Notes under the pieces: generated by a model | Told to the model about the DNA's origin: nothing | Databases searched by the model: none | What the model saw: the letters and a program-made list of their open reading frames with translations, nothing else | Program-made: the position numbers and the translations under genes | Part shown: positions 1 through 23,390 of the stretch, piece by piece | How the letters are laid out: the number at the start of each line of letters is the position of its first letter | How positions within the stretch are numbered: position 1 is the stretch's first letter | NCBI GenBank assembly: GCA_050015075.1 | Contig: JBEKCB010000048.1 | Coordinates: 1 to 23,390 of the forward strand | Source of the DNA: Candidatus Brocadiia bacterium | GTDB taxonomy: Bacteria > Planctomycetota > Brocadiia > CAIUPP01 | Direction: 5' to 3' | Length of the DNA: 23,390 nucleotides

Positions 1-1227
1 AAAGCGATGCAGACCGTGCCCATGGCGGCGGTGACGCGCGACGGCAGCCGCGACAAACTCATGGCGCTCTGCGACGGGGTCAGCCGGGCCGTGCGCCTGC
101 GCTCCGGCTCCAAAGTCGAAGAGCCGAAGAAGGAAGACCTGGTCGCCTGCCAGGCCGCCGAGGTCGCCAACCGGTTCAAGGGGCTGAGCACCGTCGAGAT
201 GTTCCGGCGGTGGGGCGACGGCATCGGCATTCCCGACGCCATGTACTTGAGTCAGGCCGACTGCGCCGACTTGATGATCGGCGGCTCGACGCTCATCCGA
301 AGGCGCTACGGCGACACGGTCGCGCTGGCCGGCGCGGAGAGCACGAGCGACTTCCCGGCGATCTTGATCGACGCGATCAACAAAAACATGCGCCAGGCGT
401 ACCTCGACGTGCCGATCAAGTGGCCGGCGTTCTGCAAGAAGAACACCGCGCGCGACTTCAAGAACATCTACTCCATCGCCATGTCGGAATTCCCGGACCT
501 GCTTTCCGAGAACGAGGCGGCCGAGGCGAAGGACGCGCAGATCACCGACGGGAAGGAGACCTACGCGCTGGGCGTCTTCCGGCGTCGTGCCTCGATTACC
601 TGGAAGGCGTTCATCAACGACGACCTTCAGGCGTTCAACCGCATCCCGCTCCTCATGGCGACCGCCGCGCGCCGCAAGGAGGACGACGTCGCTTTCGCGC
701 CGATCCTGACGAACCAGACGATGGCCGACGGCCAGCCGCTCTTCTCCGCCGCGCACAACAACCTGGTCAGCGGCGCGGGCAACGTCGGCGTGCCGTCCGT
801 GCCCACCATCGGCGCGTGCGAGACGCTGCTGCTGAGGCAGAAAGGCCCTGCCGGGACGGCGCGCCTCGAACTGACGCCCGGAATCATCCTGACGCCCGCC
901 GGCCTGAAGGTCATCGCCGAGCAGGTCATCCACAGCACGTGGGACCCGGCGGCCCAGGCGTTCCAGCGCATGAACCCCTACGCGAACAAGCTCGTCCATT
1001 GCTTCAGCAGCCGTCTGGATGACGTCAGCGCGGCCGCCTGGTACGTGCTCGCGCAACTGAGCGACCCGGTGGTCGGGATGGAGATTGCCTTCCTCGAGTC
1101 GCAGGAAGGGCCGCTGCTCAGGCAGGAGGTGTCGTTCAACACCGACGACATCCGGTTCAACATCCGGCACATCGTCGCCGCGCACGCGATTGACTGGCGC
1201 GCGTTCGTGAAGAACCCCGGCCAGTAA
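1..1227 (+). CDS. Phage major capsid protein (Mu gpT-like / protease-capsid fusion type), 5'-partial
   Basis: Frame is open to the window edge (AAA GCG ATG). Motifs STSDFPAILIDAINK..AY, DFK, GKETYAL..F.R...ITW.AFINDDL.AF..IP and DG.PLFSAAHNNL are typical of this capsid family. Followed by a DUF2190-like gene. Confidence 0.88.
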   Translation, partial: KAMQTVPMAAVTRDGSRDKLMALCDGVSRAVRLRSGSKVEEPKKEDLVACQAAEVANRFKGLSTVEMFRRWGDGIGIPDAMYLSQADCADLMIGGSTLIRRRYGDTVALAGAESTSDFPAILIDAINKNMRQAYLDVPIKWPAFCKKNTARDFKNIYSIAMSEFPDLLSENEAAEAKDAQITDGKETYALGVFRRRASITWKAFINDDLQAFNRIPLLMATAARRKEDDVAFAPILTNQTMADGQPLFSAAHNNLVSGAGNVGVPSVPTIGACETLLLRQKGPAGTARLELTPGIILTPAGLKVIAEQVIHSTWDPAAQAFQRMNPYANKLVHCFSSRLDDVSAAAWYVLAQLSDPVVGMEIAFLESQEGPLLRQEVSFNTDDIRFNIRHIVAAHAIDWRAFVKNPGQ

Positions 1228-1276
1228 GCCCGGTGCTGGATTTCGTTTCCAAGGCCACTGAATAAGGAGACGTGAA

Positions 1277-2098
1277 ATGCTCAACCACGTGCAGGAAGGA
1301 AAGCGGCTGGCGATCTACAACGCCTCCCCCACGGCGACACTGCTCGCCGGCGTCCCCGTCGTCGTCAGCGGGCACATCCGAATCCCCATCGCGAATATTT
1401 CCCCGCTGTCCTGGGGCGAGGCCAGCGCCGAGGAGGTCTTCAACCTCCCGGCGAAGAACGCTGACACGTGGGTGGACGGCGCGACGTTGTATTGGGATAG
1501 CCAGAACGGCTACCTGACCGTGACGCCCGGCGGATCCGGCGTGGCCCTGGCCGGCTCGTCCGTGCCGCAGGAGAGCTCGTCCGCCGGCGCGCAGACCAAC
1601 ACTGCCGGCAAGGCTGTCGGCGTCACGACCGCCAACGTCAAGCTGATCGACCACGACGAGGGCACGCCCGTCGTCCCGCAGCCGACGGTCGCGGCAGTAG
1701 CGGCCCAGACGCAGGACGCGCTCACCACGACCGGCATGACCGGCGTGGCCAACACCGCTCCAGCGGCCGAGACGAACCTCGATACGCTGACCGATTCAAC
1801 TGAAGGCGAGGCGGGCACGGAAATCGTGGCGCTCCAGGCCGGCGGGACCGGCGCAGCGGCAGGCGCATTCGACACCGCGCAGCACCGCGACGACTTCATC
1901 GGCCAGGTCGCCGACAACTTCGCCAGCCTCGCCGCGCAACTCGCCAAGCAGAAGGCGCTCAATACCGTGCTCCTCAATGACTGCAAGAGCTTCGCCGTCG
2001 AACTGAACAAGGCCAAGGCGGACATGGCCGCATGCATGGCGACGATTGCCGCGCTCCGCACCGCGCTCATCAACGGCGGCGTCATCGCCGGAGCGTAA
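1277..2098 (+). CDS. DUF2190-like capsid cement/decoration protein with long C-terminal head-fibre-like extension
   Basis: RBS AAGGAG. N-terminus M.NHVQEG...G.PVVV...G....E.VF.LP......W..G..LYWD matches the DUF2190 pattern. C-terminal helical segment ends IAALRTALINGGVIA. Confidence 0.75.
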   Translation: MLNHVQEGKRLAIYNASPTATLLAGVPVVVSGHIRIPIANISPLSWGEASAEEVFNLPAKNADTWVDGATLYWDSQNGYLTVTPGGSGVALAGSSVPQESSSAGAQTNTAGKAVGVTTANVKLIDHDEGTPVVPQPTVAAVAAQTQDALTTTGMTGVANTAPAAETNLDTLTDSTEGEAGTEIVALQAGGTGAAAGAFDTAQHRDDFIGQVADNFASLAAQLAKQKALNTVLLNDCKSFAVELNKAKADMAACMATIAALRTALINGGVIAGA

Positions 2099-2109
2099 AA
2101 CGCCGCAAA

Positions 2110-2144
2110 GGCGCCGGGCCGGGCCGCGAGCCTGGCCCGGCGCC
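2110..2144 (+). terminator. GC-rich hairpin after the head genes (attenuator or mRNA-stabilising stem-loop)
   Basis: GGCGCCGGGCCGGGC-cgcga-GCCTGGCCCGGCGCC: 15-bp stem with one G-U pair. No strong U-tract. Confidence 0.55.
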
Positions 2145-2158
2145 CCGTTGGAGAATTC

Positions 2159-2506
2159 ATGGCTGTGAACCTGACCGTCGACCCGCTCTTCACGCTGCTG
2201 CCGAAGGAGAGCATTCAGGTTCAGGATGCGCCCGCAGGCCCCTGGCGCACGGTGGACGCGTTCGTGGACCGGCTGGCGCCGGACGAAATGCTCGGCGCGA
2301 ATATGGGCGACCGGCCCCGATTCGAGGTCGAGTTTCGCAATGACGCGGTCCTCGGCGTTGCGGCGGGGTTCGACAGAGGGCAGACGACTTTCTGCGTGGC
2401 GCAGCGGTACGGCGGAACGCCCGATCCGACTGTGCCGGCAAGCCTGATGCACTGTTTCAAGATTCTCGGCCAGGACGAGGGCTGCATCCAGATGGAGTTG
2501 CGGTAA
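2159..2506 (+). CDS. Putative head-tail joining (head closure, gpFII-like) protein
   Basis: 115 aa, RBS GGAG, beta-rich, syntenic position between cement and gpZ-like genes. Confidence 0.55.
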   Translation: MAVNLTVDPLFTLLPKESIQVQDAPAGPWRTVDAFVDRLAPDEMLGANMGDRPRFEVEFRNDAVLGVAAGFDRGQTTFCVAQRYGGTPDPTVPASLMHCFKILGQDEGCIQMELR

Positions 2507-3231
2507 TGGTCGGCGCGGAAGTCCGAATCGAGTTCGACAAGAAGAAGCTGGCGGACCTCGTGGAACTGCTCGGCAAGTTCCCGAAGGCGCTGCCGTTAGT
2601 GCTCTCAAGAGCACTAAATCGGACGGCGCAGGCGATGCGTTCGCGCGTGAGCCATGACGCGGCCCGTGCCTTGCAGATTCCTTTGCGCCCGATCCGCTCT
2701 CGGATTCACACGTCGTGGGCGCGCGAGGACAAGCTCCGCGCAACGGTTTATATCGACGATGCCGGTTTCACCCTCTGGCTTTTCAAGCCCGTGCAGAACC
2801 GCATGGGCGTCGTGACCACGCGCGGGTTCGAGGGGACATTCCCCCACGCCTTCATCGCCGCGCCCTGGCATCGCTCCACCTGGAAGCACCGCAAAAACGG
2901 CCACAAGGTCATGTCGGACGTTTCGCCCGGCCCGGATTACGAGATGGTGCGCGCCGGCCAGGCGCACCCGAACGTTTACATCCGGAAGGGCAAGGAACGT
3001 TTCCCGCTGCTCCAGCAGAAAAGTCCCGGAGCGGTGGAGACCATTCAGAAGGCCGGCGGCTGGGAGGCGAAGTATGCCGAGGCGCTTCAGTATCTGGAAG
3101 ACCGCCTCGCCGCCGAGACGGAACGCGTCCTGGCCGGAGGCAAGTGGACGGCGGTCGCCTCGGGGCTGAACGAGTCCTGGGCCGAATGGACGTCCCGCAT
3201 GGGCGCTGAGTACGTCGGGGAGGCCGCATAA
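2506..3231 (+). CDS. Putative tail completion protein (lambda gpZ-like)
   Basis: Basic protein with RALNRTA...R...I..RI, AFIA and VYIRKGKERFPL motifs typical of gpZ-like proteins. TAATG coupling to the previous gene. Confidence 0.65.
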   Translation: MVGAEVRIEFDKKKLADLVELLGKFPKALPLVLSRALNRTAQAMRSRVSHDAARALQIPLRPIRSRIHTSWAREDKLRATVYIDDAGFTLWLFKPVQNRMGVVTTRGFEGTFPHAFIAAPWHRSTWKHRKNGHKVMSDVSPGPDYEMVRAGQAHPNVYIRKGKERFPLLQQKSPGAVETIQKAGGWEAKYAEALQYLEDRLAAETERVLAGGKWTAVASGLNESWAEWTSRMGAEYVGEAA

Positions 3232-3755
3232 TGGCACAGTCGCCTCCACCTTTAATTAAAGACGCCATCGGGTCGGCCATCGAGAGCTTGCTCCAGGCTC
3301 TCGTCACCAGCGGCGCCCTGAGCATGGTGCAGCGCCCGACCTCGGCGGGGATGCCGGCTAGCCCGCAGAACAAGTCCTGCTACATCCTTCAGGGCGACCT
3401 GCGACCGCCGGAGGATGACGGCATGGAGGCCGAGGGGCAGAACATCGTCGTGACCTCCATTCAGCCTTTTGAACTGAACCTGTTCGCAATCCAGAGCGAC
3501 ACGGCGACCACGCCGGTGGACTCCGTCCTCAACGCGATGGAGGCGGCGGTCGTCGCCGCAATCCTCGACGGCGAAGGCGGCAGTTATCTGCCGACCGCGC
3601 AACCTGCGCTGGCGAACGTCCTCGGCGCGGCGTGGTTCGACCCCAGCCCCATGTATTTCCGCGACCCGCGCAACGCCGCGATCTTCGGGCAGACGAAGAG
3701 GCTGCTCGTGGAGTTCCGGCACGTCCAGAACAACCTTTTCCTTCCGACTAGTTAG
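3231..3755 (+). CDS. Putative tail terminator (gpU-like)
   Basis: 174 aa acidic protein directly before the tail tube gene. TAATG coupling. Confidence 0.55.
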   Translation: MAQSPPPLIKDAIGSAIESLLQALVTSGALSMVQRPTSAGMPASPQNKSCYILQGDLRPPEDDGMEAEGQNIVVTSIQPFELNLFAIQSDTATTPVDSVLNAMEAAVVAAILDGEGGSYLPTAQPALANVLGAAWFDPSPMYFRDPRNAAIFGQTKRLLVEFRHVQNNLFLPTS

Positions 3756-3766
3756 GAGGCCGACCG

Positions 3767-4744
3767 ATGGCTATCTCGCCCGCAAGCCGCCCGCTCTCGA
3801 TGCTGCGCCGGTGCATCCAGGTGCAGCCGGAGACGACGCCCGGAACCGCGATGACGGTGGGGGCGGACCTCTGGACGATTCTCGCTTACGATTCCGTCAT
3901 CAAACCGGTCGTCGAGATGGAGGACGTGGAGAAGCCCGGGGCCGACCAGTACATGCCTTCCGAACTCGGCGCGCGTCTCGGCGAGCACACCTTCAAGCTG
4001 CGGCCGACCGCGCCTTCCGCCAATCCCGCCTGGGCGACGGCGATTCTTCCCGGCTTCGGCCTGGGATGGAACGGCAGCACCGCCTTCGTGCTTGACCAGA
4101 ACTTCCCCGAAACCGCCGCCAGCACCGTCAAGGCGCTGACGCACTTCGTGTGGGAGGACGGCATCCTGAAGTCCATTTACGGGGCTGCCGGCAATCTCCG
4201 CATCTCCGGCAAGGCGGGGAAGACGGCGATCTTCGACTGCACCTTCCGAGGCAAATGGGCGGCCCCGGTCGCCGCCGCGAAACCGACCATCACCTACCCG
4301 ACCGACAGCCCGTTGCGGTTCGTGAACGCCGCGATGACGCTCACGTTTCCCAGCAGCGACATCTACACGCCGAAGGTCTCCAACTTCACCCTGGAAATGA
4401 ACAACGAGCTGTACCCGGAGGAGGACGGCAGCTCCGGCGACGACACGGGAATCAACTACGTCCTCATCCCGAAGCGGCGCGTGAAACTCACCATTGACCC
4501 GCTCACGACGCTCCTGAGCGGCGGCAACGCCCACGACCTCTACGCGCACTGGCTGGAGCAGGAGCTTTGCTCCGTGGCCTTCTCGCTGAAGGACGCCGCA
4601 GGTAATTCGCTCGCCTTCGCCATGACCGGATGCCAGTACGACCTGCCCGCGCCGGGCGACCGCAACCGGCTGATGAAGGAGGACGTGACCCTCCTGAATC
4701 AGAACAACGACCTGACGCTGACCTTCACACCGCATAGCGCGTAA
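3767..4744 (+). CDS. Major tail tube protein
   Basis: RBS AGGAGG, 325 aa, ETTPG near the N-terminus, F.LEMNNEL motif. Precedes tail chaperones and tape measure; no sheath gene present. Confidence 0.75.
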   Translation: MAISPASRPLSMLRRCIQVQPETTPGTAMTVGADLWTILAYDSVIKPVVEMEDVEKPGADQYMPSELGARLGEHTFKLRPTAPSANPAWATAILPGFGLGWNGSTAFVLDQNFPETAASTVKALTHFVWEDGILKSIYGAAGNLRISGKAGKTAIFDCTFRGKWAAPVAAAKPTITYPTDSPLRFVNAAMTLTFPSSDIYTPKVSNFTLEMNNELYPEEDGSSGDDTGINYVLIPKRRVKLTIDPLTTLLSGGNAHDLYAHWLEQELCSVAFSLKDAAGNSLAFAMTGCQYDLPAPGDRNRLMKEDVTLLNQNNDLTLTFTPHSA

Positions 4745-4754
4745 GGAGGGTTTC

Positions 4755-5195
4755 ATGCTGCTGACTTCCGAGCCGGGCCGGACGTTCGAGATCGGCATTG
4801 ACGGAAAAGGGCTTGAGCCGGTCGGCGACGAGCCGGCGTTCACGTTTCGGTATCTGTCGGGGCGCGAGGCGCGGGCATGCCGCGACCTCGACGAGAAAAT
4901 TCCGACCATCGGCATGACGAACGAGCAGGCGGCGGCGCTCTACGCGAAACTCCGGGAGCACATGACCGGATGGGAGCGCGTGACCGTCGGCGGCAAGCCC
5001 GTGGCCTATAACCCCGACCAGCTGGACGTGGTCGTCACCGACGGCGAGGCGAAGCGCCTGTTCTCCCGGATGCTCGCGTCAAACGAGCTTCACCCGGACA
5101 CCCTAAAAAACTTCGCATCGCCGTCCGCTGGCAACGCGGAAAAATCTGCGGCGGCGAGTGCCGAGATTGCAAAGGACCGCCCGACACAACCGTAG
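4755..5195 (+). CDS. Tail assembly chaperone (gpG-like)
   Basis: RBS AAGGAGG. Lies between tube and tape measure and contains the slippery heptamer A AAA AAC (L-K-N) at 5105-5111. Confidence 0.75.
   Translation: MLLTSEPGRTFEIGIDGKGLEPVGDEPAFTFRYLSGREARACRDLDEKIPTIGMTNEQAAALYAKLREHMTGWERVTVGGKPVAYNPDQLDVVVTDGEAKRLFSRMLASNELHPDTLKNFASPSAGNAEKSAAASAEIAKDRPTQP
5105..5111 (+). promoter_or_regulatory. Programmed -1 ribosomal frameshift site (A AAA AAC)
   Basis: X XXY YYZ heptamer in the correct phase (CTA AAA AAC). The -1 frame is open from 5108 to TGA at 5468-5470. Confidence 0.8.
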
Positions 5196-5470
5196 AGTGC
5201 CCGGTCTGCGACGGCAGCGGTTGTTCGGAATGCAAAGACGGCGAGTTGATCATCGTCGTCTGTCCTCTCCGCATCGTGCCGCGAATCGTCTTTGAGGTCA
5301 TCGCGGATGCCCGCAGGTACTACAAGCACGGCCTTGCGCCGGTTCATGGGGGCACACGCGACCAGGCTGCGCTATTCCTGGCTGCGGCTGACTTCGTCCA
5401 GAGCGAGGACTCCCGTGACGAGAGCGAAGAATACGAGAAGGCCATGAAGCGGATAAAAGGCGATGGCTGA
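5108..5470 (+). CDS. gpT segment of the G-T frameshift product (about 238 aa fusion), Cys-rich
   Basis: -1 frame reads KLRIAVRWQRGKICGGECRDCKGPPDTTVECPVCDGSGCSECKDGELIIVVCP...GLAPVHGGTRDQ...KGDG*. Its stop overlaps the tape-measure start. Confidence 0.72.
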   Translation, partial: KLRIAVRWQRGKICGGECRDCKGPPDTTVECPVCDGSGCSECKDGELIIVVCPLRIVPRIVFEVIADARRYYKHGLAPVHGGTRDQAALFLAAADFVQSEDSRDESEEYEKAMKRIKGDG

Positions 5471-7958
5471 CAAACAACTGGCGATTGCGCTTGTCGGCAC
5501 GGACGAAGCGTCCGGCGTCGTGGGCCAGTCCGCCCGCAAGATGGCCGCCGACCTTGAAGCCCTCCAGAAGCGCACCTTCGATGTCGGCCACGACGCCCGC
5601 GCCCGCGAAACGCGGGAGATGTCCAACCACTATGACACGCTCGCCGCCCAGTACAAGGCGCAACATGAACGCCTCGTGCAATACGAGGCGTCAGCGCGTG
5701 AAAAACTCGCGGGGCTGCGCCTCGAACGCGCGGGAAAACGGGCAACCCCGGAAATCGCGGCTCAGGATCGGGAGGTTAATCAGGCCCGTGCGCTGATCGC
5801 GCGCAACGAGGACGTGCAGGCCGAGGCCGCCAGGGCGAAGAAGGCCGAACAGGACGAGATGTCGAAACGTTATGAGGTTGCGGCGGCGGAAAAACGCGCC
5901 GCCGACCTCGCCGCCATCGAGCGCCGAATCTTCGACAGCACCCACAGCGCCCGCGAGCGCGAGCTACGCGACGTGCAGGAATGGAAGGCGCGCGAGCTGG
6001 CAGTCTACAAGAACGATGCCGAGATGCGCGCCAAGATCGAGGAAGCCGCCGGGCAGCAGACCTCCGAGATTCAGAAGCGATATTCTGCGGGAACCATTCA
6101 GCGATTCCTCGTCTCTGCCCGCGCGCTCAAAACAGCCCTCCTGGGCGCAGAGGTCTACGTCGCTTACGAAGTGGCGAAGGGGATCGCCGGCGCGATTGAA
6201 GCCGGGCCAGCGGAAACCGCCGCGCGCGCGAGCGGCCAGGCCGCAGAGATGATGAAGGGGCGGCTCGCCAGTCGTGCCGCAATCCAGGGAACCTACACCT
6301 GGATTCCGATTCTCGGCAGCATCGCCAAGGGTGTTCACGACTCCATCGCCGACACGAAACGCGAGACCGCGCTTGCGGAGCAGGGGGAGCGGACGCAATC
6401 CGAAATTCAGGAACTCTCCAGAGGCGTCCAACGAGCCGCACTGACCTCCGAACGATCCCGCGCGAACTTCCTCGGATACACGCCTGCCGAGATGGCCCGG
6501 CTGGACTATGAACAGGGCCGGCAGGAGCGCGCCGGGCGGCTCAGGGAAGCGCAGGAGGTCTACGGCCAGGCCAGCTCTGACTACGGGCGGTCGCGGGAAC
6601 TCCATCTCTCCAAGGATGAGCAGCAGGCATTCCTCGTCAAGGAGCAGCAGGCGAAGCGCTACGTTGACCAGCTTCGCCAGGTCAACGCGGCCGAGGATGA
6701 ATACGCCGGGGCGACCGCCAAACGAGCCGCGCAGATGGAGAAGGCGGGATTCTGGCGCGGGATCGAGCGGGAGACGCTCGGCGCGCAATTCACCGGCGGA
6801 CCCGGCTACGAGCAGCGCCAGGCCATCGAGCGGCGGATGCAGGGGCTGTCTCAGCAAGAGGAACTGGCGGCCCCCAAATTCGCCGGATTGGACGAGCGGA
6901 TCAAACAGGCCGGGGACAAGGAAGCGTGGCTGAAGGACTACCAGGACCGTATGCGCCGGCAGGGGAACCCGGGCTACACCCGGTATGACGCGGAAAAAGC
7001 CTGGAAGCGCGAATTCGGGGACGTGGATGAACTTCAGAAACAGCGCGCCGCCGTCATCGCGCGCCAGGGCGCTCAGACAACCGGGCTGACGACGCAGCAG
7101 CAGTACGAGCGCATGCAGTGGACCGCCGGTCTCGATCTGCGAGGCTTCGAGGCTCGGTTTGGCGGTCCGACGCAGGCAGAAGCGCGTGCACGCGAGCGCG
7201 AGGAGATGCGCGTCCGGCACGAGCAGGAAATGGGCGGTCCCGAAGGCAGCCCTACGCGGCTGAAGGAAGGGACCGACGAATATAAAAAGCTCAAAGCGGT
7301 ACAGAACGCCGAAGTTATAAACCGCGACAAAAAATACGACCGCGAGGACGAGGACCGCGAGCGCCGGCACCAGGTCGTCATGCGCGACGCGCTGGCCGGC
7401 GCGGCGTTCGACCGCGAAGCCATCCGCCGGCGGGAAATGGATCGCATCAAGGAATCCTACGCCGAGGACATCAAGAAGTTCGGCGAGACGGAGGAGATCA
7501 AGGCCGAGATCAAAGCGAAGCAGGACACGCTCGCGGTCCAGCAGGGTGAGCAGCGCAGGGAGGAACGCGCCGGGATCATCGAGCAGGCGCTGCGGACTCC
7601 CGGCGTCGGCGGGCAGTTCTCGGACGAGGCGGATCGCCTCGCGCTCGAGGAGACGGAGCGCAAGCGCCGCCAGGAACACCCTGAAATGTCCGCGCTCTTC
7701 GACAAGCAGGACGCGGCCGAACGCGCTGAAATGGCCGCGCAGCAGAACTGGAAGCCGAGCGAAGTGGCCAGCCGCAAAGGAGCATGGGACGCCGGTCGGC
7801 CATCCGGCTATGACCGCTTCATGCCGGGGCAGACGCCGGAAGCGAAGGCGCTCGGCGAGTACCTCCAGAAGAACTACGGCACGCTCGACGCGATCCACAA
7901 GCTGCTGACGGCCCTCGCCGGCAATCTCGGTGTCGCCCCTTCGGGAGGAGCCGGCTAA
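5463..7958 (+). CDS. Tail tape measure protein
   Basis: 831 aa, Ala/Glu/Arg/Gln-rich helical protein. N-terminus L.IAL.G.DEAS. Directly after the G/GT genes. Confidence 0.8.
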   Translation: MADKQLAIALVGTDEASGVVGQSARKMAADLEALQKRTFDVGHDARARETREMSNHYDTLAAQYKAQHERLVQYEASAREKLAGLRLERAGKRATPEIAAQDREVNQARALIARNEDVQAEAARAKKAEQDEMSKRYEVAAAEKRAADLAAIERRIFDSTHSARERELRDVQEWKARELAVYKNDAEMRAKIEEAAGQQTSEIQKRYSAGTIQRFLVSARALKTALLGAEVYVAYEVAKGIAGAIEAGPAETAARASGQAAEMMKGRLASRAAIQGTYTWIPILGSIAKGVHDSIADTKRETALAEQGERTQSEIQELSRGVQRAALTSERSRANFLGYTPAEMARLDYEQGRQERAGRLREAQEVYGQASSDYGRSRELHLSKDEQQAFLVKEQQAKRYVDQLRQVNAAEDEYAGATAKRAAQMEKAGFWRGIERETLGAQFTGGPGYEQRQAIERRMQGLSQQEELAAPKFAGLDERIKQAGDKEAWLKDYQDRMRRQGNPGYTRYDAEKAWKREFGDVDELQKQRAAVIARQGAQTTGLTTQQQYERMQWTAGLDLRGFEARFGGPTQAEARAREREEMRVRHEQEMGGPEGSPTRLKEGTDEYKKLKAVQNAEVINRDKKYDREDEDRERRHQVVMRDALAGAAFDREAIRRREMDRIKESYAEDIKKFGETEEIKAEIKAKQDTLAVQQGEQRREERAGIIEQALRTPGVGGQFSDEADRLALEETERKRRQEHPEMSALFDKQDAAERAEMAAQQNWKPSEVASRKGAWDAGRPSGYDRFMPGQTPEAKALGEYLQKNYGTLDAIHKLLTALAGNLGVAPSGGAG

Positions 7959-8875
7959 TGGCCGTCGTCAAAGTCACGGAGAGCTGGAAACAACTGGGCA
8001 GCAAGGTCGATGGCATCCCAGGGATCACTCCCATCTATGTGAACGCCACGAAAGTTTTCAGCGTGAAGTTCGACGTGGCCGCCGAGGGGAATTCGCTGGC
8101 CGCATTGACCGCGAACGACGGGACGACGCAGGTCCCTGGAAACGGGGCGTTCTATTCCTCCGGTTACAACTATCTGATCCTGCGGAACGTCCACGTCCTC
8201 GAACCTGTCGGGCCGACGCTGTTCCGCGTCGTCTGCGAGTATTCCGGTCTGGTCAACCCGTTTTCGCAGCAGCCCGTCCTGCGATACGCCGGCATGCGCC
8301 ACGCGGAGGAAGTCGGGCACGACGCGACCGGCAAACCCTATCGCAACACGATCGGGCAGCGTCTCACAGGGCACACGCGCGATTTCTACGACGTCATCTT
8401 CACGCTGACCCGCAACGAGGCGACGGACACCATCGTGGGCGGCGCATGGCGCGGCGTCGTGAACTCGGACACGGTGATGTGCGGCGATTACACGTGGGCC
8501 CCGAAGAAGGTGAAGATCGAGGACATTTCCGCGACGCGGGAGTACACGCCCGTCACGTCAGGAACTCTGACGTTCCAGAGCTGGTTCTATCCGGTCACGT
8601 ACACGCTGGCGGTTCGGACGCACGTCGTCACGATCAACGGCGGCAGCGCGACCGACATCGGCTGGCAGTACCTGGAGGCGAACCACGGCTCGCAGTACTG
8701 CGCCGTGTCCGGCGGCCCGACGAGGGACACCGTGAAGTACGGCCTCGGCCCCGACGTGCTCCTGAAGCAGGACGGCACGCTCGTCATGCCGACGGACCCC
8801 GACTCGTCGCTGTACTGGCTGCTCTTTGACGACTTCTTCCCGACGGCCTTCGCTCCGCTGGGGTTGAGCTTCTAA
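7958..8875 (+). CDS. Putative distal tail / hub protein
   Basis: 305 aa, beta-rich, TAATG-coupled to the tape measure; expected position for a tail-tip protein. Confidence 0.55.
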   Translation: MAVVKVTESWKQLGSKVDGIPGITPIYVNATKVFSVKFDVAAEGNSLAALTANDGTTQVPGNGAFYSSGYNYLILRNVHVLEPVGPTLFRVVCEYSGLVNPFSQQPVLRYAGMRHAEEVGHDATGKPYRNTIGQRLTGHTRDFYDVIFTLTRNEATDTIVGGAWRGVVNSDTVMCGDYTWAPKKVKIEDISATREYTPVTSGTLTFQSWFYPVTYTLAVRTHVVTINGGSATDIGWQYLEANHGSQYCAVSGGPTRDTVKYGLGPDVLLKQDGTLVMPTDPDSSLYWLLFDDFFPTAFAPLGLSF

Positions 8876-9489
8876 TGGAAAAACTCGTCATACCGACCGG
8901 GCGCGACTGGAACGACGTGCTGAAGCGGCTGGGCCGGCTCGACCGCAAGGGCGATCCGCGCCCGCGCCGCGAGCATCCCTGGACCTTCCCGGCGGGCCAG
9001 CCGATCCCGATCACGAACAACTTCTCGACGCTCGCGCCGGCGGGCGGCTTCGCCTGGCTCAACGGCAGCGCCGGTTCCGACGCCGATCATTACGGCGTCA
9101 TCCAGCCGACTTCCCCAGGCATCGCCCAGACGCTGGTCATCGTGGACTCGGACATCCCGCCTGGCGGCAACGGCCTCGGCTGGACGGCGGACGGCTGCGA
9201 GCATCCGTGCTATGACCCGATGGGGATCTTCGTGGTCAATCGGCGCTTCAGCGCGTCGGCGAACAGTTGGGCGCCCATGGCTAACCCGCTCGGGCCGGTC
9301 ACGGCAACCGCCGCGGCCGTCTCCGGCTTGGCAATGGGATTGTTCCATGGTCAGCGCGGGGACACGAAGATGGTTCGGACGGGGCCCGGCGCAACGGCCG
9401 GACTGCCCATCAAGGTCCTCATTCTCAGCGCCAACCACACTGTGACGCAGACGGCGCCAAACCAAGTCACGCTGACTTATGTGAGTTAG
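8875..9489 (+). CDS. Putative tail-tip protein
   Basis: 204 aa, TAATG-coupled, Gly/Pro/Thr-rich. Confidence 0.5.
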   Translation: MEKLVIPTGRDWNDVLKRLGRLDRKGDPRPRREHPWTFPAGQPIPITNNFSTLAPAGGFAWLNGSAGSDADHYGVIQPTSPGIAQTLVIVDSDIPPGGNGLGWTADGCEHPCYDPMGIFVVNRRFSASANSWAPMANPLGPVTATAAAVSGLAMGLFHGQRGDTKMVRTGPGATAGLPIKVLILSANHTVTQTAPNQVTLTYVS

Positions 9490-9492
9490 GTC

Positions 9493-9654
9493 ATGTTCCT
9501 GGTCATTGACTCGCTGGGAAACCTTTACACGGCGGACGAACTGATTCCGGGGACCGGCGAGGTCTTCACGGACATGGACGGCCTTCTGGATGCTTCGGCG
9601 TACACGACGACGGCCGATGGCGACGACACGCTGACCATGGGAGCGCAGACGTGA
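9493..9654 (+). CDS. 53-aa ORF missing from the ORF track; paralog of the segment preceding the Cys repeats of the next gene
   Basis: MFLVIDSLGNLYTADELIPGTGEVFTDMDGLLDASAYTTTADGDDTLTMGAQT*. Fills the gap exactly (3 nt after the previous stop; its TGA overlaps the next GTG). 23/53 ungapped identity to aa 262-314 of the 9651-11861 protein. Confidence 0.8.
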   Translation: MFLVIDSLGNLYTADELIPGTGEVFTDMDGLLDASAYTTTADGDDTLTMGAQT

Positions 9655-11861
9655 AATGGAAACGCTTCCTTTTCCTGTGGGTGATTCTTGTGCTTCTGGA
9701 CCTATTTAACTATTCCGCCGGGACTCTCCTTGCCAGCACAGGCAACTGGAACGTCGGCGCCCAGACCTCCGCGACGCCCGGGGGCTTTAATCCCTCCTTC
9801 GGCTGGCGGAAAACCGCATGCCCGGGCGTGAAGCCGGATGCTTATGGCGGAGTCCCTCTGAACTTCAACATAGCGACCTATGCCCGGAACATCGGGCATG
9901 CGAACCACAGCGTCCAAATCACCTTCGACGTCGGCGATTACACCTTCGTGGATTGGCCCGCCAACGAGAGCAAAGGCTTTCCATGCGGCACGCCGAGCTT
10001 CTTTGAAGTCGGTGTGATCCTGCGGTATGACCCGACCAGCGGAGATTACTACTTCGCAGAGGTCGTCGGAGCTGGCGGATGGTTCCAGTATCCGATCGTC
10101 GGCTGGACGACCGGCGTTGTGGCGATCGGCAAACGCGTCGGAGGCGTCACCACGATCCTGGCGGCGCAGAACATGGGCTTCGGTTCAGGCAAATTGGAAT
10201 GCTCGGTGTGCGGGCAAGAGCTGGTCGCCAGGGTGATGGGCGGCGACCTGACGACGCCTTGGGACTATGCCGAGAACCTGGAACTGGGCTATCCGGTCCT
10301 TGAGGTCAGTGATACGGACATTCCGAGCGGGACTTTCGGCGGCATGCTCGGCGAGGGCGACGGCAACACGGACGTGGGCGGCCCGATGTTTCCTCGGATC
10401 ACCTCCTGGATACAGCAGGCGGACGCCGACAAGACGATCCTGGTCGTGGACGCGAGTGGGAACGTTTACGCGGTGGACCGCATAAATGCCGGCCCGGGCG
10501 AGGTCTTTGTCGAGATGTTCGGCGCGCTCGATTTCGACCAGTACGCCACGGCGAATCAAGGCGACAGCGCGCTTCTCCTGGGGGCTTTCTCCGGCTGCGC
10601 GACCGGCTGCACGGCGGCCTGCACCGCCGGCTGTACGGCCAGTTGCACGGCGACCTGTACGTCCGGCTGCACCGCCAGTTGCACCACCGGCTGCGAGGGC
10701 AATTGCGAGGCGGCGTGCCAGACCGCGTGCGAAACCCAGGCTTGCCAGACGTCCTGCGAGACGCAGAATTGTCAGGCGGGCTGCACCGCGGGCTGCACGT
10801 TCTCCTGTACGGCCGGCTGCACTTCCGCGTGTACGGCCGGCTGCCAGATTCCCTGCGAATCCAGCGGGTGTCAGGGCGGCTGCACGGCGGGTTGCACGGC
10901 GGCGTGCACCGCGGGCTGTACGGCCTCCTGCACCGCCGGCTGCACGAACAGTTGCACGGCGGCCTGTACGAATTCCTGCACGAGCGGCTGCACGGCCACT
11001 TGCGCCGGCGGGTGCGTGAGCGGCTGTACGACGGGCTGCACTGCCGCCTGTACGGCCAGTTGCACGGCCGGTTGTACCTCCGAGTGTACGGATAGCTGCA
11101 CTGCCGAGTGCACGGCGGATTGTACTGCGGCCTGCACGGCAAGCTGCACCACGATCTGCGAGTCCGCCTGCGAAACCGGCTGCGAGACGCACACGTGCCA
11201 GACGGCGTGCGAAACCCAGGCGTGCCAGACGGCCTGCCAGACCCATACCTGCCAGACGGCGTGCGAAACCCAAGCGTGCCAAACGGCTTGCCAGACCCAT
11301 ACCTGCCAGACGGCGTGCGAAACCCAAGCGTGCCAAACGGCTTGCCAGACCCATACCTGCCAGACGGCCTGCGAGACCCAGACATGTCAGACGGCTTGCC
11401 AGACGCACACGTGCCAGACCGCCTGCGAAACTCAGGCGTGCCAGACGGCCTGCCAGACGCACACGTGCCAGACCGCTTGCGAGACCCAACCCTGCCAGAC
11501 GGCCTGCCAGACCCACACTTGCCAGACGGCCTGCGAAACCCAGTCGTGCCAGACGGCCTGCCAGACGCATCCGTGCCAGACGGCGTGCGAGACGGCGACC
11601 CAAATCATCTCGGCGGATTATTATTGCTGCAAATTACAGTTCTGGGGGGCAGCGGGACATCAGCCTGACAACACAACCTGTTCGGGATCGCCTTACGGCA
11701 CGACTTATTCATGTATGCAGGGCAGCAGCGTCATCGGTTTCGGTTCTGGGGCGTGCCACGTCACCGTAGCCGGCCAGAGTTGCAATATGGTCACGATTCT
11801 CGGTCCTGCATGGAGCACGTTGGCAGGTTGCCAGGGCGTGCCCTGCAATTCATCCACATAG
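9651..11861 (+). CDS. Putative tail fibre/structural protein with giant Cys-X3/X4 repeat (radical SAM target candidate)
   Basis: 736 aa: hydrophobic N-terminus, beta-rich globular domain (DLFN...NW), 53-aa leader-like segment, 79 periodic Cys (aa 316-646), Cys-containing C-terminal tip. Occupies the tail-fibre slot of the operon. Confidence 0.7.
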   Translation: MKWKRFLFLWVILVLLDLFNYSAGTLLASTGNWNVGAQTSATPGGFNPSFGWRKTACPGVKPDAYGGVPLNFNIATYARNIGHANHSVQITFDVGDYTFVDWPANESKGFPCGTPSFFEVGVILRYDPTSGDYYFAEVVGAGGWFQYPIVGWTTGVVAIGKRVGGVTTILAAQNMGFGSGKLECSVCGQELVARVMGGDLTTPWDYAENLELGYPVLEVSDTDIPSGTFGGMLGEGDGNTDVGGPMFPRITSWIQQADADKTILVVDASGNVYAVDRINAGPGEVFVEMFGALDFDQYATANQGDSALLLGAFSGCATGCTAACTAGCTASCTATCTSGCTASCTTGCEGNCEAACQTACETQACQTSCETQNCQAGCTAGCTFSCTAGCTSACTAGCQIPCESSGCQGGCTAGCTAACTAGCTASCTAGCTNSCTAACTNSCTSGCTATCAGGCVSGCTTGCTAACTASCTAGCTSECTDSCTAECTADCTAACTASCTTICESACETGCETHTCQTACETQACQTACQTHTCQTACETQACQTACQTHTCQTACETQACQTACQTHTCQTACETQTCQTACQTHTCQTACETQACQTACQTHTCQTACETQPCQTACQTHTCQTACETQSCQTACQTHPCQTACETATQIISADYYCCKLQFWGAAGHQPDNTTCSGSPYGTTYSCMQGSSVIGFGSGACHVTVAGQSCNMVTILGPAWSTLAGCQGVPCNSST
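10596..11594 (+). repeat. Coding tandem repeat: CTAx 4-mers, then 7 x 54-bp units (CQTA-CETQx-CQTA-CQTHT)
   Basis: Counted from the translation: 79 Cys-initiated units. 54-bp units run 11196-11573 with synonymous variation. Confidence 0.95.
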
Positions 11862-11869
11862 AGGGAAAG

Positions 11870-12292
11870 ATGGCTTGCGCGAACATCACGGCTGCGCGAA
11901 CGGCGCCGGACTCGGACCCGCCTTACACGGAGCATCAATGCTCACTCGTGGCGCAGTTCAGCGGCGATTCATTATTTCAGAACGGGTGGATCGCCGATGC
12001 GCCGTCAGCCGGCTGTTCCGGCTTAGATGACGGGGCGTCCATTTGCAGCGACGTCATCAATGCGTTTCTCAGCGTGCGCGTGAGCCTCATGTGGGAAAGG
12101 CCTGATGCGGCGTGCCCAACGTGCCTGAGCCTGCAGCAGGCCTTGGCGCTGATCGTGAGCCGGCAGGGGACGGCGGTCGCAGGACTGGTATTGGACGCGG
12201 CGGTGGGCGCGGGAATGCCGGCGGCGCAGGCGGAGGCGCTGGCGACGGCGAACGGAATCCCGCTGGACACAGATGACGGAGGTGGGACATGA
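11870..12292 (+). CDS. Hypothetical 140-aa protein (possible fibre chaperone or maturation accessory)
   Basis: ATG at 11870 with GAGGGA RBS right after the upstream stop. Acidic, contains CPTC. Its stop overlaps the rSAM start (ATGA). Confidence 0.65.
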   Translation: MACANITAARTAPDSDPPYTEHQCSLVAQFSGDSLFQNGWIADAPSAGCSGLDDGASICSDVINAFLSVRVSLMWERPDAACPTCLSLQQALALIVSRQGTAVAGLVLDAAVGAGMPAAQAEALATANGIPLDTDDGGGT

Positions 12293-13785
12293 GCACTCGA
12301 CGGCAGCGATGGGCGGCAATGGCTACGGGCCGGGCGGCCGTTCCCGTTCGCCGCGATCTGCGGAACTGTGCGCCGTGCCGAGGCAAGCTCCTGGCGACGA
12401 TGAAAGCGGAAATCGCTCAAACGGCTGCCCACACTCTCAAGCCGCTCAACGCGAAGCTGCAAAGCCGCCCCGACTTCATTCCCGCCGCGCCGAGGACCGA
12501 GGTCGTGAAACTGCCCGGGCACACGGTGCTCTACGACGTGCACAGCATGGCGGCCGTCGAGGTGGATGACAAGAGAATTGAACAGCCGGGCTGGGTGCAA
12601 AGCCTCCACGAGCACGGACTCAACTGCGCGGAGAAGCCGCAGTTCCGCTTCTTCCATCAGACGGAGTGCCTGTACCTGATCCTTGAGGCCACGCACGCCT
12701 GCAACCTCGCCTGCCAATACTGCTTCGTTCGGAACTACTACCCGGAACAGGGCGGGATGATGACGATGGACACGGCGCGCAAAGCCATTGATCTGCTCTC
12801 GCCCAAGCAGCCCGTGTCCGTCGGCTTCTTCGGCGGAGAGCCGCTGCTCAATTGGGACCTGATCGCCGGCGTCACGGCCTACGCCAAGGACCTCGCGGCG
12901 AAACGCGGCGTGGCCAGCCGGCTGCACATCACGACGAACGCGACGCTGCTCGACGAAGAGCGGATCCGATTCCTGGACGCGAACGGCTTCTCGCTGATCG
13001 TCAGCCTCGACGGCCCGGAGGAAATGCACAACCGAATGCGGCCGGGCAAGAGCGCCGCGCTGAACAGCCAGCAGGCCACGGTCGCCAATCTGCGGAAGTT
13101 CAAGGGACGCGGCCTGGCGCTCCGCACGACACTGCGCAGCACGTTCACCGGCGCGGGGATCGAGATGCTCCCGCGCATCGAATACCTCAACGCGCTGATT
13201 GAGGACGGCTGCGCGAGTCACATGAGCGTCGAGGCGTGCAGCCTGAACGAAACCGCCTGCCTGCGTCTGCCGGACGGTCACCCTCTGGCGATCACGCCGG
13301 CGCATTACGACGCGCTCGCGCAGGAGTATCACCTGGCTGCCAACTGGTATGTCGCCCAGGTGCGCGCCGGCAAGAGGCCGTCGCTGCAACAGTTCGCCTG
13401 GGCCCTGCGCCGCCTGCTCTACACGCAGCATTCCTGCACCGAGTGCGGCGCGGGTTGCGGATACCTGTCCGTGGACCCCGATGGCCATCTCTTCGCCTGC
13501 CATCGAGAGGGCAAGTCCGTCATCGGCCATCTGGACACCGGCGTGGACGAGGAGCTGCGGGCGAAGTGGAAGGACAACCGCTTCTATGCCCGGCCCGACT
13601 GCATCGTCTGCCCGATCAAGTACCTCTGCGGCGGGGGCTGCCGGATGAATTCCCTCGACCGCCACAACGACATCCGCCGGCCCGACGAGATGGACTGCTT
13701 CCTCAAGAGACGGATGTTCGAGGAAGCGCTCTGGATCATGTGCGAATTGGGGCCGGAGACATTGCGCGCCATTTTCCCAGGATGA
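12289..13785 (+). CDS. Radical SAM/SPASM peptide/protein maturase with N-terminal RRE-like region (SCIFF/ranthipeptide-maturase-like)
   Basis: CNLACQYC SAM motif, FFGGEPLLNW, TTNATLL, VSLDG; SPASM CGAG...V.PDG..F.CH and CIVCPIKYLCGGGC...C. GHTVLYDVHSMAAVEVDD resembles the RRE beta strands of SCIFF maturases such as CteB. Confidence 0.92.
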   Translation: MSTRRQRWAAMATGRAAVPVRRDLRNCAPCRGKLLATMKAEIAQTAAHTLKPLNAKLQSRPDFIPAAPRTEVVKLPGHTVLYDVHSMAAVEVDDKRIEQPGWVQSLHEHGLNCAEKPQFRFFHQTECLYLILEATHACNLACQYCFVRNYYPEQGGMMTMDTARKAIDLLSPKQPVSVGFFGGEPLLNWDLIAGVTAYAKDLAAKRGVASRLHITTNATLLDEERIRFLDANGFSLIVSLDGPEEMHNRMRPGKSAALNSQQATVANLRKFKGRGLALRTTLRSTFTGAGIEMLPRIEYLNALIEDGCASHMSVEACSLNETACLRLPDGHPLAITPAHYDALAQEYHLAANWYVAQVRAGKRPSLQQFAWALRRLLYTQHSCTECGAGCGYLSVDPDGHLFACHREGKSVIGHLDTGVDEELRAKWKDNRFYARPDCIVCPIKYLCGGGCRMNSLDRHNDIRRPDEMDCFLKRRMFEEALWIMCELGPETLRAIFPG

Positions 13786-13798
13786 AAAGGAACGCCAC

Positions 13799-14746
13799 AT
13801 GAATGTCCGCATCTTGCGAGAGGCTGGCGGGATCGGCGACATCCTCTGCACGCTGCCGGTCGCCCGCGCCGTCAAGGAGAAATGGCCCGGCGCGAAGCTG
13901 TATTACTTCGGCCTTCGGGATTACCGGGAGGTCCAGGAGCACTGTCCCGACGTGGACGTCCTCGTCCCCGTCGAGAGCCAGGGCCGCCGCGAGCGCGACA
14001 CCGACCCGGACCCGAAGCTTCACCCGTACCTGGCCGCTCCGGGCCTGCCGGAATTCGACATGACAATTGACCTCTGGTGCCCGGCTGCGCGCGAGGAACG
14101 AGCGAAGGCCCCGAACCTCGAGCACGGCCGGATCGAATCTTTCTGCATCGCCGCCGGTCTTACGCCGTCGGACTACGTGCCGCGTTACTTCGTGAGATAC
14201 GGTGAACAGGTCTGGGCGAAGGAATGGCTCGGCGCGGACGTGAAGCGGCCTGTCGTCGGCCTGGCGCCCTTCTGCACGAACAACATCCGGCGCGACTGGC
14301 CTCTGCCGCGATGGATTGAGTTGGCGACTGCACTGGAAGCTCGTGGGGCGACGGTCCTCGTCTTTCATACCTGGTTCAGCGCCGTGGCGGAAGTGCCGGG
14401 GCGGAAGGTCATCGGGGTTCCGATCTGGCAGCTGGGCGCGCTGACCGCCGAATGCGATGCCGTCGTCACGCCGGACTCCGGCCTCTTCCATTTCTCGGCC
14501 GCCGTCCACGCGCCGGCCATCGGTCTATTCGGCTCGACCCATGCCGACCAGACCGCCAAACACTATCCGCTGCACAGGACGATCTGGCCAAAGGGTGCCT
14601 CGCGTGACCACCAGTGTAGACCGCCGTGCCTGATGTTCGAGTGGCTCGGCTGCGACAACCAGTGTCGAACCCAGGGCTGTGAAATCCTCCAGAAGATCAC
14701 GGTCGAGGATGTTCTGAATGCAGTGAGAGAAAGGACACCACCGTGA
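13799..14746 (+). CDS. Glycosyltransferase family 9 (heptosyltransferase-like, GT-B) with C-terminal Cys cluster
   Basis: GGIGD..C.LP..RA.K.KWP, R.WP...W, VVTPDSG.FH.SAAV..P.IGLFG.T and CRPPC...C...C...C...ITVEDV motifs. Confidence 0.88.
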   Translation: MNVRILREAGGIGDILCTLPVARAVKEKWPGAKLYYFGLRDYREVQEHCPDVDVLVPVESQGRRERDTDPDPKLHPYLAAPGLPEFDMTIDLWCPAAREERAKAPNLEHGRIESFCIAAGLTPSDYVPRYFVRYGEQVWAKEWLGADVKRPVVGLAPFCTNNIRRDWPLPRWIELATALEARGATVLVFHTWFSAVAEVPGRKVIGVPIWQLGALTAECDAVVTPDSGLFHFSAAVHAPAIGLFGSTHADQTAKHYPLHRTIWPKGASRDHQCRPPCLMFEWLGCDNQCRTQGCEILQKITVEDVLNAVRERTPP

Positions 14747-15015
14747 GTAGAGGAAGCGAGGCGCGGGCGGCCTTGAAGGCCGAGTGCGAGGCGGCCATCG
14801 AGGACATCAAGCGCAACGGCCATCTGTCGAATTGCAAGGCGCATGACGCCCTTGCGCGCGGACAGATCGTGCTCCTGAGGTGCGAGATCGCCCGGCTGGA
14901 ATCCGACGGCAGGTCCGAAAGCCGGCACAGCCTGACTCGCATGTGGTCGGCGATCATCGCGCTGATTGTGACGGTTCTGGTCTCGTGGATTCAGTGGCAT
15001 TTTTGGGGCAAATGA
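14743..15015 (+). CDS. Small protein with C-terminal TM helix (holin-like or membrane protein)
   Basis: GTGA overlap, RBS AAAGGA, C-terminal MWSAIIALIVTVLVSWIQW. Confidence 0.55.
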   Translation: MSRGSEARAALKAECEAAIEDIKRNGHLSNCKAHDALARGQIVLLRCEIARLESDGRSESRHSLTRMWSAIIALIVTVLVSWIQWHFWGK

Positions 15016-15038
15016 TTTGCCCCGGAAGGGAGGGACGT

Positions 15039-15492
15039 ATGCGACGACTGTTTGCGTGCGTGGTGCTGGGCGTGGCGTTGGGCATGGTCGTAGGCTGCGC
15101 GGGCGCGCCGGTGCAGAAACCGACGCAGACCATCGCGCCGGACACGGCGACCGCCGCGAAGCTGGACAAGGTTTCGGCGGACGTGCTGGCTCTGACGCAG
15201 CAGAACCAGCAGGTGATCAACGCGGTGCAGAAGTCCGCCCAGGACGCCGACCTGTTCCGGACGCAGATCGGAGGTCAGGTGTCCAGCCTGAGCCAGTTTC
15301 AACAGCGGGTTGAGTCCTGGCTGGCAGAAGATGTTGGCGGTCATTGGCTGCTGGGCGTTCGCGTTCCTGCTTATCATCCTGGTGGGCAAGCTGGACCTGA
15401 ACTGGTGGATGGACGTGATCGTAACACTGTGCGTCCCGTTTCTGGTGCTCGGAGCGCCGTGGACGGTGCTCCATCAAAAGGCGCTGTTTTGA
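15039..15492 (+). CDS. Lipoprotein with coiled coil and C-terminal TM segments, split by a +1 frameshift near 15297 (spanin-like)
   Basis: MRRLFACVVLGVALGMVVG-C lipobox. The +1 frame opens at 15292 and encodes FNSGLSPGWQKMLAVIGCWAFAFLLIILVG...(two hydrophobic segments)...KALF*, stopping just before the next RBS. Confidence 0.5.
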
Positions 15493-15512
15493 AGAAGGGA
15501 GGTTTGACGCTC

Positions 15513-15713
15513 ATGGAGAAGCTGGAGTGGTTCGTCATCGGTGGGATCGTGTTCTCGCTTGGCCTGTCGGTGCTGTTCGGGTTCTGCCAGGCGGTCGGCG
15601 ATGCCATCGAGACGAAGGAGCACAACGTCATCGTGCTCATCGTCAACTGGGTCAAGGCGGCCTGGCAGCGGCTCTTCGGGAAGAAGACGGCCGCTCCCAC
15701 GAGCGGAAGCTAA
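15513..15713 (+). CDS. 66-aa membrane protein (holin-like)
   Basis: Own GGAGG RBS (15498-15502). MEKLEWFVIGGIVFSLGLSVLFGF TM segment, amphipathic second helix, basic tail. Confidence 0.6.
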   Translation: MEKLEWFVIGGIVFSLGLSVLFGFCQAVGDAIETKEHNVIVLIVNWVKAAWQRLFGKKTAAPTSGS

Positions 15714-15736
15714 CGAAAAAGGGTAGTCGGAGGAAC

Positions 15737-15768
15737 GAGCGGGCCGAGCCGAAGGGTTCGGCCCGCTC
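15737..15768 (+). terminator. Hairpin ending the phage late operon
   Basis: GAGCGGGCCGAGCC-gaag-GGTTCGGCCCGCTC: 14-bp stem with one G-U pair, 23 nt after the stop. Weak U-tract. Confidence 0.65.
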
Positions 15769-15806
15769 CGTATTCGTGCGCCATTCATAGCGCGCGCTCG
15801 GCGACC

Positions 15807-16260
15807 AGGGGCGCGACGGTCTTCGTCTTTCACACGTGGTTTAGCGCTGTTGCAGACGTGCCGGGCCGCAAGGTCATCGGGGTTCCGATCTGGCAACTCA
15901 GCGCGCTGGTCGCCGAAAGCGACCTGATTGTGACGCCCGATTTCGGCCTATTCCATCTATCGGCAGCTGTCCACGTGCCGGCCATCGGCCTTTTCGGCTC
16001 GACTCACGCCGAGCACATTTTCAAGCACTACGCGCTTGCACAAGACCATCTGGCCGAAGGACGCGCCTCGCGCCTACAAGTGCAAGCCGCCATGCATGAT
16101 GTTCGAGTGGCTCGGATGCGACAACCAGTGTCGAACCCAGGGCTGCGAGATTCTCCAGAAGATCACGGTCGAGGAAGTTCTGAACGCAGTGCAGGGACAA
16201 CGGGACATGCAATCTATGCACCAACGCGGGACCTGGTCACCCCACGGTAGTGATAGATGA
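15807..16260 (+). pseudogene. 5'-truncated, frameshifted second copy of the GT9 C-terminal half
   Basis: RGATVFVFHTWFSAVADVPGRKVIGVPIWQL...CDNQCRTQGCEILQKITVE matches about 14342-14725. One extra base near 16035. DSG changed to DFG. Confidence 0.88.
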
Positions 16261-17674
16261 ACGAAGCGCACGCTACTCCCGTCCTGCCGCCCTTGGCTCG
16301 AAGCCTCTGCTGGAATTCCTCCTCATTCCCCACCATCGGGTACTTCGGATCGTAAACGTTCTCAGCGGTGTGCGCGTTCGCCCACCAGGTCGAGACGCGC
16401 GCCGCCTGAAAGAAGCCGTCGACAATCGCGGGCGCGACATGATCCGTGGCGTACCGCCTGCGCAATTCATGGGCGACCTTCTCAAGATATCCTGCGTCGT
16501 CGGCATTCCGGAACTGCCGGTAGTGCATGGCGACGTCCTGCATAGAGAAGTTCGGCGGCCCGGGCGCGTTGGTCAGCGGGCCAATGAGGTCCCAGCCGGC
16601 ATTCAGCGCGCGCTGGACGCCATCGAACCAGCCGGACGTGAACAGAATGTCACTATTGGCGGCCACGGCATACTCGGCGCCGAACTCCCGCGCCTTGCGA
16701 AGTCCCCAGTTCCATGAACGCGTCAGACCGCCGCGATCGGCGAAGTGGTGAACGAAAATTCGTCCTTGCATTCCTTTGTCAATCCATCGCTCCCAATCGT
16801 CGGGGTTCCACCCCGGACTCGCATCGTCAACTAGAATCGCTGTTCCGTCCTTGGTACGCTCCAGGAACGTCGAAATCGCTTTCCTCGCATAATCGAACGC
16901 GCCGTACGTTGGGATTATTGCCGCTACGCGGATGGAGTCACTCTCCGTAGGCCGCGCACTAACTGAACCGTTGCCGGCGCCTGAGTCATAGATCGGCCAA
17001 CCCGGACAGGTCAGCTCGCCTATGTGCTTGAAGACGAGCATGTCTGGGGACTTGATCGCCAGATACTTTCCGGCCAAGCGCTGCGAGTAGCTCACCTCCG
17101 CCCACTTCCGGCGCAATGGATTGTCTTCGGAAAGGGGACCGACGTCTTGGAATGCTTCCGTGCGACAGAGAGACGGCGTGAACGTGAACGATCCCCATGG
17201 CACGCTCGGGTTGAGGACGAAGAAGTTGACCTTCCCTCCTGACGCGATAAAGGGACCGTCGCAGCGCAGCTTGTCCGCAAAGTCTAGTGGAGGCGCCGCG
17301 TCCAGACGCACTTGCGCCAATCGAGGGTCTGTCTGCAAGATGATGGCCGACTCGCGAAGGAACTGGGTACCCGCAGCATTGCCGAGTTCCCAGTCGTCAG
17401 GAAGAAGAAGGAAGTAGTCGCTTCTCACGAGCGACAGGAGACGGTTCAGCCCGGGACCGACGCCCACATTGTGCTTCGAGAGAACAAGCACGTCCCAGTT
17501 CAGGCCCTTGATCTCCTCTCGGTCTTTGCCTGACGATGCGTTATCGAGGCAGAACCACGAAACACTTGCATCGCGTTCGTACCTCTCGATATGCGCGCGA
17601 AGGGACGTGACGGCGCGCTCCAGGTAGGCTGGCCTCCGGCAACTGAGCGCGACGACTGAAAGGTTCAGTCTCAT
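16214..17674 (-). CDS. Tandem two-domain GT-A (GT2-like) glycosyltransferase
   Basis: Domain 1: LSVV..SC.R..YL, DNAS, N.G...GLN, PDDW. Domain 2: AAIIPTY, LVDDAS, G.TRSWN.G, NSDI, GPLTN, FIYHY.G.T. Confidence 0.85.
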   Translation of the reverse strand: MRLNLSVVALSCRRPAYLERAVTSLRAHIERYERDASVSWFCLDNASSGKDREEIKGLNWDVLVLSKHNVGVGPGLNRLLSLVRSDYFLLLPDDWELGNAAGTQFLRESAIILQTDPRLAQVRLDAAPPLDFADKLRCDGPFIASGGKVNFFVLNPSVPWGSFTFTPSLCRTEAFQDVGPLSEDNPLRRKWAEVSYSQRLAGKYLAIKSPDMLVFKHIGELTCPGWPIYDSGAGNGSVSARPTESDSIRVAAIIPTYGAFDYARKAISTFLERTKDGTAILVDDASPGWNPDDWERWIDKGMQGRIFVHHFADRGGLTRSWNWGLRKAREFGAEYAVAANSDILFTSGWFDGVQRALNAGWDLIGPLTNAPGPPNFSMQDVAMHYRQFRNADDAGYLEKVAHELRRRYATDHVAPAIVDGFFQAARVSTWWANAHTAENVYDPKYPMVGNEEEFQQRLRAKGGRTGVACASFIYHYRGVTRSRVGA

Positions 17675-17831
17675 CTGGTCGTTCGCAGATCTGATCAGGC
17701 CATAGGGTCAACGATGGCTGCCGGCCAGTGTCGGTTCAGCCTTTCCGAATCGGGCGAGATGGTCATTGCTGCCCGCAGCCATTTACGTCTCGCCCATTTC
17801 TGCCGGCAGGGCGGTCCCTCGCGACGTCCCG

Positions 17832-18500
17832 TCAGTTGGTTGGAAAGCTCAGAGCGACCTTCAGCCGTTTCCAGCACGATCGGAAATTCCCGACGATATG
17901 CGCCACAGTCTCTGGATTGCTGCCGGTCTTGTAGAGGCGATATCCAAGCGACACGATCATCCGGCCGTTCCGGTTGCTCTTTGCGCTGCCGAAGATGCCG
18001 TGCCGTTGGCAGAGACGTTGAAGCTGCGCCGACAGAGCCTCCATATCCTCACATCGGGCGCTGATTTTCAGGACGAAATCAATGATAGGGCGCTCAGTGC
18101 GCTCAGATCCCTCACAGTGAAGAGTGACATCCGCCGGTTCGCCGATAGTCCACCCTAAGCCGAAGCTCAACGCCCAGTCCTGGCCGTTCCTGAACTCCTT
18201 CTCGGCTACTACCACACCCCCGAAACCGCGAAGCGTCTCAACGACCATCTCCTTCGTCTCGTGGCGCACTTCCTTCGCCCGAGCCTCCTCTCCGGCATCG
18301 TAGTGGAAATAGGAAATGCAGTGACCCGCGCCGAGATGTTCTCGCATGCGTCGGATGATTTGCAGGTGCAATTCGCGCGGGCCGCCTTGACCGCGTTCCC
18401 AGCGTTCCAGAGTAGGCTCGGAGATGAAAAGCTTCGGCGCAAATACGCGTCGGCTCAGGCCAAGGCTTTCACGAATTGCACGCAGTTCATTCGGAGACAT
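17832..18500 (-). CDS. XRE-family HTH protein with C-terminal alpha/beta domain
   Basis: MSPNELRAIRESLGLSRRVFA..L.IS..TLERWERG; RBS AGGTGAG. Confidence 0.8.
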   Translation of the reverse strand: MSPNELRAIRESLGLSRRVFAPKLFISEPTLERWERGQGGPRELHLQIIRRMREHLGAGHCISYFHYDAGEEARAKEVRHETKEMVVETLRGFGGVVVAEKEFRNGQDWALSFGLGWTIGEPADVTLHCEGSERTERPIIDFVLKISARCEDMEALSAQLQRLCQRHGIFGSAKSNRNGRMIVSLGYRLYKTGSNPETVAHIVGNFRSCWKRLKVALSFPTN

Positions 18501-18526
18501 GGTCTCACCTTATTCCAACGAGGGAG

Positions 18527-18555
18527 AGCTTATCAGATGATCAAAGCTGTATCAA
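18527..18555 (-). promoter_or_regulatory. Candidate sigma70 promoter for the HTH gene
   Basis: On the - strand TTGATA-N17-TAAGCT, overlapping TCAA(A)GCTG direct repeats (possible operator). Confidence 0.35.
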
Positions 18556-18566
18556 GCTGCTTCAAC

Positions 18567-18792
18567 CAGGAGTTTCCTCATGGCAGTTCAAAAGAGCGGT
18601 TTGAGGAAATCGAAGACCAACTGGCCTTTGGACCGGGGAAGTTGCGCTAGGTGCGGGCCGGCGCGCAGGGCGAAGAGCAGGTGATGAATGCCGTCGGCGA
18701 TGGCGTATTGGAAGAAGGCGGCGATTTCGTAGAAGCGCTTGGCTTTCTCGCAGATTCTCTTGAATAAGAGGTTGAGCTTGGCTTTCGCCCTG
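18567..18792 (-). mobile_element. 3' remnant of a DDE-type IS transposase with probable terminal IR
   Basis: - frame ...AKRFYEIAAFFQYAIADGI...QLVFDFLKPLF* resembles IS4-superfamily transposase C-termini (beta-clamp-like QLxF). CAGGAGTTTCC end-like sequence at 18567. Confidence 0.5.
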
Positions 18793-19323
18793 ATCGGCGT
18801 GCGCGGGCAACGGTGGATGCGGGCGTTGGACCTCGGCGTGGTCGGCAATCTCCAGCGCGACGAGTTGCTGGGGCGTCTGGAGCATTACCTCGCCGAGCAG
18901 GCGCATCTGGACGAAGCACTCGCTCAGACGGCGAACGGGTTTCCACAGATCGAGGCGCTCTCGGACATACGAGGGATTGGGGTATACACGGCGCTGCTGG
19001 TCGTGGAGGAGATCGGCGAGCCGGAGCGGTTCACTCAGCCCGGCCAGGTGGCCTCCTACGCGGGGCTGGCGGCGCTGGTGTACCAGTCGGGCGAGCATGA
19101 CTACCACGGGCACATCACGCGGCAAGGATCGCCCTGGCTTCGGTGGGTGCTCGTGCAGGCGGCGATGAAAGCCATCGGCCGAGACCGGAAACTGGCGAAT
19201 TTCTACGAGCGAGTGAGGAAGCGCTCCAGCCGGCACATCGCGCGGGTGGCGGTGGCGCGCAAGCTGGCGAAGATTTGCTGGATCCGGCTGCGGCGCTGGC
19301 ATCGGGAGCGCGCCGCGGCATAG
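18793..19323 (+). pseudogene. IS110/IS1111-family transposase, C-terminal half only
   Basis: I.GIG..TA.....EIG...RF......SYAGL....YQSG......I...G...LRW.L.QAA and A.VAVARKL motifs. The N-terminal RuvC-like DEDD domain is absent (in-frame TAG at 18730). Confidence 0.88.
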
Positions 19324-19575
19324 AGAGGGAGATTCGTGTGCCGATGGCGGCGTTCGAGGCCCGATCCTGGGGACTGGCGAGCGCCCCGCCGCGAAGGCGG
19401 GACGCATGCGCCGCGTTTATGATTGGGCTGACGCCGCGCGACGAGAATCATGCACGGTCCGAAGGCGCAACTCGGAAACGGTGCGAATGGGTGTCTGAAC
19501 GGCACACGAAAGGCGCTTTTAGAATCAACGACTTCGGCGAGGGACCGCCCTTGACTTGAAGACGGTTATGGGTGT
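19324..19575 (+). ncRNA. IS1111-type long right non-coding end; candidate bridge/seek RNA region
   Basis: About 250 nt non-coding stretch after the IS110 stop, ending with outward TTGACT (19551-19556) as in IS1111 right ends. RNA structure not verified. Confidence 0.4.
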
Positions 19576-19602
19576 CCCCCGGAACTCATATTGTGACTGT
19601 CC

Positions 19603-20034
19603 CTACTTATTTGTTCCTGCTTTGCCCGCGGGTGACGCCTTTCCTTCGCTCTTAGATGCACTCAGGTCATCAAGAAGAGCCCGTGCCAAATCTCCAACCG
19701 TCGTTCTAAAAAGAGGTGGCGAGCCGCGGTCAACAACTATCCGCGCGTATCCAAGCGTTCTGTTATCAGTCAGGTAAGAGCGCAGGTACGGCTCTGCTCG
19801 GCTGCCGTCGCGCTGGGCAAACCGCGTCAGGACGATCGCGGTATGCCAGGGACTAAGCGGCATTGCTAGCAATGCCCTTTCGCAGAAGCTCCAGGGATCA
19901 AGAAGAAGGAGCAATATGAAGCCGAGGAGGACATAAACAACGATGCGCTTCCAGGTAAGGAACTTTCTAACCGCACAATTATTGCAGCGTGATTCCGGCA
20001 TCTGGCCCGTACTCCCGCAGCCCTCAGTGCCCAA
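19603..20034 (-). CDS. Putative Rhs immunity protein (membrane-anchored); start uncertain
   Basis: Immediately downstream of the Rhs CT, lower GC, TM segment IVVYVLLGFILLLLL. Confidence 0.55.
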   Translation of the reverse strand: MGTEGCGSTGQMPESRCNNCAVRKFLTWKRIVVYVLLGFILLLLLDPWSFCERALLAMPLSPWHTAIVLTRFAQRDGSRAEPYLRSYLTDNRTLGYARIVVDRGSPPLFRTTVGDLARALLDDLSASKSEGKASPAGKAGTNK

Positions 20035-20035
20035 A

Positions 20036-23000
20036 TTAATGTCCGTTCACCCAGGCGCGATACTGTTTCCGAGTCTCTGGATTGTTCATATCCTGTGTAA
20101 CGTTATTCTCCCGTTTGCAGTCGCAGTTGCTCAAGGATGTATCTGGAATCTGGCCGGATATTGACTTGCCATTGAGGGAAAAGCGATACCCGATAGACTG
20201 ACCTTTACTCGCACGATAGTAATATATCGTGGTCGGAACAACTTTGGTTTTATCGAAATGCGCACTCTCCGTTGGGTTACTGCCCACGAGGTACAGCTGG
20301 GTCCTTATTGAACCCGCGCATGCGGCTTGGGGGTTCGTGATAAGTTCTGTCGCAACGGTCCATTGCACGATAGACTTTGCTGATGCTTTTGCGAATGCTT
20401 CCTCGGCTATCTCTTTTGACGTCTCTACCCCGTACCCTATAACTATGACTGCGACGGCTACAACGACGACGCCAACTGCAAGCTCGATCAGAGTAAACGT
20501 CCCCTCAGGATCCGTATATGACAGCGGATTCGCTAGCGCGTAAATATAACCTCCTGCAAGACCGTCTTCAGGATCCTTCTGCATAAATCTGCCTATCCCG
20601 CTGTAGTATGTCCTGGCGCGAGTAATGAATAGCCTCTCATCCGGATCATCGTTCAGCGTCACCCACGCCGGTGCGCTGAAACTGAATCGGGTCCCTTCCG
20701 GCGGCGGCTGGTTGAGGAGTTTCTCGCCCCAGGCGTTGTACTCGAAGCTTCCGCTGATGGCGCCGGCGGCGTTGACGATCCGGTGGACGTTGCCAGGTTG
20801 ATCATAGACGGGGTACTGGTAGTAGGTCGTCGTCGCGGTGTTGATCTTCGCGGCGACCATGTCGCCGATCCCTGGGACCGGCGCGGAGCCTCGGGTGTAT
20901 TCCGCGCGGACTGTTCCCGTGATGCTGCGCTCGACCAGCTGGCAGAGGCCGTCCTGGTCGTACATGAAGTACGCCGGTCCGTTGCTGTCCACGAGCGCCC
21001 GCCTGCGGTTCAGGGCGTCGTAGTAGAAGTAGTTCGAGACGCCGTTGCGGAAGGTCACCCGCGCCATCAGGTTCACGCTGTTGTAGGCGAAGTACGTGGT
21101 TTGAGAGGCCGGCGCGGCGATTTTCGTGCAGTTGCCGTTGAGGTCGTAGCTGTAGTACGTCGCGCTGCCGCCCACCGGGAAGCTCTTCCTCAGCGCGTTC
21201 GCGGCATCATAAGTGAAGTAGCTCTGCTGGCCGAGCCGGTTCTGCCAGCGCCGGTTGCCCACCGCGTCGTACGACCAGGCGAAGGCGTAGACGTTCTGCA
21301 TGCCGGCATTATACCAGTTTTCCCCCGTCAAGCGGTCCGCGCCGTCGTAGGAATAATAGATCGTCTTCCCGCCCTCGCGTCCGATCTTCACGATCCGGCT
21401 CGCCGCGTCGTAGCCGTAGTTGAAGTACGTCAGCGCCGTCCCGCCGGGCAGAATGCTCTTCTGGCTGAGCAATCGGTTTGCGGCGTCGTAGCTGAAGTAT
21501 GCCGCTGCCCCATTGCCCAGAAGAGTTTTCGTCCGCCGCGAGGCCGCGTCATAGGCATAGTACGCCGTCCCGCTTCCGGGAATGCTGCCGGCGCCGCCGT
21601 AGAAGGTGATTCCCCAGGCTTGGTTGCCATAGCCTCCCGACCCGACCGCCGTGCTCGCGGCGGCGGTCATCCGGCCCAGTGCGTCATACCGGAAATACTG
21701 CGCCGGCTCCCCGTCGCCGATGCTGAGTTTCAGCCGATTCCCCACCGCGTCGTACGAGTGCGACACGCTGTTCCCGAGCAGGCGCATCTCCTGCGTGATC
21801 CTGTTCAGGGCGTCGTAGCTGAAGTACGTCCAGCCCCACGCGTCCTTCGCTCCGGTCAGGTTCGAGACCGCGTCGTACCTGAAGTAAGCGTACGTCGTGT
21901 CGGGGTAGCTGACCTTCGTTCGCCGGTTCAGGACGTCGTATCGGTAGTACGTGCTGTTCGCCAGGGCATCCCGATGCTTGAGCAGGTTCGACGCCGCATC
22001 GTACGCGAAGTACTCCGAATCCCCCAGCGCGTCGCGTGCCGCCGTCTGCCGGTTCAGGGCATCGTACCGGTAATACGTCGTGTTCGACAGCGCGTCGCAG
22101 ACCTTCACCCGGTTGCCGACGGAGTCGTAGCCGAAGGAGGCGCTCTCGTTCAGGGGATCGGTCGTCCCGGTCAGCCGGTTCAACGCGTCGTAGGCGAAGT
22201 AGCTCGTCTCCTGGAGCGGAGTCGTTACCTTCCTGCGATTGCCCGCAGCGTCGTAACCGAAGTATGCCGTGTTCCCGAGCGGATCCGCCACCGCCACCTG
22301 CCGGTTCAAAGCGTCATACTTGAAGTAGGAGGCCTGGTTGAGCGGGTCGGTTGCCGCCGTCCGGTTGCCGGCCGGGTCGTACCGGAAATAGGTCCGTCCG
22401 CCGAGCGCGTCCGCAACGCAGCGCCGGCGGTTCAATTGATCATAGGCGTAGTAGGTCGCATTGTTCAGCGCGTCCTGGATCGCCGTGGAGTTGCCGGCCA
22501 GGTCGTACTTGAAGTACGTCCGGTTCCCCAGCGGGTCAAACTGGCGCTTGACCCGGTTCAGCCCGTCGTACTCGAAGTAGCTCGCGTTCAATCGCGCGTC
22601 GCAGGACATCGTCCGGTTGCCGACCGCGTCGTACCGGAAATACGTGTGGTTGAGCAGCGCGTCGCGCTGCGCCCGGAATCGGTCCACGACGTCGTAGAAA
22701 TAATACGTCGGATTCCCCATCCCGTCCACCGACGCCGTCCGGTTCTTGTACGGATCGTAGCGGGATTGGCTCGCGGTGACCGGGTTCCCGGAGGCGTCGG
22801 ACACCGATTGCAGGGTCATCAGCCGCAGCCCGTTGTACTCGTAGTAGGTGGTCACGTTCCGAGGGTCCACGCTCGCCAGGAGGTCGCCCCGGCTCGTGTA
22901 GTCGTAATAGGTCGCGTTCGTCAAGGCATCCACGGACTTCGTCCGCCGGTTGAGCTGGTCGTAGCCGAAGTACGCCGTGAAGCCGGCGTAGCTTCCCGTC

Positions 23001-23390
23001 TCAGTCCAGCGCGGCGAGACGCTCTTGATCTGGTTGTACGAGGAATCGTACGCGAAGTACGCGGCGTTGTTCTGCGCATCCACCGTGGACATCAGGAAGC
23101 CGCTCGTCGCGTCGTAGTTGTAATACGCCGTGTCCCCCCGTGGGTCCTGCACCTTCCGGCCGTGCCCGGAGGAATCGTAGCCGGTCTGCGTGCTGTTGCC
23201 GAGCGCGTCGGTGATGCAGGTCTGGTTCCGGTTCGCGTCGTACTGATAGTACGTGACCACGGAAAAAGATCCGGGCACGTTCCGCGGCTCGATCGTCTTC
23301 CGCACGTCCAGGCCGTTCGAGCCGTAAACGTACTGCGTCGTCGCTCCGTCAGCAGCCGTCTGCTCCTGCGTCAGCGAATTGAGCGAATTG
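20036..23390 (-). CDS. Rhs/YD-repeat polymorphic toxin, 5'-partial
   Basis: About 21-aa YD repeats (D.LGN.TY..YD..N). Rhs core R.Y....GRF.Q.DP...Y.YA..NPL.YTDPEG, then a 153-aa lower-GC CT. Frame is open to the window edge. Confidence 0.93.
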   Translation of the reverse strand, partial: NSLNSLTQEQTAADGATTQYVYGSNGLDVRKTIEPRNVPGSFSVVTYYQYDANRNQTCITDALGNSTQTGYDSSGHGRKVQDPRGDTAYYNYDATSGFLMSTVDAQNNAAYFAYDSSYNQIKSVSPRWTETGSYAGFTAYFGYDQLNRRTKSVDALTNATYYDYTSRGDLLASVDPRNVTTYYEYNGLRLMTLQSVSDASGNPVTASQSRYDPYKNRTASVDGMGNPTYYFYDVVDRFRAQRDALLNHTYFRYDAVGNRTMSCDARLNASYFEYDGLNRVKRQFDPLGNRTYFKYDLAGNSTAIQDALNNATYYAYDQLNRRRCVADALGGRTYFRYDPAGNRTAATDPLNQASYFKYDALNRQVAVADPLGNTAYFGYDAAGNRRKVTTPLQETSYFAYDALNRLTGTTDPLNESASFGYDSVGNRVKVCDALSNTTYYRYDALNRQTAARDALGDSEYFAYDAASNLLKHRDALANSTYYRYDVLNRRTKVSYPDTTYAYFRYDAVSNLTGAKDAWGWTYFSYDALNRITQEMRLLGNSVSHSYDAVGNRLKLSIGDGEPAQYFRYDALGRMTAAASTAVGSGGYGNQAWGITFYGGAGSIPGSGTAYYAYDAASRRTKTLLGNGAAAYFSYDAANRLLSQKSILPGGTALTYFNYGYDAASRIVKIGREGGKTIYYSYDGADRLTGENWYNAGMQNVYAFAWSYDAVGNRRWQNRLGQQSYFTYDAANALRKSFPVGGSATYYSYDLNGNCTKIAAPASQTTYFAYNSVNLMARVTFRNGVSNYFYYDALNRRRALVDSNGPAYFMYDQDGLCQLVERSITGTVRAEYTRGSAPVPGIGDMVAAKINTATTTYYQYPVYDQPGNVHRIVNAAGAISGSFEYNAWGEKLLNQPPPEGTRFSFSAPAWVTLNDDPDERLFITRARTYYSGIGRFMQKDPEDGLAGGYIYALANPLSYTDPEGTFTLIELAVGVVVVAVAVIVIGYGVETSKEIAEEAFAKASAKSIVQWTVATELITNPQAACAGSIRTQLYLVGSNPTESAHFDKTKVVPTTIYYYRASKGQSIGYRFSLNGKSISGQIPDTSLSNCDCKRENNVTQDMNNPETRKQYRAWVNGH

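What the first reader, a model, noticed from the sequence alone, without database searches (positions are those of the whole stretch)
9493..14746. Phage tail module encoding a RiPP-like maturation system: SCIFF-type radical SAM/SPASM enzyme next to a 79-Cys repeat fibre
Seen: within a tightly coupled late operon, in the tail-fibre slot, a 736-aa protein carries 79 Cys at 4-5-residue spacing and is followed by a small ORF, an RRE-rSAM/SPASM enzyme and a GT9. Established: RRE-rSAM/SPASM enzymes such as CteB, PapB and QhpD make Cys-to-carbon thioether crosslinks, and the SCIFF core reads CQTSCQSACKTSCT, close to the CQTACETQAC/CQTSC units here. CXXX-repeat rSAM target peptides are known, but to my knowledge as stand-alone small peptides. 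Inference: the phage co-opted a ranthipeptide maturase to staple a ~330-aa virion fibre shaft with tens of thioethers, giving a rigid, redox-independent, protease-resistant rod that folds in the reducing cytoplasm. I know of no description of such a virion modification.
Basis: partly seen in the sequence, partly recalled or inferred. Interest (0 to 1): 0.93.

Follow-up and report, generated by a model that had tools for sequence, protein, structure and literature searches.

The report
Phage tail protein with enzyme-stapled cysteine repeats
A prophage tail gene cluster encodes a protein with 79 regularly spaced cysteines next to an enzyme of the kind that welds cysteines to neighbouring residues, and the same pairing recurs in dozens of other phages, pointing to an undescribed way of chemically stapling virus tail parts.

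Summary
In a + strand late operon (capsid, cement, tail completion, tube, putative tape measure), a 736-aa protein has 91 Cys. 79 of them lie in residues 316-646, spaced 4 (60x) or 5 (18x) apart. The residue after each Cys is T, Q or E in 75 of 78 units.

Downstream lie a non-conserved small ORF, a radical SAM/SPASM enzyme and a GT9 glycosyltransferase. The enzyme's closest solved relative, by sequence (7.6e-43) and fold (TM 0.77), is CteB, the SCIFF thioether synthase. The sulfatase maturase is far weaker. It passes no curated family cut-off and sits in a mostly viral clade separate from cellular SCIFF maturases.

In 23 of 35 IMG/VR loci of this clade, a protein with a run of at least 6 spaced Cys lies upstream on the same strand. 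Carriers include a Tail_P2_I baseplate protein and proteins following tape-measure genes. GT9 follows in 22 of 35, and one rSAM-GT9 fusion exists. Close relatives carry 188-198 consecutive Cys.

In an rSAM-independent scan I found no diversified Cys-repeat protein with usable downstream flank that lacked the enzyme.

Best reading: enzymatic thioether stapling, probably plus glycosylation, of a tail-fibre shaft. The chemistry and virion location are inferred, not shown. Nine literature searches found no description.

The parts
5463..7958 (+). 831-aa putative tape-measure protein, marking the tail module
   Evidence: Assigned by position only: it follows the tail tube (3767-4744, PF18906) and two small ORFs. 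It has no Pfam or PHROG hit.
7958..9489 (+). Two tail-module proteins of unknown family (305 aa at 7958-8875; 204 aa at 8875-9489)
   Evidence: No Pfam, PHROG or PDB sequence match. Both are conserved just upstream of the Cys-repeat gene in relative L173 (97% over 127 aa; 73% over 202 aa).
9493..9654 (+). 53-aa protein, a paralogue of the segment that precedes the Cys repeats
   Evidence: 46% identity over 50 aa to residues 263-312 of the 736-aa protein, E 2e-12. Homologues of 47-51% identity sit in the same position in L171-L173, with a GGAGG ribosome-binding site. Codon-position GC is coding-like.
9651..10433 (+). N-terminal domain of the Cys-repeat protein (orphan, predicted all-beta)
   Evidence: Exhaustive HMMER found only the protein itself, a fragment and one 256-aa relative (35% identity, E 4e-5). 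That relative starts at the position equivalent to residue 14, so GTG 9690 may be the true start (inference). The AF2 model is unusable (pLDDT 35.9).
10434..10595 (+). Pre-repeat module (residues 262-315) resembling the 53-aa protein
   Evidence: invariant L, D, G, G, F, G and GD across 8 sequences.
10596..11588 (+). Cys-repeat array: 79 Cys in 331 aa, units C-[T/Q/E]-x-x(-x)
   Evidence: Tandem DNA periods of 12, 27 and 54 nt.
11589..11861 (+). C-terminal non-repeat, Cys-containing domain (about 90 aa, 8 Cys)
   Evidence: It is absent from L171-L173, whose proteins end right after the repeats. L002 and L015 carry a different Cys-rich C-terminal domain.
11870..12292 (+). 140-aa ORF of unknown function; not a conserved part of the system
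   Evidence: No family hit and no match in the relatives' loci. Relatives have a second rSAM here, and no remnant of it is detectable in the window. Codon-position GC is weakly coding-like.
12289..13785 (+). Radical SAM/SPASM enzyme of the CteB/PapB/QhpD (thioether-forming) group
13799..14746 (+). GT9-family glycosyltransferase, a conserved partner of the rSAM
   Evidence: PF01075 at 60.7 bits. It lies directly downstream of the rSAM in 22 of 35 viral loci and is 83-85% identical in L171-L173 and L177. One family member is an rSAM-GT9 fusion (P0096).
14743..16250 (+). Conserved downstream ORFs of unknown function (14743-15015, 14880-15713) and a GT9 C-terminal fragment (15858-16250)
   Evidence: 88-98% identical in L172, L173 and L177. 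Pfam GT9 hit on the fragment at 2.2e-9. Whether they belong to the system is not known.

Best explanation
The 736-aa protein is a tail-associated fibre-like protein. Its central 331 residues are a tandem amplification of the SCIFF-type unit C-[T/Q/E]-x-x.

The CteB-like radical SAM/SPASM enzyme encoded two genes downstream acts on this array in the host cytoplasm. It abstracts a hydrogen from a side-chain carbon of the T/Q/E that follows each Cys and joins it to a neighbouring Cys sulfur. Repeated along the array, this gives a ladder of small thioether rings.

Two ring registers are possible:
- [T/Q/E]-x-x-C, as in the NxxC peptide.
- C-x4-[T/Q/E], as first reported for CteA.

The GT9 enzyme, a near-constant partner of the rSAM, probably adds sugar to the same protein. 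The product would be a covalently stapled, thiol-free shaft or linker between the tail-proximal and distal parts. Its length would be set by repeat number (5 to about 198 Cys across relatives).

Shown here: the sequence features, the enzyme's family placement and fold, and the recurrent synteny.

Inferred: that the repeat protein is the substrate, the thioether chemistry and its register, the glycosylation, and incorporation of this particular protein into virions.
For: (1) Enzyme identity.
- The best NCBIfam matches are all thioether-forming: SCIFF maturase (1.3e-54), nif11 maturase, QhpD and PapB.
- All 75 family members scanned match these same models.
- The best PDB sequence match is 5wgg/5why at 7.6e-43, against 3e-12 for the sulfatase maturase.
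- The AF2 model (pLDDT 92.8) superposes on 5wgg over 465 columns at TM 0.77. The sulfatase maturase reaches about 0.62.
- 5wgg/5why is CteB; the fold-search title and PMC8326336 passages support this.
- CX3CX2C and seven SPASM Cys are invariant in 18 and in 75 sequences.

(2) Synteny.
- Of 35 IMG/VR loci of the same clade, 23 have an upstream same-strand ORF with at least 6 consecutive Cys at 3-6 spacing. That is 20 of 31 after dropping 4 near-duplicate loci.
- 4 more loci have runs of 5.
- 3 of the remaining 8 have under 1.2 kb of upstream flank.
- Carriers include a Tail_P2_I protein (4e-11) next to Baseplate_J, and proteins following a PhageMin_Tail tape measure.
- Four close relatives from metagenome contigs (L171-L174; rSAM 84-87% identical by tblastn) carry runs of 149-198 Cys.

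(3) The reverse test. A DNA-pattern scan blind to the rSAM gave 12 loci with an ORF of at least 150 aa and a run of at least 10 Cys.
- 7 have the family rSAM on the same record.
- 3 run off the contig end on the downstream side.
- 2 are short, near-perfect repeats.

(4) Sequence constraint. The residue after Cys is T, Q or E in 75 of 78 units here, and is E, Q or T in the relatives. Thr, Asp, Glu and Asn are the acceptor residues reported for CteA, freyrasin, QhpC and NxxcA (PMC8326336 passages).

(5) Cellular homologues of the enzyme sit next to SCIFF peptides. Their core is three to four units of the same type (CQTS-CQSA-CKTS-C).

(6) Tree. The SCIFF clade holds 29 rows, 27 of them next to small Cys peptides, with support 100. 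It is separate from a 65-row clade (support 92) that holds all 37 rows next to large Cys-repeat proteins.

(7) GT9 follows the rSAM in 22 of 35 loci and is fused to it in P0096.
Against: - No experiment exists, and no listed sequencing run is on record as RNA.
- The window protein's N-terminal domain matches no tail family. Its virion role rests on gene position and on relatives.
- The enzyme passes no curated family cut-off, so its chemistry is extrapolated from relatives of about 25-30% identity.
- 8 of 35 viral loci show no run of 5 or more Cys upstream, although some have Cys-rich stretches with irregular spacing.
- Close relatives carry a second rSAM that the window lacks. The single enzyme here may not do everything, or the pathway may differ.
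- The tree is FastTree only, with the deep split at support 92.
- The window is a whole contig of a binned assembly, so the host assignment and integration are not proven.
Confidence: 0.6

Rival explanations
1. The rSAM does modify the Cys-repeat protein, but with other chemistry than Cys-to-side-chain thioethers. Possibilities are Cys oxidation to formylglycine (as in sulfatase maturases), alpha-carbon (sactionine) links, carbon-carbon links or epimerisation.
For: - The enzyme passes no equivalog cut-off.
- SPASM enzymes of similar fold perform varied reactions. The sulfatase maturase, SuiB and the epimerase EpeE all appear in the fold list.
- Relatives add a second, PapB/QhpD-like rSAM, so more than one modification may occur.
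Against: - The five best family models are thioether-forming or close kin.
- CteB matches far better than the sulfatase maturase by sequence (7.6e-43 vs 3e-12) and by fold (TM 0.77 vs 0.62).
- The conserved T/Q/E next to every Cys is hard to explain if only Cys were modified.
Confidence: 0.15
2. The Cys repeats work unmodified, as metal-binding or disulfide-bonded structural repeats. The rSAM and GT9 act on something else, for example a small peptide, the host envelope or another phage protein.
For: - GT9 and GT2 genes in prophages can alter host surface glycans (general knowledge, not tested here).
- A GT2 gene lies nearby on the opposite strand.
- 8 of 35 viral loci have no run of 5 or more Cys upstream.
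Against: - The co-occurrence holds in both directions.
- It holds across unrelated carrier proteins and tail architectures.
- A second viral rSAM clade also sits next to large Cys-repeat proteins with fn3/Ig-like domains: 12 of 13 rows.
- No SCIFF-like small peptide ORF is evident in the window (in the whole assembly no other ORF has a run above 11 Cys).
Confidence: 0.12
3. The Cys-repeat protein is modified by the rSAM but is not a virion part. It would be a cargo or moron product, for example a secreted or surface protein, or a multi-core precursor cut into many small thioether peptides.
For: - The N-terminal domain is an orphan with no tail-family match.
- The longest ORF begins with a hydrophobic stretch.
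- The end of a tail module is a common site for cargo genes (general knowledge).
Against: - In relatives the repeats are fused to a bona fide Tail_P2_I protein and to large proteins directly after the tape measure.
- The hydrophobic start is probably upstream of the true start.
- No protease or exporter gene was recognised in the operon.
- The units run on without spacers or cleavage motifs.
Confidence: 0.08

Closest known systems
CteB / SCIFF ranthipeptide system (radical SAM/SPASM thioether synthase with a ~45-aa six-Cys peptide)
   Same: - CteB is the best sequence and fold match.
- Both have CX3CX2C plus a 7-Cys SPASM motif.
- The substrate unit C-Q-T-S/A with spacing 4 is the same as the SCIFF core found next to cellular homologues.
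   Different: - The score is 186 bits against a cut-off of 425, and the enzyme sits in a separate clade.
- The substrate is a 736-aa (up to ~1,200-aa) phage protein with 79-198 units, not a short peptide with 6 Cys.
- A GT9 partner is present, and the context is a viral tail module.
- The N-terminal domain is shorter than in most maturases.
QhpD / QhpC (radical SAM enzyme crosslinking Cys to Asp/Glu in the small subunit of quinohemoprotein amine dehydrogenase)
   Same: It is a precedent for a thioether-forming rSAM acting on a protein that stays part of a complex rather than on a released peptide (PMC8326336 passages). Glu is an acceptor there, as may be the case in the E-type units here. The QhpD model is among the top hits (166 bits).
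   Different: The score is below the cut-off of 453. QhpC has three links in a small subunit, not tens to hundreds in a repeat. No dehydrogenase genes were recognised in the window.
PapB / freyrasin and NxxcB / NxxcA ranthipeptides
   Same: They show repeated Cys-to-acceptor links at fixed short spacing: six C-X3-D links in freyrasin, and an acceptor three residues before the Cys in NxxcA (PMC8326336 passages). The [T/Q/E]-x-x-C register here equals the NxxC spacing.
   Different: The PapB model scores 164 bits against a cut-off of 340. Those substrates are short peptides, and the acceptors are Asp or Asn rather than Thr, Gln or Glu.
CXXX-repeat peptide maturase family (NCBIfam TIGR04115) and Cys-every-fifth CefB (NF038107)
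   Same: These are rSAM/SPASM enzymes named for targets with regularly spaced Cys (model descriptions).
   Different: The matches are weak and cover only the N-terminal half (56 bits vs cut-off 350; 74 bits vs 600). This enzyme is not a member.
TibC/AAH autotransporter heptosyltransferases (protein-modifying relatives of LPS heptosyltransferases)
   Same: They are a precedent for a heptosyltransferase-like enzyme that hyperglycosylates a repetitive structural protein (PMC4358343, start of abstract only).
   Different: No sequence match to TibC in the PDB search at E <= 0.1. The sugar donor, the acceptor residue and even a protein substrate are untested for the phage GT9.

Membership tests
Radical SAM superfamily with SPASM domain | CX3CX2C cluster motif and Radical_SAM domain | tested here: met
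   PF04055 at 62 bits (cut-off 29.5). C138, C142 and C145 are invariant in 18 sequences and in 75.
Radical SAM superfamily with SPASM domain | C-terminal 7-Cys SPASM motif (including CX2CX5CX3C) and SPASM fold | tested here: met
   C386, C404, C438, C441, C447, C451 and C470 are invariant. The whole-length superposition on 5wgg has TM 0.77. The Pfam SPASM model itself did not report a hit on this protein.
SCIFF maturase (TIGR03974, equivalog) | Score at or above the curated cut-off of 425 bits | tested here: not met
   186 bits.
SCIFF maturase (TIGR03974, equivalog) | Adjacent ~45-aa peptide with six Cys (SCIFF) | tested here: not met
   One search found no ORF of 40 aa or more with a run of 6 or more Cys in the window other than the 736-aa protein; shorter runs were not scanned. 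Cellular homologues do have such peptides.
SCIFF maturase (TIGR03974, equivalog) | Placement inside the SCIFF maturase clade | tested here: not met
   FastTree of 104 rows. The SCIFF clade (29 rows, support 100) excludes the window's 41-row clade (support 97).
CXXX-repeat target maturase (TIGR04115) | Score at or above the cut-off of 350 bits | tested here: not met
   56 bits, N-terminal half only.
PapB family (NF047865) / QhpD (TIGR03906) | Score at or above the cut-offs of 340 / 453 bits | tested here: not met
   164 and 166 bits.
Anaerobic sulfatase maturase (TIGR03942) | Score at or above the cut-off of 349 bits; closest fold | tested here: not met
   80 bits. PDB match at 3e-12 vs 7.6e-43 for CteB. 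TM 0.62 vs 0.77.
RiPP recognition element (RRE) containing maturase | N-terminal winged-helix domain (three strands, three helices) that binds a leader | tested here: inconclusive
   The model shows four short strands and only very short helices before the rSAM core. Most family members lack an insertion that one member (P0089) has in this region. I did not compare this domain with RRE structures on its own.
Glycosyltransferase family 9 | Pfam PF01075 above the gathering score | tested here: met
   60.7 bits vs 22.
LPS heptosyltransferase I/II (TIGR02193 / TIGR02195) | Score at or above the cut-offs of 185 / 135 bits | tested here: not met
   50.6 and 50 bits.
Phage tail fibre / tail-associated structural protein | Homology of the protein to a known tail protein family | tested here: not met
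   No Pfam or PHROG hit for the 736-aa protein. Exhaustive HMMER found one distant uncharacterised relative.
Phage tail fibre / tail-associated structural protein | Position in the tail module, and the same repeat module on recognised tail proteins in relatives | tested here: met
   The gene order is tube, two small ORFs, an 831-aa protein, 305 aa, 204 aa, 53 aa, then this gene. In relatives the repeats sit on a Tail_P2_I protein and on proteins after PhageMin_Tail tape measures.
Phage tail fibre / tail-associated structural protein | Presence in purified virions | not testable with these tools
   Needs proteomics or cryo-EM of a cultivable relative.

The most novel reading that the evidence does not exclude
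A large, mostly viral clade of CteB-like radical SAM enzymes, usually paired with a GT9, converts tandem C-[E/Q/T]-x-x arrays in tail and baseplate proteins into continuous ladders of thioether rings. These arrays carry from 5 to about 200 Cys.

This would be an enzyme-made, covalently stapled and probably glycosylated protein rod. It would be a new class of virion post-translational modification and the first 'ranthi-protein'. Repeat expansion and contraction would tune fibre length.

The 53-aa paralogue of the pre-repeat segment might act as a free-standing leader-like or assembly factor.
Probability: 0.45. Interest if true: 0.9.

Novelty: new variant of a known kind. Interest (0 to 1): 0.85.

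Why it matters
Radical SAM thioether chemistry is known from short secreted peptides and from one small enzyme subunit. If it also staples large virion proteins with tens to hundreds of links, several things follow:

- It would be a new kind of structural post-translational modification in viruses. The known comparisons are the autocatalytic crosslinks of capsids and virion glycosylation (both from general knowledge).
- It would explain why many phages carry SPASM radical SAM genes of unknown role.
- It would offer a genetically encoded way to make rigid, protease- and redox-resistant protein rods of programmable length.
- It gives a concrete, testable substrate for an uncharacterised enzyme clade that is abundant in metagenomes: 1,013 proteins at E <= 0.001 among the 8,000 candidates scored.

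Tried and rejected
Structure and complex predictions
- AF2 of the N-terminal 317 residues with a 5-row alignment gave pLDDT 35.9. It is unusable, so I ran no fold search on it.
- Complex prediction of the rSAM (residues 45-498) with residues 259-348 of the repeat protein returned no verdict (score 0.00, controls not run). This counts neither for nor against binding.

Homology searches that led nowhere
- The ESM Atlas returned only unnamed clusters and two weak leads (PelX_N, DUF6645) for the N-terminal domain.
- A k-mer homologue search of residues 30-320 found only the protein itself.
- PDB sequence searches of the 305-aa and 204-aa neighbours gave nothing meaningful.
- GenBank phage records contain no close relative of the rSAM. 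All 90 records with a match are under 60% identity, and the 30 listed are at most 29%.
- I looked for a remnant of the relatives' second rSAM in the window and found none.

Signals and expression
- The promoter/terminator scan found no more sites than shuffled sequence gives.
- No RNA holder was listed among the sequencing runs.
- Laying contigs of four runs showed identical pieces of the locus, including pieces spanning the 3' end of the Cys gene, the small ORF and the 5' part of the rSAM. All contigs break or mis-join inside the tandem array. No conclusion on repeat-length variation was possible.

Wasted or noisy scans
- One viral-contig scan was wasted on an out-of-frame reference.
68 of the 80 loci analysed failed my filter of an ORF of at least 150 aa with a run of at least 10 Cys. 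Most of those were perfect 12-nt tandem repeats in short ORFs, some in giant-virus records.

Ideas rejected
- A programmed frameshift joining the 53-aa ORF to the large ORF: relatives have the two genes separate and non-overlapping.
- A signal peptide on the large protein: the hydrophobic stretch is probably upstream of the true start.

- Literature searches found no paper linking a radical SAM enzyme to Cys repeats in phage tail proteins. One search concerned TibC only.
- Subscription-journal papers and supplementary files were not searchable.

Full report
**What is in the window.**

The + strand from 1 to about 16,950 is a phage late operon. It encodes:
- a capsid/protease fusion (phrog_4523, 4e-82; PF25209);
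- a cement/decoration protein;
- a tail-completion Z-like protein;
- a tail tube protein (PF18906);
- two small ORFs;
- an 831-aa protein that I take to be the tape measure, by position only;
- proteins of 305 and 204 aa with no family match;
- then the reported genes.

The window is a whole 23.4-kb contig of a 66-contig assembly. To the right lie a GT2 gene, an HTH regulator and an Rhs-repeat protein on the opposite strand. Integration and host assignment are therefore plausible but not proven.

**The observation.**

The 736-aa product of 9651-11861 has 91 Cys. 79 of them lie in residues 316-646. Spacing is 4 in 60 cases and 5 in 18 cases. The commonest units are CQTA (16), CTAG (8), CQTHT (6), CTAA, CTAS and CETQA (5 each).

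The residue after Cys is T (33), Q (27) or E (15) in 75 of 78 units. No other ORF in the 4.64-Mb assembly has a run longer than 11 such Cys.

At the DNA level the array holds 12-nt and 27/54-nt tandem periods. A 97%-identical public protein lacks exactly one 9-aa unit. Short-read contigs from other samples break inside the array. I therefore treat the exact copy number as uncertain.

A 256-aa distant relative begins at the position of residue 14. This suggests that GTG 9690 is the true start and that the hydrophobic first 13 residues are not translated. That is inference.

**The enzyme.**

The protein from 12289 (or 12400) to 13785 is a radical SAM/SPASM enzyme.
- CX3CX2C and seven C-terminal Cys are invariant across 18 and across 75 homologues.
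- Its best curated matches are the SCIFF maturase (186 bits), the nif11 maturase (185), QhpD (166), PapB (164) and an ScfB-related model (163). All are far below their cut-offs.
- The CXXX-repeat maturase model gives 56 bits and the sulfatase maturase 80 bits.
- All 75 family members I scanned match the same models.
- The best solved relative by sequence is 5wgg/5why (7.6e-43). The sulfatase maturase reaches 3e-12.
- A confident AF2 model (pLDDT 92.8) superposes on 5wgg over 465 columns with TM 0.77. The sulfatase maturase gives about 0.62.

5wgg/5why is CteB, the SCIFF thioether synthase, going by the entry title and passages of PMC8326336. Those passages also state the following:
- CteB links Cys32 of CteA to a Thr gamma-carbon (Thr37 or Thr34, depending on the report).
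- QhpD makes Cys-Asp and Cys-Glu links in a protein subunit.
- Freyrasin has six Cys-Asp links.
- NxxcA links Cys23 to Asn20.

**A viral family with a constant neighbourhood.**

The word-based search found 1,013 proteins at E <= 0.001 among 8,000 candidates scored. None of the 120 listed carries a functional name. Some carry inteins, and one (P0096, 775 aa) is fused to a GT9 domain.

In IMG/VR, 271 of 470 candidate stretches encode a relative, and the best 80 were kept. The first 35 loci (30-66% identical by blastp) form the window's clade.
- In 23 of these 35, an ORF with at least 6 consecutive Cys at 3-6 spacing lies upstream on the same strand. That is 20 of 31 after dropping the near-duplicates L012, L018, L024 and L027.
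- Four more loci have runs of 5.
- Of the remaining eight, three have under 1.2 kb of upstream flank. Several others show Cys-rich stretches of irregular spacing, or short C-E units followed by collagen-like repeats.

The carriers are unrelated to the window's protein.
- One is a Tail_P2_I baseplate protein (4e-11; phrog_48 'tail protein') directly after a Baseplate_J protein.
- Others are ~1,000-aa proteins two genes after a PhageMin_Tail tape measure.
- The usual unit there is C-E-x-x or C-Q-x-x.

A GT9 gene follows the rSAM in 22 of 35 loci. Two of the 13 without it have no downstream flank.

Close relatives from metagenome contigs (L171-L174; rSAM 84-87% identical by tblastn) have ~1,200-aa proteins with 188-198 consecutive Cys. 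They also share the same 53-aa upstream gene, the GT9 and the two downstream ORFs.

The same assembly holds a second, 34%-identical rSAM on contig C25. It lies about 3.4 kb downstream of a 992-aa tail-like protein that contains a five-Cys C-x-x(-x)-C stretch.

**Contrast with cellular homologues.**

In one-genome-per-species contigs, the best matches (26-32% identical by blastp) come mostly from Clostridia and Veillonella. Small ORFs with 5-6 spaced Cys lie nearby. The commonest core reads GCGECQTSCQSACKTSCTVGNQ (26 of 79 small ORFs).

A FastTree of 104 rows separates these two groups:
- The SCIFF-type clade has 29 rows, 27 of them next to small Cys peptides (support 100).
- A 65-row clade (support 92) contains all 37 rows that sit next to large Cys-repeat proteins.

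Within the 65-row clade:
- The window's clade has 41 rows (support 97), 23 of them next to a large repeat protein.
- A second clade of 13 rows (support 100) has 12 next to one.
- In that second clade the repeat proteins lie downstream of the enzyme. Some carry fn3 or Ig-like domains, and no GT9 was found by BLAST.

The tree is quick and unrooted. I left out three of every four SCIFF-type genome loci and the rows identical to the window.

**The reverse test.**

Most hits were perfect 12-nt satellites in short ORFs, including giant-virus records.

Twelve loci had an ORF of at least 150 aa with a run of at least 10 Cys.
- Seven have the family rSAM on the same record: L210, L214, L230, L253, L263 and L278, and L257.
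- In three (L218, L248, L272) the repeat gene runs off the contig end on its downstream side.
- Two (L236, L277) are ~158-aa ORFs of nearly perfect repeats with no family rSAM in the held flank. L236's record could not be searched.

It was not met where it could be judged.

**What is not part of the conserved system.**

The small ORF 11870-12292 has no family hit and no counterpart in relatives. L001 and L171-L173 instead encode there a ~375-aa second rSAM/SPASM protein with a CX3CX2C motif. Its best matches are PapB (54 bits in L001, 50 in L171) and QhpD (47 and 50 bits), below the cut-offs. I found no remnant of it in the window.

The 53-aa ORF at 9493-9654, by contrast, is conserved. It is 46% identical to residues 263-312 of the large protein (E 2e-12), the segment just before the first Cys. 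Its role is open. It could be a leader-like element, an assembly factor or a structural module. The one complex prediction I ran gave no verdict.

**Mechanism proposed.**

The proposal rests on:
- the enzyme's kinship;
- the two-way synteny;
- the near-invariant T/Q/E after every Cys;
- the identity of the unit with the SCIFF core.

I propose that the rSAM installs Cys-to-side-chain thioethers all along the array. In one register each ring spans [T/Q/E]-x-x-C, so rings tile head to tail, as in NxxC. In the other, C-x4-[T/Q/E], rings overlap.

The GT9 is fused to the rSAM in one homologue and adjacent in most. It probably glycosylates the same protein. TibC-type heptosyltransferases are a precedent for protein hyperglycosylation (PMC4358343, start of abstract), but there is no sequence match to TibC.

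The array sits between a tail-proximal part and a distal or C-terminal part, and its length varies from 5 to about 198 Cys. That fits a shaft or spacer.

Every step beyond enzyme family, synteny and sequence pattern is inference.

**Novelty.**

Nine full-text searches and the passages I read turned up no description of a radical SAM enzyme acting on phage tail proteins or of Cys-repeat tail proteins.

I rate it a new variant of a known kind. The chemistry class is known. The substrate class, scale and biological setting are new.

Noticed in passing
G000 contig C25:973-9100 (minus strand), outside the window: A second, 34%-identical rSAM of the same clade lies about 3.4 kb downstream of a 992-aa tail-like protein. 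That protein has a five-Cys C-x-x(-x)-C stretch followed by a Thr/Pro-rich linker. GT2-like genes lie between the two. The assembly therefore seems to hold two such systems.
   Followed up: partly
L171:4741-5871, L001:3482-4603 (also L172, L173): Close relatives encode a second, shorter rSAM/SPASM protein (~375 aa, PapB/QhpD-like, no N-terminal domain) between the Cys-repeat gene and the main rSAM. The window lacks it and shows no remnant.
   Followed up: yes
window 15858-16250, with 14880-15713: A 130-aa ORF matches only the C-terminal part of GT9 and is 58-83% identical to the corresponding part of the relatives' GT9. The same arrangement, after a 277-aa ORF of unknown family, is kept in L172 and L173. 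It could be a partial duplicate or a split second glycosyltransferase.
   Followed up: partly
proteins P0070, P0090, P0092, P0109; loci L021, L026, L028, L035: Four of the proteins carry precomputed intein/Hint Pfam domains. In the four loci the rSAM ORFs are much longer than usual (809-1,487 aa); whether inteins explain that was not checked.
   Followed up: no
L032:3603-4757 and L033:117-1577: Tail_P2_I-like proteins with three or four C-E/C-x units immediately followed by collagen-like G-X-Y repeats. This suggests that the Cys units and collagen repeats are interchangeable shaft modules.
   Followed up: no
window 20036-23305 (minus strand): A 1,089-aa Rhs-repeat protein (PF05593, 5e-55) lies at the right end of the contig, beyond an HTH regulator (17832-18500) and a GT2 gene (16214-17674). 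This may be host flank or phage cargo.
   Followed up: no
L050-L073 (IMG/VR loci): A separate rSAM clade (about 25-33% identical to the window's enzyme by blastp) is followed directly by 243-723-aa proteins. These have an N-terminal run of 10-54 Cys, and some carry fn3 or Ig-like domains. No GT9 was found there.
   Followed up: partly

Follow-up and report, generated by a model that had tools for sequence, protein, structure and literature searches.

The locus raised the question of why a 53-aa open reading frame (ORF) should stand directly in front of a gene whose product contains a similar segment, placed immediately before a long series of Cys repeats. A sequence-only reading had offered two answers. 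In the first, the internal segment was a leader element recognised by the RRE of a radical SAM enzyme, and the free copy activated in trans, served as a decoy or was a paralogue without a core. In the second, the segment was a hetero-oligomerisation or attachment domain docking the fibre on the tail. Both were followed up by comparative and structural analyses of the window, which here means the whole stretch of 23,390 nt that was analysed. The relevant features were as follows.

8875..9489, + strand: 'P3', a tail-tip gene for 204 aa that directly precedes the small ORF; its TAG stop and the ATG of that ORF are 3 nt apart and in the same frame
9493..9654, + strand: small gene, an ATG...TGA ORF of 53 aa; free-standing copy of an all-beta module of about 50 aa
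9651..10433, + strand: N-terminal part (aa 1-261) of the fibre-like protein; hydrophobic N-terminal helix, then a beta-rich domain
10434..10592, + strand: internal copy of the module (aa 262-314 of the 736-aa protein), the neck between N-domain and repeat stalk
10593..11594, + strand: stalk with Cys at every fourth residue (aa 315-648); CTxx, then CQTA/CETQ units
11595..11861, + strand: globular, Cys-containing C-terminus of the fibre-like protein (final 88 aa and stop)
12289..13785, + strand: radical SAM/SPASM peptide-maturase-like enzyme (Pfam Radical_SAM, 9.9e-17)
13799..14746, + strand: family-9 glycosyltransferase (Pfam Glyco_transf_9, 1.7e-16)

The 736-aa protein is called fibre-like here; its assignment as a virion fibre came from gene order alone. 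Its N-terminus resembled a signal peptide or a membrane helix, which is unusual for a tail fibre, and its N-domain matched the N-domains of the L010 type of locus (27% over 158 aa, E 5e-9). By eye, ends similar to '..DYYC..' were seen after the repeats in L010, L008 and L016. P3 had 11 homologues of 162-261 aa and was placed after a gene of tape-measure length and a 305-aa gene in the window, L007 and L010. It matched nothing in Pfam, PHROG or NCBIfam, and the PDB profile search gave no match. In the ESM Atlas it fell only into unnamed viral clusters, with a sub-threshold resemblance to 'phage cement'. In PHROG, no family was matched by the 53-aa, 736-aa or 204-aa protein at E ≤ 0.001, chaperone and adaptor families included.

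Homology of the free and internal copies

The gapless match between 9493-9654 and 10434-10592 described earlier was reproduced, with 23 of 53 residues identical between the ORF and aa 262-314 of the 736-aa protein. BLASTP aligned the two copies with 23 of 50 identities (47 bits, E 2e-12). Over 2000 shuffles of the 53-mer, the best gapless match to the 736-aa protein had 10.4 identities on average and 14 at most; none of the shuffles reached 23. The free and internal copies are truly homologous. At the DNA level the copies agreed in no more than about 60% of columns (95 of 159 listed as invariant), which meant that the duplication is old and has been kept at the protein level. These two were the only copies of the module in the 4.64-Mb assembly.

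The internal copy ended at S314 and was followed by G315 and then C316. The earlier statement that it stops one residue before the first Cys thus holds for the repeat region; four further Cys residues lie before it, in the N-terminal domain. Both window copies ended in L-x-x-G-A, as had been pointed out, and this ending was not conserved: free copies of relatives ended in ..ITYVE and internal copies in ..VTYVISS.

Conservation of the small gene

Free-standing homologues of 50-59 aa formed 19 clusters in a set of 5.8 billion proteins, and the exact 53-aa protein was recorded on 15 contigs in a public protein collection. The loci used for comparison came from related peat, soil and sediment phages (peat metagenomes, IMG/VR) and were few and not independent; the genomic-context comparison covered small-protein subfamilies other than P0051, P0052 and P0175-P0180 (53-55 aa). 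Orthologues of the small ORF were present in L005-L012 and L019. The small ORF directly followed a P3 homologue in all seven distinct related loci that reached this point (L005, L006, L008, L009, L010, L012 and L019). Its start overlapped the upstream stop (GTGA or ATGA) in five of the seven and lay 4-5 nt past the stop in L006 and L019. On its other side, the GTG start of the 736-aa ORF (9651-11861) overlapped the stop of the small gene (GTGA).

Selection was examined across these loci. For the small ORF, dN/dS could be computed in 14 of 15 pairs and was 0.04-0.7 in these; at a dS of about 0.8 it was 0.13-0.26. Intact start and stop codons were kept across loci differing at many synonymous sites. 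Over the small ORF, contigs from four DNA runs hardly differed and were uninformative on selection.

The frame of the small ORF relative to its neighbours varied among loci (L008, window). In the window a single TAG separated it from the upstream gene, whose frame it shared; in most relatives it shared the frame of the fibre gene, again across a TAG. Because of this variation, we took the small ORF to be its own cistron rather than a read-through or frameshift extension. A fusion by stop-codon read-through or frameshift was ruled out by the same variation and by upstream homologues that end at 203-215 aa. The 261-aa upstream homologue was rejected as a fusion product, its extension being unrelated. 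An alternative genetic code was likewise ruled out: TAA, TAG and TGA each terminate ORFs in the operon.

It was also considered whether the ORF is a non-functional leftover of duplication or module shuffling, open by chance in GC-rich DNA. The window has 63% GC, where long spurious open frames are common, and the Shine-Dalgarno sequence of its small ORF was only weak. However, chance openness fits poorly with start and stop codons that stay intact across synonymously diverged loci at dN/dS below 1, with 19 homologous clusters of the same length, and with a protein motif that was kept despite the low DNA likeness of the copies. We regard it as extremely improbable. The 53-aa ORF is a genuine, conserved small phage gene under purifying selection.

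Distribution of the copies and inheritance of the cassette

An internal copy was found in all six distinct loci in which that part of the large gene was readable (window, L006, L012, L019, L010 and L008); in the five loci other than the window, the segment had a loop 9 aa longer. The more distant type represented by L014, L015 and L016 had neither copy, with no HMM match in any frame (E ≤ 10), and its upstream protein bore an unrelated C-terminal extension of about 100 aa. The free and internal copies were present together or absent together.

The module was found in none of 60 genomes of relatives and none of 400 other genomes of the phylum, and a profile search of genome contigs gave no match. 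In viral contigs, nothing was found with profiles A1 and A8, and only L018 and L019 were found with other profiles.

The case of L019 showed how the genes travel. This locus had a different phage backbone and shared only the cassette with L006. The DNA similarity of the two (80%) set in part-way along the upstream gene, near residue 115 of 204, and continued through the small gene and the fibre, so that the C-terminal part of P3 (about 89 aa) was co-inherited with both. One cassette, comprising the small gene, the fibre gene and the sequence for the C-terminal third of the upstream tail protein, is passed on as a unit.

The copies also resembled each other within lineages. Identity between the free and internal copies of the window was 43%, compared with 30% between the internal copy of the window and other internal copies. 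In the maximum-likelihood tree, each internal copy was placed beside the free copies of its own lineage, and the internal copies were united in 0 of 200 bootstrap trees. The tree signal was weak: the branch joining the two window copies had a support of 84/34, and a single clade of internal copies was not rejected by the AU test (p 0.08).

Joint presence and absence, the single cassette and the within-lineage resemblance are consistent with the earlier alternative of a hetero-oligomerisation or attachment domain. They may also be explained if both copies bind a common third partner and do not bind each other. A host surface glycan or the co-inherited C-terminal domain of P3 could be that partner, and the small protein would in this case be a tail-tip component in its own right or fill spare sites. 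The cassette boundary inside the upstream gene of L019 points in this direction, since the C-terminal residues of P3 change along with the small gene and the fibre, and so does the different, longer C-terminus of the upstream protein in the locus type lacking both copies. The within-lineage likeness, including that of the C-terminal strands (..GA.. versus ..TYV..), would be equally expected under a common partner and does not discriminate. We consider binding to a common partner rather unlikely.

Relation of the module to stalk chemistry

The stalk behind the internal copy consisted of Cys repeats in the window, L006, L012 and L019. In place of a Cys stalk, L010 and L008 carried Ser/Thr repeats, and L016 carried Ser-rich repeats. 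By its own account, the earlier proposal of a leader in front of Cys repeats would fall if the motif were common in phage tails lacking a radical SAM enzyme and Cys repeats. The comparison went against the leader: two of the six readable loci, L010 and L008, kept the free and internal copies although a Ser/Thr stalk follows. No radical SAM enzyme was encoded in the 7.8 kb surveyed downstream of the L010 fibre, which contained genes for two GT2 glycosyltransferases on either side of a methyltransferase, and for a NotI-like nuclease; about 12 kb of that contig lay outside the survey. The motif therefore occurs in a phage tail with neither Cys repeats nor, within this range, the enzyme.

Several features of the window do recall RiPP leaders and the PqqD-like RREs of radical SAM/SPASM maturases (SCIFF, ranthipeptide and sactipeptide types). 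The module immediately precedes the Cys repeats, and 430 nt beyond the fibre gene lies the gene of a SCIFF/ranthipeptide-like radical SAM/SPASM enzyme. Its best NCBIfam matches were the SCIFF, nif11-type, QhpD and PapB maturases, all under the curated cut-offs. The Cys-type locus L006 retained an 81%-identical orthologue, together with an 83%-identical orthologue of the family-9 glycosyltransferase. In such a system the RRE of the enzyme would bind the internal module, and the free copy would serve in trans as an activator or decoy.

However, the module and its free copy persisted where the Cys repeats or the enzyme were absent, and the 'precursor' would be a 736-aa structural-looking protein inside a tail operon. 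The first 134 aa of the enzyme and the module matched no PqqD/RRE or leader family in Pfam or NCBIfam (E ≤ 10), a search that a divergent RRE may escape. Pfam scans of 25 window ORFs detected no peptidase or (ABC) transporter family, and the L..GA ending, loosely suggestive of a cleavage site, was absent from relatives. The idea of an RRE-bound leader is thus largely refuted, and we judge it very improbable.

The module is independent of stalk chemistry, whether Cys with radical SAM or Ser/Thr with glycosyltransferases, and of the radical SAM enzyme itself. The enzyme is presumed to modify the Cys stalk. Given the independence of the neck module, the enzyme probably recognises its substrate through some other part, such as the repeats.

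Fold of the module

The AlphaFold2 (AF2) model of the 53-aa protein was all-beta with five strands (mean pLDDT 72.5). Fold searches with this model gave no match: the best Foldseek hit in the PDB had an E of 3.6, and VIA-align found no Z ≥ 2 among 48,161 chains. The AF2 model of fibre aa 1-330, built from a 7-row alignment, had a pLDDT of 32 and was too poor for use.

A partial likeness to NHL and SBBP beta-propeller blades was observed. A profile of the two copies gave 470 matches, nearly all of them proteins with 5-22 short stretches of the blade-hairpin kind, and Pfam NHL was present in 9 of the 11 multi-stretch matches scanned. The PDB profile search with the module matched Pizza and PknD chains; the 'Pizza' proteins are designed self-assembling fragments derived from the sensor propeller of PknD. 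The first hairpin of the module (LVVDxxGNVYxxD) matched the blade hairpin, and the module was about one blade long.

In contrast to a complete blade, the similarity spanned only 12-14 columns. Alignment by hhalign against 63 blades from 14 matched proteins covered 14 columns, a result favoured by the choice of blades with the query's own HMM. NHL (PF01436) was found in 0 of 10 small proteins, SBBP gave one match below threshold (E 0.036), and neither was matched in the internal segments. Furthermore, there was one copy per chain and no tandem array, unlike in propellers, and the 53-aa model had no structural match to any of them. The module matched no known family or fold; only a 14-residue NHL-like hairpin was identified.

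Proposed role of the small protein

From the comparative sequence evidence, the small protein most likely helps to build or attach the fibre. More specifically, we give about even odds to the small protein being a free paralogue of the neck module and associating with the fibre or the tail tip of a siphovirus-like phage or prophage. The small gene would be translated by coupling to its neighbours. The free module may then associate with the internal module of the fibre, a pairing often seen where a self-associating module is duplicated, with the C-terminal domain of P3 that travels in the cassette, or with both. Such an association would complete the neck of the fibre or make it more stable, and would anchor the fibre at the tail tip.

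The small protein might instead be a transient assembly factor, which mimics the neck module, nucleates or guards oligomerisation of the fibre and is absent from the finished virion. A small, translation-coupled gene just before the fibre would suit this, and phage fibres often require dedicated small helper proteins. In known systems, however, the chaperone gene usually lies downstream of the fibre gene, and its product is usually no paralogue of part of the fibre; in addition, no PHROG family was matched. A transient role was considered unlikely.

The proposed association with the fibre or tail tip resembles what is known of phage fibre accessory and adaptor proteins and of duplicated tail-tip domains, in that the small gene lies in the tail-tip/fibre cassette and is co-inherited with the fibre. 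As in symmetry-adapting systems, duplication of the module would provide additional copies about an axis of symmetry; the T4 gp27 pseudo-hexamer and the fibritin foldon are examples of symmetry-adapting or accessory components. None of these proteins showed a sequence or fold relation to the module, and the duplicate here is a separate 50-aa polypeptide, not a second domain of the same chain.

An elaboration of the association is quite doubtful. In it, the free and internal modules would be single propeller-type blades, and three fibre chains with three small proteins would form a closed six-bladed, pseudo-sixfold collar. If true, a propeller would be built from six separate one-blade segments and would fit a trimeric fibre to a sixfold tail tip, and the collar stoichiometry would explain both the joint presence or absence and the joint drift of the copies.

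Significance

The small gene and its relatives constitute a previously undescribed phage protein family of about 50 aa, paralogous to the neck of the adjacent fibre. Virion genes this small are often missed by annotation. In the portion of the full-text literature open to searching, nothing was found on radical-SAM-modified phage fibres, NHL-like fibre modules or CXXX-repeat systems. The idea of a leader peptide within a fibre is replaced by that of a fibre-neck paralogue, which is testable. In the mobile fibre cassette, which has the small gene at its left border, the stalk and its modifying enzymes are swapped as a unit, either Cys repeats with radical SAM or Ser/Thr repeats with glycosyltransferases.

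Gene order of the phage locus

The window corresponds to the late region of a siphovirus-like (pro)phage, and the small ORF lies between the tail-tip gene P3 and the gene of a fibre-like protein.

Features of the late region of the window
Capsid/protease fusion, cement-like decoration protein, gpZ-like tail completion protein and tail tube protein
146-aa gene without family match
831-aa gene in the tape-measure position
305-aa gene before P3
8875-9489, P3, 204 aa
9493-9654 (+), small ORF, 53 aa
9651-11861, fibre-like protein, 736 aa
12289-13785, radical SAM/SPASM enzyme, downstream of the fibre-like gene
13799-14746, family-9 glycosyltransferase (GT9), downstream, after the radical SAM/SPASM enzyme

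The 736-aa protein was assigned from gene order as a putative virion fibre. It consists of five parts in order: a hydrophobic N-terminal helix, a beta-rich N-domain, the internal copy of the module (aa 262-314), a stalk of ~330 residues in which every fourth one is Cys, and a Cys-containing C-terminal end of 88 aa. Its N-terminus (9651-9725) was signal-peptide-like or membrane-helix-like (MKWKRFLFLWVILVLLDLF..; AF2 helix 4-19), which is unusual in a tail fibre. The fibre-like proteins of the relatives likewise begin with a hydrophobic stretch. The repeat number in the stalk varied (10592-10700, repeats up to 11594): metagenome contigs showed joints going back 70-96 nt, whose starting point was precisely the border of module and repeats. 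One public protein, 99% identical, had 727 aa, compared with 736 aa in the window, and the protein record P0018 goes out of frame within the repeats.

An ORF without family match (11711-12292) follows the fibre gene, whose end it overlaps, and precedes the first modifying enzyme. It was conserved only from residue ~54 on (48-54% in the related loci L015 and L016), which puts its true start probably near 11870. Another GT9-like ORF, a partial one (15858-16250), resembled parts of the GT9 at 13799-14746 (65-83% identity by tblastn, L004 and L006 rows), and a GT2-domain ORF was located on the minus strand (16214-17674 (-)). These two are more glycosylation genes behind the fibre, or remnants thereof. 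In the downstream part of the window, an HTH repressor-like gene (17832-18500 (-)) and a large protein with RHS/YD repeats and an RHS-associated core (20036-23305 (-)) are possible markers of the prophage end or of flanking host DNA.

The small ORF as a gene

The sequences and coordinates quoted in the sequence-only reading, which took the small ORF for a free copy of the internal segment (10434-10592), were exact. The ungapped alignment again gave 23/53 identities (BLASTP E 2e-12), and shuffled 53-mers never exceeded 14 identities to the 736-aa protein in 2000 shuffles. The DNA of the two copies had only ~60% of positions in common. No third copy of the module was found in the 4.64-Mb assembly.

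P3 homologues from metagenomes (203-215 aa) were used as bait, yielding 13 metagenome loci, and two IMG/VR contigs were added. Some of these were redundant: L004 did not differ from the window, L007 and L018 equalled L006, L011 equalled L010, and L014, L015 and L016 were one type. An HMM of the two window copies detected a ~50-aa ORF directly 3' of the P3 homologue in L005, L006, L008, L009, L010 and L012 (E 1e-12 to 1e-15), with a weaker second match within the next, large ORF. In L019, the small ORF was present at the same position after the P3 homologue. Its GTG/ATG overlapped the upstream stop (GTGA/ATGA) in 5 of 7 loci and lay 4-5 nt after the stop in L006 and L019, and its frame relative to both neighbours varied between loci. 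The small ORF is thus an independent, translationally coupled cistron. Since the frames were not conserved, read-through was unlikely, and the idea that the small ORF extends a neighbour by read-through or frameshift was rejected. A P3-small-ORF fusion was also rejected, because the sole long P3 homologue (261 aa) had an unrelated extension. In the window, the small ORF shares the frame of the upstream gene, from which one TAG plus one codon (9487-9495) separate it, and its TGA overlaps the GTG of the fibre gene (GTGA, 9651-9654). It instead shares the frame of the fibre gene, with a TAG in between, in L005, L006, L009, L010 and L012, and with a TGA in between in L019.

The dN/dS of the small ORF was 0.04-0.7 (Nei-Gojobori), and 0.13-0.26 in the most diverged pairs with dS of ~0.8. 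Using a profile of the small proteins, free-standing homologues of 50-59 aa were grouped into 19 clusters at 90% identity and three subfamilies. As judged from these comparisons, the small ORF is a conserved gene under selection and a paralogue of the fibre neck; that it is a dead remnant is extremely improbable.

Co-inheritance of the two copies

Free and internal copies were both present in all six distinct loci with a readable relevant part of the big gene. The related loci were few and came from similar habitats. The window locus recurred almost unchanged in metagenome runs of peat, soil and sediment (20 runs, 17 studies); 5 of the 20 runs are possibly the source of the DNA itself. The more distant L014-L016 type had neither copy, with no HMM match in any frame; in its fibre-like protein a short N-domain is directly followed by Ser-rich repeats, and the C-terminus of its P3 homologue is longer and different. 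The 43.6-kb viral contig L019 has head and tail genes that are otherwise unrelated or very distant. Within its P3 gene, from ~residue 115 of 204, DNA similarity to L006 (80%) sets in and extends through the small gene and the fibre. This border indicated that the co-inherited unit comprises the P3 C-terminal domain, the small gene and the fibre.

The window internal copy was 43% identical to its own free copy and only 30% to the internal copies of the other lineage, which were 32-48% identical to their own free copies versus 25-32% to the window's free copy. The C-terminal strands of both copies tracked lineage (..GA.. or ..TYV..). In the ML tree, each internal copy adjoined the free copies of its own lineage and internal copies were united in 0/200 bootstrap trees; support was weak, and a single internal clade was not rejected by the AU test (p 0.08). 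This resemblance within lineages suggests co-evolution, gene conversion or repeated duplication.

Stalk chemistry and downstream enzymes

The large downstream proteins of the relatives were homologous to that of the window through the N-domain and module (27% over 158 aa, E 5e-9). After the module, Cys repeats followed in L006, L012 and L019, and several hundred residues of Ser/Thr repeats in L010 and L008. Downstream of the fibre, L006 carried a radical SAM enzyme and a GT9 (81% and 83% identity to those of the window). The 7.8 kb downstream of the L010 fibre gene contained GT2, methyltransferase, GT2, two ORFs of unknown function and a NotI-like nuclease; a radical SAM gene was absent from this stretch.

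The internal copy had been read as an RRE-recognised leader tied to Cys repeats and radical SAM, with the free copy as activator, decoy or core-less paralogue. This did not hold, because both copies persist before Ser/Thr repeats in L010 and L008, and the module does not always precede Cys repeats; the sequence-only reading had itself given such an outcome as its refutation. The "L..GA" ending was present in the window lineage and confined to it, so the likeness to a cleavage site was not conserved. Even at E<=10, the radical SAM N-terminus and the module matched no PqqD/RRE or leader family, and Pfam scans of 25 window ORFs revealed neither a peptidase nor an exporter family. A role as RRE leader or activator is very unlikely. 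On these comparisons, the neck module and small gene are independent of stalk chemistry.

The stalk and the enzymes behind it were apparently swapped as a unit (window 10593-14746; L006 2384-8382; L010 5727-10280; L016 ~10790-13000), with the N-domain, neck module and C-terminal end retained. Cys-every-fourth repeats were paired with radical SAM/SPASM and GT9 in the window and L006, Ser/Thr repeats with GT2, methyltransferase and GT2 in L010, and Ser-rich repeats with a following GT9-like gene in L016. This exchange suggests alternative post-translational decoration or cross-linking of the phage fibre stalk. The first enzyme after the fibre region had a common N-terminal mini-motif across catalytic classes (window 12289-12420; L010 6818-6880; L016 12446-12560). 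The window radical SAM starts with MSTRRQRW... and contains DLRNCAPC, the L010 GT2 contains LDLRNCQPC, and the L016 GT9-like gene starts with MSTRRERW... and contains PPCHNC. The motif may represent a docking or zinc-knuckle element that these enzymes share, or else a joint left by recombination.

Fold of the module

A two-copy profile gave 470 matches at E<=0.001 among 1.84 billion representatives. Among the best 150 of these, only 5 covered at least 44 of 53 profile positions in one stretch, namely the protein of the window itself, one frame-shifted fragment of that protein and three small proteins. Large proteins made up the other 145, with 4-22 short matches that nearly always fell on profile positions 3-18. 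Pfam NHL repeats were found in 9 of 11 multi-match proteins scanned and other beta-propeller families in 2. A PDB profile search matched the NHL-derived 'Pizza' designer propellers and PknD via a 12-residue hairpin. The first hairpin of the module thus resembles that of an NHL blade, and the module length is blade-like. Classification as an NHL repeat was not demonstrable, since profile-profile alignment with 63 NHL blades, preselected with the query's own HMM, covered 14 columns only and none of the small proteins reached a Pfam threshold. The AF2 model of the 53-mer (26-row alignment) had five beta strands (mean pLDDT 72.5) and matched no solved fold. As the NHL likeness was limited to a short hairpin, the module was regarded as a new ~50-residue beta unit. 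A full-text literature search gave no description of such a module in its listings and abstract beginnings.

Possible role of the small protein

The blade-like length and hairpin, and no other observation, are compatible with the boldest version of a pairing of free and internal modules, in which three fibre blades and three free blades close into a six-bladed collar; we regard it as doubtful. A transient role of the small protein, as an assembly factor, is also unlikely, if slightly less far-fetched. For a common third partner bound by both copies, the chances are perhaps one in five. From paralogy and co-inheritance, we give about even chances to an association of the free module with the internal module of the fibre and, alternatively or also, with the co-inherited P3 C-terminal domain. 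Such an association would complete or anchor the fibre neck at the tail tip.

Follow-up and report, generated by a model that had tools for sequence, protein, structure and literature searches.

Cysteine-initiated repeat array of a prophage-like tail locus and its radical SAM/SPASM neighbor: a candidate thioether-stapled shaft

The stretch of DNA analyzed here (the window: 23,390 nucleotides of contig JBEKCB010000048.1 from a Candidatus Brocadiia bacterium) encodes, in a prophage-like gene cluster, a protein dominated by a long and strikingly regular array of cysteines, followed on the same strand by a radical SAM (rSAM)/SPASM enzyme. This raises the question of whether the regularity of the array is the imprint of chemistry performed by that enzyme and, if so, which residue would be joined to which cysteine.

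The array protein is the product of an ORF of 736 aa (9651..11861, + strand) in the distal-tail/fibre position of the cluster, where it is preceded by capsid, cement, neck and minor-tail genes of the same strand and also by an 831-aa gene. Its N-terminal 315 aa (9651..10595, +) comprise a hydrophobic N-terminal helix, an orphan domain and a pre-array segment (aa 263-315; 10437-10595, +). The Cys array follows in frame (aa 316-648, 333 residues; 10596-11594, +), and the C-terminal 88 aa (11595..11861, +) start with A-T-Q in the translation and continue into a Cys-rich knob with 12 Cys. Searches of Pfam, NCBIfam and PHROG recovered neither a match of the array protein's own nor a recognizable tail domain in it, and a homolog of the C-terminal 88 aa was absent from 21 related loci. 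An exhaustive HMMER search of 1.84 billion representatives with the N-terminal 315 aa recovered only 3 matches (a near-identical protein, a fragment and a protein of 35% identity), and on this account the N-terminal domain is regarded as an orphan. A word-based search with the same domain retrieved a sole match, P0001, a near-identical 727-aa variant of the array protein in which one 9-aa unit pair is missing; no informative cluster was found for it in the ESM Atlas, and comparison with the 204-aa upstream protein found no similarity. The AF2 single-sequence model of aa 1-375 was poor (pLDDT 40), the helix at residues 3-29 being its only confident part outside the array. A predicted hydrophobic helix at the very beginning of the protein is unusual for a fibre and counts against such an assignment, as does the lack of a recognizable tail domain. 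Proteins that harbor related arrays match PF25691 (E 6.7e-27) or, weakly, Phage-tail_3. The precomputed label PF27846 is borne by 54 of the 99 array matches and is absent from P0001; a literature search on this family found no paper.

The window array is made up of 79 Cys-initiated units, 60 of 4 and 18 of 5 residues, with the last cut at the end of the region. The two sub-grammars noticed in the initial annotation are real. The unit list delineates a T-rich sub-array (aa 316-502; 10596..11156, +), in which mainly C-T-[A/S/T]-x 4-mers are interrupted by two E/Q islands, showing tandem periods of 12, 24, 36 and 48 nt, and an E/Q sub-array (aa 503-648; 11157..11594, +) with an 18-aa super-repeat, CQTA-CETQx-CQTA-CQTHT, which TRF detects as a 54-nt period at 11180-11590 (7.6 copies, 87% matches). 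A recount reproduced the reported bias at the position following Cys, which is T, E or Q in 76 of 79 units with A, A and V as exceptions (T33, Q27, E16, A2, V1); these three residues fill 61 of the 176 remaining non-Cys positions of the array, and 33 of its 36 distinct unit types carry one of them at +1. All three exceptions lie in the T-rich sub-array: CATG is the first unit, while CAGG and CVSG are two adjacent interior units devoid of an acceptor and count against a full ladder of links. The same peptide unit is encoded by several DNA versions (the 16 copies of CQTA come in 7 versions) and GC3 in the array reading frame is 0.83, which together point to selection at the protein level. That the other positions vary more freely, as was also claimed, holds across 77 other proteins (entropy of 1.76 bits at +1 versus 3.36 and 3.17) and in the window 4-mers (1.53 bits at +1 versus 2.07 at +2 and 2.20 at +3); it fails in the window 5-mers, where +2, occupied by T in 17/18, is more constrained than +1. 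When position-specific conservation is followed across homologous repeats, the bias is again present, with T, E or Q at 3629 of 3888 interior Cys+1 positions in proteins of the E/Q/T class; in this tally D occurs in 16/3888 and N lies outside the ten commonest residues listed, both being nearly absent. In 13 of 99 similarity matches Cys+1 is S, T, G or K. The accepted residues T, E and Q each possess an sp3 gamma carbon.

The enzyme (12289..13785, +, with a likely start at 12403) was characterized through its Pfam, NCBIfam and PDB matches and is proposed as the maturase of the array. It contains a Radical_SAM domain (PF04055, E 9.9e-17), whose CX3CX2C motif (C100, C104, C107) is invariant in 8 sequences, as are C348, G361, C366, C400, C403, C409, C413 and C432, which align with the SPASM domain of CteB. 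The seven-Cys SPASM pattern reads C-x12-G-x4-C ... C-x2-C-x5-C-x3-C ... C. CteB is also the best solved relative (PDB 5WGG; E 7.6e-43, 150 bits over 385 residues); anSME-type enzymes are detectable relatives as well, at 49 bits. About 90 residues precede the rSAM core, and the phmmer alignment to CteB begins at CteB residue 66. Among the NCBIfam families, all with scores below their cut-offs, the SCIFF maturase TIGR03974 ranks best (185.8 bits; cut-off 425), along with the nif11 family (184.7 bits), the third-best QhpD (TIGR03906, 166.2 bits; cut-off 453), PapB (NF047865, 164.2 bits; cut-off 340) and the CXXX-repeat target maturase TIGR04115 (55.7 bits; cut-off 350). The CrpC family TIGR04463 (cut-off 525) falls outside the best 25 of the 73 families, and the enzyme would hence score below 55.7 bits against it. 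The best families of the window enzyme are all thioether formers, and the same is true of 12 further proteins, namely 11 array-adjacent rSAMs and P0073, in which a C-T-x-x repeat is fused to an rSAM. PapB is the best family for several of the array-adjacent phage rSAMs. A quick tree places the enzyme in an 18-row clade, 16 rows of which are array-adjacent, apart from 12 SCIFF maturases. Both the repeat grammar and the kinship of the enzyme to thioether formers are accordingly matters of observation.

The linkage between the array and enzyme genes recurs in dozens of phage contigs. In the 21 loci that hold close relatives of the rSAM, regular arrays are present in 16 and irregular Cys-rich stretches in another 2; of the other loci, 2 are truncated upstream and 1 is devoid of either. 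In L099 a clade rSAM is without a Cys-rich ORF within 8 kb upstream, which counts against the proposed role. A DNA pattern that takes no account of the enzyme retrieved 16 array loci; 13 of them contain an rSAM, and at the 3 others the contig ends 0 to 4.3 kb downstream. The association extends over at least three rSAM clades and both gene orders. In one locus (G002) the rSAM is immediately preceded by a different tail protein, which has a C[EQ]xx array; another (L022) combines an rSAM 81% identical to that of the window with an array protein of 1196 aa, and the array of a third (L049) runs to about 190 units. In the genome of the window itself, a second tail protein bears a mini-array of five Cys with four complete units, and a paralogous rSAM lies 3.7 kb downstream of it. 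The few arrays encountered with G or V at Cys+1 (L056, L083, L089) were without an rSAM. A viral scan with a single rSAM sequence gave no match, while an alignment-based scan gave matches. The match in G039 was discarded as spurious (8 in-frame TGA stops, E 3e-5). A further neighbor is a heptosyltransferase-like glycosyltransferase of the GT9 family (13799..14746, +; PF01075, E 1.7e-16), a homolog of which comes after the rSAM in 15 of the 21 related loci, with all 6 homologs scanned matching PF01075 (6/6). Encoded next to the enzyme, it may add sugars to the array protein.

Which Cys goes with which T, E or Q was examined through interruptions and boundaries of the arrays, counted over unique sequence contexts in 78 proteins of the E/Q/T class; these are related sequences and the tallies are not independent events. 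At true in-register array starts Cys+1 is T, E or Q in only 18/53. At array ends these residues are found at the last Cys+1 in 94/99 and at the last Cys+5, a position with no Cys preceding it, in 86/99. Denoting by a the Cys before a gap and by b that after it, gaps of 7 have T, E or Q at a+5 in 44/52 and at b+1 in 4/52; in gaps of 8, where a Cys is missing, the figures are 64/70 at a+1, 63/70 at a+5 and 21/70 at b+1. The pattern was replicated in 24 array ORFs found via the enzyme alone, with 21/29 at a+5 versus 8/29 at b+1 of long gaps, and 15/17 at the last Cys+5. Taken together, the start, end and missing-Cys counts indicate that the presence of T, E or Q depends on the Cys five residues upstream and not on the adjacent one. 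They lend support to the initial proposal that each Cys would be paired with the T, E or Q after the next Cys. The window conforms at both extremities: it starts with CATG, as fits a relaxed first acceptor slot, and ends with C646-E-T-A-T-Q651, in which Q lies five residues beyond the last Cys. For units of 5 residues the partner is at i+6; with such shifts of the partner, the rule is best worded not as a strict i+5 but as the residue that follows the next Cys, with i+5 holding where this Cys is absent. The 3-residue units count against it, as b+1 is T, E or Q in only 68/95. A cruder 2x2 count is less clean: residues with a Cys at -5 and not at -1 are T, E or Q in 279/472 (enzyme-anchored set, 81/237), and those with a Cys at -1 and not at -5 in 240/478 (enzyme-anchored set, 120/231). 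This table is confounded by 3- and 6-residue units, which shift the partner, and the gap and end tests were used instead. In the gap test on 20 T-type proteins the long gaps fall in unrelated Cys-rich domains; the register evidence is therefore that of the E/Q-type arrays, with the T-type arrays, which make up half of the window's array, lying outside it. Within that scope the covariation establishes a statistical and functional pairing of Cys(i) with the residue at i+5.

We consider it fairly probable that the array forms the shaft of a distal-tail or fibre protein of the prophage and that the downstream rSAM staples it into a thioether ladder. The array shaft would be the substrate of the SPASM enzyme encoded 430 bp downstream, which would abstract a side-chain hydrogen of the T, E or Q after the next Cys. 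The resulting side-chain carbon, most likely the gamma carbon, would then form a bond with the Cys sulfur located five residues upstream, or six where the unit has 5 residues. Since a donor and an acceptor are present in each unit, successive six-residue rings would overlap by two residues, and the whole array could become a continuous ladder of up to about 76 links. Thioether links are redox-independent and could hence stiffen a fibre in the reducing cytoplasm where virions assemble. In this scheme the pairing would be a covalent thioether, the gamma carbon is the likely point of attachment, the links probably lie within one chain, and the array protein is probably a virion fibre.

The closest parallel is offered by the SCIFF peptides and their maturases (CteA/CteB, Tte1186a/Tte1186). 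SCIFF precursors are present in 72 of 79 SCIFF-maturase loci, and their cores read C-x2-C-QTS-C-QSA-C-KTS-C-T, where Q, Q, K and T follow the Cys of a C-x3 array. This is a four-unit version of the grammar in the window, with the C-K-T-S-C-T quoted for CteB inside it, and the analogy with CteB drawn by the initial annotation is an apt one. The mapped link Cys32-Thr37, as reported in two reviews (PMC8326336, PMC8172795), is in the donor-first, i to i+5 register also deduced for the window array. The more detailed earlier statement, that CteB joins Cys32 to the gamma carbon of Thr37, combines separate studies: in one review Cys32-Thr37 is the in vitro link, the Thr gamma carbon being from a separate co-expression study and given without a residue number (PMC8172795), while the other reads the co-expression study of SCIFF as Cys32-Thr34 (PMC8326336). 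The latter review also describes only one of the possible SCIFF links as seen experimentally, which we count against the full ladder. The SCIFF substrate is a peptide of about 45 aa with six Cys, unlike the 736-aa structural protein with 79 array Cys that neighbors the window enzyme, and the window system is phage-borne with a GT9 enzyme attached.

For action of this enzyme class on whole proteins there are precedents in QhpD/QhpC and CrpC/CrpA, as described in one paper (Dieter et al. 2026, PMC13692751). There, QhpD installs a Cys-Glu S-C-gamma link and Cys-Asp S-C-beta links on the protein subunit QhpC, and CrpC of Methanococcus voltae, a SPASM rSAM, installs non-alpha thioethers (ranthionines) on CrpA. 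Unlike the window protein, QhpC is a small redox-enzyme subunit with three irregularly spaced links and without a repeat array. CrpA resembles it in being a large protein with a repeated Cys motif; its repeat is one of 17 residues with C-x-x-Q/D motifs and the protein is archaeal and cellular; the word 'phage' is absent from that source (PMC13692751). In the CXXX-repeat system of TIGR04115, the rSAM maturase targets a CXXX repeat according to the NCBIfam description; a literature search on CXXX repeats and radical SAM found no paper. PapB acting on PapA (freyrasin) shows that a single SPASM enzyme may form several tandem Cys-to-acidic-residue thioethers. These links follow a C-x3-D motif. The window array departs from PapA in its overlapping i+5 register and its avoidance of D at Cys+1, whereas freyrasin has six separate Cys-to-Asp links (PMC8326336).

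Several other explanations might account for parts of these observations. Phage fibres are usually trimers, and as covariation does not separate partners within a chain from those between chains, rSAM-made thioethers with the same i/i+5 pairing could instead connect neighboring chains of a trimeric fibre into a welded bundle. We regard this as unlikely, given that a spacing of five which becomes six where units have 5 residues is most simply explained as a distance along the chain, and that SCIFF, freyrasin, NxxcA and QhpC all form intramolecular rings (PMC8326336, PMC13692751). Decidedly unlikely, too, is a non-covalent structural or metal-binding role for Cys(i) and its i+5 residue with the rSAM performing other chemistry or acting on another substrate. 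Pairing statistics alone do not amount to a covalent bond, anSME-type enzymes are among the detectable relatives of the enzyme, and a metal-thiolate or disulfide fibre had been listed as an alternative from the outset; yet no metal-ligand chemistry is common to T, E and Q, D is avoided at Cys+1, the CteB score is three times that of anSME with the best families all being thioether formers, and the few G- or V-type arrays seen lack an rSAM.

An acceptor-first register would have each T, E or Q linked to the Cys three residues downstream in small separate rings, as in the NxxC ranthipeptides, of which NxxcA has Cys23 linked to Asn20 (PMC8326336). The string [T/E/Q]-x-x-C is indeed available at every 4-residue unit, but such a register predicts T, E or Q at the first Cys-3 and a relaxed last Cys+1, and the observed values are 8/53 and 94/99; with T, E or Q moreover retained before a missing Cys in 64/70, it is very improbable. 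Scarcely any probability attaches, likewise, to a disulfide-bonded or low-complexity fibre segment with an rSAM adjacent by chance. Cys-rich repeats without T, E or Q at +1 do exist, the S/T/G/K matches mentioned above being examples, but coincidence would have to be repeated over at least three rSAM clades in both gene orders, and again at the mini-array tail protein and paralogous rSAM of the same genome.

The thioether-stapled shaft remains our preferred reading of the window. Its extension to many uncultured phages, by which a fibre part would be a poly-thioether ladder, expanded from a SCIFF-like core of 4 units to as many as about 190, stapled by an rSAM at every Cys and decorated by GT9 enzymes, is more tentative, with the chances falling slightly short of even. 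Stapling of this kind is known so far from short peptides and, among cellular proteins, from QhpC and CrpA; the window connects this enzyme class with a protein of virion type, the entire shaft of which would be one overlapping ladder. A search of the literature outside subscription journals and bioRxiv supplements found no paper that connects radical-SAM thioethers with phage tail fibres. With n donors facing n acceptors shifted by one unit, the scheme yields an exact and cheap prediction for mass spectrometry and mutagenesis. The SCIFF peptides, the function of which is unsettled, gain a structural relative and, if the scheme is true, could be read as minimal versions of the same fold. It would then also present natural-product chemistry as structural material in virions, a new route to phage fibres that are chemically robust under reducing, anoxic conditions, and a genetically encoded, repeat-programmable cross-linked polymer.

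Immediately upstream of the array gene, a 53-aa ORF (9493..9654, +) is paralogous to aa 263-315 of the array protein (43% identity, E 1.3e-7) and has a conserved counterpart directly 5' of the array gene in L022 (E 5.4e-10). It has no family match in Pfam, NCBIfam or PHROG, and might be a leader-like or assembly element. In the closest relatives, L022 and L081, a further, small rSAM separates the SPASM enzyme from the array gene. The window lacks this small rSAM, a difference that counts against the preferred reading; no remnant of it was found in the 11862-12288 spacer, tblastn matching only the array (in other frames) and the SPASM enzyme. For an ORF at 11870-12289, the 21 related loci yielded no counterpart. 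Downstream of the GT9 gene, a 277-aa ORF (14880..15713, +) has no family above cut-off and a match in L022 only (E 2.2e-174). It is followed by a 130-aa ORF (15858..16250, +), possibly a fragment, which resembles GT9 enzymes in their C-terminal portion (PF01075, E 2.2e-9, profile positions 176-217) and matches the GT9 ORFs of 11 of the 21 related loci.

The array (10596..11594, + strand) comprises 79 Cys-led units spanning residues 316-648 of a 736-aa ORF (9651-11861, + strand). A recount of the residue immediately after Cys (Cys+1) recovered T in 33 units, Q in 27, E in 16, A in two and V in one, exactly the 76 of 79 with T/E/Q that the initial annotation had claimed; T/E/Q occupies 61 of the 176 other non-Cys positions of the array, and 33 of 36 distinct unit types carry it at Cys+1. 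Identical peptide units are encoded by several synonymous DNA versions, with a GC3 of 0.83, which argues that the repeat is maintained at the protein level. The two proposed sub-grammars are likewise borne out by the unit list and a 54-nt super-repeat. The accompanying claim that the other positions vary more freely holds among relatives, where per-position entropy is 1.76 bits at +1 versus 3.36 and 3.17, but not in the window alone, where +2 is nearly as constrained; +1 stands out only in the former comparison. A near-identical 727-aa database variant of this protein (P0001) lacks one CQTA-CQTHT pair (27 nt) and differs by 9 substitutions, the sole change at Cys+1 being Q to E, which indicates that array copy number is polymorphic between assemblies.

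The initial annotation had further proposed that each Cys is linked to the T/E/Q following the next Cys, and had suggested position-specific conservation in homologous repeats as a check. For this comparison 115 array proteins were assembled, namely 98 database matches (leaving out P0001), the window protein and 16 proteins from the other loci; the register counts agree with the proposal. These counts were restricted to unique sequence contexts in the 78 proteins with T/E/Q at 80% or more of Cys+1 positions. True array starts were defined by 12 preceding residues without Cys and a first unit in register, and the last Cys by the absence of Cys from the next six residues. Interior Cys+1 positions bear T/E/Q in 3629/3888 cases, whereas the first Cys+1 at true starts does so in only 18/53, and position -3 from the first Cys in 8/53. 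At the other end, T/E/Q is found at the last Cys+1 in 94/99 cases and at the last Cys+5, which no Cys precedes, in 86/99. Where a Cys is missing from within the array, with a and b being the Cys before and after the gap, T/E/Q occurs at a+5 in 44/52 and b+1 in 4/52 of gaps of 7, at a+1 in 64/70, a+5 in 63/70 and b+1 in 21/70 of gaps of 8, and at a+5 in 12/13 and b+1 in 3/13 of gaps of 10; in normal units b+1 is T/E/Q in 2588/2724 (4-residue) and 272/285 (5-residue) cases. Because of these start, end and missing-Cys counts, T/E/Q can be said to track the Cys five residues upstream rather than its immediate neighbor, in precisely the proposed register. The same counts exclude both a simple C-[TEQ] dipeptide motif and an NxxC-like register. 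As a sequence pattern, the number of acceptor-like positions in an array equals its number of Cys (n), with an offset of one unit in the C-terminal direction. The window protein fits both end rules, starting with CATG and ending with C646-ETAT-Q651.

A replication set of 24 array ORFs, found via the enzyme alone and absent from the first set, showed T/E/Q at a+5 in 21/29 versus b+1 in 8/29 of long gaps, at b+1 in 599/724 short gaps, at the last Cys+5 in 15/17 cases and at strict starts in 5/10. Simple conditional tabulation gives a much noisier picture (279/472 and 240/478; in the enzyme-anchored set, 81/237 and 120/231), because 3- and 6-residue units shift the partner; the rule is therefore better stated as pairing with the residue that follows the next Cys, or with i+5 where that Cys is missing. 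Accordingly worded, the partner in 5-residue units is i+6, while 3-residue units are less regular (T/E/Q in 68/95). All these counts come from related sequences, in which unique-context counting lowers redundancy though some remains. The gap test on 20 T-type proteins was uninformative for register, and hence in the T-rich half of the window array the register rests on the first unit and analogy.

The radical SAM/SPASM enzyme downstream of the array gene (498-aa ORF, 12289-13785, + strand) possesses the CX3CX2C motif and a full set of SPASM cysteines, both invariant across eight aligned relatives. Among NCBIfam families it scores highest against the SCIFF maturase (185.8 bits), nif11 maturase (184.7), QhpD (166.2) and PapB (164.2) families, all far under the curated cut-offs such that every named family's threshold was failed, with the CXXX-repeat family TIGR04115 reaching just 55.7 bits. 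The closest solved relative is CteB (5WGG; E 7.6e-43, 150 bits over 385 residues), with anSME at 49 bits. Together these scores and the CteB match place it in the thioether-forming branch, as a member without a family name. A quick, midpoint-rooted tree with SH-aLRT support puts it in an 18-row clade (support 99), 16 rows of which adjoin Cys arrays; twelve SCIFF maturases group in a clade of their own, and the array-adjacent enzymes are spread over at least three clades. Eleven array-adjacent enzymes were scanned, and their best families are all thioether-forming (PapB, SCIFF, QhpD), with nif11 best in one. In the two closest relatives, L022 and L081, the SPASM enzyme gene is separated from the array gene by an extra, smaller radical SAM-like gene with weak PapB and QhpD matches (5095-6441 and 3458-4603, respectively); no remnant of it was found in the 430-bp array-to-enzyme spacer of the window.

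Contextual associations link arrays and enzymes in both directions. A search of this genome (G000) and 60 relatives matched 3/61: G000 itself, one spurious match, and G002, in which a C[EQ]xx array resides in a different, larger tail protein with a 40%-identical radical SAM enzyme immediately downstream. The nearest genome match in an enzyme-only search, L022 (enzyme identity 81%), encodes a 1196-aa protein consisting mostly of array, and the genes upstream of it have their homologues at window positions 7958-9654. Scanning viral contigs with an enzyme alignment as query yielded 80 loci, including the already known L044; among the 79 new ones (L090-L168), 31 have a same-strand array of at least 14 units (29 distinct ORFs), including loci of distant enzymes (24-29% identity) with the array downstream instead. 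The 21 loci with close relatives of the enzyme comprise 16 with regular arrays, two whose large upstream proteins contain Cys-rich stretches of irregular spacing (L100, L105), two cut upstream and one with nothing (L099). Conversely, 51 viral loci were recovered with a nucleotide pattern encoding three C-[E/Q]-T-x units, 16 of them with E/Q arrays (a duplicate not being counted); a radical SAM enzyme lies beside the array in 13/16, and in the other three the contig ends 0 to 4.3 kb downstream. L102 combines a T-type array (T in 98/136 units) with an adjoining enzyme, and in the database protein P0073 about 14 C-T-x-x units are fused to the C-terminus of a radical SAM/SPASM enzyme, so that one chain holds both enzyme and substrate-like repeat. 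A second tail module, in another prophage of the same genome (contig C25 of G000; 973-2715 and 6107-9082, both - strand), encodes a 992-aa J-like protein in which a Pro/Thr-rich linker comes after a short array of five Cys and four complete units; 3.7 kb downstream is a paralogous enzyme (34% identity), with glycosyltransferase-like ORFs in between.

In another class of C-x3 arrays Cys is followed by S/T/G/K instead of E/Q/T (P0017, P0036, P0040, P0043, P0046, P0047, P0065, P0074, P0075, P0077, P0083, P0093 and P0094). Viral contigs yielded few G- or V-type arrays (L056, L083, L089), none with a radical SAM gene nearby; in L164 and L165 an S/G-type array occurs 6 kb from a weakly related enzyme.

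The kinship of the enzyme, an acceptor site almost devoid of D and N (D in 16/3888, N outside the ten commonest residues listed) and published links point towards a gamma-carbon thioether as the putative Cys-to-acceptor link. In these published cases, Cys is joined to Thr C-gamma in SCIFF (PMC8172795, PMC8326336) and to Glu C-gamma in QhpC (PMC13692751). The CteB link that the initial annotation took as established is a composite: Cys32-Thr37 was mapped in vitro, while the gamma carbon comes from a separate co-expression study, which one review takes as Cys32-Thr34, calling the discrepancy unresolved (PMC8326336). SCIFF precursors beside 72/79 SCIFF-maturase loci have the form C-x2-C-QTS-C-QSA-C-KTS-C-T, including the C-K-T-S-C-T cited in that annotation, and they amount to a four-unit version of the phage array grammar. 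SCIFF/CteB is the closest known system in enzyme, grammar and register; CrpC/CrpA and QhpD/QhpC provide earlier examples of this enzyme class modifying whole proteins, and PapB/freyrasin of several tandem links. The literature searched yielded no published account of a phage protein with such a radical SAM thioether array; the new elements are the putative overlapping donor/acceptor ladder, its scale, its setting in a phage structural protein and a conserved GT9 partner.

The window is the entire contig C48 of a 4.6-Mb draft genome (23,390 bases), and the left two thirds of it look like the structural module of a prophage, encoded on the + strand, with genes for a capsid (7-1227), a cement protein (1277-2098), a neck/tail-completion protein (2506-3231) and a minor tail protein (3767-4744), followed by ORFs of 831, 305, 204 and 53 aa and the array gene. 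Beyond the radical SAM gene are a heptosyltransferase-like GT9 glycosyltransferase (13799-14746, + strand) and a 277-aa ORF; genes for a GT2 enzyme, an HTH regulator and an RHS-repeat protein are on the opposite strand, and G+C drops from about 0.65 to 0.56-0.61 past 16 kb. The last of these genes (20036-23305, - strand), whose RHS/YD-repeat product contains an RHS-associated core domain, occupies the right end of the contig, past the HTH regulator and the G+C drop, and probably belongs to the host DNA next to the prophage. The gene position and the company of other arrays, which on viral contigs occur in proteins matching a baseplate-wedge fibre-network domain (E 6.7e-27) or, weakly, Phage-tail_3, suggest that the array protein is a distal tail or fibre protein with the array as its shaft. 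We hold the fibre identity with moderate confidence: the 736-aa protein has no recognizable tail domain, its N-terminal 315 residues are an orphan, and a hydrophobic helix is predicted at its start. Given that a GT9 gene follows the radical SAM gene in 15/21 related loci, the conserved module consists of array protein, radical SAM enzyme and then GT9, and glycosylation may be a further modification of the array protein. Another GT9-like ORF, a short one (15858-16250, + strand), is located 1.1 kb past the GT9 gene. The 53-aa ORF just 5' of the array gene (9493-9654, + strand) is a paralog of the 53 residues preceding the array (43% identity), with a counterpart kept in L022 (1544-1714); this paralogy recalls the N-terminal 47 residues common to CrpA and CrpB (PMC13692751).
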